DNA of 64,000 bases from a virus: IMG/VR virus record IMGVR_UViG_3300006226_000022; one strand, 5' to 3'. Positions within the stretch are counted from its first letter, which is position 1. Each line of letters opens with the position of its first letter. Shown piece after piece: positions 1 to 64,000 of this stretch. The notes below the pieces were generated by a model. The model worked only from the letters and a program-made list of their open reading frames with translations. It was not told the DNA's origin and ran no database searches. Made by a program: the position numbers and the translations under genes.

Positions 1-680
1 AGACCAAGAACACAACAAAGGCGTTCAAATTCCACTTGTTTACGTTTCTTACTAAAGCCAAAACGAGCCGCAAACGTATTGGTTGTTTTATGCTTATACA
101 ACACACAACCATCTGCGGCAAAAGCAATATGAAACTTCTGCTTTTCCGAAAGATTATTACCATACGAGGCAATTCCACCAGAGCTAATATACGCCCGTCC
201 TTTTTTAGTCAAGAATTCACTAGCAGAAGCAATTTGCAAAGGCATCTGATGACGTGTATCTTTGACCACAGGACATGGTCTAAACGCCACTCTATGCGAC
301 GGAGTCATTGCGACATCAAGTCGTTTAGACTTAAAAACGACCATTTCACCATCATGTGGTTTTTGCACGATCTGAGAAGGTACAACAAACGACACGTTAT
401 TGTACTCGTCTACTTGTGCGACTTTAACATTCTCTTGCAATGTGTCCAATCGCACAAATCCATCCTCAGTAAGAATTTCTGTATCACCGATAAAACAATC
501 CGACTCATCGAGTGTCGAAGCCAGAAGTTTTACCAGCGGCAAATTGTTCTTTTCGGCGTATTGTTCAACTATCGCCGTTTTCCCATTGCCCGGCGAGCCC
601 ACAAATGCCAACGGTATTTCGGGGGTGTTGACACTCTGTGTCAATATAGTTTCGATAAAATGCGCTCTTACTTTTGCCAT
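1..680 (-). CDS. MoxR-like AAA+ ATPase, N-terminal part, interrupted by an intein; partial, runs off window start
   Basis: Minus-strand reading from ATG at 680 gives MAKVRAHF...AFVGSPGNGKTAIVEQYAEKNNLPLVKLLASTLDESD (Walker A GSPGNGKT; LASTLDESD resembles the MoxR TPDLLPSD motif). Then C-FIGDTEILTEDGFVRLD (intein block A, Cys codon at 497..495) and ...TPSHRV (block B TxxH). ORF is open to position 1. Absent from the ORF track because it is partial. The plus-strand ORF 36..686 is its mirror artefact. Confidence 0.6.
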   Translation of the reverse strand, partial: MAKVRAHFIETILTQSVNTPEIPLAFVGSPGNGKTAIVEQYAEKNNLPLVKLLASTLDESDCFIGDTEILTEDGFVRLDTLQENVKVAQVDEYNNVSFVVPSQIVQKPHDGEMVVFKSKRLDVAMTPSHRVAFRPCPVVKDTRHQMPLQIASASEFLTKKGRAYISSGGIASYGNNLSEKQKFHIAFAADGCVLYKHKTTNTFAARFGFSKKRKQVEFERLCCVLG

Positions 681-779
681 GAATGATTGATTGTTAATCG
701 ACTTTGTTTATACAAAATACTAGAAAAACAAATATTTAAATTTTGCAAAACATAAGATATCAAATTAACAAAAATCATA

Positions 780-1214
780 CTAGGCATCTTGAAGGTTATC
801 TAATATCTGTTGATTAATCATGGCATGTTGATTTTCAATAGAACGTCTTTCCACTTCAACGACAAACCACAACTTCGAAAAATGAAACCATTCAATAACG
901 TGATTAGTCAATATGGCACTCACACTTATCAAACCTCCCAACAAAACCAAAAACAACAATTGCAACATCAAGTTAGAAATAGCTGCTAAATTAGTTGCGA
1001 TAGGGAATATAAAATCAGTAACCTGACCAAAAGCAGAACACAACACCACAACGGTATAAGCACAGAACCCCACCCAAAAACCAATGCATTGTGAACAAGT
1101 GACCATATACTTCAAACTTGCCGTAGGTATTTTATTGCGAATAGACGCGAACAACTGCGACGATGTAATAATCTGGACAACTCCACACAATGCCAAAATC
1201 TCAATGATAAACAT
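780..1214 (-). CDS. hypothetical membrane protein (several hydrophobic segments)
   Basis: 144-aa minus ORF, hydrophobic stretches, co-directional with neighbours. Confidence 0.4.
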   Translation of the reverse strand: MFIIEILALCGVVQIITSSQLFASIRNKIPTASLKYMVTCSQCIGFWVGFCAYTVVVLCSAFGQVTDFIFPIATNLAAISNLMLQLLFLVLLGGLISVSAILTNHVIEWFHFSKLWFVVEVERRSIENQHAMINQQILDNLQDA

Positions 1215-1351
1215 GGGAATAGAAAACGAATTAAAATAGGTAATTTAGAACGGACTACCGTATCATAGAAAAGCAAAATAAAAATGGCGCATTTCAAAAA
1301 AGCCGGTATTACTACCGACTCTTTCAATATTCAAAAAAGCGCGATAACATC

Positions 1352-1924
1352 TTACTCACCAACGATCGACGTAATAAACGCCTGAACTTCAGGGCGATTC
1401 TTCATAGGCTTTTCATTTAAGAGTGCACGGCTTGTACGGCCAGATGCGACGTAACCACCCGAAGGTAATCGCCAAATCATAAGATTATGTTCCATCCCTT
1501 TCTCCATTGAAAGGAATTGCGCTGTCACATCAACCGCGTTCACCGGAACTCCCTGCTCTATGACATTTTCCGGCTGTATTGCCAATCCACCAGCAACTGG
1601 CGGTGTTTGTTCATTAAGTTCGGCAGCAGCTTTTGCCTGTGCCACCTTGACAGTCTCTTCCATAAGACTTGATGCCGCTGTTTGCGGCTCTGCCTGTTTA
1701 ACAGGCTTTCTATCGGCGCACGGAACGCCGGTAGCAACCCCGCTCGCCACCCGCAAAAATTTATTTGGGAACAGCATATCAAGCGGCTCGATACTCGTGA
1801 GAATATCCCCCTTTTTGAACGTAAACCCTGACGAACCCGTGTATGTTCCGCCAAGCAACTGAAACGTCATCATTGTATTTGACATAATTTTCTGAAATTT
1901 AAAGGAATGCTCGTCCGTGAGCAA
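1352..1924 (-). CDS. hypothetical protein
   Basis: 190-aa minus ORF; overlapping ORFs 1558..1854 (-) and 1560..1862 (+) look like frame artefacts. Confidence 0.4.
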   Translation of the reverse strand: MLTDEHSFKFQKIMSNTMMTFQLLGGTYTGSSGFTFKKGDILTSIEPLDMLFPNKFLRVASGVATGVPCADRKPVKQAEPQTAASSLMEETVKVAQAKAAAELNEQTPPVAGGLAIQPENVIEQGVPVNAVDVTAQFLSMEKGMEHNLMIWRLPSGGYVASGRTSRALLNEKPMKNRPEVQAFITSIVGE

Positions 1925-1980
1925 AATTTAACTCATCCACAATTGATAATAGGAGCGTTGCTCACGAAAACAAAAAACTA

Positions 1981-2304
1981 TCAATAAAGTTTTGCAACCC
2001 TCATCGCTTCCATTACATTTTTCTTTGCTTCTACCAACAAATCGCCTATAATTTCGGCCTGTTCAGGATTCTCTTCAGAATATGCAAGCCTTTGGGCTTT
2101 CTTTATCGCATCTTCTACTGCTGCCAGTTCTTGTTCCATTCCGGGAAGCACATTATTAGTGACAACATCTGTGCGCACATTAGCTGTGCCAGTATTTGTA
2201 AAAGGCTGATACACGGGGGAACCATTAGCGGTTGCCAGTTCACTAAAAGAATTAAACGTTTGCATGATATTTAATTGGTTTTGGTTGATTTTGATTTCTA
2301 ACAA
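1981..2304 (-). CDS. hypothetical protein
   Basis: 107-aa minus ORF. Confidence 0.35.
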   Translation of the reverse strand: MLEIKINQNQLNIMQTFNSFSELATANGSPVYQPFTNTGTANVRTDVVTNNVLPGMEQELAAVEDAIKKAQRLAYSEENPEQAEIIGDLLVEAKKNVMEAMRVAKLY

Positions 2305-2358
2305 AAAGTCCGTGTTGCTTTATCAAAAACAACACAGACTTAAAACGAACCGCTCGAG

Positions 2359-3003
2359 TTATTTAATTCTCGTTCGCAGCATATTCACGAGCATACCGTT
2401 GATGTAGTAGCCAGGGCCTCTGGTCGTCGGAAAATCCGCCGAACTATCGTCAATCAAGTCAACCATAGTCGCATCAACCACGAAGTTTTCATGGGCGTAG
2501 CCGATAATCGGCGCATCGCCAGCTTTCACACCAGTGACGTACATACCATTGGCGGTCTGAGTCAAGTACAGAGGCTGTCCAACACGGTAAATACCAGCAA
2601 CACAACGAAGCAGAACAATATCACCGGAAACAAGCCGTCGAGTCGGAATCACTTCACCAAGGCGACACACGTGGTTCATACTGCGACCGATCAAACTGTT
2701 TTCGATGACCGCAATAAGTTCGGCATCTTCGAGGGCAGGTGCACCATTTGCACCTGCTTGCGACTGGATACGTCCAGGCAACAACCCATTTGCTTGTGCA
2801 TTGGGCGGGCCTGCGATTTGCTGCGGGGTTTTTCCGCCCCACGGCTGATTCGTATTTTCGGGTGTCGGGGCAGCATCGATAATAGCGTACAGGCTAACGA
2901 TGGCTCCGGGGAGTACTTTACCGGTTTCTTCCGGATCCAACACGTACTCGACATAGGGGGAATTGCTCACTTGCAATTCAACACGATACTGATCACGTAA
3001 CAT
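2359..3003 (-). CDS. hypothetical protein
   Basis: 214-aa minus ORF; no motif I can name confidently. Confidence 0.4.
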   Translation of the reverse strand: MLRDQYRVELQVSNSPYVEYVLDPEETGKVLPGAIVSLYAIIDAAPTPENTNQPWGGKTPQQIAGPPNAQANGLLPGRIQSQAGANGAPALEDAELIAVIENSLIGRSMNHVCRLGEVIPTRRLVSGDIVLLRCVAGIYRVGQPLYLTQTANGMYVTGVKAGDAPIIGYAHENFVVDATMVDLIDDSSADFPTTRGPGYYINGMLVNMLRTRIK

Positions 3004-3249
3004 AGTAATACCTTTTTGTTAGAGTATTTGCAGATACTGTTCTTTAATCTTTAACAAGCATCTGGTTTCACCAGTCTGCTACAATTCCGTGTTGCCGAGG
3101 AAAACTCGGTCTTATGCCACTTCGTCCAGACTGAACGTAGAATCCCACCGAGGTATTCCTACGCGTTGCTTTAGCAGAAACGATCTGCGTGCAGATTTTG
3201 CACTGTGTTTTCAGAATAGCACTTTATTAAAAGTGCATACAAAATTTAC
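3004..3249 (-). ncRNA. candidate omegaRNA/reRNA region downstream of truncated tnpB
   Basis: 246 nt with no ORF directly 3' of the TnpB-like remnant; local hairpins (ccgag-gaaaa-ctcgg, gcacttt-attaaaa-gtgc). TnpB guide RNAs derive from the 3' end of tnpB plus the right end. Inference only. Confidence 0.25.
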
Positions 3250-3813
3250 CTAAGATGTGCCTAAGGTATTATGTGCGAGTTCGATTTGCTGAGCCATCGT
3301 CAAATCACGCGAGAAAGTAACGTGACAGTGCGAGCAGGATAGTGTTCTGTCTTGAGGACGTATTTTATCCAAATACTCAGTTTGGCAATGAGAACAAACT
3401 AAAGTAAAATCAGGTACTTCTACAATGCTGACATCATACTTCTTCGAAACGGCGTGCAATTTACGAACAAAACCGCCAAAATCATAATCAAGTGCAAATT
3501 TAGATGACGGCACAGTTTTTGGAATATGAATCACTGTAAATCGACGGCAAATCCTATGTGCTACTTTATAATGCCAATCGGCTAGTTTAGCCTTAGCATG
3601 TTTCATAAAATGCACTATTTGCCGTTCGAGTTTCTCTATGGATTTCGGCGATTTACTGACAGACAGCCTTTTATGGAGTTTTCTGATAACTCTAGCATTC
3701 TTAACAACGAATTTGGGGGCGTGGATGCACTGCCCATTGCTAAACGTGATAAAAGATTTTATGTCGAAAAATAAACCAATTGTACCGGAAGATGTGCGCT
3801 GCGACTTCTGCAT
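3250..3813 (-). pseudogene. tnpB: 5'-truncated TnpB-like (IS200/IS605 OrfB) remnant: RuvC/Zn-finger half only
   Basis: 187 aa: GLFFDIKSFITFSNGQCIHAPKFVVKNARVIRKLHKRLS (TnpB RuvC-I neighbourhood), ADWHYKVAHRI...YDVSIVEV (RuvC-II), CSHC...CSHC zinc finger, SRDLTMAQQIELA (degenerate RuvC-III). N-terminal WED/REC half absent; the upstream ORF 3816..4127 is unrelated. Confidence 0.55.
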
Positions 3814-3815
3814 CG

Positions 3816-4127
3816 TTATTTCAATCGCTCTTTAATACGACCTCGTTCCATTTCAAACTGCTTGGCTATTCTGGCATACTGCGATTCGTCAGTTATACGT
3901 TTGCCCCAGAAAAAGCATTGATCTGCTTTATCAAATCGATAAAAATTTTCGACTTCTGTGACCGCATCATTAACACGTACCATCAGTTTATCGTTTTCTC
4001 GATAAACTACCGCCACGTCGCCGTCTAACACGCCATTAAAACCGCATTCGTAAACGCCGGGTTCGGTCGGTAAGTTTGAAAGAAACGGTTTATCTTCATT
4101 TTTTCCACACGCGCATTTAATCGTCAT
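3816..4127 (-). CDS. hypothetical protein
   Basis: 103-aa minus ORF. Confidence 0.35.
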   Translation of the reverse strand: MTIKCACGKNEDKPFLSNLPTEPGVYECGFNGVLDGDVAVVYRENDKLMVRVNDAVTEVENFYRFDKADQCFFWGKRITDESQYARIAKQFEMERGRIKERLK

Positions 4128-4192
4128 TATTTATCTCCTCAAAATGTTAAAAAGGTTAAATACGTGCTATTTCACAGTGAAATAACCAAAAA

Positions 4193-4870
4193 TCATGTCC
4201 ACAGCTTTGGTGGGTCAATCACATCATTCGTAACAGATGCTTCACCATAACCAGTAGAACCAAAAATCCCACCAAGATTTCGACTATTATCTGCCACTGT
4301 CATTGCAGAATAATCAGGCTGGGGCGTGGTGCTCGTTCTGACACGAAGAGCCTCAGACAATTTATTCAAATCCACTGAAGGCATCCTGTCCAAATCATCC
4401 GCAGTGTAGACCCCCGATGTATTCAAAAGGATATTATTGATGGCTTTACTTCGTAATTCTCTTCGCGCAACAATCCCCTCATTCAAAACAACAGTAAACG
4501 GCGTTACCGTAGTTTGTAAATATTTTTGAATTGCTCCCTCACTGACTGTCGCATTAGTCGTATTATACGAAAGTACAGACGGGCGTTTTACGCCGAACTT
4601 TTGAAGTGATGCCAATATTTGAGTTTCCGCCTTAACTGCATTTTGTAAATCTTCTTGGCAAAGGCGTAAATCCTCTAATAGGTTTTGAAGTTCTTCGGAA
4701 TTCGCAGAACTATTCGTAGTCTGAGTGTCTTTTTCAGGCACAGTGGCTAAACCTAATAAAATCTGCCGTAACACAGATTCCGAAAGCATTTCAAGTTCAC
4801 TCGCACTCTCTGGCGCAAATGTCGAATTCGGGTGATTTACTATTTGGTCAATGAGAGCGGGAACGGACAT
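4193..4870 (-). CDS. hypothetical protein
   Basis: 225-aa minus ORF. Confidence 0.4.
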   Translation of the reverse strand: MSVPALIDQIVNHPNSTFAPESASELEMLSESVLRQILLGLATVPEKDTQTTNSSANSEELQNLLEDLRLCQEDLQNAVKAETQILASLQKFGVKRPSVLSYNTTNATVSEGAIQKYLQTTVTPFTVVLNEGIVARRELRSKAINNILLNTSGVYTADDLDRMPSVDLNKLSEALRVRTSTTPQPDYSAMTVADNSRNLGGIFGSTGYGEASVTNDVIDPPKLWT

Positions 4871-4904
4871 GATTTATTTATTTTACAGTATTTACGAATA
4901 GTAG

Positions 4905-4942
4905 AATTACACAAACGGAAAACAAGCCGTCCTTTTGACGGC
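4905..4942 (-). terminator. rho-independent terminator (minus strand)
   Basis: gccgtcc-tttt-gacggc stem (4926..4942); minus strand reads GCCGTCAAAAGGACGGC then TTGTTTTCCGTTTG; directly 3' of gene 4960..6366. Confidence 0.5.
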
Positions 4943-4959
4943 CTAAACGCGACAACATT

Positions 4960-6366
4960 TTACTGCGGCACTGTATCCGTTATTCTTTCCATTAAAAACG
5001 GGTCTTTTGTCAAATTCGAAAACAGCAACATGTTATGCAACTGTCGTTGCGAATCGACAACATTTTGTGCATGATACGCCTCAAGCAAATCTGGCACAAT
5101 TTCCATATTATTTGTCCGGCGATTTGTCGCAATAAACACGTCATTCGCCTGTACAGGATCAGTGCTTTCGGGAGTGGTCGAAGCATGCGCACCGCCAACC
5201 ACATCCGCCACATTGGATTCGGGAGCTTTGTACGCTTCCACAAAAATGTCAGGCCCTGGTACTATCTGCACATTAGGTTCGGGAAAATCGACAATTTGCG
5301 TTATGGGCGAAGCAGCATCTAGCGGCTTTATATCTGTTGCTTTAATTGCAGCTGCGGGGCCTGTAGACTGCGCTACAACTTGTGCAATGACACAAGCCAA
5401 ATCTTTACCATCAATCACCTTACTCCCCTCTGTGTCAATGATGACTTCAATCGACTGATCCGAATTCTGAACCTTACGGTAATTACGTATCACGTAATAC
5501 TTCTTACTATTTCGACTGATATCCAAACCGTCAGTGATGGGCGGAGCGTACCTGTCACCGAATCGCATTTCATCCACTGTCCGTTCTTCATCATTTTGTG
5601 TACGTGCGTTTTTCGAAGAACCAGTTTCTGATTTCATAGGTGTGTGTACAAGATAACTATTGTACTGACCTTTTATTTCATCATTGTAAAACACACCAAC
5701 TGAAGGAGCCTTGCGAAACGCATCCCAAACACGCCGAGGCACATCATAGTATGCATACTGCCGTCCGCCCTTAAATTCAACCGTCAAAGTGTTATCTGCG
5801 TGTTCATAAGCAATCCGGGTCAATACTGAGCTTTTTACCGGATACACAACGGCATTTGCCGTGCTATTTACCATACGGCTATTCCACAATGTGTTCAACG
5901 ACCGCTCTAAAGTCGTAATAACACGCCGCATATTCGCAGCGTATTTCCCAGAAACGCGATCCATTTCCGAACGTGCCTCTGACAAAAAATGTTCAGCATT
6001 TTCAATAGCTTCCGCAAAATTTTCAGGACTATTTTCGCTCATTGCACGAGTGAGGTATTGTACTGCAAATTTAACATTATTTTTCGCCCTTGTCGTTACA
6101 ACATTTACGGTACGACTATTCCACAATGTATTTAACGACCGTTCTAAAGTCGTTATAATACGCCTCATATTTGCTGCGTATTTCCCCGAAACACGTTCCA
6201 TTTCCGATCTCGCCTCTGACAAAAAATGCCCTGCACTATCAATAGCATCAGCGAAATTTTCAGGGCTGTTTTCACTCATTGCGCGAGTGAGGTATTGTAC
6301 AGCGAATTTGATATTATTCTTCGCTCTAGTCGTTACAACATTATCTGTGCGATTTGAAGTAGCCAT
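4960..6366 (-). CDS. KTSC-domain protein with two tandem 79-aa repeats; paralog of 6469..7758
   Basis: Repeat NVVTTRAKNN(I/V)KFAVQYLTRAMSENSPENFA... occurs twice. C-terminal YPVKSSVLTRIAYEHADNTLTVEFKGGRQYAYYDVPRRVWDAFRKAPSVGVFYNDEIKGQY matches the KTSC domain. Shares RFGDRYAPPITDGLDISRNS and NYRKVQN motifs with the next gene. Confidence 0.5.
   Translation of the reverse strand: MATSNRTDNVVTTRAKNNIKFAVQYLTRAMSENSPENFADAIDSAGHFLSEARSEMERVSGKYAANMRRIITTLERSLNTLWNSRTVNVVTTRAKNNVKFAVQYLTRAMSENSPENFAEAIENAEHFLSEARSEMDRVSGKYAANMRRVITTLERSLNTLWNSRMVNSTANAVVYPVKSSVLTRIAYEHADNTLTVEFKGGRQYAYYDVPRRVWDAFRKAPSVGVFYNDEIKGQYNSYLVHTPMKSETGSSKNARTQNDEERTVDEMRFGDRYAPPITDGLDISRNSKKYYVIRNYRKVQNSDQSIEVIIDTEGSKVIDGKDLACVIAQVVAQSTGPAAAIKATDIKPLDAASPITQIVDFPEPNVQIVPGPDIFVEAYKAPESNVADVVGGAHASTTPESTDPVQANDVFIATNRRTNNMEIVPDLLEAYHAQNVVDSQRQLHNMLLFSNLTKDPFLMERITDTVPQ
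5875..6349. repeat. 2 x 237-bp in-frame tandem repeat inside 4960..6366
   Basis: Both the real frame and the mirror ORF 5861..6379 show a duplicated 79-aa unit. Confidence 0.7.
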
Positions 6367-6468
6367 AGTCGTTTTATAAAGTGAATGTTAGTACAGAAAT
6401 ATCAAAAGATGGCAGCGTGAACAATCGCTTGCACACGCCACCCTCTCAACCCTCTCCCTCCAAGGAGT

Positions 6469-7758
6469 CTATTTATTATCATCGCCAAATGTGACTTTCG
6501 GCGGAATCATGTCGTATTCTTCCTGCACCTGCTCACCACAACTCATCATTGCAGAAGTGATCAATGGCATGGTCGAAAGATTAGCTACAGAAAGCATGGC
6601 ATTCAACATAGTGTCAGCAGACACATTATTTGTCGCAACTTCACGTGTATTTTCCGTCCGCTTATTCTCGAGTTCACCACAGCACTCAGTCCCAACAGAC
6701 GCACCTCCCAATACAGGTTGTCCTTCCTTCACAATCTCAACGACTACGGCTCCAGGTGCAATACCGCCATTCTCATCTCCAGTAATTTCGCCACAATTCC
6801 CATTTTCATCACAGCTTGGTGAAATTTCGACTTCTTCAGCCTCAATGAGAATGTCATACGTACCGTCACCATTCTGAACCTTGCGGTAATTTTTGACCCT
6901 CTTGTAGCGAGAGTTTGCTTGCACACCCAACTTGTCCAAAGCTCTTTTCGCTCCTTCCTGAATCGCCCCCTCGACCTTTTCGGCGAGAGCTGCGTTACCT
7001 GTATCTTTGGGCGGGATCACAGATTTATTTCGGCTTGGCACATAGCGTCCAGTTTTGTTATCCGTGTCAGACTCGCCCGCAGCCCCAAACACACTATCGA
7101 TTTTTTCGGCTAGCTCCTGTACCACTTCGACAAGGTCTTGTACATCATCCACAGAAACCGACACATCCTCCTCATCATCTTCGTTATGTGTCCGGCTATT
7201 CTTGTTGATTTTCAAACCGTCAGTGATCGGAGGTTTGTACGTGTCGCCCGTACGCATCGCCTTAAGCCCTGACTCATCGGTATTTTTGACTTTTTCGTCA
7301 CCAGTCTTGCCATTGGCGGTTTTATCACTAGCAGTTTTTCCATTGGCGGTTTTTACAGTCAATGTATTATGCTTCCGCGAATTGCGAATTTTAACAGACT
7401 TGGGCAACTTCGCCTTGCGTACTCGACCATTTTTCGTACGAACAAGAACTGTCCGACAAAGGTCAGTAGGGGCATCGTCGTCGTCATCACCATCATCCGA
7501 CTCTTCATCCGCATCATCAAGAACCCCAATAAGTTCCCCTTCAATGACTTCCTCTTCAGGAGTATCGGGATTCACGACTATCTCAACAATATCACCGACT
7601 TCGGCGACGGTTTCTGTATCGATGGTTTCAGTTTCAAGCAATGCGGCATCATCATTGCTCAACACATTGTTAACGGTTCCAAGCGCATTCGCAAGCGTCT
7701 TGCGCAACTGATTCAATTCTTGACTAGTAGGCATAGTAATTAAAAGGTTAAAATCCAA
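6469..7758 (-). CDS. acidic protein, paralog of the C-terminal module of 4960..6366
   Basis: 429 aa; MRTGDTYKPPITDGLKINKNS and RYKRVKNYRKVQNGDGTYDILIEAEE mirror motifs in the previous gene; Asp/Glu-rich tracts (DDADEESDDGDDDDD). Confidence 0.5.
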   Translation of the reverse strand: MDFNLLITMPTSQELNQLRKTLANALGTVNNVLSNDDAALLETETIDTETVAEVGDIVEIVVNPDTPEEEVIEGELIGVLDDADEESDDGDDDDDAPTDLCRTVLVRTKNGRVRKAKLPKSVKIRNSRKHNTLTVKTANGKTASDKTANGKTGDEKVKNTDESGLKAMRTGDTYKPPITDGLKINKNSRTHNEDDEEDVSVSVDDVQDLVEVVQELAEKIDSVFGAAGESDTDNKTGRYVPSRNKSVIPPKDTGNAALAEKVEGAIQEGAKRALDKLGVQANSRYKRVKNYRKVQNGDGTYDILIEAEEVEISPSCDENGNCGEITGDENGGIAPGAVVVEIVKEGQPVLGGASVGTECCGELENKRTENTREVATNNVSADTMLNAMLSVANLSTMPLITSAMMSCGEQVQEEYDMIPPKVTFGDDNK

Positions 7759-7877
7759 ACCGCCAATTCCAATAATTCAGGAATCAAAACAATTGCGGTA
7801 AACTTGAAAAAGAATATACCAAAAACTGAAGTCAGGCAGTAAAACAACCTAAGACACTACCTAACTACAAAACGTGA

Positions 7878-7907
7878 TTTTAATTATTAAATATTGAATA
7901 ATTAAAA
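7878..7907. promoter_or_regulatory. copy of the recurring intergenic palindrome (TTTTAATTATTAAATATTGAATAATTAAAA)
   Basis: One of at least 9 near-identical AT-rich palindromes, each just upstream of a minus-strand start. Confidence 0.5.
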
Positions 7908-7939
7908 TCACTGCAAACAAATCTTGTACCATATCAACG

Positions 7940-8470
7940 CTAGTCAACAATCCATTCATTTGTTTTTATTGTTTCTACCCATTTCATTTCACCATCAAAA
8001 AAACGCAAATCATACGATTTACCATCCGCCGGAGGTGCTGGGATACTACTAGTGCCACTAAGTTGCACCATTGGTTGCCACGTAGATGTCTTTTCCTGTC
8101 CAGTATATTTCTGGACATACAGCCACGTATTATTGTCGTTATTTTCGTCTGCAATAACAATTGCTGCCGCATCCTTTGCAGGGATTGGGACTTTCGATAT
8201 CATTTCCGCATGGGTTGCAAAGACTTCAAGCGAACAAGGAACGGGGACAAAATGCTCCCGATCCACCCCACCTTCAAAACGATACACTTTACGTTCGCTA
8301 CGGATCCAAATATGTAACCCGTCAAAGCGTTCGCACTTCGGAATCCTTTTAGTATTCAAAACGCCATCAATTTCGCGCAAAAATACCTCGTCCACCGTTT
8401 GGCGCACCTCGCGGATGTCCACAGGCTCCGGTGCCCCTATATGATGCCCTTCTAACCAACTGATAGCCAT
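7940..8470 (-). CDS. small protein, paralog of 9066..9593 (putative partner/chaperone of the adjacent fibre-like protein)
   Basis: MAISWLEGHHIGAPEPVDIREV vs MAYEWSEGHKINVPEHIDTRF. Confidence 0.45.
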   Translation of the reverse strand: MAISWLEGHHIGAPEPVDIREVRQTVDEVFLREIDGVLNTKRIPKCERFDGLHIWIRSERKVYRFEGGVDREHFVPVPCSLEVFATHAEMISKVPIPAKDAAAIVIADENNDNNTWLYVQKYTGQEKTSTWQPMVQLSGTSSIPAPPADGKSYDLRFFDGEMKWVETIKTNEWIVD

Positions 8471-8478
8471 ATAACCCC

Positions 8479-9051
8479 CTACAAAAACACGTACAAAAAC
8501 GCAGAAGTTGGTCCAAATGTCGCAAATCTACGCGCTACATACCCAAAATACTCCACCCCATCAATCACGATATTACTTGTTGGCACAAAAGTATATTTCG
8601 TAGGCATACCATTCGTAATAATCTCTTCTGGCTCACCCCAATTTCTCGTTATAAGAAAAACCCTACCCATTGGCCAATCATAAAATTCGTCAACCGTGAG
8701 ACCAGTAGACTCTACCCATGCTGCCTCATTCACTACGGGGCGAACCGTTATATTCTGTTTCGGTACAGTAATCTCCGTCGCAGATGTACCACCATGCCTA
8801 ATAGACAACTCAAATTGTGCAGAAGTCGGTGCTGGGACAAGTTCTGAATTAATCTGCTCAGCTTCCGCTATCGTCGCAGGATATATCACGCCATACCATC
8901 CAATAGGTGCTCTGCCCCTCTCCCAAATGATGGGATTTCCATCACCCTTCTCAAAAACTTTGTCAATAGGCACACTCGTACTATCACCATTCTGCAATAA
9001 AATGTCATCGGTGTCGAGCACACCCGTTGTAAATACATGCTTAATCGGCAT
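8479..9051 (-). CDS. stand-alone copy of the C-terminal domain of the 797-aa Ig-repeat protein (putative receptor-binding domain)
   Basis: GWYGVIYPATIAEAEQINSELVPAPTS...TGLTVDEFYDWPMGRVFLITRNWGEPEEIITNG...FGPTSAF aligns to AGYWGVLMPKTISEAMQMNSALVPVPTQ...TGLTIDDWDDYPMGRPFIITKDWGMPSAVITNG...FGATSAF at the end of 9619..12012. Confidence 0.5.
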   Translation of the reverse strand: MPIKHVFTTGVLDTDDILLQNGDSTSVPIDKVFEKGDGNPIIWERGRAPIGWYGVIYPATIAEAEQINSELVPAPTSAQFELSIRHGGTSATEITVPKQNITVRPVVNEAAWVESTGLTVDEFYDWPMGRVFLITRNWGEPEEIITNGMPTKYTFVPTSNIVIDGVEYFGYVARRFATFGPTSAFLYVFL

Positions 9052-9065
9052 AGAATATCCTCCAT

Positions 9066-9593
9066 TTATTGCGATTCTTTGATCAGCACAACCGTTCCAT
9101 CGGGTATTGAATTGGCTGATTCATCATACTCGGCTTGCGACATAACCCGCATTTCCAATTTTGACCAGTAGTCTTTCAACTTTTCCTGAAACGCGTCATC
9201 ATCGAACAACAGCGTTGTAAGTTTTTCAACCACTGTGTCATGAGAAAACATCTGATCTATCAACGTTTCCAAAAACTCTTCCGTAAAGAGTTTCTCAATA
9301 GTATTTTCCTTGAGAAGCTCTTTAATAATAGCCTCTATCTGACCTGGAATCGACGCATCAGGAACCAACTTAGTCCGTAATACAGCCGTAGACTCACCGC
9401 CAACCAACCCAACAATCCGGTAAAGTACCTCCTCATCTTCGATCCACACTGGCAACCCATTAACTGCATTCGCAGGGCGTAGCCTATTCGGATTTGATGT
9501 AGCAAAAACATCTTCAAATGAAGCATACTTAAACCGAGTATCAATGTGCTCTGGTACATTTATTTTATGCCCCTCTGACCATTCATAAGCCAT
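9066..9593 (-). CDS. small protein, paralog of 7940..8470
   Basis: 175-aa ORF; shared N-terminal W-EGH-I-PE motif. Confidence 0.45.
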   Translation of the reverse strand: MAYEWSEGHKINVPEHIDTRFKYASFEDVFATSNPNRLRPANAVNGLPVWIEDEEVLYRIVGLVGGESTAVLRTKLVPDASIPGQIEAIIKELLKENTIEKLFTEEFLETLIDQMFSHDTVVEKLTTLLFDDDAFQEKLKDYWSKLEMRVMSQAEYDESANSIPDGTVVLIKESQ

Positions 9594-9618
9594 TTTTCTT
9601 CTCCTTTAAAGTTAGTTA

Positions 9619-12012
9619 TTAAAACTGAATCGTAAACGCAGACGTAGCCCCAAAATCAGAAAACTTGGGTTGTGCCAAACCGGAATAAACCACACCATCA
9701 AAAGTACAACTTACAGGCACCCATGTGTATGTAATATCTATGCCATTGGTTATAACCGCCGACGGCATACCCCAATCTTTCGTAATAATAAATGGTCTGC
9801 CCATTGGATAATCGTCCCAATCATCTATGGTCAATCCTGTGGATTCCATCCAAGGTGCCGAATCGACAACAACTGGCTGAATAATAATTGTCCGCTTTGC
9901 CCCTTCAAAGGCATTCCAACCAGGAGTGCCATGCTGTTGCACCAAATCAAAATAATCCTGCGTCGGAACAGGAACAAGTGCAGAATTCATCTGCATTGCT
10001 TCCGAAATAGTTTTCGGCATAAGCACCCCCCAATACCCAGCCATAGCCGGTATCGCAGCAGCCTTGTACACATGTATTTCAAACGGCGTTGCGACCACCT
10101 CTCCAAATCGGTCAATCATTATCGTTTGAGTCCCAGAATCCTCAGCAGTTACCGTAACAGCAAGGCGATAAACTACACCACTATCCTTGGTGAGTTCCCC
10201 TTTGATCAGTCCTGCCGAAAGAACAATCTCAGCCGCCATCAAATCAGAGGTAAGCGATGCTACATTCTCCGTAAACGTAATCGTCAATTCAGTTGTGCTT
10301 TCAGTATCACTACCATTAGCAGTAACCGTAAACTGCGCTAAAAGTGGAATCGGCTCGTACTTAAAAACAGCAAACGTCCGCTCATTAGCTGAAATTCCAT
10401 CACGTGTTACCGCCAATGTGCCAACCCCAGGTGTTTCAGCAATTATCGTTAATCGATAAGCATTAGTACCATCTTTCACCAACGCACCAGCTGTTATATT
10501 TGATGAAAGTATAATTTCAGATAGTTGCAAATCACTATCCAAATCACCGTCAAACACAATCAGCAATTCCGTAGTACTTGTAGTAACGCCGCCATTAGCC
10601 GCAACTGTAAACTCAATAGGTGCTGGTTCATACTTAAAGACAATAAATGTCCGTGCTACCTCAGACACCCCATCACGACCTATCGCCAATGTACCAACTC
10701 CAGCCATTTCAGTAGCTATAGTCAAGCAATAAGTACCGTCACTATTCTTCACCAAATCATCTGCTGTTAAATTCGCTGAAAGAGTGATTTCAGAAAGATG
10801 TAAATCGTTCTCCAGATCACCATCAAACACAATTAACAATTCTGTAGTACTTTCGACATCACTACCGTTAGCCGTAACAGTGAATTCGATAGGCGTAGGT
10901 GCCGGTTCGTACTTAAAAACAGTAAACGCTTGTGCGATATCGGATACGTCATCACGATCAATTGTCAACAAGCCATCCCCTGCCGTTTCAACGGATATCG
11001 CCAATCGATAAATATCACCGCTTTCCTTCGTTAACGTACTTGCAACTACATTTGACGAAAGCGTAATTTCTGAAAGCAATAAATCGCTCTCTAAATTTTT
11101 GTCAAACGTTATCAACAATTCCGTTGTAGTTACTGTGGCGCTACCATTTGCCGTAACCGTGAACTGTATCGGCGGCAGAACAGGTTCGTATTTAAACACG
11201 GTAAACGTCCGCTTTGTATCAGAAATTTCCTCACGATCAATCACCAACGTACCAACTCCCGCTGTTTCAGTAATCACTGCCAATCGGTATGTACTATCAC
11301 TCTCTTTCATCAGCGAATCTGCTGCCATATTCGCCGAAAGCATAATTTCCGAAAACAACAAATCGCTTTTCAACTCTTTATCAAATACAATCAGCAATTC
11401 CGTTGTGCTCTCTGTGCTACTTCCATCCGCTGTTACCGTGAAGCCAATCGGCGTAAGTTTGGGGGCAGGCGGCTCCGGTACATGAATATGAGCAGGTAAT
11501 CGAACTATGAATTTCCTAGCATCTATATGAACTTCAGTTGCAGGCGGCGAATCCGTTTCTCCGTCAAGGTCTACAAGCCATTCTGGATACAAGCAATAGG
11601 CACCGCCAACAGTAACATTCCCTGCGGGAATCGGCGTGTAACGATAATTACCTTCTCCACCGTATGGACGTTTCAGTGCAAGATGCAACAAATAATTGCC
11701 TGGCGGAATACCAAAACTTACAGTGGGGGCTATAAACACCTCAAAATAGGGGAGATTTCCAACAGGTTGTTCTAACAACCGAGTCAAATTAACAACTTTG
11801 ATCCCATTCGGTGTCCGAATTGAAAAATCCACCATAGTTCCTTGAGGCAGTTGCGCATCACCAGGAATGGTAAAAACAAAACGAAAGCAAGGAGTGTCAC
11901 CAAACATCCATGACAATCGAACATTATTGCTGGATCCTACGGAAAAAGCCATAGATGCATCCCCAATCAAAAGTGAATATTCAATATAGGCGCATTCTAC
12001 AATAAAAATCAA
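9619..12012 (-). CDS. tail-fibre / receptor-binding-like protein with five tandem Ig-like repeats and a C-terminal domain
   Basis: Five ~86-aa repeats of pattern FTVTANGS..TTELLI(V/T)FD..L.SDL.LSEI.LS.N....L.K.....YRL.I..E..G.GTL.I.RD......F.VFKYEP; C-terminal domain duplicated as gene 8479..9051. Confidence 0.55.
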   Translation of the reverse strand: MIFIVECAYIEYSLLIGDASMAFSVGSSNNVRLSWMFGDTPCFRFVFTIPGDAQLPQGTMVDFSIRTPNGIKVVNLTRLLEQPVGNLPYFEVFIAPTVSFGIPPGNYLLHLALKRPYGGEGNYRYTPIPAGNVTVGGAYCLYPEWLVDLDGETDSPPATEVHIDARKFIVRLPAHIHVPEPPAPKLTPIGFTVTADGSSTESTTELLIVFDKELKSDLLFSEIMLSANMAADSLMKESDSTYRLAVITETAGVGTLVIDREEISDTKRTFTVFKYEPVLPPIQFTVTANGSATVTTTELLITFDKNLESDLLLSEITLSSNVVASTLTKESGDIYRLAISVETAGDGLLTIDRDDVSDIAQAFTVFKYEPAPTPIEFTVTANGSDVESTTELLIVFDGDLENDLHLSEITLSANLTADDLVKNSDGTYCLTIATEMAGVGTLAIGRDGVSEVARTFIVFKYEPAPIEFTVAANGGVTTSTTELLIVFDGDLDSDLQLSEIILSSNITAGALVKDGTNAYRLTIIAETPGVGTLAVTRDGISANERTFAVFKYEPIPLLAQFTVTANGSDTESTTELTITFTENVASLTSDLMAAEIVLSAGLIKGELTKDSGVVYRLAVTVTAEDSGTQTIMIDRFGEVVATPFEIHVYKAAAIPAMAGYWGVLMPKTISEAMQMNSALVPVPTQDYFDLVQQHGTPGWNAFEGAKRTIIIQPVVVDSAPWMESTGLTIDDWDDYPMGRPFIITKDWGMPSAVITNGIDITYTWVPVSCTFDGVVYSGLAQPKFSDFGATSAFTIQF
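10170..11457. repeat. about 5 x 258-bp tandem repeats encoding Ig-like domains
   Basis: Periodicity visible in the protein and in mirror ORFs 10784..11011 and 11099..11485. Confidence 0.65.
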
Positions 12013-12041
12013 GCACCAATGACTTTTCTAGGCATTTCTTA

Positions 12042-12404
12042 TCAACGCATGGCTGCGGTGTTTCCACCGCCACACCCAAAACATCTACCTTTGGGCAAAC
12101 TAGCCAATCTATCAGAAAATATTTTTCGTGAAACGTTCAATAACTCAGAAACCGGTGCTCCTTGCGTATTTTGAGCACCTGTACGTGTGTTTTGAACATT
12201 TATATCTTTCGAAAACGAACCGCTTTTAGGTGTCTGAGGCACATGTATTGTTCTCTGATATGACTGCACCTTTGGCGTGTACTCGCTACACTCCGAACAA
12301 GTTAGCAAACATGTGTTAGGCTGACCTATCAAACAAACTATCTTTCGTGACGGAATTCCCCCATCACAATTTTCCATAATCAGGTGCGCATGTAAACAAA
12401 TCAT
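12042..12404 (-). CDS. hypothetical Cys-rich small protein
   Basis: 120-aa minus ORF preceded by a palindrome-motif copy. Confidence 0.3.
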   Translation of the reverse strand: MICLHAHLIMENCDGGIPSRKIVCLIGQPNTCLLTCSECSEYTPKVQSYQRTIHVPQTPKSGSFSKDINVQNTRTGAQNTQGAPVSELLNVSRKIFSDRLASLPKGRCFGCGGGNTAAMR

Positions 12405-12434
12405 TTTAATTATAAAATATTTAATAATTAAAAT
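12405..12434. promoter_or_regulatory. intergenic palindrome copy (TTTTAATTATAAAATATTTAATAATTAAAA)
   Basis: see 7878..7907. Confidence 0.5.
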
Positions 12435-15400
12435 CTAACTTTGACCGGGGATCGGGATTGGCGGTAATACTCTGAGGTGATTTATCCACTGCGTCGTATG
12501 TACAGGTATCAAACACATCCTGTCATTTAGCGTCTCTCGTGTCAACACCGTCATATCATGCACAAACACAGGAGCACAATTATCAGTTGCTGTAAACGAT
12601 ATCCCATCAACGTGTGCAGCCCTAACTGCATTCCCATACGGGATAGACTCGCATCGAAAACCACAAAGGTACTTTCGCCCCATAGCATCCATTTTATAAA
12701 ACCCGCCCCTCACATGAGGCCATTTTAAATCATTAACAACCCCATAAGGATTCCGACTATCTATCGCCCCTGTTTCTTTTTTTTGCTTAATACTCACCGC
12801 CACATGCTGCCCCGGAGACAATACACGGACATCAAACGTTTCAGGTACAGTATATCTTCTCAAAATCATAGACTCATACACATCTTTAAACATCGGATCG
12901 TCAGGATAAGGCAACCGAGGTCTATCACCTCTATAACCACTGCTCACCCATTCCGCAAGTGCTAATTCGTAATCCCGCACAGCATCCACGTATTCCTTTA
13001 CTTTTTTTCGTACAAGCACATTCTTCACTTCATACACGTATACGTCTATTTTAGGCGTTCCACACACATTTACAGTGTATTGCTGCGGCGGAGCGGTCAC
13101 TAGCGCGTATTGCCACGTATGTCTATCTATTATGCGTTTTTTGCCGCTTTCATCGGATTTATCATAAAGCGGACGATTGTACATGTCAACAGCTGGCATG
13201 CGATATTCTGCCGTTTGCGAAGTAAAACCAACAATCTCACCGGGTATCAGTATTTCATTTTGATCCAAACTAGGACAAAACGCCAATAAATTATGGCGCT
13301 GCGCCTTTTCTTCAGACAAAGTCAATTTCCAATTTTGCGGAGGGATGGGCTCCACTCGACATTTCGGGATACTTTGTAGCAAAAATGCTTCGTTAAACCG
13401 CTCTCGGAATAACTTGGCGTACTGCTCCGATACAGATTCGTGTAACGTGCGTATTAGTTTTTCCCCTTCTCTTTGCCGCCATACACGATTATTTATAAAT
13501 AAAGGTGGATTATTTGGATCAATAACTTCTCCTGTATTCGTCACCTTACCACGCTCTACCTGTGGATCAGCCATAATCAATGGCAAAAAATACCTATCCA
13601 GCAAATCTAAAAAGCCGCACATAAGCATTTCCCAAAATGTATCCACTCGGCTTTCTTCAGCTGGGAAATTTCCACTACCGTCCGTGTGCCCCCATATATT
13701 CATGTACGCCGCGTACAAATCCAACTTATTCGCCGTCTCAAAATGACCATAATCCAACAACGTCCCATCACTATCATAATCAGGCATTCTCAAATGATCC
13801 GCCCAATACCAATGCCATCCGACATTATATCCCGGAAAATCTGGCTTATAATCTGCCAATAAATTAGTTGTCGGAATGGGTTCGTAAACCGTCGGTCTTA
13901 TCGACTGCAATCCAGGCAACCAGCCACTGCCAAAAAAAGACAAATCTAACTGATCTTTAATTCCCGAATGAAGTCCTTCAGGTGCATAATCGCGAAAAAA
14001 CAATCCTAAAATACTACGATAGTTCAATCGTGTGCGTCTATTCGGCGAAAGGCTATTCTGCTGATTCGCCATTCGATCACCACATAATGACGCAAGTCTG
14101 TCTATGAACGTCACCGGGACTGACTCATCATGTTCACTATTTGGCGGTATCTGATAATACTTATCTTGGAACTTTTCCAACGAAAAACTATGAGGCTCAA
14201 ATATTATCGAATCCGCCAGCATCTCATACAGTTTCCAAAAATTCCCCAAAGCCGACATCGGCAAAGAATCTATCGTCGGCAAACCCGCTCGCAACAAAGA
14301 CGCAAGTTCTTTCAAATATTCTTCTTTAAACGTATTGACAAATCGAGTGTAAACGGCATACGCAGCACGCTTAAACCTCGGCATAAAAAGCGTCTGGAGA
14401 TTTTCTCTAAACGTATCCCACAATGTGGCATAAAACTCTTCTGGTGTAGGCAACTCAAACTGCTCCCACTCACCAGCATTGTTAATAATGTAAAATTCCT
14501 GACCTCCAACGGCATAAACTATTGCGGTTGTGCCGACAGTCGCTGTGGGATAAAACGTACTCAGCTCTTCAAATGATGTAAACTCGTATGTTGTGTTGCC
14601 TATACTAAATCCAAATGGGATATCCGTTTTTAACATTGTCAACGACAGACTTTGCCAAAATAACGACTCATACATCTGTCGAAAACTCTCTTTTTGGGCT
14701 TCAAAAAGCCCTATAAACGAAGCCCCAGCCGGAATTTGCCCCAGCCGGATTTGTACATAATCAGCCCATGCATTACTTCGTGTCGCCAAAAACGCTTGAT
14801 TTACAGCCTCGGCTGTCACAACCAACGGATCAATAAGTCTGGCTATGTTTGAAGTACACAACGCAGTTTCATCATACATTGGTACATAATCAGGCGAAGG
14901 AAGCGGTGGCGGTGCCCAATCTTTCACATCTATCACCCAATCTTCCATCACTGCATGCATCCACGATTTCATTTCAGTGGACATCCAACCAACGTAAGAT
15001 TTAAGTGTTTGGGCTATTTCCAAATATCTGCCATCGCCTCCAACAAGATTCTGAACATCTCTCTCTGATTCCTCGGTCATCAACTCCAAATAAACACCAT
15101 TCAGAAGATTACTGTAATGTGCAAATACATGATTTTCAAGATACCCATGAATCTGCGAGACATAATCGTCAACATAACTATAAACCTGTTCAGCATCTTC
15201 AAACAAGAACAGTTGTGCCTGCATCTCAAAAACATCTTTATACCACTCGCCTCTATCAGCAATAAAAATAGCGACAATACTGGCGGGATTCCCATTGACT
15301 TCTCCAATCTCTGTATTAAGCCCATTCTCGGGACTATAATACATTTCAAAATTAGGACAAATCAGTGTGGGGATATTCAAATTAGGAAGAGTCTGCGACC

Positions 15401-18038
15401 AGACCAGATTTACATCAAAACCCTCAAATAGGTCGGCGTGCCAACCTGTGAGCGAACCTCTCAAAAGAACATCGACATGCGGTCGATAAATTAAATCACA
15501 CCACTGACGAATAAACAAATCCGCTCGCTGATACTCTTCTTCTTTTTTTTGCTCAACCGTTTCACCTGTGGGTTCATCCGACTCATCTCGGTACGCTTCG
15601 TCTATAGCATTTCGTATATCTTGTTCAGTAACTTCCAATAATTTCTTCGCCAGATAATTCGCAAAAGCACCCTCCCACGGATCAGAACCGATAACTGCGT
15701 CTGGGGCTAAATGCGCCGTTTCATAAAATGTCGCATTGATGACAGAAAGCAGTTTATCATACATTGCTGTTAACTGTTCACGTAATAATTCATTAAACCG
15801 CACTTCAAAATGCGCACGAATGGTACGTAGCACATCTCGAAAAACATCATTCAACACATCGAATATCCCTGCCTCAAAATAATATGACCTCAATGAAGTA
15901 TCTAACCTATCCAAGAACATATCCGCAGTGACAAAACGCGGATCCACCCACTCATCTTGATGTTTCCATACATCCCCTTCTGTACGCCAATAAGATTTAG
16001 TGCCCGCAGTAAAACCAACTTGAGCATAAAGCGTAGGGTCACTTGGATATATCGGAGGCAAATCATGCTCAAATACAAAACGTCGATCTCCAACATAAAT
16101 TGGAAAACTCTCAAACGACATCATGGCGCTATTGTACACATCACTTATTGCATCTACAATCACTCCACTATGGTTTTCAAATGCGTCGCCAGGTATATAC
16201 ACATAATTATTAAGCGGTTCCAAACACGCCATTAACGGTGTGGTTTTACCATCATTGCCAGGCGTAAAAAATTCGTGCAATGTTTCCTGCCAAGCCTGAA
16301 CTAAAACTGCTCCAAAAACACTCAAATGCTCATGAACTAAATCAAAGTTGTAAATAGATTGAAGCCACCGATTCAACAAATCTCGATACATCCCATCTTG
16401 CTCCCGCAAAATTGAAATGATATCTATTTTACCGTCCCATGCCAAATTGGGGAAATTTGAATCTGGTTCCCCTATGCAAAAAGGTTTCGTCGTAAAACCA
16501 TATCTATTACTCTCAGGACTTTTCGGTTCTATAACAGGATCAGCAGCTATTTCATCCTGCGACTCACCGCTTGCAGTATAAAGCAAATCACTCGAATACG
16601 CATCGGAATCATCCATCCCATCACCCAAACCATAATGCGTCCCGTTCATGTACGATGAAGCCAATCCATGAAAAGAATGTACATCGTGTCGCTTAACGCA
16701 CCTTTCTTGCGATATGGCGGGCTCACGCCTCAGCAAATAAAGCGGATGACGCATAACGACAACACCTTCGGATGTTCGTTCCTCAAAATAACGAGCCTCG
16801 CCTCGAATTCTCCAAGCGTCATCTATTTTAACATCGCCGTTCTCATCCTTGAGTTCAAGTTCAATATATTTTAGATAACTGTAATACCAGTCAGGTCGCC
16901 AATCAGGTACTTTATATTCAAAATCTTCGCCGCCCGCATAAGCAGCACGTATCGGGTCATAATTCGCGTAAGATTCACATGCCACAGTCCCAGCTGTGTT
17001 AAAATAAGCTCTTCTCGAAAACTGATCTACACGATAACTGCCACCGTTAAAATCCGTCAAAAGTTTATTCCCGGCTTCATCGTAATCCACTGGCAAAGGT
17101 ACAAGATGTTCAGCTAAAAAAAAATTACCTATAATCGGTTCGATGATGCGACAGCCCGTTTCCTCAGAGCATACAATCTTAACAATAGTTTCATTTGGAG
17201 CGGATGGCGTTGCAATCACAGAACCGCCGCCACTCGAACTCAAATAAATAACTTGTGCTCTAAAACCAGTCCGTTGAGGTAATATTCCTGTATTTACATT
17301 TCCTCCCTCAGCCCAGACAGGCTCCACATTAAACACCGCAAAATCAGCCGCAACAATATCACCTTCAACCAAATCCGATACAGGTACAAGTCTATCATGA
17401 ACCCACATCGCCAAAAGACCATCACCTTTTCTTATCGACCTTAATCTATTGAAATGCAAAACGACATTTTGCATTTGCTGGTTATACATCTGCTGTAGTC
17501 GCTCTGCACCAAGAAATCCATCCGAAGCGCCAAGCCTGGCTATATTATTGGCTATTGCCGCTCTCGCACTAATTTCCGCATTGTTTAACAAAGTCAAAAC
17601 AGCATTAGGTAGTCTTTTACACTCTTCGTATAATTCTCTCGAGGCATCTAACGTGTAAATATCACCTGGTTTCAACGGTACTAGGCGCACAAGCCATTGT
17701 ACTTGATTACCAGCAGCCGTAGACGCACTTAGAGCATCCGTCCCACCAAAAGCATTATTTCGAAGAAAATAGGGAGTACCGCCAATTTCACACGATGTAC
17801 TCCACCTACCATGATTACCATAAACAAGTCCACCAGGTACAGCGTTTAACAATTCATCATGCTGCTTAAAATCTAAAGTGATACTATCAGCACTATTTGT
17901 GTCATATTGTATATTAGCGTTTGCACCTCGTATGCTATTACCGCCGGTTCTGGCGTGTACCAGCGAACTCATACTATTCACCCATGACGAGCTAAGCCCA
18001 TCACCTGATGTTTTATGTCCAAAAATTTGCGAACCCAT
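12435..18038 (-). CDS. very large hypothetical protein (1867 aa), probable virion/tail-associated
   Basis: Uninterrupted 5.6-kb ORF in the structural-looking region; no catalytic motif recognised (searched by eye for RNAP DxDGD and lysozyme motifs, none found). Confidence 0.55.
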   Translation of the reverse strand: MGSQIFGHKTSGDGLSSSWVNSMSSLVHARTGGNSIRGANANIQYDTNSADSITLDFKQHDELLNAVPGGLVYGNHGRWSTSCEIGGTPYFLRNNAFGGTDALSASTAAGNQVQWLVRLVPLKPGDIYTLDASRELYEECKRLPNAVLTLLNNAEISARAAIANNIARLGASDGFLGAERLQQMYNQQMQNVVLHFNRLRSIRKGDGLLAMWVHDRLVPVSDLVEGDIVAADFAVFNVEPVWAEGGNVNTGILPQRTGFRAQVIYLSSSGGGSVIATPSAPNETIVKIVCSEETGCRIIEPIIGNFFLAEHLVPLPVDYDEAGNKLLTDFNGGSYRVDQFSRRAYFNTAGTVACESYANYDPIRAAYAGGEDFEYKVPDWRPDWYYSYLKYIELELKDENGDVKIDDAWRIRGEARYFEERTSEGVVVMRHPLYLLRREPAISQERCVKRHDVHSFHGLASSYMNGTHYGLGDGMDDSDAYSSDLLYTASGESQDEIAADPVIEPKSPESNRYGFTTKPFCIGEPDSNFPNLAWDGKIDIISILREQDGMYRDLLNRWLQSIYNFDLVHEHLSVFGAVLVQAWQETLHEFFTPGNDGKTTPLMACLEPLNNYVYIPGDAFENHSGVIVDAISDVYNSAMMSFESFPIYVGDRRFVFEHDLPPIYPSDPTLYAQVGFTAGTKSYWRTEGDVWKHQDEWVDPRFVTADMFLDRLDTSLRSYYFEAGIFDVLNDVFRDVLRTIRAHFEVRFNELLREQLTAMYDKLLSVINATFYETAHLAPDAVIGSDPWEGAFANYLAKKLLEVTEQDIRNAIDEAYRDESDEPTGETVEQKKEEEYQRADLFIRQWCDLIYRPHVDVLLRGSLTGWHADLFEGFDVNLVWSQTLPNLNIPTLICPNFEMYYSPENGLNTEIGEVNGNPASIVAIFIADRGEWYKDVFEMQAQLFLFEDAEQVYSYVDDYVSQIHGYLENHVFAHYSNLLNGVYLELMTEESERDVQNLVGGDGRYLEIAQTLKSYVGWMSTEMKSWMHAVMEDWVIDVKDWAPPPLPSPDYVPMYDETALCTSNIARLIDPLVVTAEAVNQAFLATRSNAWADYVQIRLGQIPAGASFIGLFEAQKESFRQMYESLFWQSLSLTMLKTDIPFGFSIGNTTYEFTSFEELSTFYPTATVGTTAIVYAVGGQEFYIINNAGEWEQFELPTPEEFYATLWDTFRENLQTLFMPRFKRAAYAVYTRFVNTFKEEYLKELASLLRAGLPTIDSLPMSALGNFWKLYEMLADSIIFEPHSFSLEKFQDKYYQIPPNSEHDESVPVTFIDRLASLCGDRMANQQNSLSPNRRTRLNYRSILGLFFRDYAPEGLHSGIKDQLDLSFFGSGWLPGLQSIRPTVYEPIPTTNLLADYKPDFPGYNVGWHWYWADHLRMPDYDSDGTLLDYGHFETANKLDLYAAYMNIWGHTDGSGNFPAEESRVDTFWEMLMCGFLDLLDRYFLPLIMADPQVERGKVTNTGEVIDPNNPPLFINNRVWRQREGEKLIRTLHESVSEQYAKLFRERFNEAFLLQSIPKCRVEPIPPQNWKLTLSEEKAQRHNLLAFCPSLDQNEILIPGEIVGFTSQTAEYRMPAVDMYNRPLYDKSDESGKKRIIDRHTWQYALVTAPPQQYTVNVCGTPKIDVYVYEVKNVLVRKKVKEYVDAVRDYELALAEWVSSGYRGDRPRLPYPDDPMFKDVYESMILRRYTVPETFDVRVLSPGQHVAVSIKQKKETGAIDSRNPYGVVNDLKWPHVRGGFYKMDAMGRKYLCGFRCESIPYGNAVRAAHVDGISFTATDNCAPVFVHDMTVLTRETLNDRMCLIPVHTTQWINHLRVLPPIPIPGQS

Positions 18039-18053
18039 GATAATTAAAATAGA

Positions 18054-19118
18054 TTACGACGTTTCTTTTAACAACAGATCTAAAAGAAAATCATTTTCCC
18101 ATTCTACCTCCTCGTAATTCTTAACCGGTTCTCCTAATGAATTTACTATTTCATCAGAAAACGCGTTAGCGGCAGTACCAATCAATGTAGACATACGACG
18201 AAATCTATTAAATCCTAGCCGATCATGATTAAAAGACAAAGTCACATCCCACATATCATTAAATTCATCGCGGGCGTACGTGCGCTTATTTGCCATTGAT
18301 TTTACAATAAAAAGTAACGTACCTCCAAGAAAAGGCCTTCTGAATTTAGACCCCATCGTCAACACGAAATCTTCTTTATTTACCGTTCCATCATAATACC
18401 AAAGCCATTCAGGAAGGTCTGTGCAATTTGTATAAGACAAATCAATCGTAAGAGTATTCTCCATAACAAAAGGTGCTTGATCTTCTTCAATGGCACTCCC
18501 ATCACTTCCCCATCGATAACCGTACGGCGAAAGTTGCCTACCTTCAATCACTGGTGTTACGGTACAACCAACTGTCCACTGCGTACATTTAGTAAGTGCC
18601 TTATACGTTACTCCCAATTTAGCCATCGTATGCCGTACATAAGAACACTCATTATTATTATCATAAACAAATCCACCATCAAAAAGCGTCATGTCATCAT
18701 GAATAACATCATGAGGTGTTCTATTTGGATTTACAGGCGCTCCAGGTTCAGAATAGGCTGAGATCTGAATTTGCGTGGCTATCGGTTTCCAAAACCACTT
18801 CCACATATCAACACTATTGTCAAGCGTGGGTGATGGAGACGTATCAGAACTCACCGAAGAATTAAATCTCATGAGATTTACTGGATGATCCGCTCCATTA
18901 AATAACTTCGATTGTGTTCCCACCATAGGTGCTGTATGTGACCAAATATAGTTATACGCTGCAAAGCGACGATTCCAAGGGCATAAAAAATTTATAGTCG
19001 TATCAAACCCATCAGAACGTATTGTCTCCGTTCGAGGCGCAACAACATCTTCGGCTATACCTATTCTCAATGCGTCATCATTAGACCATGGTGGAAGATT
19101 AGAAATTTCACTTGACAT
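18054..19118 (-). CDS. hypothetical protein
   Basis: 354-aa minus ORF. Confidence 0.45.
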   Translation of the reverse strand: MSSEISNLPPWSNDDALRIGIAEDVVAPRTETIRSDGFDTTINFLCPWNRRFAAYNYIWSHTAPMVGTQSKLFNGADHPVNLMRFNSSVSSDTSPSPTLDNSVDMWKWFWKPIATQIQISAYSEPGAPVNPNRTPHDVIHDDMTLFDGGFVYDNNNECSYVRHTMAKLGVTYKALTKCTQWTVGCTVTPVIEGRQLSPYGYRWGSDGSAIEEDQAPFVMENTLTIDLSYTNCTDLPEWLWYYDGTVNKEDFVLTMGSKFRRPFLGGTLLFIVKSMANKRTYARDEFNDMWDVTLSFNHDRLGFNRFRRMSTLIGTAANAFSDEIVNSLGEPVKNYEEVEWENDFLLDLLLKETS

Positions 19119-19977
19119 AAATCATTTTTAATTTGAATTCTTGACCAACAATAGCGTAAGGCGAACCAAATCGGGAAAAAATCTGAAGCTTGTCTATCTC
19201 ATCGGGGTAAATATCCAACCCCCATTGATTTTCAGCATCAGCCGGATAGTACATCCCCCACGTATTCGTAAAACGCACCATACCACTACCATGATTAAAT
19301 CCATTAAAACACATAGCGTGTGCTCCTGATTTTGTTCGGGTTATTTTCCCATTCAATGCAGTCACGGGGATGACACCACTACCCCAACATACCGGAATAC
19401 CGGCTTTGAGAACTTTAACAACTTGTTCCTTATTTTTCAAATTGCACGTCCAACACTGATACTGCATATTGTCAAAACCAGTAGTCTTACCGGGAGACCG
19501 AATAGAATACTCGCCAGCTGACGCAACCGACGCATTACCGAATTCCATAATTGTCCGTTGAAATTTCACAATAGACAACCCGCTTCCCCATCGTCCACGC
19601 GCTTTCAAATAAGCCACAGAACAGTTTAATCGCGGTACAATCGCTGGTACGCCAAAAAGCGTAGAATTATACACTGCGGACATCTGACCCGTTGTACCGC
19701 TGGCTCCTGTACAGCTTCCAAGCGAACTCTGATTGATATGCTGTGCAGTCGTCGGAACTATTTTCATTTTTCGACTAGCAGCAAACTTAATCCTTTTATC
19801 CAAAAAATCCTGAAATGAAGAATCACTGTACTCAACAACTTGTCCACAACTAAATTGCTCTACACCAAGTACAGAAAAAGAAGACGTATTCGAGGAACAA
19901 TACAAATCAAACTCCTGACACTCTTCATCTGTAGGCGGCAACAGCCCCATATATTCTTCATTTTTCATGTTTGTCAT
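19108..19977 (-). CDS. papain-like (C1 family) cysteine peptidase
   Basis: QSSLGSCTGASG (Gln-x5-Cys as in papain QGSCGSCWAFS), SGAHAMCFNGF (His box) and FTNTWGMYYPADAENQWG (NSWG..WG Asn box), in papain order. Confidence 0.6.
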   Translation of the reverse strand: MTNMKNEEYMGLLPPTDEECQEFDLYCSSNTSSFSVLGVEQFSCGQVVEYSDSSFQDFLDKRIKFAASRKMKIVPTTAQHINQSSLGSCTGASGTTGQMSAVYNSTLFGVPAIVPRLNCSVAYLKARGRWGSGLSIVKFQRTIMEFGNASVASAGEYSIRSPGKTTGFDNMQYQCWTCNLKNKEQVVKVLKAGIPVCWGSGVIPVTALNGKITRTKSGAHAMCFNGFNHGSGMVRFTNTWGMYYPADAENQWGLDIYPDEIDKLQIFSRFGSPYAIVGQEFKLKMIYVK

Positions 19978-20086
19978 AGCAACTCACCTAACGTCTTAAC
20001 AATAAAACAAATCGTCATTCAATGATAGCAAAATTAAGAACACAGACAAAGAAACTACCTGAAAGACACGAAAAAGCAGCACACCA

Positions 20087-21718
20087 CTAAACAATACGGC
20101 ATATTTCAAAACTATAAACAACACGCAAAATATCCTCCGCTTCCTTTATAATCGGAATCGACAAATTCGCCCCTGACCATACCGTATCTATCACCACATC
20201 GCACATAGTTTTACCTTGTTCCGTACCAACAACCACCATCTGTCCAACTCCATTTTTATTATGGACAAACTGATAACTCCCATAATAATCATAACTATCA
20301 TTAACTTCTTCGCCGGTTTCCTCTTCAATTCGCGTACATTCTAACGCATCAATCGTGTAATTGTTTGCAAAAAGTACAAATCTTCGCACAGTAAACGCAG
20401 GCGGTTCTTTATCGACATCTATCACAAGGCAAGCACCAAACACCACACCAGGTGCCCCAAATTCAACAACAGAACCACCATTAATAATTTTGGTTACAGG
20501 TAAATAATACTCCTTGCGGCTAATGTCCCAAAATCCTGTAAAATAACCATTATCCGCAGTTTTTGATGTCTTGCAGCCAAATACATACGGAAAAACTCCG
20601 ACTTGTTCCCAAACACCTTGCACCGCGTTCCCATCACAAAGCGAATCTACAGAAATACGCTGTCGATATAATTTTGCAATCCCATTATGAACACCGCCAG
20701 AAATAAACACTTCGATATTCTCGCCACGCGAAACCAAAACAGGCGTACTGGCTTGACCTTCTGTAATGTAATCGTCGTCCAATACCAAATCCAACGAAGC
20801 TTCCATCATTGACAGAAAAGTTCCATATTTGTACAATAATCGCACACCAAAGCTGCCATCAACAACACCTCCATTTGGTGCTTCTTCTGTATCCGTAGCT
20901 CCAACCAATATAGCCTTAACAAGAGCGTAGACACCTTCACCATTGTCCACAAACAATCCACCAGACCATGAAACATCATCTTTATCAGGTATAGGCACAT
21001 CCAAAAAATCAGGCAATAGGTCTGAAACATTACCTGACAAAGTGGAAAACATTCGCAAACCTCCACCATCCCATTGCTTCACAATGTTAGTAGTCGGCAC
21101 TCCTCGCTCATGTGTGTGGTGTAATGCGTACTTGCCGCTACCCCCCAAAAACATATCCGTTGCTCGCCGCGTCATAATAACACCAATAGGCGATGCAGCC
21201 ATTTGTTCTGCACTCTGCCCAAGTACCACAGATAAAATTTCGCCTTCAATGGGATCAGCATCGGCATCAACAGGATTACGGTATTCAAACGTATACCGAA
21301 CCTTACCTGATGTCGCCATTCCACACATCAAATCCACACGCCTCAATCCATGTGCTTCATTTGAATACCCACATCCAGACGCATCAGGGGAATCGTTATA
21401 AAACATAACACTGGTTTCATCAAGAGTCGTCTGATCAAATCGCAAAAACGGAAGACTAATCATATCTGGTGTGATAGATACATGCCTATTCAAGCAATAA
21501 ACACCAAACTGTGAAGGCAAAGACGTAACAACCTGCCCATTGCCAACATCCCCACTACCAAAGATGTTTTTTAGCCCATCAGTACATGACAGCCCCGCAG
21601 CAAGCACTTGTGTCATTGCAGCCCGCGTAAGCTTGTTTTTTGTACTTTGATGTTTGACGTTGCCATCTCTATCCTCTACGAAAACATCAACAGTACCAAC
21701 AATATCGAGCTTTTCCAT
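20087..21718 (-). CDS. hypothetical structural-region protein
   Basis: 543-aa minus ORF. Confidence 0.45.
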   Translation of the reverse strand: MEKLDIVGTVDVFVEDRDGNVKHQSTKNKLTRAAMTQVLAAGLSCTDGLKNIFGSGDVGNGQVVTSLPSQFGVYCLNRHVSITPDMISLPFLRFDQTTLDETSVMFYNDSPDASGCGYSNEAHGLRRVDLMCGMATSGKVRYTFEYRNPVDADADPIEGEILSVVLGQSAEQMAASPIGVIMTRRATDMFLGGSGKYALHHTHERGVPTTNIVKQWDGGGLRMFSTLSGNVSDLLPDFLDVPIPDKDDVSWSGGLFVDNGEGVYALVKAILVGATDTEEAPNGGVVDGSFGVRLLYKYGTFLSMMEASLDLVLDDDYITEGQASTPVLVSRGENIEVFISGGVHNGIAKLYRQRISVDSLCDGNAVQGVWEQVGVFPYVFGCKTSKTADNGYFTGFWDISRKEYYLPVTKIINGGSVVEFGAPGVVFGACLVIDVDKEPPAFTVRRFVLFANNYTIDALECTRIEEETGEEVNDSYDYYGSYQFVHNKNGVGQMVVVGTEQGKTMCDVVIDTVWSGANLSIPIIKEAEDILRVVYSFEICRIV

Positions 21719-21732
21719 AACAATTATAAATT

Positions 21733-23331
21733 TTAAGTTTCAATTTTTTGCCGAACATTTGCCGTCAGTGTACCATAATTCGTCTCTATTTTTATTTTCC
21801 CAAACAGCGAATCAAGAACACCATCCCCAAGGAGCGGCAAAAAGTCCACATTATGCATGCTAACTAACGTATCGGTTATACAAACACCCGTATCAACATC
21901 AATAGTTTTACCGCTTATCATATAATAGACCCCATCGCACCGTGTAAGGGTATTTCCTACCGAAAGCTGCACAGGCATGTCCTCTTGTAACATACCTACT
22001 TTTTGAAACAAATCCAATCGGTATATTGTGAATTCATTCAAATCATTTAAAATCTGAATATTACACGAACGCATATTGCCTTCTGTATCATCTTTTTTAT
22101 TTAGGATTGTCAATAAATAACGATTGTCATGTAATGGTTTTACAGAATCATGTATCACTCGAGTTATCCCGCCAGCAGAAACAATCATTTCAATCATATC
22201 AATACGTTCAGAACTCGCCACATTTATTACACCTGACGACCCACCAGCAACCAGCACATCCACATCTGTTTTTGTTTTAGACAATTCCGCTACGGGATAT
22301 ACAAACTGTTTCTGATAACAGTCAATCAATGCCGGTTTAATACGCCCAAAAGTACCATTGGGGCTCATAATGGATATATCCACATCGAGCCATTTTCCAA
22401 CATCGCTTCTTTCAGCAACCCGAACAGTAAAACCTGGAATTTCTATTTCTCCAAAGGACACCACTGTCTTCCAAATAGCAAAATCGCTAAAATTTGACCA
22501 ACCACGCGCTTCGAGTTCATCCGATTCGACCAAACTAGGGACTCCCATTACACCAGAAATATCACCAGGCACATCACATCGAATTCGATTTACCATATCC
22601 TCATTGCCATAAATCGTAACATCTCCAGTCACCTGTGTCCCAAAAAGAAGTGGATTACTACCAACATCATTACTGTCCATGATGTATTTAAAACATACCA
22701 ACACTTCTCTATCTTCTGCAATTTGCGCATAGTTATTGGCGTATTGTTCCGCCAAAATATACAAAATATTATCAAACGCCTGAAAATCATTTGACGGAGC
22801 GGTCACTATGACATCGTCCTTGGGTATAATTTCATATTTTGTAGGGTATTTTACAATTTCTATCGGTATTTGCGTATTAGAAGAAGAGAGCACAGGCAAT
22901 ACTCGTAGCACAACATCGATAGAATACAACGCCAAAAGTGGATTTTCTATATCTGGACAATGTGTAATTACGGCATTTCCAACCACCGTAACAGATCCGG
23001 GAAAATTATGTGCGAAATCGTCCGCTGGTTTTACGTCATACACATCCAAATCAAACGTGTAAACATGCGTCCCGCCAGCACGTTGTCCGGGCACAAAAAC
23101 CGTTACAGGTAAATGTTTTACAACACGATCACAAGAATTAACCAATTCAACATTTATGACATAATTACCAGGTGCCTCATAATCATGCTCTAATAAATCC
23201 ACCGAATACAAATCAGTAAATTCAGACACATGCCCATCTCCCCAATCCACAAGGACATCAAACGGAGTCTCGCCCGCCACCTTGGGATAATCTGAAACAT
23301 GAACATAAATACGAGAATAAAAGTCAGTCAT
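21733..23331 (-). CDS. hypothetical structural-region protein
   Basis: 532-aa minus ORF. Confidence 0.45.
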   Translation of the reverse strand: MTDFYSRIYVHVSDYPKVAGETPFDVLVDWGDGHVSEFTDLYSVDLLEHDYEAPGNYVINVELVNSCDRVVKHLPVTVFVPGQRAGGTHVYTFDLDVYDVKPADDFAHNFPGSVTVVGNAVITHCPDIENPLLALYSIDVVLRVLPVLSSSNTQIPIEIVKYPTKYEIIPKDDVIVTAPSNDFQAFDNILYILAEQYANNYAQIAEDREVLVCFKYIMDSNDVGSNPLLFGTQVTGDVTIYGNEDMVNRIRCDVPGDISGVMGVPSLVESDELEARGWSNFSDFAIWKTVVSFGEIEIPGFTVRVAERSDVGKWLDVDISIMSPNGTFGRIKPALIDCYQKQFVYPVAELSKTKTDVDVLVAGGSSGVINVASSERIDMIEMIVSAGGITRVIHDSVKPLHDNRYLLTILNKKDDTEGNMRSCNIQILNDLNEFTIYRLDLFQKVGMLQEDMPVQLSVGNTLTRCDGVYYMISGKTIDVDTGVCITDTLVSMHNVDFLPLLGDGVLDSLFGKIKIETNYGTLTANVRQKIET

Positions 23332-24704
23332 TATAAATTCAAAAAATATCGATGAATCTGAACTGCATGTTCAGCCACAACACGAAAGTCAACACCAAAC
23401 GATCCTAAAGGTGCCTGAACAATAACTTGGTACGAATTATCAAATGGAGATTCCACACATGATACACCACTATCTATATCAAATCCATCTCGAATATGTG
23501 CTGTAACAACATTCTTACCATGATGCTGAAACAACCATTCGTAATCAATAAATTCATGCGTATATTCAATCCCATCCGTTGCATCACTATCCAGGCAGAT
23601 ATTATCGTCAATCTCAACCTCAACTACTCGCGGTGGATTAGGTAATGTTCCTTGATCCGATTCGTACAATACTGCAAATCCATCGGGATACTCACCATCA
23701 GCGCAAACAGCCTGTGGAAAATGAAAAACGAACTCAACTTCCTTTATGGCAGAATCAGACCTAATATCAAGGAGCAGTCGTTGGTAGTTTTTCAGCGGAT
23801 CTAAAAAATCATATTCTTTCAAACAAAAAGAACCAAACTCAAACGAACACAATAATTCATCATTCCTATGAACAAAAAACGGTTTTTTATTTAGCAGTAA
23901 ATTCAAATCACCATCGCTGCTACCAGGGAAAAATGTAAATGAACCACTACTACCCGAACTACCACTAAAGTCAACATTAAAATTCCCACCATAAGTTGCC
24001 CGTGCACTCTCTTCATCATAAATATCAGGGGCAAAAAGTATAGGATTATGCAAGCCAACTATGTCAAATCTATACTGCCGCCCGCCAACAAGTGAAATAT
24101 CGACATTTACAAAATCAGGTTCACCATTGGGGTTGACAAATCTTATCGTTCGAGTCGAATTTGGATTATTGATATGTGAACATACCACATGATCCACCCC
24201 ATACAAAGTCTGAGGCGTAAGACACTGCCAATAGGGATAGCCAGGTGCAGGCATTTTCCAACGCATATCCAATGTAATGAGCGAATCAAGAGGATAGTCA
24301 GGATGGTTTAACTGAAAATTGACCGAAGCAAAAATCGTAAATGGTGTAAAACCAGAACCCCCTGTTATATTTTCAATAGGTATAGGTTCCGATACACTTG
24401 TTGCTATCACGCCATATTGTGGCAAATGCAGCTGCAAAATGTAGTTTCCTGCTGCAATATCCGCTGCACTTGTCGGATATCCAATTGGAAATACTTCAAA
24501 GTTAAAACCATCTCCTAGCATCGCAAAATCGCGAAGATGGTGTACCACATGTGTTTTTATCAATCTTGCATGATACTTACCAAAAACACTATTCTGTATG
24601 CCTATTTTGTCCGCTGCCACATAATGCACATAAGGCACCTCATTCCCACACGGCGGACGTGTAAGAGTTATTTCGTTAACATGAGATTCAGGAACAGTGG
24701 ACAT
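23331..24704 (-). CDS. hypothetical structural-region protein
   Basis: 457-aa minus ORF; start overlaps the stop of 21733..23331. Confidence 0.45.
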   Translation of the reverse strand: MSTVPESHVNEITLTRPPCGNEVPYVHYVAADKIGIQNSVFGKYHARLIKTHVVHHLRDFAMLGDGFNFEVFPIGYPTSAADIAAGNYILQLHLPQYGVIATSVSEPIPIENITGGSGFTPFTIFASVNFQLNHPDYPLDSLITLDMRWKMPAPGYPYWQCLTPQTLYGVDHVVCSHINNPNSTRTIRFVNPNGEPDFVNVDISLVGGRQYRFDIVGLHNPILFAPDIYDEESARATYGGNFNVDFSGSSGSSGSFTFFPGSSDGDLNLLLNKKPFFVHRNDELLCSFEFGSFCLKEYDFLDPLKNYQRLLLDIRSDSAIKEVEFVFHFPQAVCADGEYPDGFAVLYESDQGTLPNPPRVVEVEIDDNICLDSDATDGIEYTHEFIDYEWLFQHHGKNVVTAHIRDGFDIDSGVSCVESPFDNSYQVIVQAPLGSFGVDFRVVAEHAVQIHRYFLNL

Positions 24705-24722
24705 CGCATCATTATAGTCGAT

Positions 24723-24983
24723 TCATTTATGATTATAACGCTTCAAAGCAGCAAAAGACATATCATATAAAAAGTCCCGATGATAATTCCCACACTGCGT
24801 TCTGATATTTGCCTCCACTCGCGATTTAACACGATGAGTCGATAAAACCAATCGTATCGGTTCTAAATCCATCACATTAGATTCGGATATTTGAAGGTCG
24901 CCATTAACCCACACATCAAGACTATACGGCAGATGTTTTTCTTCCAATTTCAAATCAGGGAAAAACACAGTAAAAGTGTACAT
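24723..24983 (-). CDS. hypothetical protein
   Basis: 86-aa minus ORF. Confidence 0.3.
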   Translation of the reverse strand: MYTFTVFFPDLKLEEKHLPYSLDVWVNGDLQISESNVMDLEPIRLVLSTHRVKSRVEANIRTQCGNYHRDFLYDMSFAALKRYNHK

Positions 24984-25119
24984 CTACATTAAAACGCAAA
25001 AGAAACGCAATGCCTGCGTTATTTTAGCATGTTTCAGCACCAAAAGAAAATAAAATAGTGTGTACACGACAAACAAGAAGTTCACAAAGAATTTTCGTGC
25101 ACACACTCACGTATAGCGA

Positions 25120-25165
25120 TAAGTGTTCCTTACGAAAGGGATTTCCTTACCGGTTAAAACGCGTT
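25120..25165 (-). repeat. solo copy of TnpB-IS end-like element (ccttacg-a-aaggg hairpin + GGATTTCCTTACCGGTTAAA)
   Basis: Same 20-nt flank as the copies at 33290 and 62983 (next to the TnpB IS); the TAA of a small ORF lies inside TTTAACCGG. Confidence 0.4.
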
Positions 25166-25303
25166 TCCGGTTTCCCAAGCAGTAGCCATCCAACGCTGAT
25201 TTTCATCATCCCAGTCCATGTCCTTCATGACAAGTTCTTCGACTGCATCGCAAAAGTCGAAATAGTTATCGTCATAATCATCAAGATCGTGCGTACCGTA
25301 CAT
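25154..25303 (-). CDS. small acidic protein (49 aa), below the ORF-track cutoff
   Basis: MYGTHDLDDYDDNYFDFCDAVEELVMKDMDWDDENQRWMATAWETGNAF; stop embedded in the IS-end-like repeat. Confidence 0.25.
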   Translation of the reverse strand: MYGTHDLDDYDDNYFDFCDAVEELVMKDMDWDDENQRWMATAWETGNAF

Positions 25304-25458
25304 AGTAAAACTCCATTTTTCGCCGAGCGGTTATATGTCAATAAGGCGAAGTTTTATCGACACACTTGATTGAAAAATAGAATTACAAAACGAAAAACGC
25401 CTAGTCAAATGAAATATTTGACCAGGCGCACTTACAACAAAACAAATAAATGAAAACA

Positions 25459-26739
25459 TTAGGGCGGCGTAGGAATATACACTGAAGGTGCAGTCCTCAA
25501 ATCCAAAAAATCAACCCAGCCGTCATCTTCCCAATCAACATCTTCACTTCGATCCGGATCAGGAAGTCTATATTTTATAAAACCTTTTTCACATGTTCTA
25601 CCATCATCCGTTTTGGGAAAAGCGTTAAATTCGAATGACGAAGAAAAACTCAACACGCTCCCAGAACTTAAATCAACGTTCAATCCAGTGTAACTACCAA
25701 CAAACATCTTATTGAATTCCCATGCGCCATTACGTGCACATGCGTTGTCATTACCAATATACAATCGCACGTATCGGTCATTACCCGGTAAATGCAACCT
25801 AGAGCGTCTCTGCAAATCATTAGCCACAGCTAATGCTTTTTCATGTGCATGCAATACAGCGAAATTCGAACCATGTATTGTTGTGCTCATTTTAACATCA
25901 GTAGCACCAGCTATCGCAGATTGCCAACCTCCAGAACCTGCCGAACAACTATTTGCAGGAGTCTGTGTTGTGGTATCGAATGTCAGATTTGCCTGATTCA
26001 AACATAAATCCAACGCACTATTCATAGCATCGTTTACACTTTCACCAACACGAAGCATACAAGTTGTAGACGGAATTACACTACCACATGCAGGCGATGT
26101 CATATCAAAGAACCCCAATGCATTTGTGATATCTTCTGTGGGTATTCCGAACGTCAAGAATTCGTCACCAGGCCCTTGCCAGTCGGACATCCAGCCGACT
26201 TCCCACGTAATCGGGGCAAACGAACCATAATCAATACTTATGGTTATGTTATTTACGAGTGCAGCGATCTGATAAACATAACCTGAAATGTCCAATCCGC
26301 CATTCTCAGCCTCGAGATTGCCAGATTCAGGGCCGGAAAACCCTCTAAATAAAAATCTAGAGCCTGGAGTTAATGGCGGGAAACCGCCAACACCTCTAAT
26401 ACGTCCGGCGCATGAGCGAATACCGGCTATCTTCGCATTAAAACCTCTGGTGTTCGACGCTGTGTACGACTGAGTCGAAGTATTATTATCAAACGTCCAA
26501 GACTGGATACCCGATACAGTATTGCTATAATTTACATCTGACAAATTGGGCTGCAAACCATCAACAGTGGGCGCAGCTGCCTTGTCCCATCGAGTACTAG
26601 CCGCGTCCAATGTCCATCTATACGCACTGCTACCGATGCGTCCTGCCTGCTGCGACCAAATAGCACGACCGTCCGAATCTACACCCGTCGGTAAAATCCT
26701 CTGAACCGAACCGTATCGACCTGAAAATGTATTACCCAT
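25459..26739 (-). CDS. structural protein, tandem paralog of 26784..28184
   Basis: GNTFSGRYGSVQRILP / ATITGRYGAVQRLLP; VNYSNTVSGIQSWTFDNNTSTQSYTASN.RGFNAKIAGIRSCAGRIRGVGGFPPLTPGSRFLFRGFSGPE vs ANYSNMVSTMQSWTLDVNAATQTYTASNLLGYNAKYAGVKSCSGTIKGIGAFPPIRPGDRFLFMGFVGPE. Confidence 0.5.
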   Translation of the reverse strand: MGNTFSGRYGSVQRILPTGVDSDGRAIWSQQAGRIGSSAYRWTLDAASTRWDKAAAPTVDGLQPNLSDVNYSNTVSGIQSWTFDNNTSTQSYTASNTRGFNAKIAGIRSCAGRIRGVGGFPPLTPGSRFLFRGFSGPESGNLEAENGGLDISGYVYQIAALVNNITISIDYGSFAPITWEVGWMSDWQGPGDEFLTFGIPTEDITNALGFFDMTSPACGSVIPSTTCMLRVGESVNDAMNSALDLCLNQANLTFDTTTQTPANSCSAGSGGWQSAIAGATDVKMSTTIHGSNFAVLHAHEKALAVANDLQRRSRLHLPGNDRYVRLYIGNDNACARNGAWEFNKMFVGSYTGLNVDLSSGSVLSFSSSFEFNAFPKTDDGRTCEKGFIKYRLPDPDRSEDVDWEDDGWVDFLDLRTAPSVYIPTPP

Positions 26740-26783
26740 AATTCTTGTATTTATTTATGTTTCGATCCAAACGAATCAACATA

Positions 26784-28184
26784 TCAATGATTTTGCATTG
26801 TCGTTCTACTGCCATAACCAGCTGGTAAAAAGTTTGTCCTATATTTTGCGCCGTCGAAAAATGACTTCCAATCTGTATCAGACAGACGAGATGCCAAAGG
26901 AAGCCTGTATCGGATAAAACCATCTTCGCAACCGCTCGCTTCACCATCATCCGTGTATGTTTTGGGACTGGCGTTAAATTCCAACGTTGTCGAAAAACTA
27001 ACAATACTTCCACCGGAGGTATCTACATTCAAACCCGTAAAACCACCAACGTACATTTTGTTAAATTCCCACGCGCCACACGAATTCTTCTGCGGATTAC
27101 CTGTCGTATCAAAATAATTACCGAGATAAATGCGCATATAACGATCAGCTCCGGGATAAAATTTTGCACTTCGTCTACGGATGTGATCCGCATCGACCGC
27201 ACCATCTTTCCATACATCCTCTTCGGTATCTGCCTGTGGGCTAAAAACACCGAAACTCGAACCATGGACACTCGTAGTCAATTGGACATCAGTCGCTCCA
27301 ACGGTGGAGCATTGCCAACCGCCTGCCGCAGCCGAACATGAATTCGCAGTGGTGTTTGTCTGCGTCGTGAATCTAATCGCAGCAGATTCTAGACATGCTT
27401 TAAGCATCCTATCTTCGGAATCATCCTTGTTAAATTTAATTTCCATTGTGTATGTCTGTGACGGAAGCTCTTCACCACAAGGCACATCCGTGTAATCATA
27501 AAAGCCCCGATGGTTTTTCGGTGTTCCAACAACCCACAATTCATCGCCTGAAATTCTATAATCCGACTGCCACTGAACTTCCCACGTAATTGGCGAAAAA
27601 GTCCCATAATTGATATTGATGGTGATGCCTGTAGCTAAAGCGGCAACCTGATACACATATCCATTAACATTATCGTATTTTATTTCGTTTATGAGCATTT
27701 TGTCATTGGCATTTTCAGGCCCAACAAATCCCATAAACAAAAATCTATCACCGGGACGAATAGGCGGAAACGCGCCTATTCCTTTAATAGTACCACTACA
27801 AGATTTAACACCTGCATATTTGGCGTTATACCCAAGTAGGTTCGATGCGGTGTATGTTTGCGTCGCAGCATTTACGTCCAAAGTCCACGACTGCATGGTA
27901 CTAACCATGTTCGAATAATTCGCATTTTCAGGAAGAGTTAAATCTGGTTCTCGACCAGATTCTTGAATCTCCGCATGATTCATCCAACGCATAGACGGTA
28001 AAGCATGAGTCCATGAAGTTGCTTCTACGCGACCATCCACTCTTTCGTATCCAAAACCGTCCCAACCATAAATAGGCACATGACGTACGAGATCAACTTC
28101 ATTCTCCACATAATATTCGGCATAAACTGTTCTTCTAGGCAAAAGCCGTTGAACTGCGCCGTATCGTCCAGTGATCGTAGCCAT
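26784..28184 (-). CDS. structural protein, tandem paralog of 25459..26739
   Basis: see 25459..26739. Confidence 0.5.
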   Translation of the reverse strand: MATITGRYGAVQRLLPRRTVYAEYYVENEVDLVRHVPIYGWDGFGYERVDGRVEATSWTHALPSMRWMNHAEIQESGREPDLTLPENANYSNMVSTMQSWTLDVNAATQTYTASNLLGYNAKYAGVKSCSGTIKGIGAFPPIRPGDRFLFMGFVGPENANDKMLINEIKYDNVNGYVYQVAALATGITININYGTFSPITWEVQWQSDYRISGDELWVVGTPKNHRGFYDYTDVPCGEELPSQTYTMEIKFNKDDSEDRMLKACLESAAIRFTTQTNTTANSCSAAAGGWQCSTVGATDVQLTTSVHGSSFGVFSPQADTEEDVWKDGAVDADHIRRRSAKFYPGADRYMRIYLGNYFDTTGNPQKNSCGAWEFNKMYVGGFTGLNVDTSGGSIVSFSTTLEFNASPKTYTDDGEASGCEDGFIRYRLPLASRLSDTDWKSFFDGAKYRTNFLPAGYGSRTTMQNH

Positions 28185-28199
28185 AATCGTAATAAATGG

Positions 28200-28598
28200 T
28201 TAATTTTTTTTCTTTTTCGTTGCGAGCATATTAACAAGATTAACTTGATCTACCTCTTCGGCAGGTTTGACAGATACATCAACAGGTGCGACAACGTTTA
28301 CTGTAGGTTGTTCCTGATACCGTCCTAATTGTTTCTGCTTTTTTTTTACGCTTTCTGCTCGGAGTTTAATGGCTTCCTGTACTTCAGGAGAGAGTGATTT
28401 ATTCTCTCTTATGGCATTCTGCACAGATGGAAAACGCAACAATGCCGCCCTGTATTCCTTTGGTACTTTACTCGGATCACAATACCACACACCAGCAATG
28501 CAAATTGCATCAGATGGCAAGTTGTTTATCGAAATCAGATTCCCCTCAAAATTGATTTGCGAAGACATTGTGCTATCCAAATGAAAGGATTTGCACAT
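28200..28598 (-). CDS. hypothetical protein
   Basis: 132-aa minus ORF with Lys-rich C-terminus. Confidence 0.4.
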   Translation of the reverse strand: MCKSFHLDSTMSSQINFEGNLISINNLPSDAICIAGVWYCDPSKVPKEYRAALLRFPSVQNAIRENKSLSPEVQEAIKLRAESVKKKQKQLGRYQEQPTVNVVAPVDVSVKPAEEVDQVNLVNMLATKKKKN

Positions 28599-28647
28599 AT
28601 CATACAGAAATCACACCAATCCTTCAGAAAAAGCCTAAGAATAGACA

Positions 28648-28929
28648 CTAACGAACTGACGGTTTTTTTGCTCCGTTACCGTATTTAAGAAATTGGTCGA
28701 ACTCCGCTTTTTCAGTCGAATTCAACTTACCATACTCCTTCAAAAAAGATAAAAGATGTCTCCGTTTTGCGGGAGAATTAAACGGAACCATTTCGTATAA
28801 ATGCCTGAATTCTTCGTAAATACGAGGTTCTGGAGCGGGCTTAATCGGGCTATGTTGCTGTACAGGGAGGGGTGTCCTAACACGATACGGTGCATTTGAC
28901 GTAGATTTTGCAGTTGTTTTATTATGCAT
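28648..28929 (-). CDS. hypothetical protein
   Basis: 93-aa minus ORF preceded by a palindrome copy (28935..28964). Confidence 0.35.
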   Translation of the reverse strand: MHNKTTAKSTSNAPYRVRTPLPVQQHSPIKPAPEPRIYEEFRHLYEMVPFNSPAKRRHLLSFLKEYGKLNSTEKAEFDQFLKYGNGAKKPSVR

Positions 28930-28990
28930 TGACTTTTTAAATATACAATATTTAATAATTAAAATGTTTCGCTCGACAGTTCTTGAAATA

Positions 28991-29536
28991 TTATTTTTCT
29001 TTTGGCGGACGACCGCCTATATTACCTCTTAAAATATGATAAATATTACATGTGCAAACACCGTACTGTTCTGCCAGTGCCCTTACGGACACACCTTTAC
29101 GGTACGCCTTTCGAATTGCACCGTATTCTTTTTTTCTGATCTTTTGATTCCTGTGCTGTATTACATAAGGTAAATTATGTTCTTTACGTACGCGTTGAAC
29201 AACAAGATACGGCACATCAAGCCTTTTGGCGATATCCGTCACATAACACTCACCATTTTTCGGCCATATTGCCAAAATCCGCTCCACTATTTCCGGTGCT
29301 ACTGGCTTACGTGGTCTTTTCGGCTGAATTCTATCCCAGTGGACAACATGCCCATGCTTTTCACATTTTCTCAAAATCTGATGAACACGACCGTTTGTGA
29401 CGGGCGGGCATAATCGCTGCGCAATGTCCCGAAGAGTTCGTCCCTCATGCCACATTTCCAACACTTGCAACGCACGCTTCTCATCCCAAACTTGCGAACC
29501 GACTGAACTGGGTTTAACAGAACTTTTCTTTGGCAT
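28991..29536 (-). CDS. DNA-binding protein with repeated helix-turn-helix-like segments
   Basis: Three similar segments (LRDIAQRL..., TDIAKRLDVPYLVVQRVRK, VRALAEQYGVCTCNIYHILRG) typical of HTH; preceded by palindrome copy 29537..29568. Confidence 0.45.
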   Translation of the reverse strand: MPKKSSVKPSSVGSQVWDEKRALQVLEMWHEGRTLRDIAQRLCPPVTNGRVHQILRKCEKHGHVVHWDRIQPKRPRKPVAPEIVERILAIWPKNGECYVTDIAKRLDVPYLVVQRVRKEHNLPYVIQHRNQKIRKKEYGAIRKAYRKGVSVRALAEQYGVCTCNIYHILRGNIGGRPPKEK

Positions 29537-29567
29537 TTTTAAATATAAAATATTTAATAATTAAAAT

Positions 29568-29963
29568 TTAACCGCATGTGACTTCGATTGTCAAGTACTT
29601 ACTTTTGTACCCAATTGGGTAGCTCGCCTTTTGCGGTCTACCGAACTCGGCTATGGTGCTCTGGGCTTTTATCGTCACAGCAGTCGGAATCAGCAAGGGA
29701 TTTTTCAATTCTTGTGAGGACAAACCAGCCAAGAACTCCTCATCTCCTAACACGAGCACAGACCCCACAGAAAGCACGCGATCGGGGTAAACCGTAACTG
29801 CCCTTACGATGGTTTCGACATTATCGCTCATATGCAAATCATTTCGCACCGTATCCCATTTACCTTTTATAATAATAGGCTCATCAAAAATAGACTGTGC
29901 TGAAGCAGTGTACCCAGACAAATTAAACCACAAAATCGAATCTACCAAATACAGCCTTCTCAT
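29568..29963 (-). CDS. hypothetical protein
   Basis: 131-aa minus ORF; TTTCTATGAT motif 4 nt upstream of ATG. Confidence 0.4.
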   Translation of the reverse strand: MRRLYLVDSILWFNLSGYTASAQSIFDEPIIIKGKWDTVRNDLHMSDNVETIVRAVTVYPDRVLSVGSVLVLGDEEFLAGLSSQELKNPLLIPTAVTIKAQSTIAEFGRPQKASYPIGYKSKYLTIEVTCG

Positions 29964-29980
29964 AATGAATCATAGAAAAT

Positions 29981-30943
29981 TCACAGCTTGCCAGCAAACT
30001 TCAACAGCCTCGCTATTTCAATATCAGGCGCAGATGCAGGATCTGATGCATTCAAACGGACATTTTCCGTAACTCCAGCAAAACATGCGAGGTCACTTGA
30101 TAACTTCGCCGCTTTTTCCCGTCCTTTTTTATCAGAATCAAAACAAATAATACGCCTGGGATATTCTGCAATATGCAAAACCTGCTCCCTTCGTAAATCG
30201 ATTCCGTACGTTGCAACACATTGAACGGGATGGTCTAAAAATGTGTTAATCCGCAACATATCAAAAATACCCTCCACCACAATAAGCGTATCGTAATGCG
30301 AGCAATACTGCTCACCATAAAGTGTGGTCTTTATGGACACAGCCTCCATTTCATGCGGAGCGGCTTTGTACGCAGGTTTTTCTTGAGAAATAACACGGGT
30401 CTGCCACGAAACAGGTTTTCCATCAATGTTATGAACCGGGAAAAATATGCGATTGGCGTATTTGCCAAAAACCACTGCCCCTACCGCATAGTACATCATC
30501 AAAATTTCAGGATTCAAATGACGCTCTCGCAAATACTGACAGTGCTGCTCTGATTCTAACAAATTTATAATCCCCTCAGGTTCCTTGAAAACCGAAGACG
30601 ATGTAGTTTGCGGAGGTGTGTATGTACTTAAACCATCAGGCCACTCAATCGAATGTATAAGTTGCCCAATGTTCTCATTCGGGAACCAAAAGCGAAATAA
30701 GTCCCATTTGTCCGCGAAACCATGTGCCCAACAATTAAAATACCCATTACGGACATTGTATCCAAGCCACAACTTGCCTCCGCCACATATCGGACATGTT
30801 GACTGAACAAAATCAGGAGAATTTATATGCTTGTCCCGAATTTCTCCCTTTTGATAAAAACGTATTCCTCTTGATTCGAAAAATTCTAAAGGTAACATCA
30901 TCACCATGATTTGTGGCGAAAAGTATGCTGACAGTGTTGGCAT
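29981..30943 (-). CDS. DNA primase (zinc-ribbon + TOPRIM)
   Basis: CPICGGGKLW...FNCWAHGF zinc-binding motif, then LIVVEGIFDML (TOPRIM Glu) and RIICFDSDKKGREKA (DxD). Confidence 0.6.
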   Translation of the reverse strand: MPTLSAYFSPQIMVMMLPLEFFESRGIRFYQKGEIRDKHINSPDFVQSTCPICGGGKLWLGYNVRNGYFNCWAHGFADKWDLFRFWFPNENIGQLIHSIEWPDGLSTYTPPQTTSSSVFKEPEGIINLLESEQHCQYLRERHLNPEILMMYYAVGAVVFGKYANRIFFPVHNIDGKPVSWQTRVISQEKPAYKAAPHEMEAVSIKTTLYGEQYCSHYDTLIVVEGIFDMLRINTFLDHPVQCVATYGIDLRREQVLHIAEYPRRIICFDSDKKGREKAAKLSSDLACFAGVTENVRLNASDPASAPDIEIARLLKFAGKL

Positions 30944-31638
30944 ACCACTACAACGTCCGTATCCTGTGCATGCACCGCTATTTCAGGAACATCCAAATTA
31001 GGCGGGAGTTCCTGCACTCCTGTTACAAATTCTGCGGATTGGGGCTGAATCTCAACAGGCGGCTGTGAAGGCGCAGGAGACACAGATGGCGATTGCATTA
31101 ACGGTGGCTGAGGCGCAGAAGGCGGAGGTGTATCAGGCTGAACAGACTGAATAAATTGCTCCGTCTCAAACAACTTCTCCAATTTCTTGTGAATGGCTTG
31201 TGTATCGACACCAGCAAAATGATACTGGGTTATGTCAAAATCAGACAACCCTAAAATAAAATCCTGCAAGCCGACTTCTGTGTATTTCCCTACGAGACTG
31301 TTCACATAAACCAATGCCAATTTCGCATCATGCTCCGATTCACAATCGATGTACGTTACTGGAAGTAGGGGAATTTCGCATCCGCTCTGTTCTAATCGCC
31401 GTAACGCTTCTATCCGACCATGCCCATCCAAACAGTCATTCACGGTAGTTATATTTCCGTCATCATAAACATCATGTTTCCATATAAAAAACGGAAAGCT
31501 GAAGCCATGCTCGATAAAACTACGAATCAAATGCTCATAATCTTCTTCCGTGCGGCTTTTTAATTCACCTTGAAAAGGACGAATGGCACTTAACGGTAAA
31601 AATTCGTCGGATTCACAAGTAACTTTTAGTGTATTCAT
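30901..31638 (-). CDS. ParB-like nuclease domain protein
   Basis: LSAIRPFQGELKSRTEEDYEHLIRSFIEHGF...DGHGRIEALRRL (ParB/Srx N-terminal domain signature); 4-nt overlap with the methyltransferase gene. Confidence 0.5.
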   Translation of the reverse strand: MNTLKVTCESDEFLPLSAIRPFQGELKSRTEEDYEHLIRSFIEHGFSFPFFIWKHDVYDDGNITTVNDCLDGHGRIEALRRLEQSGCEIPLLPVTYIDCESEHDAKLALVYVNSLVGKYTEVGLQDFILGLSDFDITQYHFAGVDTQAIHKKLEKLFETEQFIQSVQPDTPPPSAPQPPLMQSPSVSPAPSQPPVEIQPQSAEFVTGVQELPPNLDVPEIAVHAQDTDVVVVCQHCQHTFRHKSW

Positions 31639-32498
31639 AATTCTTTCATCAAAACGGATATATCAAACGCAGGCGGCAACTTTGCCTCCCATTCCCTTAC
31701 TTTATTATGGTACATGGGCATATCTTCCATAAGCCGCCGATTCGCCAAATCAACGTACTCCTGTGCAATATCAAACCCTATAAAATGCCGTTTGGCGGCT
31801 TTTGCCGCTATTGCAGTCGTACCACTGCCCATAAAAGGGTCGAGAACCACACCACCAGGCGGACAAAAGCACCTTATAAAATCATAGGGAATCTTATCTG
31901 GAAATGGTGCAGGATGTTCATGTTTCTGTGCACTACCATCACCAGCTCCTGCGTATTCCCAAATAGTTCCAGGGCACTTTTTGTCGTTTATCAGCATAGG
32001 TTTTGACGGAACGAGACTACCATCTGTCAAACGAGTTGTCCCTGTTCGAATGACACCACTATGTTTTGATTTAATCCGCACGCCGTCTTTATCAAAATAC
32101 TGTGGTCTATCCCCTTTCAGAAAAACAAACATGTATTCGTGATCCACACGAAAACGCTGATTCCACCACGCTCCCTCTGCACCGTTTTTCTTATAAATTA
32201 AGCATTCAAACAACTTAAAACCAAAACTATCACACCAATCCAAACACATGCGAAAAGATGTGAGAGATTTCCCAAAATCTTTTGTCTGGTCTTGAATTAC
32301 AACAACAGCGATACCACCGTCTTTTAGAACTCGATGTAATTGTTCACCCGTGTCATGCAAATTAAAAGAGGGCTTGCCCTTATAATCACGCAATGCGTCA
32401 TACGGCGGAGACGTAACTACCATATCAACGCAACAAGGATTTAACTGTTGCATTAACGATACACAATCTCCACAATAGATTTTATCGAATTCTAACAT
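31635..32498 (-). CDS. DNA methyltransferase, beta-class (N4-C or N6-A), SPPY motif
   Basis: DMVVTSPPY (motif IV) ... LDPFMGSGTTAIAAK (motif I after IV). Confidence 0.65.
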   Translation of the reverse strand: MLEFDKIYCGDCVSLMQQLNPCCVDMVVTSPPYDALRDYKGKPSFNLHDTGEQLHRVLKDGGIAVVVIQDQTKDFGKSLTSFRMCLDWCDSFGFKLFECLIYKKNGAEGAWWNQRFRVDHEYMFVFLKGDRPQYFDKDGVRIKSKHSGVIRTGTTRLTDGSLVPSKPMLINDKKCPGTIWEYAGAGDGSAQKHEHPAPFPDKIPYDFIRCFCPPGGVVLDPFMGSGTTAIAAKAAKRHFIGFDIAQEYVDLANRRLMEDMPMYHNKVREWEAKLPPAFDISVLMKEL

Positions 32499-32530
32499 TG
32501 ACCAAATGTTTCAATAAGACGAGCGGCATT

Positions 32531-33268
32531 CTACAGCAATTTCGACTTCTTGATCATGTCGAACATCGTCGCGTTTCTAGTATCGCAAGCTTGTGTGTTT
32601 ATGTTTTTTAACGCAAAAACATTGGCTGCCGTTATGTAGGTAGAGCAATCATAGCCATTTCTAATCCCATTTGACTGACATATCGGTGTCCATGCCTGCG
32701 CCTCCCACCACACTACGCCATTGCCGTCCGCGCACTTGAGTCGCTCTCGGTCAAAAGTACCGTTCGGTGCATACATAGTATCATCAGATACAATGTAATC
32801 GATATGCAGCACATCTGGCTGGCACCAGCCCCAATCCTTCCGCATATCAGCTATCGTCAATACGCGGTCTACGTCCTCATGTGCTTCCAACAAGAACACA
32901 ATCTCGTCCTGCCTACCAGTAGGATACGCCATACCCGTAAGCATATAATACTGTTCATCGTAATAGGGGTATGGCTTTCCATTAACAAAATTAAGCGTCA
33001 GTTGTATATACTGCCAATGCCCATCGGTGTAAGGACGTTCCAAAGTGTTACGCAGATTCAAACCAGCAGTGAGACGGGCAAAGACACGACAAATATGCCG
33101 TGTGCGCTCCGGTGCAAACCGCGGACGAATGTCGCGCTGAACAATGTACTTAGGTGCTATACCGCCCTCAACATGCCCAACCATAGCGGAAACATCCACT
33201 TTCGGCAAAAAACATCCTACGAACGGCAACGCCGCTAAACCAGCCAAAAAATCTCGTCTTGATTTCAT
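32531..33268 (-). CDS. secreted protein with twin-arginine (Tat) signal peptide
   Basis: MKSRRDFLAGLAALPFVGCF = S-R-R-x-F-L-(A/G) Tat motif plus hydrophobic core. Confidence 0.5.
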   Translation of the reverse strand: MKSRRDFLAGLAALPFVGCFLPKVDVSAMVGHVEGGIAPKYIVQRDIRPRFAPERTRHICRVFARLTAGLNLRNTLERPYTDGHWQYIQLTLNFVNGKPYPYYDEQYYMLTGMAYPTGRQDEIVFLLEAHEDVDRVLTIADMRKDWGWCQPDVLHIDYIVSDDTMYAPNGTFDRERLKCADGNGVVWWEAQAWTPICQSNGIRNGYDCSTYITAANVFALKNINTQACDTRNATMFDMIKKSKLL

Positions 33269-33284
33269 TTTCTTCTCCTTATGG

Positions 33285-33335
33285 TGATAGACCCTCCCTT
33301 ACGGGAGGGGATTTCCTCACCGGTTAAACTACTAC
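33285..33335 (-). repeat. solo copy of TnpB-IS end-like element (ccctccc-ttac-gggaggg hairpin + GGATTTCCTCACCGGTTAAA)
   Basis: Nearly identical to the left-end region at 62975..63020 and, in its other flank (GGGTCTATCAC), to the right end at 61560..61590. Confidence 0.45.
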
Positions 33336-33336
33336 A

Positions 33337-33564
33337 TTACTTGCAAAACAATATTGCAACGGAAAAGCCTAAAGTATAGGCCATACACAACGTTACAATA
33401 TAACTGATAACTAAAAACAACTTGTTGTGGTCGTTCTCGGACGATGACTGGACTTGTTTGCGTTTCGGCAAACCAGATGCACTCGCCAAAAATTCGCGGC
33501 TGTATTTCATTTTTTCTTCTCCTTTAATAATGCTAACGGGACTCTGATATGTAGAAATACACAA
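33337..33564 (-). CDS. small membrane protein
   Basis: 75 aa, one hydrophobic segment. Confidence 0.3.
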   Translation of the reverse strand: MCISTYQSPVSIIKGEEKMKYSREFLASASGLPKRKQVQSSSENDHNKLFLVISYIVTLCMAYTLGFSVAILFCK

Positions 33565-33622
33565 AATTGTGCATATTCTTTTTCACTATGCTATCATAGA
33601 AATCACTCATCCAAAAGCAAAA

Positions 33623-33652
33623 GTTTAATTATAAAATATTGTATAATTAAAC
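33623..33652. promoter_or_regulatory. intergenic palindrome copy (GTTTAATTATAAAATATTGTATAATTAAAC)
   Basis: see 7878..7907. Confidence 0.5.
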
Positions 33653-33658
33653 TTTACA

Positions 33659-35212
33659 TCAAATACCGGGTATGTCCATATCAAAATCATCAGGTTCACC
33701 ACCTCCCATACCCCCAGCCTGCCTTGTAAGAGCATTTTCGGCTTGCATGTGCTTTTTGGCTCGATTTTGAACATCCACTGCTTCTTTTTCGGACATTCCG
33801 CAATACCTCATCATGTAATCCACAGGCGACATAATACGGGATAACTCATCTTGAAAATATCTGCCCAATATTTGTGTTTCCATATCAGCGTGGCTCTGTG
33901 TATTCTGATCCGTCGAATACTGTTGCGGTTCCCATTCAACCCCGTAATCTTGATTGCATGGCTCAGGCACTATCCCATAACGAATGAGTCTATTCACAAA
34001 GGGACGGACAATATTCGGAACGATATAGTTCGCCCGTCGCTCCTGTAAACGATTCGACCACAATATAGCATCTTGACCCGAAGCCAACTCCCCTCGTTCA
34101 GAACCTTCAAATATCCGACGAGGGACTGCCATCGCAATCGCTATGGCATTTATGTATTGCTCCATCAAACCAGAAGGCTCTGAATACATAGTAGGCAAAG
34201 CGTTAATCTGTGCATTTTGCAAACCTATCCAACGCTGAAAGCCATTTTCAAACTCTGCCATACGCTGCCGGACAGATTCGATATCAAACGACATAGGCAG
34301 CTGATCATTAGTCGTCGTAATAGAATAGCCGGGATACGCCCCTTTGTAGAACATTTCACCAGCACACCCAAACACTTTATTTATGTCCAACAAAATGTTG
34401 TACACCAGTTGCATGCGAGGCACACCGTTGATCTCACTACTTTCTTTATTATCCGCTACGTGCAAAACACGCGTCCAGTGAACATTTGTCGAAGTCATAT
34501 CAAGTGATACATCCTCCAACATATCCCGATTTCCTCGATTTTGTATCTGGTAAATTTCAGGTGCGCCGTACCTCGGGCTGGTTTTGTCCATGCACCTTGA
34601 CTGTATATCAACCATACTGTGAGGAAATGTCCTCAAGTACAATATTTTACGTTCAACTTTCCGTTCACTCTCGAACCCATCCAACGGTGTGGCTAATGGT
34701 TTGTTATCATCAAGCCCAAACACAACAATACCAAAAGCACCAATACCCGACATAATATCCACTCGACGTAAAAACGCCCAAAATGAATGCCGCCGATTTA
34801 ATATATTAAACATAGAAATAAAAGGTGATTCTGTTGCAGCATCACTATCCACGATTTTCGGATGAGTCGTCCAGCACTCCGTAGGAAACAACTGCACGAC
34901 ACGGTGCGCAAATGGATTACGGTCGTACATATTTTGATACTCATATTTCGATACAACCTTAGGGTAGCCGAATTGACCGTCATAATCACGATTCAACGTG
35001 TTTGTATTTATTTCACCAGGATTTCCCATCATGCGGTTCCACGCCGCACGTTGGTCAAATGCTGTATTTAATACAATAGAGTCTTTTTTGGCGCGGACAT
35101 AATCCACTGCCATTTCATCGTAAGCACGCTGCGCCTCCTCCAAAGACGAAAAAGAATTAAAAGTAGGGGCATCTAAAAAAGTTTTCCAGTCATTCATAAC
35201 TATCATCCACAA
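33659..35212 (-). CDS. hypothetical protein with acidic C-terminal tail (portal-like guess only); a diverged second copy starts at the window end
   Basis: 517 aa; its last ~60 codons plus upstream promoter motifs recur at 63745..64000 with about 88% nucleotide identity. Confidence 0.4.
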   Translation of the reverse strand: MWMIVMNDWKTFLDAPTFNSFSSLEEAQRAYDEMAVDYVRAKKDSIVLNTAFDQRAAWNRMMGNPGEINTNTLNRDYDGQFGYPKVVSKYEYQNMYDRNPFAHRVVQLFPTECWTTHPKIVDSDAATESPFISMFNILNRRHSFWAFLRRVDIMSGIGAFGIVVFGLDDNKPLATPLDGFESERKVERKILYLRTFPHSMVDIQSRCMDKTSPRYGAPEIYQIQNRGNRDMLEDVSLDMTSTNVHWTRVLHVADNKESSEINGVPRMQLVYNILLDINKVFGCAGEMFYKGAYPGYSITTTNDQLPMSFDIESVRQRMAEFENGFQRWIGLQNAQINALPTMYSEPSGLMEQYINAIAIAMAVPRRIFEGSERGELASGQDAILWSNRLQERRANYIVPNIVRPFVNRLIRYGIVPEPCNQDYGVEWEPQQYSTDQNTQSHADMETQILGRYFQDELSRIMSPVDYMMRYCGMSEKEAVDVQNRAKKHMQAENALTRQAGGMGGGEPDDFDMDIPGI

Positions 35213-35275
35213 AACAAACTAGTTTGTGGTATGATAGCCAATCGTACGAACGAAACCAAAAAGAATTAGGCACTT

Positions 35276-36490
35276 TTATTCGTAACGTTTTTTGCGAACT
35301 GTAGTTACTTGTGCCAAAACCTTCTGCCAATGTTTTTGTGCCATTTCCCGTGCTTCATCTGGATTTTCTTCAAAATACTCGATACACTTTGCACGGCTTT
35401 GAGGCTCATACCCAGGTAATGTCAAACTTTTCCCAGATACAGTTATGGCTTTCTCTTCTATGAGCCAATCAAGAATCGCATCAGAATCGGAAATACCAAC
35501 ACCATTAAACAGAGGGAATCGCAAAACCGTTTTTACACCAGTAATACGATTTTTCTTGATGCGAGCACGAGTCACTTGACCGATTTGACGCTTAATGCCA
35601 TTAAACGTTTTTTCTATTTTTTCTGACAAATCAAGCCATATTTCATAATCAGCGTAATATGTCAAAGCATTACCGCCAGATCGTGTAACATAAGTAACAG
35701 CACCTAACGCCTGACGCTCCTGTGAAATAATTATCAAAATCGACCCAGTCACCGGAAGCTTATTGCGAATACGACGAAGATTCGAAGAATTAGTCTTTGC
35801 TTTGCCATCGGTAAATCCGGTGCTGATATGCACATATTGCTTTGACACGTCATCCGAATCTATATTTTTCTCTCGTTCTGTTATATTCGCGTCGAACTTT
35901 TGCAGTTCCTGTGTCGAGCTCAAACAATCCATACTATCCAAAATACAGATAAACGGTTTTTTTACTCGCAAACGCTGATCTACAGCCCCGTAAAAGTCCT
36001 CTAATGTCTGGAATGGCTCATCATTTTTCATTTTCATGAACTCAATACGATCCGCCAACTTGTTACCAAACATAGGACGAAGGGGAAATCCTGCACCGCC
36101 TTCACAATCAGCGTAAAGTAACTCATAATCCTTAAACGCAGGGTTATTTGCCGCTTCAGCAAGAATGGTCAACGCAGCCAACGTTTTTCCCGAACTAGAG
36201 GCACCCACCATCAAAACGTACGTCCCCTTCTCAATCCCACATAACGGGTGATTTGTTATGGCAAGATTCAACGGAGTTATGCCGGTAGAAACGTAGTTTT
36301 CTGGTTTTACACGCTCCGGTACATAATGAAATACCGCACAATCTTGTTCATCATTTTCTAAAGATACTTGTGATTCTTCATAAGCAACAACATTTTTCTC
36401 AAGTCGTTCTATATCAGCGGTCAAAAGTTGTTCGATATCAGGAGTCAACTGACCAGCATTAGCAGCAGATAGTTTTGATTTTTTCGCCAT
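35276..36490 (-). CDS. RecA-like recombinase (RecA/UvsX family)
   Basis: [36 protein letters not shown] vs RecA [44 protein letters not shown] vs [20 protein letters not shown]...[18 protein letters not shown] vs LLIFINQIR...TTGGNALKFYASVRLDI. Confidence 0.65.
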   Translation of the reverse strand: [404 protein letters not shown]

Positions 36491-36550
36491 TTTTTCATAA
36501 ATGTTATAAGTTTTCTATCCAATGATAGAAAAAGGCGAGTCAAAACAACA

Positions 36551-37390
36551 TCAAATTTGATTTGCCAAAAAAGAACGCAAATCATCGAAACTATCGAGCC
36601 ACTCATCCAGAGTGAATTTGTTCAAACCATTGCAGCAGTAATAAACATTTTCATCTAACCCACATATAGTTATCGTACCTTTCTCCAAAAGATGGTAAAA
36701 AACAGACATCGCATCAGATAAATTACTATTGTCATAAGGAAAATACACTGTGCGCAAAAGAGACGAAGACAACGGACGCTTAATCACGGTTATTCGCACA
36801 CCGCTAGGTAATATAGGCACAAATCCCAAAACAGACGATTTTTTTGCAATAGTAGCCCCAAAAGAAACTAACGACTCATTATCCATTTCAGAGAATTTCA
36901 ACACACATGTCGCTTGCATAATCATCCAATCCACCACCGACTTCGATACTCCTGCTTGTTGATCCAAGTACACAACGAGTGCGTTGTCTTGTCCAGAACA
37001 AAAAACCGATTTTAATTTTGATGTTACATAGATATCATACGACACATCAACAGACATGCACCAGTTTGACATACAAAACAATGGATTATCAATAGCCCAA
37101 AGTCTAGTAACAAACTCCTCACAAGTCCCACGGACTATTTTTTCAAAATCCCCATCCTCCATATCAAAATCAGCAACGCACTTATATTTACGAGGTATGT
37201 GTTCATCTGCATGAATTGCCACATGTCGCATAAATGCATCCACGGCGTTTTTAGCATCACCCAATAACAGCGTGATGCCTCGTAACGGTATGCCAGTTAT
37301 CATATTGTCCACAAGTAACAAACCCGTGGGCAATTTTCGTACAGGAGTTCTGACGGGGGCAGAAGAGCGGAGAGCGTCCAGTAATGACAT
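36551..37390 (-). CDS. hypothetical protein
   Basis: 279-aa minus ORF. Confidence 0.4.
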   Translation of the reverse strand: MSLLDALRSSAPVRTPVRKLPTGLLLVDNMITGIPLRGITLLLGDAKNAVDAFMRHVAIHADEHIPRKYKCVADFDMEDGDFEKIVRGTCEEFVTRLWAIDNPLFCMSNWCMSVDVSYDIYVTSKLKSVFCSGQDNALVVYLDQQAGVSKSVVDWMIMQATCVLKFSEMDNESLVSFGATIAKKSSVLGFVPILPSGVRITVIKRPLSSSLLRTVYFPYDNSNLSDAMSVFYHLLEKGTITICGLDENVYYCCNGLNKFTLDEWLDSFDDLRSFLANQI

Positions 37391-37447
37391 AGAATTTCAG
37401 CAAAAAGACAATCTATTATAAAAATAACTCACTATAATAGAAATAAC

Positions 37448-38068
37448 TTACCTATCGGCTAGCCGATAAATATGCGGTACTTCTGACTGTAAACATTCAA
37501 TCAAACTTATAACATCAGCCGGATCTATATTCCGCAAAAAATCAGTTAATGGCAAACAAAGCACTCTATTAAGTCTGTCATGCCCACCCAGAACACCCCC
37601 AATCGAAACATATTGACAACCAATCACTTCTGATTCTTTTGCTATACGTTCATACTCAAATTGGGGCAAAAGAGCCAATGTCTTCGCCCTATCCTTTTTA
37701 GCTATAATCAACCAACTTCTTGCATTTGCGTCAGCCTGTGATTTTGCCGCCTGCTCTATCCATTCCTCAAACACAGAAAGCTTTTTACTATCTCGGTCAA
37801 CCGCTCGCTGAATCTCAAAAAATTTATAACCCCGTTTAATCTCAGTAGAAAAATACTTAATAAAAGACTCACCAACTGAATCCAAATAACATAAATCACC
37901 GGCTGAATTTGCCGTAGTTTTATTTTTAACAGCACGACTTGTCGCGCGAGCCCCAGAGCTGGTACTGCGCCAAAAAATATCATCTCGCTTATCGCCAGTC
38001 CACCAACGAGACAGTAGTACCGCCACTTCTCGCTCGAACCGACTGCCTTTCGCTTTTGGGTTTTTCAT
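37448..38068 (-). CDS. Hjc-like Holliday-junction resolvase / PD-(D/E)xK nuclease
   Basis: KAKGSRFEREVAVLL ... RSTSSGA ... GDLCYLD ... TEIKRG follows the archaeal Hjc motif order (KG..ERE..LL / R.AGS / D(L/I).. / E.K). Confidence 0.45.
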   Translation of the reverse strand: MKNPKAKGSRFEREVAVLLSRWWTGDKRDDIFWRSTSSGARATSRAVKNKTTANSAGDLCYLDSVGESFIKYFSTEIKRGYKFFEIQRAVDRDSKKLSVFEEWIEQAAKSQADANARSWLIIAKKDRAKTLALLPQFEYERIAKESEVIGCQYVSIGGVLGGHDRLNRVLCLPLTDFLRNIDPADVISLIECLQSEVPHIYRLADR

Positions 38069-38082
38069 ACATGATAATAAGA

Positions 38083-38880
38083 TTATGACTGCGTTTTCGC
38101 AGCCTTTTGCGCATCAAATTGCGCTTTAAATCGCACATATTCTTCCGGTGTCATTTGTGTAGTCCCTGCAGGCGGACGTGGTACATCCCCACCAGATGCT
38201 GTATTTTTCTTACTCATTGCTTCTAATTCAAGCAATCTCCGATGTTCTTCAGGTAACATAAACAAATACGAATACGTTTGAAACGGGGTCATGTTCATGA
38301 CTTGCTCCGTACTAAATCCATACCGTTCTGCCAATCCACGAAACACTCGCACCATCGCCTCGGCATCAGGGTCTTCTAAAAATGTCTCTAACTCAGGTTC
38401 ATTCTTTGGAGGCAACGACTGCTGCTTGGGGTAGGGGACGACCACTGCAAGCTGAACTTCTCGGAGTAAAAGTGCCGCTTGCGGGCTTACATGATTTAAC
38501 GGGCAACATTTTTCCCTAACCCATTCTTCTGTAACTAGCGGGGTGGATTTCGCACAATACGCGGCAAATGTCATGCAATACACATCGACGTTTGTAAACA
38601 TGAAAATCTGACCATCACCGTATTCCACAGACAAAGTCCGTGCTTTTTGTACAAGATCTCCCAACACTTCTGTTTTGATATCTTCGGGCGTATTTTCTAA
38701 AAGTCGCCGATGCTGTGCTAAATACGACTGACGCATTTTAGTATTGAGCGTCTGTGCTACATGAATTGTCAACGGACTCAAAAGAATATCCCTGCCGAAC
38801 AAAGTAGCAGGGATAGGCACACCCACAAGCATTTGCGAATGGGTAGGCGGGATATAAGAAAAAACATCAGGCGGAATCAT
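38083..38880 (-). CDS. hypothetical protein
   Basis: 265-aa minus ORF. Confidence 0.4.
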   Translation of the reverse strand: MIPPDVFSYIPPTHSQMLVGVPIPATLFGRDILLSPLTIHVAQTLNTKMRQSYLAQHRRLLENTPEDIKTEVLGDLVQKARTLSVEYGDGQIFMFTNVDVYCMTFAAYCAKSTPLVTEEWVREKCCPLNHVSPQAALLLREVQLAVVVPYPKQQSLPPKNEPELETFLEDPDAEAMVRVFRGLAERYGFSTEQVMNMTPFQTYSYLFMLPEEHRRLLELEAMSKKNTASGGDVPRPPAGTTQMTPEEYVRFKAQFDAQKAAKTQS

Positions 38881-38915
38881 TACGCTTCAAATAATCTACG
38901 AAAATCTAATATATT

Positions 38916-40319
38916 CTATTTTTCAAATCCAACCGTTCCAAAATGATAAACTTTTGTTATATTAGAAACAGAAATTGATTTCTTCTCACCATCTTTCATA
39001 ACCAAAACTTGTTTTCCATAACTATGGCAACCTTTTGAAACATATCGTTTCTTTCCAACCCAAACTAAATCGCCAGGCTGGATAGCATATCTTCTACGTC
39101 TGATTGTTATCTGCCTTCCAGGCTTTTGAACCTGTAACGATCTATTATTCTTACGCCGTTCTGCCAATAACAACGGTTCCGACAATAATTGATTTGTTCC
39201 ACCAGCAATTACAAACGCATCGTTATAATGTGTTTTAGGTAAGCCTAACTCATTTCGTTTCACTTGCGTTATGTAACCAAAAGTCTCAACAATATCAGGA
39301 TAACGTTCACGTAATCGCTTACGCAATATGTTCATAAAAGTCTCTGCCTTATATTGTTTGTTCTTTTTCAATACACTGAAGTCATTTTTATCATGCATAA
39401 CCCGATGACAAGTATCATGCAGCAATGCCATATTATCCGGCTTATCTGTACCACCATTAGCCACATGAATTATGTGATGCATTTCTATTCGTTCGCCTTT
39501 TTCTATTTTCTTGCCACAATATTGACAAATTCCATGCTCTCTAGCAAACAAATAATTCCGCAGATTAGTGCGAAATAATTTACCCTGTTGATAGCCTACA
39601 CCCTGTATTTCAGGGTTTTCTAACTTCTGCATGTCAAAAGAACCACTCTCTGTCCTGATCTCAGATACAGGGCATATTGCGCGTAACTTATCAATCTCGC
39701 GATAATGCCGGTTTATCCGACGATCTACTGATGGAGGTACATCCTTATTGCGATGACTCGCTCTGTTCTTCCAACGTGCAGGGCGATAGCGGCATTTGCG
39801 ATTACGCCGACTACGGCGATACATCGCTCGTGTCGATAAACGCTCGGACATTTTATTGTCCAGCTTTATCTGACCTAGTGCATAGCAATACTTACCGACT
39901 AAGGCAAATCCAATGTAACCATATCCTTCATCTATGCCTAATGGTATAGGCTGCGTTGCACCTCCTACATGCGTTGTTAACTTGATTGTAAAATATGGTC
40001 TAGCTGAAACCACTACAGCTTTTCTCCCCTCTAGTAACTTACGAGCTTTTCTAGGCTTGCACGGCATAAGAGGTGTACCATTTGCGTCCAGTACAAAAAC
40101 GTGCACACTTTCAACCGCTACCTTTCGGAGCTGTTCGGGCTGTGCGTCCCGTTGATCCACTTCGGCGTGATCCAATCCAGTTTCGGTAAATAAATCTACC
40201 GTCCCCGCCGCACTGTCGCTTTCGCGACTGTTTAGCGACAGGGTTACAGAGCGACCGACTAGTGGAGCATCTGCCGGTGTGTTCTGAAACTCTAAAGGTA
40301 TCGTCTGTTTTCTAACCAT
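38916..40319 (-). CDS. iscB: IscB-like RNA-guided nuclease (PLMP, RuvC-I, arginine-rich bridge helix, RuvC-II, HNH, RuvC-III); true start probably GTG at 40106
   Basis: HVFVLDANGTPLMPCKPRKARKLL (PLMP motif), LGIDEGYGYIGFALV (RuvC-I, GID), RAMYRRSRRNRKCRYRPARWKNR (RRxRR bridge helix), SEIRTESGSFDMQKLENPEIQGVGYQQG (RuvC-II), HHIIHVANGGTDKPDNMALLHDTCHRVMH (HNH), KTHYNDAFVIAGG (RuvC-III). The first 71 codons of the ATG-initiated ORF overlap the structured candidate omegaRNA and are probably not translated. Confidence 0.75.
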   Translation of the reverse strand: MVRKQTIPLEFQNTPADAPLVGRSVTLSLNSRESDSAAGTVDLFTETGLDHAEVDQRDAQPEQLRKVAVESVHVFVLDANGTPLMPCKPRKARKLLEGRKAVVVSARPYFTIKLTTHVGGATQPIPLGIDEGYGYIGFALVGKYCYALGQIKLDNKMSERLSTRAMYRRSRRNRKCRYRPARWKNRASHRNKDVPPSVDRRINRHYREIDKLRAICPVSEIRTESGSFDMQKLENPEIQGVGYQQGKLFRTNLRNYLFAREHGICQYCGKKIEKGERIEMHHIIHVANGGTDKPDNMALLHDTCHRVMHDKNDFSVLKKNKQYKAETFMNILRKRLRERYPDIVETFGYITQVKRNELGLPKTHYNDAFVIAGGTNQLLSEPLLLAERRKNNRSLQVQKPGRQITIRRRRYAIQPGDLVWVGKKRYVSKGCHSYGKQVLVMKDGEKKSISVSNITKVYHFGTVGFEK

Positions 40320-40400
40320 AAAGTATAATTAAAAGTGACCGCCTAGATCCCTAACTAATGCACAGAATTACGTAGAATATCCTACATAATTAAACACTAG
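40107..40400 (-). ncRNA. candidate omegaRNA of the IscB locus
   Basis: Immediately 5' of the IscB core on the same strand. Minus-strand sequence holds several GNRA-capped hairpins (GTCGC-GAAA-GCGAC within CTGTCGCTAAACAGTCGCGAAAGCGACAG; GGATCACGCCGAAGTGGATC; GCTCC-GAAA-GGTAGC). Boundaries are approximate. Confidence 0.35.
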
Positions 40401-40867
40401 TCATGAACCATACTGGGATTATCAGAGGTATTGACAGAATGCGCGTTTTGCACACCGACCAAAACTTGCATTTCGGGGATATTCGGATACAATACCCCCA
40501 ACATAGCGATTAAAGCGTTCGTCCCTGTCTCCACCATAAAACCATCAGGATACAAAATATCATGAAATTCTTCAAACGTCATAGTATCCTGCTCGGCGAC
40601 GTGGCTGTACACAAATCTCGCAGCCCCATACACATTGGCAAACATCATGCTCCTACCATCGCCGAATTGGGTTGACAATATCATGGCTTTGTCCAGAACA
40701 TCGAGCATAAAACTCTTCTGAACAGTATCCGGCAATAACTTCACCGTTTCATTCGCCTGATTTATGTACGTCTGCCTCAACCATGAATCAATAGAATCCA
40801 CATCTTTGACCGTAGGTGTTCGCAAATTTATCTCACGTCCATTTGATAGGGTATAGGGTGTACTCAT
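40397..40867 (-). CDS. hypothetical protein
   Basis: 156-aa minus ORF. Confidence 0.4.
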   Translation of the reverse strand: MSTPYTLSNGREINLRTPTVKDVDSIDSWLRQTYINQANETVKLLPDTVQKSFMLDVLDKAMILSTQFGDGRSMMFANVYGAARFVYSHVAEQDTMTFEEFHDILYPDGFMVETGTNALIAMLGVLYPNIPEMQVLVGVQNAHSVNTSDNPSMVHD

Positions 40868-40924
40868 AAGTCAAAGTTCAAAGAAACAAGTCAAAAATAA
40901 TAGAAAATGTCACCAAAATAACAA

Positions 40925-41437
40925 TTACGTAAACCGCACAGTGTACGTCACGTCAAACAAATACCGTCGAGAACTGCCGTCCAATCCTCTATCACGAATC
41001 GTCTCTAAACGATTACATGTCAATGCCGTACGAACTTCAGCAGACTGCGGCTCGTCATTCCTCTTTTTGAATTCACCAAGATTGTCATCAGGTATAGCCA
41101 CTACGTAATTTTTCAATGTGTCCAATGTCCGAGCTATATGATGTATTTTTGTCAAACCAGCAACATAATCCGTTGTCCGCACACAAATCTTAACGTTTGC
41201 CTGTTCCAACGGAATACCATCGCTTATGTATTTACCGCGTTCAGCCTGAGTATAATCCACGTCCAAAACAGCAATGAAATTATTAGGACATGTGGAAAAA
41301 TCCGGCATTTTTAAACAAGAAATTGCATACCACGCATTCGGATCGCGAGCGGACGGGTCGTTGGGCATGTCATCGATACTTACACAGAAACCCTCTAATA
41401 CCAAAATCTGAAAAATACCATGCGCAGGTGTTAACAT
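40925..41437 (-). CDS. hypothetical protein
   Basis: 170-aa minus ORF. Confidence 0.4.
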   Translation of the reverse strand: MLTPAHGIFQILVLEGFCVSIDDMPNDPSARDPNAWYAISCLKMPDFSTCPNNFIAVLDVDYTQAERGKYISDGIPLEQANVKICVRTTDYVAGLTKIHHIARTLDTLKNYVVAIPDDNLGEFKKRNDEPQSAEVRTALTCNRLETIRDRGLDGSSRRYLFDVTYTVRFT

Positions 41438-41772
41438 TATTTTTTCTCAGAAGGAAGTCGCAAATCAGGAATTTCTACAGGAGGCTTGGGATCTCGCGTG
41501 AAATCATCAAAATGACGATTTCCTATCCTGTCAGGTTGTGCGGTTATTATTCCCACAACAAACATGTTTCTATCGCCTCCGTACATTTTTCGTTTTAACG
41601 CAAAGTCGTCAGAGTTAGCAGAAACACGGGGCGCAGGAGTGTTCTGAATGGCTATTTCAGGCGAAGTGGCTAGTGTGTGTTTCGTACCGTCATAAGAAAA
41701 ACCACGAGTGGTGGTTTTACCGGACGGGACATCAATGGGCGAAGCGACTATTTTCATGGGTCTTAAAAACAA
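41437..41772 (-). CDS. hypothetical protein
   Basis: 111-aa minus ORF; start overlaps the upstream stop. Confidence 0.35.
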   Translation of the reverse strand: MFLRPMKIVASPIDVPSGKTTTRGFSYDGTKHTLATSPEIAIQNTPAPRVSANSDDFALKRKMYGGDRNMFVVGIITAQPDRIGNRHFDDFTRDPKPPVEIPDLRLPSEKK

Positions 41773-41850
41773 AATGCTTTTCGCCGATTATAGCAGAAAT
41801 CAAACCTATGATTTTTCAAATTATCTTATACAAAACAGAGATAGTTAATA

Positions 41851-41887
41851 CAAAAAAAGACTACCATTAAACCGCTTAATGGTAGTC
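41851..41887 (-). terminator. rho-independent terminator (minus strand)
   Basis: gactaccattaa-accgc-ttaatggtagtc perfect 12-bp stem, followed on the minus strand by TTTTTTTG. Confidence 0.55.
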
Positions 41888-42219
41888 CAGCTCATAGTGT
41901 ACTTGACAAATTACGACTCCGAAGAGAATTACTATATGCCAAGTTTTATCCTCTCTCGCTTCCCACCCCGAGCGTTCCCAAGCGAGTAGAGCAGCCCTAT
42001 CCATAATCAGTTTGATGGATGCTAGCGGTTAGGATCCACCTTCCTCCTTTCATTTCCTGACTAACAGTACTATTTATCATACTATTATCAGTTAATACAA
42101 AGATAAAGAAATGTCCAAATATCATAAATTGCAAATTGTAAAACGGGGCTAAAATCACAGCTGCGGCGAGTTCGTCAAAACCGCACAACAAGAAAATTCC
42201 AACCCCCTTGTTCGAAAAT

Positions 42220-42426
42220 TTACCAACCATCTGAGCGAAATACAACAAAATTGCTCGTGTCACCGATGCGCTCTGCTAACTTTTGGCGAGCGGTGTCGTA
42301 TGCCTGATCCACGTTGCGATGTAAGCTATAATCTCCTTCGACCTCAACTTGATGGAGTTGCGTGAATCCGCACTCATCAGCTGTTTTGCTTTTGAAGTGA
42401 ACCACGATTTTTCTGGTGTTTGCCAT
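42220..42426 (-). CDS. small hypothetical protein
   Basis: 68 aa; palindrome copy 42495..42524 upstream. Confidence 0.3.
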   Translation of the reverse strand: MANTRKIVVHFKSKTADECGFTQLHQVEVEGDYSLHRNVDQAYDTARQKLAERIGDTSNFVVFRSDGW

Positions 42427-42517
42427 TATTTTGTTCTGTGGTTTAATGTTGTAATTTACATGGTTACAAAATTATGAAATTTACAAAACAATACTTTAAT
42501 TATTAAATGTTTTATAA

Positions 42518-44611
42518 TTAAACTTTTGAAAACAGCCGCTTATCATAGTTCACATTTATTTCATGCGATGTTTTTTCTGCCCAAGATTTACCTAACGGTG
42601 CGACATCAGCTTCTACTGTCATAGGCACAGTCAGCCACGGATGCAATAGAGGTACTCGTACGGTCATCCAGTAATGGCATAACTGCAAAAATCGCTCCAG
42701 CTCTGCTTCCGGCACATCTGCCACTATCGAATCGTGTATTTCATTTATGAGCAACGTGCCAGGAAACATTTTAGTACCATCGGCGTTTGTAAGCGTCTGT
42801 AAATCATTATGAATGCCGCAAAGTGCTGTCAAAAGACAATGGGCGGCACTACATTGAGACGGCGTATTAGTCGCCGAATTTCTAGGAATCACACCACCAA
42901 CACGAAATCCATCGGGCGTGTCCACATAACCTTTTTGCTGTGCTTCCCTAAACACATCCTTTTTCCAATCTCGGTATCCGCTAAATAACAAATCCCAAAA
43001 CTCTCGTTCTATATTTTGAATCAAATACTCGTAACTACCGGGCTGGGGTCGATCTCCATTGGACAAACATGTTATACCTTTTGACCGCAGATGATCACAT
43101 AATAGCGTCCCATTTTTAAGTTTCAATCCAGCTATTTGTATCGTATCCCATAACGCCAAGGCCATCTGTTTCCAATACGACCCATAAAATGCAGCGAATG
43201 TAAAATCCCCTTTAACCGACTGGCGCATATCTTTGGTTATATCCGCCTCATCTAACAAATAAATCTTTGACGCTACCCATCTATGAAAATCCAACCCTTC
43301 AGTAATACTCTTCACAAGCGTCTTGTCATGATTCACTGACGCGCTTGTACAAACCTCAATTCCAGAAAAATCCACTTCAACAATATGCCTATTTTTAGCC
43401 CGAGGCACAAACAATGTACGGACGAGTTTTTGTACAACCTTATTGCGTGCGGGTATATTCTGAACGTTAGGTTCTTTACAAGAGTTATGTACCACCAGTT
43501 CATTCGCTACAAAATTAGAATAACCGCTCACTTCCAAATCATACACATCTACTTCGATGCCCAAATCCTCTACACGAAGAATTTCGTACACAGACGTTTC
43601 GACCGTGAGTTCTGGTGTTCTATCCCATTTACGGCGTTTGTAGTACATATTAGGCGAATGAATCGATAATACACACCTGTTATAGGGAGAATTAGGCTTG
43701 AATGCATCCGACTTATATTCCAGCACATTTTGCGCTTCGCAATATTCGCCGTCCGCCATACGCACACGATGATCCGGCGTACAATCCAAATATGCTTGTC
43801 TGCCATCATGTAGAACATAATGCAACCGAATAATCTTTTTCCTACCTGTTTTCCACTGATTTTTGACTTTAACAACCGTTGGCTCCAAATTATCATCAAG
43901 ACAATACACATAATTTCCAGGCTTCACATCTGATATACGGATTTTCTTGACTGTTTCCACACCGCGATCATAAAAACACGTTAAAATTTGCGCGCCTGCT
44001 GCCAAACAAGTCCGGTACGTAATTACCGATAAAAGCGAAAAACTCGGATGAACGAAATCATCTTTATCTATTGTGGCTTCCAAACCGACAATATACGTAC
44101 TACGTAATTTGAGCATAGACTGATAGTCCGCATACAAAAATATAAAATCTTTAATATCGGGGTATTTTGCCGTCAGACGGTACAAAGCCTTTTTGTCCAT
44201 TTCAAGAGCTTCATCTAACGTCAGGTCATTCACTTGTAACCGCAAACCGTGCACTTTATCAGTAAATAAAACCTGAGCCAACTCGTTACGGTTCGACCAC
44301 GTAGGATTTTTAACAATACGCTGCCAACGTTGCCCTATGTCCATCTGAGCCAATTTCTGCTCATAGTCGGCTATTATATCACCAGCTTCTTTTTTATTTT
44401 GCTCTAATCGAGCACGGTCAATTTTCAGCCCATTTGCTTCGATAGCAGCCAAAACACGCTGACTTTCAACAAAAAGAGAAACTGCGGTATCTACTGTGTG
44501 CCAAGTGGTCTTACCGGGCGATGTATCTTTGTGAATTTTTTGTTTAATATGCATAACAAAAATCAATCCATGACATACTATAATAGAAATTACAATCGTA
44601 CAGAAAAGCAT
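42518..44611 (-). CDS. family-A DNA polymerase (polymerase domain only) interrupted by a mini-intein
   Basis: Extein: ...SLLSVITYRT|...|SCKEPNVQNIPARN (Pol I TGRLSS.PNLQNIP motif), EVDFSGIEV (motif A), RQSVKGDFTFAAFYGS (motif B), EIHDSIVADV (motif C). No 3'-5' exonuclease domain. First ~19 hydrophobic codons may not be translated (alternative Met at codon 20). Confidence 0.75.
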   Translation of the reverse strand: MLFCTIVISIIVCHGLIFVMHIKQKIHKDTSPGKTTWHTVDTAVSLFVESQRVLAAIEANGLKIDRARLEQNKKEAGDIIADYEQKLAQMDIGQRWQRIVKNPTWSNRNELAQVLFTDKVHGLRLQVNDLTLDEALEMDKKALYRLTAKYPDIKDFIFLYADYQSMLKLRSTYIVGLEATIDKDDFVHPSFSLLSVITYRTCLAAGAQILTCFYDRGVETVKKIRISDVKPGNYVYCLDDNLEPTVVKVKNQWKTGRKKIIRLHYVLHDGRQAYLDCTPDHRVRMADGEYCEAQNVLEYKSDAFKPNSPYNRCVLSIHSPNMYYKRRKWDRTPELTVETSVYEILRVEDLGIEVDVYDLEVSGYSNFVANELVVHNSCKEPNVQNIPARNKVVQKLVRTLFVPRAKNRHIVEVDFSGIEVCTSASVNHDKTLVKSITEGLDFHRWVASKIYLLDEADITKDMRQSVKGDFTFAAFYGSYWKQMALALWDTIQIAGLKLKNGTLLCDHLRSKGITCLSNGDRPQPGSYEYLIQNIEREFWDLLFSGYRDWKKDVFREAQQKGYVDTPDGFRVGGVIPRNSATNTPSQCSAAHCLLTALCGIHNDLQTLTNADGTKMFPGTLLINEIHDSIVADVPEAELERFLQLCHYWMTVRVPLLHPWLTVPMTVEADVAPLGKSWAEKTSHEINVNYDKRLFSKV
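43484..44008 (-). mobile_element. mini-intein (175 aa, residues 202-376 of the polymerase ORF)
   Basis: Starts CLAAGAQILT (block A), contains TPDHRVRMADGEY (block B TxxH), ends VYDLEVSGYSNFVANELVVHN followed by +1 Ser; no homing-endonuclease domain. ORFs 43385..43669 (+) and 43570..43911 (-) inside it are artefacts. Confidence 0.7.
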
Positions 44612-44620
44612 CCAACGAAC

Positions 44621-44650
44621 TTTTAATTATAAAATATTGTATATTTAACT
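44621..44650. promoter_or_regulatory. intergenic palindrome copy between divergent genes (polymerase on minus, LRR gene on plus)
   Basis: TTTTAATTATAAAATATTGTATATTTAACT; -10-like TATAAT on both strands. Confidence 0.5.
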
Positions 44651-44652
44651 CC

Positions 44653-46362
44653 ATGAGAAACGCTTCAAAAAAATGGATGCGGCTTTGCGGCGAATCCACA
44701 TGCCTACCGCAAGAGGACATATTCAACGCACATGCGAATTCTGACCCCACACCAAGGGCATTCAATACAAATTTGACCGGTGTGGAAACGTCCGACATGA
44801 AAAACATCCTGCCAGCCGAAACACTCTTTCAAAAAGGACGACTTTTATTAGTGCAAGAGCGGTTCCTGAATACATCCGCAGAATTTAGAAAAAACAGTCT
44901 AAACCATCCGCAACGCTTCTATGGTGCCACATCACGCCCATTCGAACAATTAGATTTACTCGTAGAGGGCAATGATTTTTACATCCCGACCGGCGGTGTA
45001 TCTTCCAGCAATGCCCAATGCGAATACGACTGGGATATTTTTATAAACAACCAATACTACAAAACATTCAGGGGATACTCAGGCGCAAAATCGACTGGAC
45101 TCAGAATAGTCAAAAAAAACAACACAAAAATCAAAGACGACGTATTTCTATACAGACAGAGCGATACTGCGGATATTCGGCACAATTACAGCACAACAGT
45201 ACCAATTAAAGCCGATTACGGCTACAGAATCTTGCCGTTTTACGTCCAGCAGACATCAAACGGTCAACTCAATAAATGCACATTGGGTACTGCACCAAGT
45301 ATATCCATCACATCCGAACAAAGTAAATTCAACATACGATATCAACTCCCTACTAACATATCTACCACTAAAGCAAACACATTACGAATTTGGCAATATG
45401 TCGCGATATGCCCACACGGAAAAGAAATCAACAGAAATGACATCAAAACATACTTGCTTTATTTATCAGTACCAGACCTTTGGGATCGTGTCGTTGACAT
45501 TTGCGAACTAGAACAAGGACATTCCTGTACCACAGACTTTGCTGCGAAAATACTCAAAGAACAAGACATAAAACCGTGCAGAGATATTAAATGGATTATG
45601 CCGGTAGCCCATTCTGTTAAATATTATCCAGAACACACCAGCCCAAAACACATCCAACGAAATCAAATGCTCATCACTATCAGGCCAAACGCAAAATACC
45701 CACCACAACAAGCATGGCTGCGTGCATTCGGTTTCAATCCAAACCTAGAAAGCTTTGAAATTTGGAATTCTCAAAACAACAAAGATTTATTACTCGAGGT
45801 GGCGGGTATTATCACGCCAGAAATGGTATGTGATCAAAACTGCACATCCGCAGGGAATAACACGTTTAGAAGTTGGTTCGACGGTTGCTCAAACCTAAAA
45901 AAAGTAGATTTAATTTTTCACCACACATGGAACAACGTCAAAACATGCGGTGATTTTTTCAGTTACAGAATGTTTGCAAATTGCCACAATCTAACAGATT
46001 TTAATCCAAACTGGAGCGAACCCCAAGGTTTTACAGCCGTAGGGGATTATCACAACATGAGCAAATACATGAACTGCACAAATCTAGTCTGTGTATCAAA
46101 AAATTACAACGAATCCTACAATATCCGTCAGGCAGGAATAGGATTCGGTAGTTACGAATTCTCTGGATGTACCAATCTGATAACCCCAAGTATATTTTAT
46201 ACAGAACCGCGACAATTCGACAACACACCGCCAGCCATAAACAGTTATAAATTTGAAAACTGCACAAATCTAAATAATTTTCATCAATATAACGAAACAA
46301 AAATACAAGGCAACAGTCCTCAAGCATATTTAGCTGGAAAATTTGACGGTACGCCGCTATGA
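44653..46362 (+). CDS. BspA-type leucine-rich-repeat protein (only long plus-strand gene)
   Basis: Repeated F.NC.NL... units (FANCHNLTDF, MNCTNLVCV, FSGCTNLITP, FENCTNLNNF, FDGCSNLKKVDL) typical of BspA-like LRRs. Confidence 0.5.
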   Translation: MRNASKKWMRLCGESTCLPQEDIFNAHANSDPTPRAFNTNLTGVETSDMKNILPAETLFQKGRLLLVQERFLNTSAEFRKNSLNHPQRFYGATSRPFEQLDLLVEGNDFYIPTGGVSSSNAQCEYDWDIFINNQYYKTFRGYSGAKSTGLRIVKKNNTKIKDDVFLYRQSDTADIRHNYSTTVPIKADYGYRILPFYVQQTSNGQLNKCTLGTAPSISITSEQSKFNIRYQLPTNISTTKANTLRIWQYVAICPHGKEINRNDIKTYLLYLSVPDLWDRVVDICELEQGHSCTTDFAAKILKEQDIKPCRDIKWIMPVAHSVKYYPEHTSPKHIQRNQMLITIRPNAKYPPQQAWLRAFGFNPNLESFEIWNSQNNKDLLLEVAGIITPEMVCDQNCTSAGNNTFRSWFDGCSNLKKVDLIFHHTWNNVKTCGDFFSYRMFANCHNLTDFNPNWSEPQGFTAVGDYHNMSKYMNCTNLVCVSKNYNESYNIRQAGIGFGSYEFSGCTNLITPSIFYTEPRQFDNTPPAINSYKFENCTNLNNFHQYNETKIQGNSPQAYLAGKFDGTPL

Positions 46363-49119
46363 TTCCAATACGGCGACATCAGCAACGCCATAACCAAAAT
46401 TTTCTATATCATAACGTGTGATCCTACCGTCATTCGTAAAAACAACCAACATCCCATTACTGCCAACTACCCCTACACCATTACCCAATAACGGCTTGCT
46501 TGGTACAAAATCAAACTGAGAATGTTTTAGACCATCTTCTAAACGCATTGCCTCTGTCGTCCACACATGTACAGAGTTTTTACGACCAGGCGACAGCCCA
46601 TTAAATGGAAAAACAGCACCAGATAATGGCACACCTGACTGAACCCCTACATCTGCCCATAACTCTCGCCAATGCCCGGCATGATCATAAGACACAGGCG
46701 ACTCCATATTACTGATGCGTAAAAACTTGCATTCCTCTTGCGAACTCGAAGGCCGCTCACTAGGGTACTCATTTCGCATGGCAGATGTACCTATTACACT
46801 ATCATCTACGTTTTCATCCGACACCAAAAACAACAAATAACTTGGCTTAGCTGCCAAATACTGTCCTATACTATTCAAATCCTTCGTGTTTGGCTTAACC
46901 CTCTCCTGACTCGTTTCCATCATCACATCCTTGTCATCAGCCAAAGGATTACTACTGACACCAGACGGAACATACGCGGATCCAGAAACAGTATACGTAA
47001 CGCCCTGCGGATTTGTAAAAAGAACTCTATTATTTGTTACTGATAACTTATTCGGTAAGGGGGGAGAACCAACCTCGCCAGTTCCGAATATGTTGGGTAA
47101 ATACGGTGTGAGCGACGCATGCGTCATGTGATCATTAAAAATCGAATACGCTACTCCACCAGACTGCCTATATAAACCAGTTAATGCTCCACCGCCATGT
47201 CCAAAACTCTGCCACGTCATAGTAGCTTGCTCCTTACGCGGTTCTTTAACGTACACCTGTAAATGAGCATGTTCTGTCATGAGCGAATCATCATTATGGG
47301 CATGTTCCAAACACATCAATGCAACCCCTCTGCCAAACTCTGAAACACCAGCACACGCATAAGGAATAACCTTTACAAGTTCTGTTCCTTTCAGAACAAC
47401 CGTTGCCGTCAGTTCGTTATGTTTCTTTTTGAACCAAATCAAAGGCAACGTCCCCAATACAATATCGCCTTTCACTGTAAAATCGTTACACAAACGATCC
47501 ACAATCTGTTTTGCAACACCATCCTCAAATTCCGCAGTAAGCGTTTTTGCCTCAACAGAAGGCGGTACAATATCAGGAGCCTCTTTTAACACATCTTCCC
47601 ACGATATAGGTTCTGTCCCATCAAGAAATAAATTTGCATCTTCTACTAAATTACCATCTGCATCATAATACGTTGCATAAACGTCATTAACCTCTCGAGG
47701 GGAAAATATCACACCTGACCCCATGCGAAAACGCTTGAACACATCCGCCGGGATTCGCTTTCCCTTATACGCAACTGCTAATTCCTCTGGATTTACAATA
47801 TCTACCCCACTGGGATTAGCCCCTACAGAATCTATATCCGGCGGCTGAATCTCACTCACCATTTCAGTCCGCCACCTTTGAGGCGGTCTTGCAAAATAAT
47901 GACTTTCACCCACCTGCGTTGCATAATCAGGAGTATGTCTGCCACCAAAAATACGTCCTGTAAAATGATCCAATTCTTCAACAGTATTCCCAGGAAACGG
48001 GTCATAAACATCAAGACCAATAAAAGGATCTAAAAAAACGTACTCACCCCTCTCATGTACAGAATCCACAGTCCAATCATTCTGACCAGCCAGTCCTTTT
48101 GTCCGCCACACAATAGGAATTCGCATCGTCTCACATGTTGCCTCATTTATCAATATCTCTTCATCATAAATACACTCACATACCGTCCCATCTATAAGCC
48201 TTGTACAAATTCGAGTGGGTTGATACTGTTTAATTACTTCAATAGCGTAGGTAACTCGCCACCACGAACGTGATGTTTCCAATGCCCCTGTATTAACACC
48301 TATCCAATTAATTGACTCACCGGGTTTCAAAAAAACCGTCTGCTGTGCCCAACTCGTTCCGCCACTAGACCTACACGTTTCAGGCGTAAGTGCTTTGGGA
48401 TCAGCCGCCATACCTGAAGTACCAGGCGCTTCCCAATAGGGGCCTGCTCCCTCACTATAGGGACGTGGATTCATTCGTCGGAGCGTTAGGGCTACAGGCA
48501 CACTAGGCGTAGAATTATTTGTCCAAGACTGCCGATCATTTGCACCAGACACCATATTTGACACGGATAATTCAATCTCCCCATTAACAATACCATTGCC
48601 ATCGGGTACTATTTCGCCTGTCGAATGGTACGTTATAACTTCCTCAGGATCCGCTCCAACTATGGGCTCTAACCAAAAATCATACTGTGTGCTGCGATCC
48701 ACATACGTAAACACAGAATACTCACCACAAGGAAATGCCACAATGCTGGGCAATATTTTTCTTTGCCTTATTATTCTTTCCTGAGCAATGCGAACTTCAG
48801 GGCTGTCAAGATAATCAAGAAAAGCATTAAGATCAGAATCAGGAGAAATGCCCATACCAGCAACAACACCGACTAAAACATTAAACAGCCAATCAAATAA
48901 CCCATCTTGCTGTTCTTCATACCGTCTCGTCGCCTCTTCTCGCAACTCATTTATTCTCGCATCAACTTCTTCATCTGATACAGCAATACCCTTACCTACG
49001 ACTTCATCTAAGGCGTTTGCAACAATAGATGTCACATCCCTGTACATCATTGTATCAGGGTGCTTTACGTAACAACGATCTCCTCCAACATAACACGTTA
49101 CTTCGTTACTGAGCGGCAT
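46357..49119 (-). CDS. large hypothetical protein (920 aa)
   Basis: Long minus ORF; no motif recognised. Confidence 0.5.
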   Translation of the reverse strand: MPLSNEVTCYVGGDRCYVKHPDTMMYRDVTSIVANALDEVVGKGIAVSDEEVDARINELREEATRRYEEQQDGLFDWLFNVLVGVVAGMGISPDSDLNAFLDYLDSPEVRIAQERIIRQRKILPSIVAFPCGEYSVFTYVDRSTQYDFWLEPIVGADPEEVITYHSTGEIVPDGNGIVNGEIELSVSNMVSGANDRQSWTNNSTPSVPVALTLRRMNPRPYSEGAGPYWEAPGTSGMAADPKALTPETCRSSGGTSWAQQTVFLKPGESINWIGVNTGALETSRSWWRVTYAIEVIKQYQPTRICTRLIDGTVCECIYDEEILINEATCETMRIPIVWRTKGLAGQNDWTVDSVHERGEYVFLDPFIGLDVYDPFPGNTVEELDHFTGRIFGGRHTPDYATQVGESHYFARPPQRWRTEMVSEIQPPDIDSVGANPSGVDIVNPEELAVAYKGKRIPADVFKRFRMGSGVIFSPREVNDVYATYYDADGNLVEDANLFLDGTEPISWEDVLKEAPDIVPPSVEAKTLTAEFEDGVAKQIVDRLCNDFTVKGDIVLGTLPLIWFKKKHNELTATVVLKGTELVKVIPYACAGVSEFGRGVALMCLEHAHNDDSLMTEHAHLQVYVKEPRKEQATMTWQSFGHGGGALTGLYRQSGGVAYSIFNDHMTHASLTPYLPNIFGTGEVGSPPLPNKLSVTNNRVLFTNPQGVTYTVSGSAYVPSGVSSNPLADDKDVMMETSQERVKPNTKDLNSIGQYLAAKPSYLLFLVSDENVDDSVIGTSAMRNEYPSERPSSSQEECKFLRISNMESPVSYDHAGHWRELWADVGVQSGVPLSGAVFPFNGLSPGRKNSVHVWTTEAMRLEDGLKHSQFDFVPSKPLLGNGVGVVGSNGMLVVFTNDGRITRYDIENFGYGVADVAVLES

Positions 49120-49171
49120 ATATCAAAGAAAAAAATAAACACGAATTGATTATAACAACTTTAACAAACGG

Positions 49172-50488
49172 CTAATCAATCGAAAAACCAATTCTATCAT
49201 TATTCCAAGATATCCGTACATTGGGATGTCGTTTTTTTATTCCTAACCAAAGAGCACCCAAATCACACCGCGTAAAACTTTGCACTGCGTAATCACCCTC
49301 GCCAATCGCCTCCAACTTCTTGCAAATAGCATCCACAGCATTTGCAGTGCTTTCCTTATTGATTTCAGACGGATTTTGTGCAGCATGGTTCAATAACACC
49401 ACAGGAATACCGTCCACCTCTTTATTGAGCATTTCCAATTCCTGCGAATCTAACTCCGACCAATCCACATCAGATAGAGTTTTTGCGTCAAATGATACAT
49501 GTTCGGAATTAACTCGCTGTGGTGTAGTAGATTCCGAAAATGATTCCGTAGTTATTTCATCAGATTCCTCCTCCTCCTCATTAAATCCATGTTCTGCCAT
49601 AAGCACAAGAACTTCTGATAATTCCACCGAAACATCATACCCGCTTTTTTTCAATATTTTTTCGACTTCGGCTACTAAAGTACCTGGTGAACCACGCTCT
49701 GTATTTAACCAACCAGAAGACAATAACAGCATAATGTTACGATTTACCTCGGCATCACGATCAAATACCACATCCGAATTTTCTGGCGAAATAACCGCAC
49801 TAGGGGCGATTTTGGGCTCGTTTTGTTCATCTGAGGGTATTTGTGTAGATTCTACCAAAATTGCGTCTGGTGGCAACGTAGGTGGGGCATTTGAGGTGCC
49901 GTGTGATGCTTTTGACTCAGCACGAACGTACCGGCTCATTTTAGGCATCGAATAGCCATCATCTGACTCACTGGAATCCTCTGAAAGATCCTCTGAAAGA
50001 TTCTCTGAAATCAATGGTGCTGGCGAAGGTTCCTCCTCTTTTTTCTTTTTTCTAGATACTGCCTTTTTTGGTTTCTTTTCAACCGGCACATCAAGAGATT
50101 CAAGCGATGTTTCTACGTTCGTGCGCTCAGGCATTATATTCGACATAAGCTGCGCTCTTTTCTCACGCCATATTCCCTGTCGCTGTTCAAGGGAAATATG
50201 ACGACGAACCATATTTTTTACCATAACAAACGAATCCAAATCATCTTCGTAACAAATGACCCAAGGAGGTTCGGTTTGCATAGAAGTCTCACCTTCCTTA
50301 AACAGTTCAAGCCATATTTCTAATCGAAGCTTGCCATCCAAAACCTGACCATCCGGTGTGACGGTGATCGGTTCACGCAACCCATTTTTTCGAATGTCGT
50401 TTTTCAACATAATACGGATATCTTCATCCGTGGTTGTCGAAAAAAGTAGAGCGGTACTATAATATACGGGATTTTGCCAATCAAACAT
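49172..50488 (-). CDS. ParB-like N-terminal domain protein with Ser/Asp/Glu-rich C-terminal half
   Basis: GLREPITVTPDGQVLDGKLRLEIWLEL resembles the ParB/Srx motif. Confidence 0.4.
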   Translation of the reverse strand: MFDWQNPVYYSTALLFSTTTDEDIRIMLKNDIRKNGLREPITVTPDGQVLDGKLRLEIWLELFKEGETSMQTEPPWVICYEDDLDSFVMVKNMVRRHISLEQRQGIWREKRAQLMSNIMPERTNVETSLESLDVPVEKKPKKAVSRKKKKEEEPSPAPLISENLSEDLSEDSSESDDGYSMPKMSRYVRAESKASHGTSNAPPTLPPDAILVESTQIPSDEQNEPKIAPSAVISPENSDVVFDRDAEVNRNIMLLLSSGWLNTERGSPGTLVAEVEKILKKSGYDVSVELSEVLVLMAEHGFNEEEEESDEITTESFSESTTPQRVNSEHVSFDAKTLSDVDWSELDSQELEMLNKEVDGIPVVLLNHAAQNPSEINKESTANAVDAICKKLEAIGEGDYAVQSFTRCDLGALWLGIKKRHPNVRISWNNDRIGFSID

Positions 50489-50546
50489 AAGTGAATCAAA
50501 AAGAGACTATTCAATAGTAATCAAAGACGTATAAATTCCAAAAAAT

Positions 50547-50795
50547 TTATGTTTTAATGTGAGCAATAATCGCTTCTTCCGGCGAATCAGCCGCATCTGC
50601 CATGATTTTATCGCATAGGGTGTCAATAATTTGATCTAAGCAGTACCAAACACGTTCAACGGATTCGTAAACTTCGGCGGCTGATGATATTTCTTGTTTA
50701 AGCGAGAACAATGTACGCCAAATGTAGTACAAATCAAGCCGTTCTACTTCGCTAGGGGACAGTTCAATATCATCCAAAAGTTCATCGACGCGCAT
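50547..50795 (-). CDS. hypothetical small protein
   Basis: 82-aa ORF. Confidence 0.35.
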   Translation of the reverse strand: MRVDELLDDIELSPSEVERLDLYYIWRTLFSLKQEISSAAEVYESVERVWYCLDQIIDTLCDKIMADAADSPEEAIIAHIKT

Positions 50796-50799
50796 GTCT

Positions 50800-51267
50800 T
50801 CAAAAGATTCTCGCCTTTGTTTTTTTGGCGAACCATTCCGTCAATTTTTCAACTTCTTCACGCAAACACTGCAAGACTTCATCCTCGTCAAACGTGAAAT
50901 CTTCATCCTGAACGTGTCCCCATGCCCAATCAACTATGGTCGCACTGCCAACGAGGTCATTTCGACTACTATCCCACCTGTCGGCTGTAAATATCAAATC
51001 GTCGTCACGGTCATTAAATACAACAGCCGATACAAATTCTACAGGTGTAGAAACAGGCTTCTCGCCTATCGATACATAAATACCAAAAAGGTACTTTTTA
51101 ACGGGAAATCCAGTATCAAAAGCGACTTGACCTTCTTCAAACTTATACCGGCTTTCTGCTTCTGCTGCACTAGGATACTCAGATTCGCCTGGCATGAAAT
51201 CACCGGGATGAAAAGACGAAAAAACAAAAGGCGAATCTACCAAAGGATGGTTACTATCAAGTGCCAT
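50800..51267 (-). CDS. hypothetical acidic protein
   Basis: 155-aa ORF; plus-strand ORF 50794..51279 is the mirror artefact. Confidence 0.4.
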   Translation of the reverse strand: MALDSNHPLVDSPFVFSSFHPGDFMPGESEYPSAAEAESRYKFEEGQVAFDTGFPVKKYLFGIYVSIGEKPVSTPVEFVSAVVFNDRDDDLIFTADRWDSSRNDLVGSATIVDWAWGHVQDEDFTFDEDEVLQCLREEVEKLTEWFAKKTKARIF

Positions 51268-51411
51268 AAATTGCGATGAAACGATTTAATTCTATTACTA
51301 ATCACACAATCATAGAAAATACAAAAACATACCAAACCTAAGATTTACAACAGTATGTACAAATACTGCTATATTTAATCGCAAAATTTATCTACAAAAA
51401 CACATAAATCG

Positions 51412-51804
51412 ATGCAAGTATTCAATAGCTATCAAGAACTAGCCAATTACGCCGCGAAAAAAGACGCAGCGTATGCATCAACAAATATAGTACGAGAACA
51501 AGAAGCAGATAACAACGCCGCCAGAGTTACAGCATGGCTCAAAAGCGGTGAAGCACCAGTAACAGGCTTTCCATATTTAAGAGGAACTGAAAAACAAGTT
51601 CGATGGGGCGACTCTATCCGAGAACGATTTATCTGTGCTGTACTCGATTCAAATTACGACCTAAATCACATACTTAAATGGGATCCCCAAAAAGAACTAA
51701 CTCCAAACGAACAAGCCATCAAATCACAATTACAATACGAAAACAAAGCATGGCACTGGATCGAACAACGCGGAAAAACTGTAGGCGGGATTCAAATTCA
51801 GTGA
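51412..51804 (+). CDS. hypothetical protein (plus-strand islet)
   Basis: 130-aa ORF divergent from 50800..51267; TTTCTATGAT-class motif (51307..51320) in the shared intergenic region. Confidence 0.4.
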   Translation: MQVFNSYQELANYAAKKDAAYASTNIVREQEADNNAARVTAWLKSGEAPVTGFPYLRGTEKQVRWGDSIRERFICAVLDSNYDLNHILKWDPQKELTPNEQAIKSQLQYENKAWHWIEQRGKTVGGIQIQ

Positions 51805-51815
51805 TCCTGCAAAAT

Positions 51816-52136
51816 TTAAAGGTTATCATCAAAATTCAATCGTTTTACCAAGTTACGCAAATGATTCGACTTGACTTTATCAAACAAACGTCTAAGCACA
51901 CCTTGGGAAACAGACTCACCAAAAGCGCAACCATCGATGCCAATATTATACATTCGCTCATCACTTCTGCTCACTTCATTAACAGCAATGACAACGTCAT
52001 TGCGCATAGTTTCATACTGAACGGTTAACACAGGCTTCCTATCAACCCCATCAACATTTTTACTATGAGTCCTTTTCCATATCAAATCATCGGAATGTGT
52101 TGCCGTGATAATGCTCTCAATAATCCTCTCGATCAT
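51816..52136 (-). CDS. hypothetical protein
   Basis: 106-aa ORF. Confidence 0.35.
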   Translation of the reverse strand: MIERIIESIITATHSDDLIWKRTHSKNVDGVDRKPVLTVQYETMRNDVVIAVNEVSRSDERMYNIGIDGCAFGESVSQGVLRRLFDKVKSNHLRNLVKRLNFDDNL

Positions 52137-52157
52137 ATTATTTTATAAGGTAAAATA

Positions 52158-52469
52158 TCATTTGCCGCTTATCAAAATTTTCGGTTTCCAGCCATGGCGA
52201 CTAGAACATACTTTGTCACAAAACAACTTTCCGCTTTTACTCTTGCTCAAACGAGCAGCCGCAACTGAAGATTTCAATTTGATGTTTTTACCACAAAAAC
52301 CGCATTTCACAGTTTCGGCTTCTTTCTGATAGCGTTTCCTCGTCTTTTTAGGCGATTCAGAATGACCAACAGTCTCAGATTCAAGTTTTGACTTTGGAGA
52401 TTTTAGCGTGCCAAACAACGACTGAATGATATCAATCGTACAATCTTCTATCGTGATAGTTATTCTCAT
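52158..52469 (-). CDS. zinc-ribbon protein
   Basis: CGFCGKN...C..C pairs; basic. Confidence 0.35.
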   Translation of the reverse strand: MRITITIEDCTIDIIQSLFGTLKSPKSKLESETVGHSESPKKTRKRYQKEAETVKCGFCGKNIKLKSSVAAARLSKSKSGKLFCDKVCSSRHGWKPKILISGK

Positions 52470-52536
52470 TTTATGTGATCAAAATACCAGCTCTACTTTT
52501 TCAGTGAACGTTATATTTACAAAACAATTACAATAA

Positions 52537-52566
52537 TTTTTAATTATTAAATATTGTATAATTAAA
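52537..52566. promoter_or_regulatory. intergenic palindrome copy (TTTTAATTATTAAATATTGTATAATTAAAA)
   Basis: see 7878..7907. Confidence 0.5.
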
Positions 52567-53242
52567 ATTCGAAAACCGAAATTCCACGAGGAAAAAAGCA
52601 CATATTCTCGTCATGGCATGAAACATTAGCCAACACCGTATCATTAATGCGACCTGTCCATCCTGCGTCATTGTGATTATGTCCAAACACGTGTAACTTC
52701 AAATTTGGCGTATCTTTTACTGCCTGTGTTAACGCTTCGCTGCCTATTCTGCCATCCAACGTAAAATCACCGTAGCCAAATGGTGGTTCATGCGTAATGA
52801 GCACATCTGTATTTTTAGGAATATCAAATTTCATATCCTTCACATCACGCTGCCAATGCCAATCCAAGTAACGTGACGTGTACGGACTTCCCCAAATTTT
52901 CACTCCATTCAACACATAAGCACTTTCCAGCAAACAAACAATGTCATAACGAGTTTTCTCCATCTTCCAGTACTCTATCTGATTTTCTGCGTCAGAAACA
53001 CAATGAATCTGGAATCTCTTCTTCACCGTCCATCCGTCATGGTTGCCCGGAGTCAAAATAATAGGGCACTTTCCATGCAAAGATGTATCTTTCAACAGTG
53101 AAATAAAATCGTTATAAATCGTATGAGGGACTATATCACCACAAATCAAAATGGCATCGGCTTTAGTTTCGCGCGCAATACCGCCTGCCTTTGCCAAAGC
53201 CAGAGTATTTCCATGTACATCAGCCAAACAAACAAGTCTCAT
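52562..53242 (-). CDS. calcineurin-like metallophosphoesterase
   Basis: LADVHGN, ICGDIV, TPGNHD, HVFGHNHND motifs in canonical order. Confidence 0.6.
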   Translation of the reverse strand: MRLVCLADVHGNTLALAKAGGIARETKADAILICGDIVPHTIYNDFISLLKDTSLHGKCPIILTPGNHDGWTVKKRFQIHCVSDAENQIEYWKMEKTRYDIVCLLESAYVLNGVKIWGSPYTSRYLDWHWQRDVKDMKFDIPKNTDVLITHEPPFGYGDFTLDGRIGSEALTQAVKDTPNLKLHVFGHNHNDAGWTGRINDTVLANVSCHDENMCFFPRGISVFEF

Positions 53243-54840
53243 ACACCAAACAACGCTCCCAATTCTACAATTTCTTTATCATCATAGGAAAAGACTCGTC
53301 CGTTTTTCGCCTCTGTAAGAATTTCCTTCATTAGCAAAACAATCTGTTCTTTCCTACCAACAACCCACCACGGATAGGGCAACCGTTCTACGTCCTTGCC
53401 CTGTATGTTCATCGTATGATTTATTACAGACTTAAGAATTTTCGTTGCGAGCGGCGACAATAACCACGCAAAAACAAAATACAATTCGTCTGGATCAACA
53501 CCAGGTCGTAAAAAAGCACAAGGCGCACCACTATCCAAAATATATCCTGATGGTAAATATCTTACATTCAATCGTGACGAAATCAACTGCCACGTCAAAC
53601 CTTCCCGTCCGAAAAACTTCTGCCCACCAACTCCTTGTAAATACCAGTTACCATTCTTACGAAACGTCATCACCGCATCACCGTCATCTTTCCAATAAAC
53701 AACGTGCGTCGGCAGGGTATAAACGATTCCACCGTTCGATTTATTGTACAGTTTATAGTCAAAATGGGGGAAATGTAGGAAAAGAGGCATATCTCGTTTA
53801 ACAACACGGATATTACGTTTTGTTTCGCCTTTACGTTCTCTGATTAAAATGTCTTTTGTCGTAGCGGCAGATATTTTACCAAGGCGAGCTCTTGCCATTT
53901 CATTTTCTACTGTCACAGGCTCATCATAAAAAATAAACTCGTATGGTTCGTAAAAACTACCATCAGGCAACAATTCTCGAATAAAATACTCATTCTTACC
54001 AACAGTCATTCCACTTGTACAAACAATGTAGTCTGACAGCTTTTTCTTTTGGAAGTATTTATAAAAATCCTCGTCAAAACACCAAGAAAAATTGTCCGTC
54101 AACGCAATTTTATCAACAGACGTGATTACGTCATCAACCACTACATTATTTGCCTTACCTGATTTTTGTGCGGTCAACAGTACCATCCCATACTGCGTCT
54201 CATCAGAAAAGAACTCAAGATGTTTGACTGTAGGTGACGTTTGATCCACGAGACGCTTTCGCAACCCTACCATAGTGTTAATGGTCAAAAACGTGTCAGA
54301 CAGTATAAAACACAGCGTCCCATTACGTTTCAGAAAATCCAACGACTTAGCGATAAAAAACGAATACGTTTCCTTTTTTATATTGTTCCCTTTCCAATCA
54401 CCATAAAGCAAATCAACATTATCTTCGATTTCAGGATCGAACGTCCCACCAAAAGGCGGATTGCCGATAACAAAATCAAAACGCATCATATCAAAATACT
54501 CACGAAAGAAATCGCCGCATTTTAAATTCTTTACATTGACATCGCCATAAACACTACGTATTTGTGCAATGGTCTGGGCGTGAAATTCTTTGTCTATTTC
54601 AATGCCGTAAAGTTGTGACGTAAAAATTCGCTCTAATTTTTCCGTCCGCGAACCAGCTCCTAAAAACAGCAGCGTATCAACGATAGCAAACAAAAAAGAG
54701 CCACCTCCAAAAGACGGCTCCAGAATACGAGAATTTTCTGTCAGTTCTAATCCAGCAACAATATGTGTCGCTAATTGCAGTGGAGTCATAAACTGACCTA
54801 ATTGCCGCTTCTTGTCTCGAAATCGCTTGGTACTTGCCAT
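53239..54840 (-). CDS. gamma-class N6-adenine DNA methyltransferase (Eco57I/TaqI-like), no cognate nuclease seen
   Basis: GQFMTPLQLATHIV...LEPSFGGGSFL (motif I) then FVIGNPPFGG (motif IV NPPF). Confidence 0.6.
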   Translation of the reverse strand: MASTKRFRDKKRQLGQFMTPLQLATHIVAGLELTENSRILEPSFGGGSFLFAIVDTLLFLGAGSRTEKLERIFTSQLYGIEIDKEFHAQTIAQIRSVYGDVNVKNLKCGDFFREYFDMMRFDFVIGNPPFGGTFDPEIEDNVDLLYGDWKGNNIKKETYSFFIAKSLDFLKRNGTLCFILSDTFLTINTMVGLRKRLVDQTSPTVKHLEFFSDETQYGMVLLTAQKSGKANNVVVDDVITSVDKIALTDNFSWCFDEDFYKYFQKKKLSDYIVCTSGMTVGKNEYFIRELLPDGSFYEPYEFIFYDEPVTVENEMARARLGKISAATTKDILIRERKGETKRNIRVVKRDMPLFLHFPHFDYKLYNKSNGGIVYTLPTHVVYWKDDGDAVMTFRKNGNWYLQGVGGQKFFGREGLTWQLISSRLNVRYLPSGYILDSGAPCAFLRPGVDPDELYFVFAWLLSPLATKILKSVINHTMNIQGKDVERLPYPWWVVGRKEQIVLLMKEILTEAKNGRVFSYDDKEIVELGALFGV

Positions 54841-55056
54841 TTACGGTGTTTTATTTACGATAGGGAAGTGAACACAATGATAACAGTTGTAACCGCGCTC
54901 TTTGCCGTCAAGCTCTGTCCCAGAGCGAGTACAAGTCATTGTAGATGTTTTGTCGTTTGTCTGCTTCATGTCCAAAAATGGACACGCTTTTCTTAACGCT
55001 TCACCTTTCGGGGTTATTTGTGTATTTTTTCGATTTTTAGTATTCGACATGGTCAT
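54841..55056 (-). CDS. small Cys-containing protein abutting the methyltransferase start
   Basis: 71 aa with C25, C42, CxxC(58-61). Confidence 0.3.
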   Translation of the reverse strand: MTMSNTKNRKNTQITPKGEALRKACPFLDMKQTNDKTSTMTCTRSGTELDGKERGYNCYHCVHFPIVNKTP

Positions 55057-55124
55057 TCAGGAAATGAAATAGGGTAGAAATGATTATCCTACCAAAAATA
55101 AAAATAAAATCAAGTATTTTGGAA

Positions 55125-55173
55125 TTATTTTCACAACAAAAATGTATTCAGGCGACAAAGTCGCCTGAATACA
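55125..55173 (-). terminator. rho-independent terminator of the MVP-like gene
   Basis: tgtattcaggcgac-aaa-gtcgcctgaataca perfect stem, then ATTTTTGTTGTG on the minus strand. Confidence 0.55.
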
Positions 55174-55181
55174 TGAACAGA

Positions 55182-64000: not shown

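Follow-up and report, generated by a model that had tools for sequence, protein, structure and literature searches.

The locus described here lies in a viral genome fragment of 64,000 nucleotides (IMG/VR record IMGVR_UViG_3300006226_000022; hereafter the window) and raises two questions: whether a compact RNA-guided nuclease gene in a phage is a domesticated gene or a mobile element, and where its translation begins when the first codons coincide with a guide RNA scaffold. Cas9 descends from IscB-omegaRNA systems, which are also under development as compact genome editors. The phage context of the window is given by a portal protein, a UvsX-like recombinase, a RusA-like resolvase, PolA and a primase. 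The initial annotation placed an IscB (OMEGA) nuclease and a candidate omegaRNA at 38916-40400. The locus was correct, but its boundaries had to be moved, as the scaffold begins at G40409, the predicted guide occupies 40410-40425 and the element continues to 38884, which is 32 nt past the stop codon. The element and its coding parts are as follows.

38884..40409, minus strand: whole inserted element, 1,526 nt, composed of the omegaRNA scaffold, iscB and a 32-nt 3' tail
38916..40319, minus strand: iscB ORF, 467 aa, from the conserved ATG 40319
40319-40107, minus strand: residues 1-71, an RNA-dictated leader, predicted to be disordered
40104..40106, minus strand: GTG at the start of the core, codon 72, 213 nt inside the ORF as first described

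Profile searches and structural modelling indicated that the ORF encodes an intact IscB in which the catalytic residues are all present, and nuclease activity is predicted. Residues 72-467 form the IscB core with the following order: PLMP, RuvC-I, bridge helix, RuvC-II, HNH, RuvC-III and a C-terminal beta domain, with PLMPC at aa 83-87. The Pfam profiles RRXRR (PF14239; aa 74-246, E 1e-52, 178.8 bits versus a cutoff of 25) and HNH (PF01844; aa 265-310, 50.6 bits versus a cutoff of 21.4) both matched, as did the NCBIfam equivalog guided_IscB (NF040563; aa 74-372, 295.6 bits versus a cutoff of 175). Moreover, D130, E224, H281/H282, H364 and D367 were invariant in a 30-sequence alignment and aligned to D61, E193, H247, H340 and D343 of OgeuIscB. 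The AF2 model showed the overall IscB fold without a REC lobe, with a pLDDT of 85-94 in the core, and its top Foldseek matches were IscB-omegaRNA complexes (best 8csz_D, E 5e-23). Known IscBs were therefore the best matches of the window protein in both sequence and fold, and the domain order and catalytic residues are shared with OgeuIscB (PDB 7xht, 8csz) and with GstIscB of ISGst (Meers et al., PMC10055086). These profiles, residues and fold bear out the full IscB domain order that had been read from the letters alone.

Judged from covariation, the 5' ~300 nt of the element is a HEARO-type omegaRNA with the following parts.

40107..40409, minus strand: omegaRNA scaffold, ~300 nt, of which 40409-40151 is the HEARO-equivalent part
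40346..40409, minus strand: 5' domain of the scaffold, stem P1 enclosing a 10-bp hairpin (40391-40366)
40164..40343, minus strand: long-range helix, GGCG (40343-40340) with CGCC (40167-40164)
40151-40136 and ~40130-40112, minus strand: extra 3' hairpins of the scaffold, beyond the HEARO-equivalent part

The covariance search that had been proposed as a check returned a local match to Rfam HEARO (RF02033, the IscB omegaRNA) at 40291..40179(-) with an E-value of 6e-9, but its 51.7 bits lie below the gathering score of 83. Of the 211 model positions, only 82-187 are covered by the match, and the window scaffold fitted the model poorly in its 5' domain. Among the relatives, L054 reached 115.5 bits over the full length and passes the gathering score, followed by L052 (70.3), L045 (64.3) and L046 (52.0); in L054 the match (1577-1814) overlaps the ORF, which starts at 1661. 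A full HEARO was also found upstream of 12 homologs. The scaffold shares with HEARO the central two-hairpin core, the long-range helix and the 3' motif CGAAGUGGAUCNAC, and its own 3' motif CGAAGUGGAUCAAC agrees with the HEARO 3' consensus. Unlike HEARO, it has a diverged 5' domain and two more hairpins beyond the 3' end of the model; RF02033 is known to omit downstream elements (Meers et al., PMC10055086). In comparison with known IscB omegaRNAs, P1 is longer here (13 bp), and only one 5' hairpin out of two has been retained.

The single-sequence fold of 40425..40107 had an MFE of -104.8 kcal/mol (z = -4.24), and the structure was conserved across nine clade members, as had been expected of a genuine scaffold. 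GNRA-capped hairpins had been reported upstream of the GTG, and GAAA-capped hairpins are indeed present in this region. Covariation was assessed from the Rfam matches and from explicit pair counts in nine clade sequences, in which 95.7% of the pair cells were paired, versus a mean of 85.7% after shuffling and 26-40% with slid partners. Compensatory changes occurred in 25 of the 59 predicted pairs among the nine relatives, a number reached by 0 of 500 shuffles. Together with the partial HEARO match, these pairs uphold the initial placement of an omegaRNA over the 5' part of the ORF. In particular, stem P1 joins 40409-40397 to 40358-40346 with 12 of 13 pairs, the 5' domain appeared in both the MFE and the centroid folds, and this helix (helix 1) was 89.7% paired. 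The 5' arm of P1 provides the upstream phage gene with its TAG stop and with the codons (VHD) that directly precede it. The long-range helix (helix 2) corresponds to the helix bracketed as a 'pseudoknot' in the Rfam HEARO model and was 100% paired in the nine sequences, with a two-pair change to GGUA/UACC in L053. A small hairpin at 40173-40154, in which a C>U change in the contig L042 would turn G-C into G-U, was dropped because its 5' arm is part of the long-range helix in the consensus structure.

The scaffold thus extends over the first 71 codons of the ORF, and the start codon probably lies within it. The initial annotation regarded the GTG as the true start and these 71 codons as spurious. 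Between the conserved ATG and the core, 0 stops were counted in frame 0, versus 115 and 96 in frames +1 and +2 (22 relatives, kinship ignored). ATG 40319 was invariant in the clade alignment, and in L045, L052 and L054 an indel of -16 nt followed by one of +1 nt restored the frame, while the remaining leader indels were multiples of 3. Furthermore, the GTG at the core was replaced by GCG in L042 and L051 and by GCC in L043 and L052, and no ATG, GTG or TTG was present within 12 codons of the core start in L043, L051 and L052. In the window, 39 of the 45 genes lacked a Shine-Dalgarno motif and started with ATG or TTG after AT-rich leaders. ATG 40319 likewise follows an AT-rich leader, whereas the leader of the GTG is GC-rich and structured, unlike those of the other genes of this phage.

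A start at GTG 40106, with the 71 codons called in error where the omegaRNA is purely non-coding and with a copy domesticated by the phage, is therefore unlikely in view of the frame-specific absence of stops, the invariant ATG, the restored frames and the four relatives without a start codon at the core. That reading would agree with the guided_IscB and RRXRR profiles, which both begin at aa 74, with the solved IscBs, which begin at the PLMP strand, and with a leader that is predicted to be disordered and shows no constraint at the amino-acid level. Such N-terminal insertions are moreover routinely trimmed in the field (PMC13180657 methods), and a stop in the leader is tolerated in L042. In this contig, which is 98.7% identical, leader codon 56 is changed from CAA to TAA and codon 72 from GTG to GCG, which would mean either that IscB is dead in that copy or that both proposed starts are dispensable. 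The 71 codons upstream of the core are unlikely to be an artefact of annotation, and IscB is most likely translated from ATG 40319, which sits in an unpaired, AU-rich linker of the omegaRNA. A second, internal initiation is possible at the GTG, since the window itself has this codon at the core start.

Conservation of the 71 codons as protein had been named as evidence against an omegaRNA, and this proved half right: the open frame and its ATG are conserved, but the amino acids are unconstrained. The median dN/dS of the leader was 0.85 (pS 0.09-0.5), versus 0.11 in the core (pS 0.45-0.85), and by this measure the leader is under RNA constraint rather than amino-acid constraint, with only the frame and the ATG preserved. 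It could be supposed that the 71 residues are a true extra protein domain and the RNA-like signals incidental, as a protein alignment of this extension is possible over 30 homologs, with identities as low as 42%, and shows Q5 invariant and N13, P15, L29 and S36 near-invariant. This is extremely improbable, because the most conserved HEARO hairpin, when translated, gives the conserved peptide NTPxxAPxxGxSV, synonymous sites are constrained as much as non-synonymous ones, 25 pairs show compensatory change, and residues 1-70 have an AF2 pLDDT of 27-39 with no secondary structure. As the conservation of the leader acts on nucleotides, it is no argument against the omegaRNA, and both readings hold together. 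The 3' 213 nt of the scaffold appears to be doubly used, as RNA and as codons of a 71-residue disordered leader.

This arrangement differs from that of the characterised IscBs, which begin at the PLMP strand and have the RNA as a 5' UTR, whereas the clade ORF begins ~70 codons upstream with its ATG in the scaffold. It resembles TnpB, whose ORF is overlapped at the 3' end by the omegaRNA (PMC10278001), in that one DNA stretch holds both nuclease codons and scaffold, so that in both cases mRNA and guide RNA would come from one transcript. Unlike in TnpB, it is the 5' end with its start codon that is shared with the RNA, and the codons concerned are free of amino-acid constraint; the corresponding codons of TnpB encode part of the folded protein. 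Among viral loci, frame 0 was open for at least 45 codons in 17 of 38, versus 0 of 38 in each other frame, and the extended frame was open in 35 of 74 genome loci, versus 6 and 5 in the other frames (kinship ignored in both counts). These counts suggest an extended open frame in about half of the IscB loci sampled. We give about even chances to the wider proposal that a large IscB clade of phages, bacteria and archaea is translated from a conserved AUG in its own omegaRNA, with ~170-220 nt of dual use as scaffold and as codons of a disordered leader under selection for frame and start alone. An overlap between the IscB ORF and its omegaRNA was not directly described in the literature searched, the original papers (Weinberg 2009, Altae-Tran 2021) being outside its scope. 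If the overlap is real, pipelines for ortholog curation that trim the N-terminal extension remove a true feature, and the finding bears on the coupling of IscB expression with RNP assembly and on the cloning of natural loci. The two fates of the transcript, message or guide, would then be coupled, and IscB could repress its own translation by binding the scaffold. N-terminal amino-acid conservation produced entirely by RNA constraint is also a caution for protein-family models.

Whether the gene is domesticated depends on its ends and surroundings, for which the following features are needed.

38884..38915, minus strand: 3' tail of the element, 32 nt, AAUAUAUUAGAUUUUCGUAGAUUAUUUGAAGC, the LE side in IS200/IS605 terms
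40410..40425, minus strand: predicted guide, 16 nt, CUGAUAAUCCCAGUAU, directly 5' of the scaffold
38878..38883, minus strand: tentative candidate TAM GTAATG, directly 3' of the element; it would lie 3' of the guide match in an empty allele
40397..40867, minus strand: upstream phage gene, 156 aa, no known family, with homologs P0122-P0128
38083..38880, minus strand: downstream phage gene, 265 aa, no known family

Homologs of the upstream-gene protein led to the related phage contig L050, the single empty site available, in which the flanks are collinear with the window and 83-89% identical, the element including its 32-nt tail is absent, and the downstream gene directly follows the upstream gene. 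L050 reads ...CCTATG TAAA TAATGATTCC, and the window reads ...CCCAGTATG[GTTCATGAC...GAAGCG]TAATGATTCC, where the outer brackets enclose the element. The insertion produced no target-site duplication, and its ends are ambiguous by one G, as 38883-40408 is equally possible. The insertion point coincides with the stop codon of the upstream gene, within a co-directional gene array, and the element brings a new stop, by which the natural end ...PM* was swapped for ...SMVHD*. The same element was found in at least eight other phage-like contexts with differing neighbours (L043-L046, L051-L054); a ninth locus, L055, repeats L054. The left end GGTTCAYGAC is common to nine clade loci and the right end is related to ..TTTGAAGC in most of them, with similarity running from GGTTCA to ..GAAGC and exact positions uncertain by 1-2 nt in most of the relatives. 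The tail is common to L043, L051 and L052 and has a diverged form in L045, L046 and L053.

Obvious IS ends had been reported as lacking, a statement that the precise ends given by L050, with which eight other insertions agree, overturn. The accompanying suggestion of a domesticated copy is contradicted by the empty site, the multiple insertion contexts and the decay of L042. On this comparative evidence, the element is mobile and selfish and not a domesticated gene, because it has precise ends, eight independent insertions and a near-identical copy with a nonsense change. The absence of a tnpA partner was correctly noted, since no Y1 (HUH) TnpA was matched (Y1_Tnp) among the 36 window ORFs scanned, and none was seen in the related contigs examined; the element encodes iscB alone. 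The 32-nt tail showed no recognisable LE-side hairpin, and the RE side carries P1 and the 10-bp hairpin.

Among 50,697 phage records, neither megablast with 37400-42500 nor tblastn with the two neighbour proteins found a match, and this phage lineage is absent from INPHARED. In IMG/VR, no relatives of the neighbour protein and no match to the empty-site DNA pattern were found. Three matches to this pattern in metagenome contigs were dissimilar to the window and were attributed to chance.

In known IscB systems the guide is the flank adjacent on the 5' side (Meers et al., PMC10055086), and the same rule can be applied to this locus. The clade similarity ends exactly 5' of GGTTCA, and the sequence beyond is unrelated in all nine loci, that is, a variable 5' guide stands next to a constant scaffold in each. 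In the window the predicted guide is derived from the flank within the 3' end of the upstream phage gene; its length of 16 nt is assumed by analogy. The 5' guide segment, whose definition had been called for, matches the window only at its own site with up to 3 mismatches allowed. A 16-mer would have hundreds of chance matches in 596 Gb of genome sequence, and the flank already explains this guide. Several positions of the empty L050 allele disagree with the guide (CTGATACTCCT---AT versus CTGATAATCCCAGTAT), and guided cutting of the L050 allele itself is doubtful because of these mismatches. The flank after the element end was G[G/T]A in 6-7 loci, with GTA in the window and GGA in L043, L045, L046 and L053; it was GGC in L051, and the L050 junction reads TAT followed by GTAAAT. 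The pattern G[G/T]A is weak and can be put forward only tentatively as a candidate TAM.

The locus resembles known IscB loci in several respects: iscB is preceded on its own strand by the omegaRNA, the guide is provided by the flank adjoining on the 5' side, and the upstream gene is co-oriented. Transcription would therefore come from outside the element, and no terminator-like site was found to separate the element from the upstream gene. As in most IscB loci, which have been reported to be non-autonomous (Meers et al., PMC10055086), an adjacent tnpA is absent. The element also resembles non-autonomous IS200/IS605 (ISC) elements moved by TnpA in trans, as it is small, with precise ends, no duplication and one nuclease gene, and the cleavage-site trinucleotides on the presumed top strand would both end in CC or AC. 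Unlike these elements, it has no TnpA in the window or in the related contigs examined and no identified LE hairpin, its host is a phage genome, and it is inserted exactly at a stop codon for which it supplies a new one. Furthermore, it is similar to the free-standing homing endonuclease genes of phages (T4 Seg/Mob; PMC13565253), in that a small nuclease gene lies between two conserved genes, is present or absent among related phages and has decaying copies (L042); by analogy, spread would be expected through cutting of the empty allele in co-infection. Unlike phage homing endonucleases, it would have its target read by a flank-derived guide RNA and a TAM rather than by protein, and unlike typical homing-endonuclease islands its ends are discrete.

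The element is most likely a non-autonomous IS200/IS605-type IscB ('ISC') OMEGA element that cuts empty alleles and thereby spreads or persists. The fuller description, a compact 'ISC' OMEGA element at the stop of a phage gene with the IscB start inside the omegaRNA, is one that we hold to be fairly probable. Guide use, cutting, repair and TnpA in trans are taken here from the known IscB mechanism. A read-through transcript from the upstream phage gene would supply both guide and scaffold, its 5' 16 nt of flank serving as the guide, and IscB-omegaRNA would cut genomes with the uninterrupted site, where the guide match is followed by the TAM. In co-infecting or excised copies, the cut would force repair off the element-bearing genome, resulting in homing or retention, and new sites would need TnpA supplied in trans. 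It may further be speculated that translation of a transcript and its folding and binding as guide RNA exclude each other, and that IscB bound to its own message hides the start codon and thereby limits its own synthesis. No direct description of IscB homing in phages was found in the literature searched. A clean natural phage IscB element with an empty-site comparator provides exact ends, a guide and a testable target and TAM, so that RNA-guided homing from one co-infecting phage to another can be tested directly.

An inactive relic, in which IscB-omegaRNA drifts in the phage genome and cuts nothing, would fit the absence of TnpA and the departure of the RNA 5' domain from the HEARO consensus. 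It would also fit L042, in which the nonsense change alters C40154, an invariant omegaRNA nucleotide of the clade. This reading is nevertheless highly improbable, as the window ORF is intact with five catalytic positions conserved, the core dN/dS is ~0.11 across the clade, the RNA helices are kept by compensatory change, and an identical IscB protein was found in a second sample (L041).

An intact IscB is encoded on the minus strand of the window, and the main features of its locus are as follows.

38916..40319, minus strand: iscB ORF, 467 aa
40409-40397 with 40358-40346, minus strand: P1, the long (13-bp) 5' stem of the omegaRNA scaffold
40391-40366, minus strand: single inner hairpin of P1, 10 bp

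Pfam RRXRR was matched at aa 74-246 (E 1e-52) and HNH at aa 265-310, and the NCBIfam equivalog model for the RNA-guided endonuclease IscB scored 295.6 bits over aa 74-372, against a cutoff of 175 bits. The solved structures closest in sequence were IscBs, including TbaIscB and OgeuIscB. Moreover, the AlphaFold2 model, built with 30 homologs, was confident over the core (pLDDT 85-94 from residue 71 on), and Foldseek returned IscB-omegaRNA-DNA complexes as its top matches (best 8csz_D, E 5e-23). Residues D130, E224, H281/H282, H364 and D367 aligned with D61, E193, H247, H340 and D343 of OgeuIscB and were all unchanged across the 30-sequence alignment. These data agreed with the initial annotation, which had described an IscB whose conserved core starts at a GTG inside the annotated ORF; this GTG lies at 40106-40104 and is codon 72. 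Codons 1-71 (40319-40107) are referred to here as the leader and residues 72-467 as the core.

The omegaRNA proposed upstream of the core is real, and in the window it takes a divergent HEARO form, in which P1 is long and holds one inner hairpin. HEARO (Rfam RF02033) is now recognised as the IscB omegaRNA (PMC10055086). The covariance-model search matched it at 40291-40179 on the minus strand (E 6e-9, 51.7 bits), covering only model positions 82-187 of 211 and scoring below the gathering score of 83 bits. Full-length HEARO (84-120 bits) was found just upstream of the IscB core in 12 of 14 IMG/VR loci whose IscBs are 41-48% identical to that of the window, and L054, a relative with a more canonical 5' stem, was matched over the full length at 115.5 bits. 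When the DNA of closer relatives (IscBs 60-84% identical) was compared, nine distinct loci could be aligned from a common GGTTCAYGAC through to the IscB core (alignment A2). The structure was kept in these homologs, with compensatory changes in 25 of the 59 pairs of the RNAalifold consensus. Pair cells were paired in 95.7% of cases, against a mean of 85.7% with shuffled partners (a level reached in 0 of 500 shuffles), and pairing fell to 26-40% once the partners were slid by 1-3 columns. The long-range helix GGCG/CGCC (40343-40340 with 40167-40164), for example, is GGUA/UACC in the relative L053. Furthermore, three of four pairs covary in a hairpin at 40151-40136, past the 3' end of the Rfam model, which fits the remark of Meers et al. 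that RF02033 is without downstream elements (PMC10055086). The region 40425-40107 folded at -104.8 kcal/mol (z = -4.24).

Precise ends of the element were obtained from L050, an empty allele in a related phage, which reads ...CCTATG TAAA TAATGATTCC; the filled site in the window reads ...CCCAGTATG[GTTCATGACTAG ... TTTGAAGCG]TAATGATTCC. This comparison places the insert at 38884-40409 or, with one G ambiguous, at 38883-40408 (1,526 nt), with no target duplication. The L050 homolog of the upstream window gene (156 aa) is 89% identical, and 3 nt, without any iscB, separate it from the homolog of the downstream gene. In the window, the insertion parts the last sense codon of the upstream gene from its stop, and the element gives that gene 3 extra codons and a new TAG; the same bases form the 5' arm of P1. 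Similarity among the nine loci starts exactly at GGTTCA, the sequence 5' of which is unrelated in every locus, and the insert includes a 32-nt tail behind the IscB stop that is common to L043, L051 and L052 and occurs in diverged form in L045, L046 and L053. The genes adjoining the element differ in each contig examined, all being phage-like arrays of small co-directional genes. The absence of a tnpA partner was borne out, as no Y1 transposase was found among the 36 window ORFs scanned. The suggestion of a copy without IS ends, perhaps domesticated, was not upheld, since the empty site gives precise ends and the same unit stands in several contexts.

The decay of a near-identical copy, L042 (ENA ERZ27257348 k141_2658856), also argues for a selfish nuclease gene rather than a domesticated one. 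L042 is 98.7% identical to the window, with only 3 differences over 40900-38850, one of them within the upstream gene. C40154>T changes leader codon 56 from CAA to TAA and alters an omegaRNA base shared by all nine aligned loci (position 256 of A2), and T40105>C changes the GTG of codon 72 to GCG. Its gene caller reports two separate ORFs, of 55 aa and 383 aa, and the L042 IscB is probably compromised, whichever start is used. Such decay is the expected fate of a fixed selfish nuclease gene, not of a domesticated gene.

The start of translation was examined in 22 sequences (9 of the window's clade and 13 viral loci). Between the conserved ATG and the beginning of the core, the IscB frame contained no stops, whereas the two other frames contained 115 and 96, without correction for phylogeny. 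Frame 0 was open over 45 codons or more upstream of the core in 17 of 38 viral loci, the other frames in none, and frame 0 was open in 35 of 74 IscB loci from bacterial and archaeal genomes, against 6 and 5 in the other frames, likewise uncorrected. Most database homologs have gene calls of 445-478 aa and an N-terminal extension that can be aligned; where an IscB locus lacks the extension, a Met usually stands exactly at the beginning of the core. The ATG is unchanged across the nine-locus alignment and corresponds to a nearly invariant AUGCAG in the viral HEARO alignment. Leader indels among the nine loci are multiples of three, the one exception being a 16-nt deletion in L045, L052 and L054, with a 1-nt insertion 13 nt further on.

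The sequence leading into the ATG at 40319, ACUUUUAAUUAUACUUU, takes part in no pair of the consensus structure, and the sequence before the GTG is GC-rich and structured. The window retains this GTG at the core, which may serve as a second start (dual initiation); in L043, L051 and L052, no ATG, GTG or TTG was found within 12 codons of the core start. Like the one at 40319, almost all gene starts of the window are ATGs behind AT-rich leaders (e.g. 38880, 40867 and 41437), and a Shine-Dalgarno-like motif occurs at only 6 of 45 long minus-strand ORFs, which suggests Shine-Dalgarno-independent initiation in a host such as Bacteroidota.

The leader was rejected as a protein domain. Its pairwise dN/dS had a median of 0.85 with low synonymous divergence (pS 0.09-0.5), against about 0.11 and nearly saturated pS in the core; residues 1-70 were predicted with pLDDT 27-39 and no secondary structure; and the best conserved leader "peptide", NTPxxAPxxGxSV, is the most conserved HEARO hairpin, translated. 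The proposal that the 71 codons are spurious was supported for the amino acids, which show no constraint at that level and are predicted to be disordered, but not for the frame, which is open behind a kept ATG. The initial annotation had taken conservation of these codons as protein in related genomes to count against the omegaRNA; what the relatives keep is an open frame behind the ATG, with the constraint acting on the RNA, and the omegaRNA is not refuted. In our reading, the leader nucleotides are constrained as RNA, and the frame and start codon are kept in addition, so that the most likely place for translation to begin is inside the omegaRNA, the 3' two-thirds of which would then be read through.

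In the genome contigs (L056-L135), the ATG of the extended frame lies 56-67 codons upstream of the core, and its carriers include CPR bacteria, Omnitrophota, Chlamydiae, Bacteroidota, Thermoplasmatota and some Asgard MAGs. In many Borrarchaeota copies, by contrast, a stop lies 3 codons before the core, and the core itself does not begin with a Met.

As established for IscB elements, the transposon RE gives rise to the scaffold, the flank adjoining it on the 5' side serves as the guide, and the element is transcribed from outside (PMC10055086). By this rule, the predicted guide is 40425-40410, CUGAUAAUCCCAGUAU, and a flank-derived segment is indeed present 5' on the scaffold; no second match to the guide was found in the window. 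The upstream gene is co-oriented with the element, the typical arrangement according to Meers et al. (PMC10055086), and no terminator-like site was found between them. Upstream of the gene block running into the element, a strong terminator-like hairpin (41888-41858, minus strand; 14 pairs, then a T-run) is followed by a weak promoter-like site (41848-41820, minus strand), and the two could mark the start of the transcript supplying the omegaRNA. The bases directly 3' of the element, a candidate TAM, are GTA in the window, GGA in L043, L045, L046 and L053, and GGC in L051; the L050 junction is TAT|GTAAAT. Between the L050 allele and the guide there are several differences, among them a 3-nt indel, so that this allele may not be a substrate.

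From the known mechanism of the family, the RNP would recognise and cut the uninterrupted site by guide match and TAM, repair off an element-bearing genome would restore or spread the element, and moves to new sites would need TnpA in trans. Because the start codon lies within the scaffold, IscB bound to its own transcript could, speculatively, block its translation.

IscB-omegaRNA systems, the frequent absence of adjacent tnpA and the presence on viral contigs have already been published (PMC10055086 and others). The basic identification is ordinary. In the literature searched, no account was found of an omegaRNA in which an open frame and a start codon are under selection, although an earlier mention is possible, and an ortholog-curation protocol swaps such upstream starts for a downstream one (PMC13180657). 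The proposed dual-use 5' region and the clean phage empty-site pair are the reason for further interest. The observation of the initial annotation was confirmed, and its interpretation was supported in part.

The window is phage DNA, with ORFs for a portal protein, a UvsX-like recombinase, a RusA-like resolvase, PolA, a primase-like Toprim protein and a methylase. A 187-aa ORF (3250-3813, minus strand) matches the C-terminal half of TnpB alone (NCBIfam IS200_TnpB positions 171-355 of 360, E 4e-12; Pfam Cas12f1-like_TNB, 25.8 bits) and appears to be a second OMEGA-type nuclease gene in truncated form; no matches were obtained with the two ORFs that precede it (3816-4127 and 4193-4870). The family-A DNA polymerase ORF (42518-44611, minus strand) carries an intein-like insert with a Hint-like block ending ...VVHNS, and its L050 homolog is annotated Intein_splicing and DNA_pol_A; this insert would represent a further selfish element, some 2 kb away from that of IscB. 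In L044, a phage-like contig (IscB 73% identical), the IscB element has a full TnpB gene (11777-12919; OrfB_IS605 and Cas12f1-like_TNB) downstream at a distance of about 375 nt, which places two OMEGA nucleases side by side; a DNA methylase follows the TnpB gene. The IMG/VR locus L004 has two full HEARO RNAs (4535-4783 and 5717-5977), about 1.2 kb apart, which flank a tRNA gene (5460-5533) upstream of a single IscB; a partial IscB (L038) is on the same contig. Finally, about 80 aa are duplicated in tandem in a 468-aa window ORF (4960-6366, minus strand), where NVVTTRAKNN[IV]KFAVQYLTRAMSENSPENFA...LERSLNTLWNSR occurs twice.

What the first reader, a model, noticed from the sequence alone, without database searches (positions are those of the whole stretch)
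42518..44611. Family-A DNA polymerase reduced to the polymerase domain and split by a 175-aa mini-intein before the PNxQNIP motif
The intein sits between ...ITYRT and SCKEPNVQNIPARN (the T/SGR(L)SS.PNLQNIP region) and has blocks A, B and the C-terminal VYDLEV...NFVANELVVHN+S, but no homing-endonuclease domain. The host protein lacks any 3'-5' exonuclease domain, so proofreading must be encoded elsewhere or be absent.
Basis: partly seen in the sequence, partly recalled or inferred. Interest (0 to 1): 0.55.

Follow-up and report, generated by a model that had tools for sequence, protein, structure and literature searches.

The report
Mini-intein inside a phage DNA polymerase
A phage DNA polymerase gene that encodes only the polymerase half of the enzyme is interrupted by a small self-splicing protein element (a mini-intein); the call is correct, but the element belongs to a large family of inteins found at this same spot, so it is a fairly ordinary new example.

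Summary
ORF 42518..44611 (-) encodes a family A DNA polymerase. It is interrupted by a 175-aa in-frame insert (nt 43484..44008) lying between ...ITYRT and SCKEPNVQNIP.

The insert is a class-1 mini-intein:
- It has Cys1, block B TPDH, a block F Asp, terminal His-Asn and a +1 Ser.
- It passes the Pfam Intein_splicing cut-off.
- Its AlphaFold model (pLDDT 92.9) matches only solved inteins and HINT domains.
- dN/dS against an 84%-identical relative is 0.11.
- It is the splicing core of HNH-endonuclease inteins found at the same site in relatives, with the roughly 185-205-aa endonuclease part missing.

An exhaustive search found 629 representative proteins carrying related inteins. Nearly all of the best 150 sit in PolA at this TGR/YR...PNxQN motif, and roughly one in six of those I could delimit are minis.

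The missing exonuclease domain is a family trait: more than 100 homologues are 450-500 aa. In six of seven more distant relatives a separate UDG+3'-5'-exonuclease gene lies within 10 kb. None is detectable in this 64-kb window or in the contigs of its two closest relatives.

Verdict: a new member of a known kind, of moderate to low interest.

The parts
42518..44611 (-). Complete ORF (697 aa from the first ATG; stop codon at 42518-42520): precursor of a polymerase-domain-only family A DNA polymerase containing a mini-intein
44537..44554 (-). Probable true start (Met20, MHIKQK). It gives a 678-aa precursor and a 503-aa spliced polymerase.
   Evidence: P0001 (86-90% identical) and P0002 (62-66%) start at the equivalent Met. 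tblastn of both begins at 44554.
44009..44554 (-). N-extein (thumb and first part of the palm), ending ...SLLSVITYRT. The Arg corresponds to Klenow R668 / Bst R615 of the TGR motif.
   Evidence: (R invariant in 107 sequences)
43484..44008 (-). 175-aa class-1 mini-intein (HINT splicing domain only)
43988..44008 (-). Intein block A: Cys1 nucleophile (CLAAGAQ)
   Evidence: C1 invariant
43769..43780 (-). Intein block B: TPDH (Thr77 and His80 of the intein)
   Evidence: T77, P78 and H80 invariant
43595..43663 (-). Linker left where the homing endonuclease sits in relatives (IHSPNMYYKRRKWDRTPELTVET); the low-confidence loop of the models falls within it
   Evidence: Alignment gap of about 185-205 residues against P0019, P0113 and RcKickapoo. 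pLDDT drops to 55-80 here in the intein model and below 50 in the precursor model.
43484..43549 (-). Intein blocks F and G: DVYDLEV...NFVANELVVHN (block F Asp157, penultimate His174, terminal Asn175)
   Evidence: Y156, D157, H174 and N175 invariant
42521..43483 (-). C-extein, starting with the +1 Ser (SCKEPNVQNIP) and carrying motifs A, B and C of the polymerase
43352..43381 (-). Polymerase motif A (VEVDFSGIEV): catalytic Asp and the Glu equivalent to Klenow E710
   Evidence: D and E invariant in 107 family members; aligned to Bst DYSQIEL
43181..43225 (-). Polymerase motif B / O-helix (RQSVKGDFTFAAFYG)
   Evidence: R, K, F, F, Y and G invariant
42722..42742 (-). Polymerase motif C, here EIHDSIV (HDS instead of the canonical HDE)
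   Evidence: H, D and S invariant. HDS is found in 116 of 120 family members.
44622..44649 (.). Copy of a 28-bp AT-rich palindrome in the 41-bp gap between the polymerase ORF and the divergent + strand gene; probable promoter or operator
42495..42522 (.). Second copy of the same palindrome, overlapping the polymerase stop codon

Best explanation
The gene encodes a phage replicative family A DNA polymerase of a subfamily that consists of the polymerase domain only. It is translated as a 678-aa precursor (697 aa if the first ATG is used).

The precursor carries a 175-aa class-1 mini-intein between the residues equivalent to Klenow L669 and S670 (Bst L616/S617). That puts it inside the motif TGR-LSS-xx-PNLQNIP, which binds the primer-terminus minor groove.

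Inferred mechanism (canonical class-1 splicing):
1. An N-S acyl shift at Thr(-1)/Cys1.
2. Transfer of the N-extein to the hydroxyl of Ser+1.
3. Cyclisation of Asn175, assisted by His174 and the block B and F residues.
4. An O-N shift, giving a 503-aa polymerase that reads ...ITYRT-SCKEPNVQNIP...

The intein descends from an HNH-endonuclease intein that homes to this site. It has lost the endonuclease, so it can no longer home. It is inherited vertically and kept under selection only because it must splice for the polymerase to work.

Proofreading is not built into the protein. In more distant family members it is supplied by a separately encoded UDG-like + 3'-5' exonuclease protein. For this phage, the most likely situation is that such a partner is encoded outside the window. 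This last point is inferred, not shown.
For: Intein identity:
- Pfam Intein_splicing is above its cut-off.
- C1, T77-P78-x-H80, D157, H174-N175 and S+1 are invariant in the alignment with five homologous inteins.
- The AF2 model has pLDDT 92.9 and pTM 0.86.
- All 50 top Foldseek PDB hits are inteins or HINT domains: Ssp DnaB mini-intein, Mtu RecA, Npu DnaB, Ssp DnaE. Target-normalised TM reaches 0.83.

In-frame insertion in a conserved site:
- Bst/Klenow alignments are continuous across the insert.
- Intein-free homologues read straight through.

Mini status and origin:
- There is an alignment gap of about 185-205 residues exactly where P0019, P0113 and Rhodobacter phage RcKickapoo carry an HNH domain.
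- No endonuclease is found in any frame.

Selection and vertical descent:
- dN/dS is 0.113 for the intein and 0.056 for the extein against P0001.
- Intein and extein are equally diverged from P0002, at 61% and 62% aa identity.
- Gene order is syntenic in L001 and L007.

Polymerase competence:
- The motif A Asp and Glu, the motif B Arg, Lys and Tyr-Gly, Q567 (which I take to be the Klenow Q849 equivalent) and the motif C His-Asp are invariant in 107 sequences.
- The precursor model has pLDDT 83.6, with polymerase blocks above 90, and its top structural hits are Bst, Klenow and Taq Pol I.

Polymerase-only architecture as a family trait:
- 155 homologues were found, and the great majority of the 120 listed are 450-510 aa.

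Trans-encoded exonuclease in relatives:
- A profile of 57 UDG-exo regions hits one gene in each of L004, L005, L006, L008, L009 and L010, with E from 1e-82 to 1e-128.
- In L009 that gene overlaps the polymerase start by 4 bp.
- P0088 is a fused UDG+PolA protein of 864 aa.
Against: - Splicing has not been demonstrated.
- The Pfam intein score is only just above threshold for the whole ORF (36.3 against 35.8).
- No UDG-exo or other DnaQ-like exonuclease is detectable in the 64-kb window, in L001 (20.7 kb) or in L007 (6.9 kb). Tests were Pfam and PHROG scans of about 60 ORFs and two custom profiles against all six-frame ORFs. The 'partner outside the window' step is therefore an assumption.
- Motif C reads HDS, not HDE. 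The residue equivalent to Klenow E883, one of the three active-site carboxylates, is a Ser. It is invariant in the family, so it is unlikely to be a defect, but its biochemical consequence is unknown.
Confidence: 0.88

Rival explanations
1. The 175-aa segment is a lineage-specific polymerase insertion or a dead intein remnant. It is not removed and stays in the mature enzyme, or it inactivates the enzyme.
For: - The insert is shared only by the window, P0001 and P0002 among the closest homologues.
- The Pfam score is close to threshold.
- There is no experimental splicing data.
Against: - All splicing residues are intact and invariant.
- The HINT fold is predicted with high confidence.
- dN/dS is 0.11.
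- The insert splits the R668...N675 primer-binding motif (my mapping). An unspliced protein would be unlikely to bind the primer terminus, yet the exteins are under strong purifying selection (dN/dS 0.056).
- 629 homologous inteins exist, mostly at the same site.
Confidence: 0.05
2. The polymerase-only ORF is a fragment of a broken full-length PolA gene (a pseudogene or an assembly or frameshift artefact). The + strand gene at 44653..46362 would have been inserted between the exonuclease and polymerase halves.
For: - The ORF starts within about 40 bp of a divergently oriented gene.
- Czernecki et al. 2023 (PMC10201439) state that PolAs structurally need the exonuclease domain.
Against: - More than 100 homologues from independent contigs have the same length of roughly 460-490 aa and their own start codons.
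- The upstream 920-aa ORF and all other window ORFs lack any exonuclease signal.
- The same divergent arrangement is conserved in L001 at 60% aa identity.
- A promoter-like palindrome sits directly upstream of the ORF.
Confidence: 0.03
3. This phage clade has no proofreading partner at all, or uses one unrelated to DnaQ-like exonucleases. The polymerase would work as a naturally exonuclease-free replicase.
For: - No UDG-exo gene lies within 42 kb on one side and 19 kb on the other side of the gene, nor in L001 or L007. In six of seven other contexts it lies within 10 kb.
- The gene has moved to a different neighbourhood. The window lacks the SNF2 helicase and clamp-loader-like neighbours seen next to the polymerase in L002, L004, L005 and L010. 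L006, L008 and L009 carry only the clamp-loader-like gene nearby.
Against: - The window is only part of a genome of unknown size.
- Absence within a window is weak evidence.
- Many window ORFs have no detectable family, and one of them could be a diverged partner.
Confidence: 0.2

Closest known systems
HNH-endonuclease intein in the DNA polymerase (gp74, UUV43815.1) of Rhodobacter phage RcKickapoo (OP009274.1)
   Same: - A homologous intein: 34% identity over the N-terminal splicing half, with shared C1, TPDH, VYD and CVHN|S.
- The same host motif in a family A polymerase (TGRSA|C...HN|SDNPNGQNFP).
   Different: - The RcKickapoo intein is 321 aa and carries an HNH endonuclease.
- It sits one residue further downstream in the five-residue linker.
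- Its host is a 1247-aa fused UDG-exo-pol enzyme.
- The record does not annotate the intein.
- It is the only clear carrier among 50,697 phage records.
Metagenomic PolA inteins at the TGR/YR...PNxQN site
   Same: - The same intein family and the same insertion hot spot.
- Among the 116 I could delimit, 62 share the window's exact position, one residue after the Arg and four before PN.
- 20 of the 116 are likewise minis of 141-179 aa.
   Different: - Most (78 of 116) are at least 300 aa. 86 of the 96 that are at least 200 aa match an HNH pattern.
- Their hosts include canonical TGRL-type and 1200-aa UDG-exo-pol enzymes as well as polymerase-only proteins.
Engineered or natural mini-inteins with solved structures (Ssp DnaB mini-intein 6frg/1mi8, Mtu RecA splicing domain 2imz, Npu DnaB 4o1r)
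   Same: - The same HINT fold: Foldseek E from 2e-8 to 1e-7, target-normalised TM 0.70-0.83.
- The same class-1 residue set.
   Different: - Sequence identity is only 16-25%.
- The host proteins are different.
- Mtu RecA and Ssp DnaB minis were made by deleting the endonuclease in the laboratory (my knowledge). Here the deletion is natural.
S-SBP1-like split T7-type PolA (Czernecki et al. 2023, PMC10201439)
   Same: The polymerase domain is encoded as a separate gene from the 3'-5' exonuclease. In the relative L009 the exonuclease and polymerase genes are adjacent and overlap by 4 bp, like the S-SBP1 fission.
   Different: - This is a different PolA lineage: YR instead of GR in the TGR motif and HDS instead of HDE in motif C.
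- The partner also carries a UDG-like domain.
- In most relatives the two genes lie 2-7 kb apart.
- In this window no partner is found at all.
CCPol of staphylococcal SCC elements (as described in PMC10201439)
   Same: A family A polymerase that lacks most of the exonuclease domain and has no complementary exonuclease gene nearby.
   Different: - CCPol keeps three exonuclease helices and pairs with the small protein MP and the helicase Cch2.
- It is related to the CHEAP subfamily and occurs on bacterial mobile elements.
- No homology beyond the general PolA level was seen here.

Membership tests
Class-1 intein (HINT superfamily) | N-terminal nucleophile Cys/Ser at position 1 (block A) | tested here: met
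   Cys1 (CLAAG), invariant
Class-1 intein (HINT superfamily) | Block B TxxH motif | tested here: met
   T77-P78-D79-H80; T, P and H invariant
Class-1 intein (HINT superfamily) | Block F Asp and block G penultimate His + terminal Asn | tested here: met
   D157, H174 and N175 invariant
Class-1 intein (HINT superfamily) | +1 nucleophile (Ser/Thr/Cys) on the C-extein | tested here: met
   Ser377 (SCKEPN), invariant. Other alleles carry Ser or Cys.
Class-1 intein (HINT superfamily) | HINT fold | tested here: met
   AF2 pLDDT 92.9; the 50 best PDB matches are all inteins or HINT domains; Pfam PF14890 above cut-off
Class-1 intein (HINT superfamily) | In-frame insertion in a conserved host site, with intein-free homologues that are colinear across the junction | tested here: met
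   Bst/Klenow alignment; P0003 and more than 100 intein-free homologues
Class-1 intein (HINT superfamily) | Protein splicing actually occurs | not testable with these tools
   Supported indirectly only, by intact residues and dN/dS of 0.11
Mini-intein | No homing-endonuclease domain within or overlapping the intein | tested here: met
   175 aa in total. Pfam finds only Intein_splicing and Hint in frame, and nothing in the out-of-frame and antisense ORFs. There is a gap of about 185-205 aa against HNH-bearing homologues.
Family A DNA polymerase (polymerase domain) | Motifs A (D..E), B (R..K...F...YG) and C (HD) and the right-hand fold | tested here: met
   Pfam PF00476 at 1.5e-37; invariant residues; Foldseek top hits are Bst/Klenow/Taq Pol I. 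Motif C reads HDS, so the third carboxylate of HDE is absent.
Klenow-type PolA architecture (exo + pol in one chain) | N-terminal 3'-5' exonuclease domain, active or vestigial | tested here: not met
   No PF01612 hit. The alignment to the Bst large fragment starts at chain position 187. The AF2 model has only a disordered stretch of about 20 residues before the first polymerase helix.
Split exo/pol PolA (S-SBP1-like or UDG-exo + pol as in L004-L006, L008-L010) | A separate gene for the 3'-5' exonuclease in the same genome | tested here: inconclusive
   Present in six relatives. Not detectable in the 64-kb window, L001 or L007. The rest of the genome is not available.

The most novel reading that the evidence does not exclude
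The clade formed by this phage, P0001 and P0002 has lost the trans-encoded UDG-exonuclease subunit. It would then replicate with a naturally exonuclease-free, polymerase-domain-only family A enzyme, or with an unrelated, unrecognised partner. This would contradict two published generalisations: that PolAs structurally need an exonuclease domain, and that all phage PolAs keep proofreading (PMC10201439).
Probability: 0.15. Interest if true: 0.55.

Novelty: new member of a known kind. Interest (0 to 1): 0.3.

Why it matters
On its own, this is one more intein in a replication enzyme at a catalytically important motif, which is the classic pattern. Its value lies in three pieces of context.

1. 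The TGR...PNxQN motif of family A polymerases hosts a very large family of mostly HNH-type inteins that is poorly documented. I found 629 representative proteins, yet only one clear case among about 50,000 deposited phage genomes. I found no description in the literature I could search.

2. The window shows the end state of the homing cycle. It is a natural mini-intein that has co-diverged with its host gene and is kept under purifying selection. That makes it a compact natural candidate for protein-engineering use.

3. The host belongs to an abundant, uncharacterised PolA lineage in which polymerase and UDG+exonuclease are separate genes. This is a second, independent case of the exo/pol split reported so far only for S-SBP1-like T7-type phages.

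Tried and rejected
- Megablast of 40-50 kb against 50,697 phage records gave no match.
- The search for homologous proteins with the intein alone returned nothing. This is a limit of the word index, because P0001 and P0002 do contain the intein. The exhaustive HMMER search replaced it.
- I searched for an exonuclease in the window with Pfam and PHROG scans of about 60 ORFs. I also used tblastn and a 3-sequence profile of the L004-L006 UDG-exo proteins and a 57-sequence profile. All were negative.
- I tested for a non-canonical endonuclease (out of frame or antisense) inside the intein DNA. Pfam found nothing.
- I considered that the three small genes upstream of the polymerase in L001 (99, 123 and 196 aa) could be an exonuclease. 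They have no Pfam hit on record and do not look like one.
- A scan of IMG/VR for close relatives of the precursor found none.
- Literature searches for a described PolA intein at this site found only a general statement that bacterial DNA polymerase I can carry inteins (PMC4760082). Nothing turned up on this site or on phage PolA inteins. The supplement of PMC4760082 is not held.
- I considered a redox switch formed by Cys1 and the +2 Cys of the C-extein (SCKEPN). P0002 has SSHSPN, so the Cys is not conserved, and I did not pursue this.
Full report
**1. The observation**

The minus-strand ORF 42518..44611 (697 aa) exists as described. Pfam finds DNA_pol_A (E=1.5e-37) in three stretches and Intein_splicing (PF14890) over residues 225-376. 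PHROGs assigns it to DNA polymerase families.

phmmer against solved structures aligns it with Bst, Klenow and Taq Pol I in three pieces:
- query 51-191 with Bst chain 187-311;
- query 377-478 with chain 322-421;
- query 534-655 with chain 441-567.

So 185 query residues stand where Bst has ten. The insert is exactly 175 aa (residues 202-376, nt 43484..44008). It begins CLAAG, contains TPDH, ends DVYDLEV...NFVANELVVHN and is followed by Ser. The flanks are ...ITYRT and SCKEPNVQNIP.

One correction: the likely start is Met20 (nt 44554). The closest homologues P0001 (86-90% identical) and P0002 start at the equivalent MHIKQK/MLVKQR, and the first 19 codons are a hydrophobic read-through.

**2. 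Is it an intein?**

Yes, by every test available here.
- Aligned with five homologous inserts, the invariant positions include all those a class-1 intein needs: C1, T77-P78-x-H80 (block B), D157 (block F), H174-N175 (block G) and the +1 Ser.
- The insert alone scores 41.1 bits on PF14890, against a cut-off of 35.8.
- An AlphaFold2 model built from a 20-sequence alignment has mean pLDDT 92.9 and pTM 0.86.
- The 50 best Foldseek matches in the PDB are all inteins or HINT domains. They are led by the Ssp DnaB mini-intein, the Mtu RecA splicing domain, Npu DnaB and Ssp DnaE, with target-normalised TM up to 0.83.
- Intein-free homologues run straight through the junction. P0003 reads YRTSCTAPNIQQIP, and the spliced window protein would read YRTSCKEPNVQNIP.

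**3. Is it a mini-intein, and where did it come from?**

It carries no endonuclease. Pfam finds only the splicing and Hint models in frame. It finds nothing in the out-of-frame (43570..43911) or antisense (43385..43669) ORFs that overlap it.

The alignment shows the origin. P0019 and P0113 are polymerase-only homologues of 835 and 834 aa. Rhodobacter phage RcKickapoo has a 1247-aa DNA polymerase. All three carry inteins of 321-358 aa with an HNH domain (Pfam HNH_3 on record for P0019 and P0113) at this site.

The window intein matches their N- and C-terminal splicing halves. It lacks the roughly 185-205 residues between '...LSIH' and 'YEILRVE'. The low-confidence loop in both models falls within that stretch.

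The mini form is shared by the window, P0001 and P0002. Against P0002, intein and extein are equally diverged (61% and 62% aa identity). Against P0001, dN/dS is 0.113 for the intein and 0.056 for the exteins. Gene order around the polymerase gene is conserved in both relatives' contigs.

I infer that the endonuclease was lost before these three lineages split. Since then the intein has been inherited vertically and kept functional for splicing.

**4. Insertion site**

From the alignment, Ser377 pairs with the first Ser of Bst 'SSTEPNLQNIP'. The invariant Arg of YRT pairs with the Arg of TGR. In Klenow numbering (my mapping, from established knowledge of the motif TGR668-LSSTD-PN675LQ677NIP) the intein lies between 669 and 670. 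In Bst numbering it lies between L616 and S617. This motif contacts the minor groove at the primer terminus, so the precursor should be inactive until spliced (inference).

**5. How common is this?**

An exhaustive HMMER search of 1.84 billion representative proteins with the intein found 629 hits at E<=1e-3 and 201 at E<=1e-10. I inspected the flanks of the best 150 plus four earlier hits. Nearly all sit in a family A polymerase at this motif, in the pattern ...[GYF]R x(0-3) | C...HN | [SC] x(1-4) PNxQN.P.

Among the 116 whose boundaries I could fix by pattern:
- 108 have the PolA motif downstream;
- 78 are at least 300 aa, 18 are 200-300 aa and 20 are minis of 141-179 aa;
- 86 of the 96 longer ones match an HNH pattern.

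The window's exact position, one residue after Arg and four before PN, is the commonest (62 cases). Positions shifted by one residue (19 cases) and two residues (6 cases) within the same five-residue linker also occur.

By contrast, among 50,697 deposited phage genomes only RcKickapoo clearly carries this intein, and its record does not annotate it. In the literature I could search I found only the general statement that bacterial DNA polymerase I can carry inteins (PMC4760082).

**6. The missing exonuclease domain**

This is a property of the whole subfamily. Of 155 homologues, the great majority of the 120 listed are 450-510 aa, and only DNA_pol_A is on record for them. In 107 aligned members the catalytic residues are invariant. 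Motif C is invariably HDS rather than HDE, and the TGR motif is usually YR/FR. The precursor model (pLDDT 83.6) has a confident polymerase fold that starts after a disordered N-terminus of about 20 residues.

Where is proofreading? In relatives I found a separate gene of 366-420 aa combining a UDG-like domain and a DNA_pol_A_exo1 domain, with an intact FDYET (DxE) motif. A profile of 57 such regions hits one gene in each of L004, L005, L006, L008, L009 and L010, with E from 1e-82 to 1e-128. These genes lie 0-7 kb from the polymerase gene. In L009 the gene overlaps the polymerase start by 4 bp, which is a textbook gene fission. P0088 (864 aa) is the fused form.

The same profiles find nothing in any frame of the 64-kb window, L001, L002 or L007. 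Pfam and PHROG scans of about 60 window ORFs show no exonuclease either.

In this clade, therefore, the partner is more than 19-42 kb away, unrecognisably diverged, or lost. I favour 'outside the window' but cannot show it.

**7. Comparison with what is known**

Czernecki et al. 2023 (PMC10201439) report an exo/pol split 'for the first time' in S-SBP1-like T7-type phages. They describe CCPol as the only PolA lacking most of the exonuclease domain. They also state that all phage PolAs preserve exonuclease activity and that PolAs need the exonuclease domain for stability.

The subfamily seen here is a second, independent split in a different lineage (YR/HDS hallmarks, UDG-exo partner). It is not covered by any of their descriptions that I read. 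That is a family-level observation from metagenomes, not something peculiar to this window.

**8. Verdict**

The feature is a genuine, very probably splicing-competent natural mini-intein in a polymerase-only family A DNA polymerase. It is a new member of a large known kind. Interest is moderate to low, at 0.3.

The open question with some novelty is whether this clade has any proofreading partner.

Noticed in passing
window 7879, 12405, 28936, 29538, 33624, 42495, 44622, 52539, 63783 (each 28 bp): A 28-bp AT-rich palindrome, TTTAATTATAAAATATTGTATAATTAAA, occurs at nine intergenic sites; none is expected in shuffles. It contains a TGnTATAAT-like extended -10 element readable on both strands. 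Two copies bracket the polymerase gene, and the motif is conserved in the relative L007. It is probably a phage promoter or operator.
   Followed up: partly
window 38883-40415 (gene 38916..40319, minus strand): A 467-aa RRXRR + HNH protein (Pfam RRXRR at 1e-52; IscB-like architecture) lies in a segment of about 1.5 kb. That segment is absent from the otherwise colinear relative L007 (84-89% nt identity), so it is a recent mobile insertion. No guide-RNA family was found by Rfam at gathering thresholds.
   Followed up: partly
window 61576..62907 (minus strand): A TnpB-type gene (OrfB_IS605 + Cas12f1-like TNB + HTH), giving a second RNA-guided-nuclease-like mobile element in the same phage window. 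A transposase-like ORF also lies at 3250..3813.
   Followed up: no
window 55182..57674 (minus strand): An 830-aa protein with a major vault protein shoulder domain (1.5e-24) and a Vault_3 repeat, which is unusual in a phage context.
   Followed up: no
window 44653..46362 (plus strand): The only long plus-strand gene in the region (569 aa). It is divergent from the polymerase gene and is conserved in the same place and orientation in L001 (60% aa identity). It has a C-terminal region with repeated C-x-N-L motifs and no Pfam or PHROG family.
   Followed up: partly
window 41459-42206: The gene downstream of the polymerase (160 aa in L007, 400 aa in L001) appears truncated or degraded here. Only a 111-aa ORF (41437..41772) matches it, and nucleotide identity to L007 drops to 70%.
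   Followed up: partly
P0121-P0268; L003:1375-5118: Homologous PolA inteins occupy three adjacent insertion points within the same five-residue linker: after Arg+1 in 62 cases, Arg+2 in 19 and Arg+3 in 6. Each uses a Ser or Cys of the LSS(T) stretch as the +1 residue. The insertion point appears to move by single residues within one intein family.
   Followed up: partly
P0077 (839 aa): A second intein site exists in the same polymerase-only subfamily. A LAGLIDADG-type intein is inserted at NYPIQG|C...HRN|SAFHCLLW, the conserved Q/G motif before motif C.
   Followed up: no
alignment A2: The subfamily invariably has HDS instead of HDE in motif C (116 of 120 members), and usually YR/FR instead of GR in the TGR motif. 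HDS is the motif C form I recall from T7-type single-subunit RNA polymerases. That comparison rests on my own knowledge and was not tested here.
   Followed up: partly
L006, L008, L009: Contigs of more distant polymerase-only relatives carry 7-deazaguanine/queuosine-precursor genes (QueC, QueF, GTP cyclohydrolase I, PTPS, radical SAM) and ThyX next to the replication genes. This suggests modified DNA in those phages. None of these genes was seen in the window.
   Followed up: no
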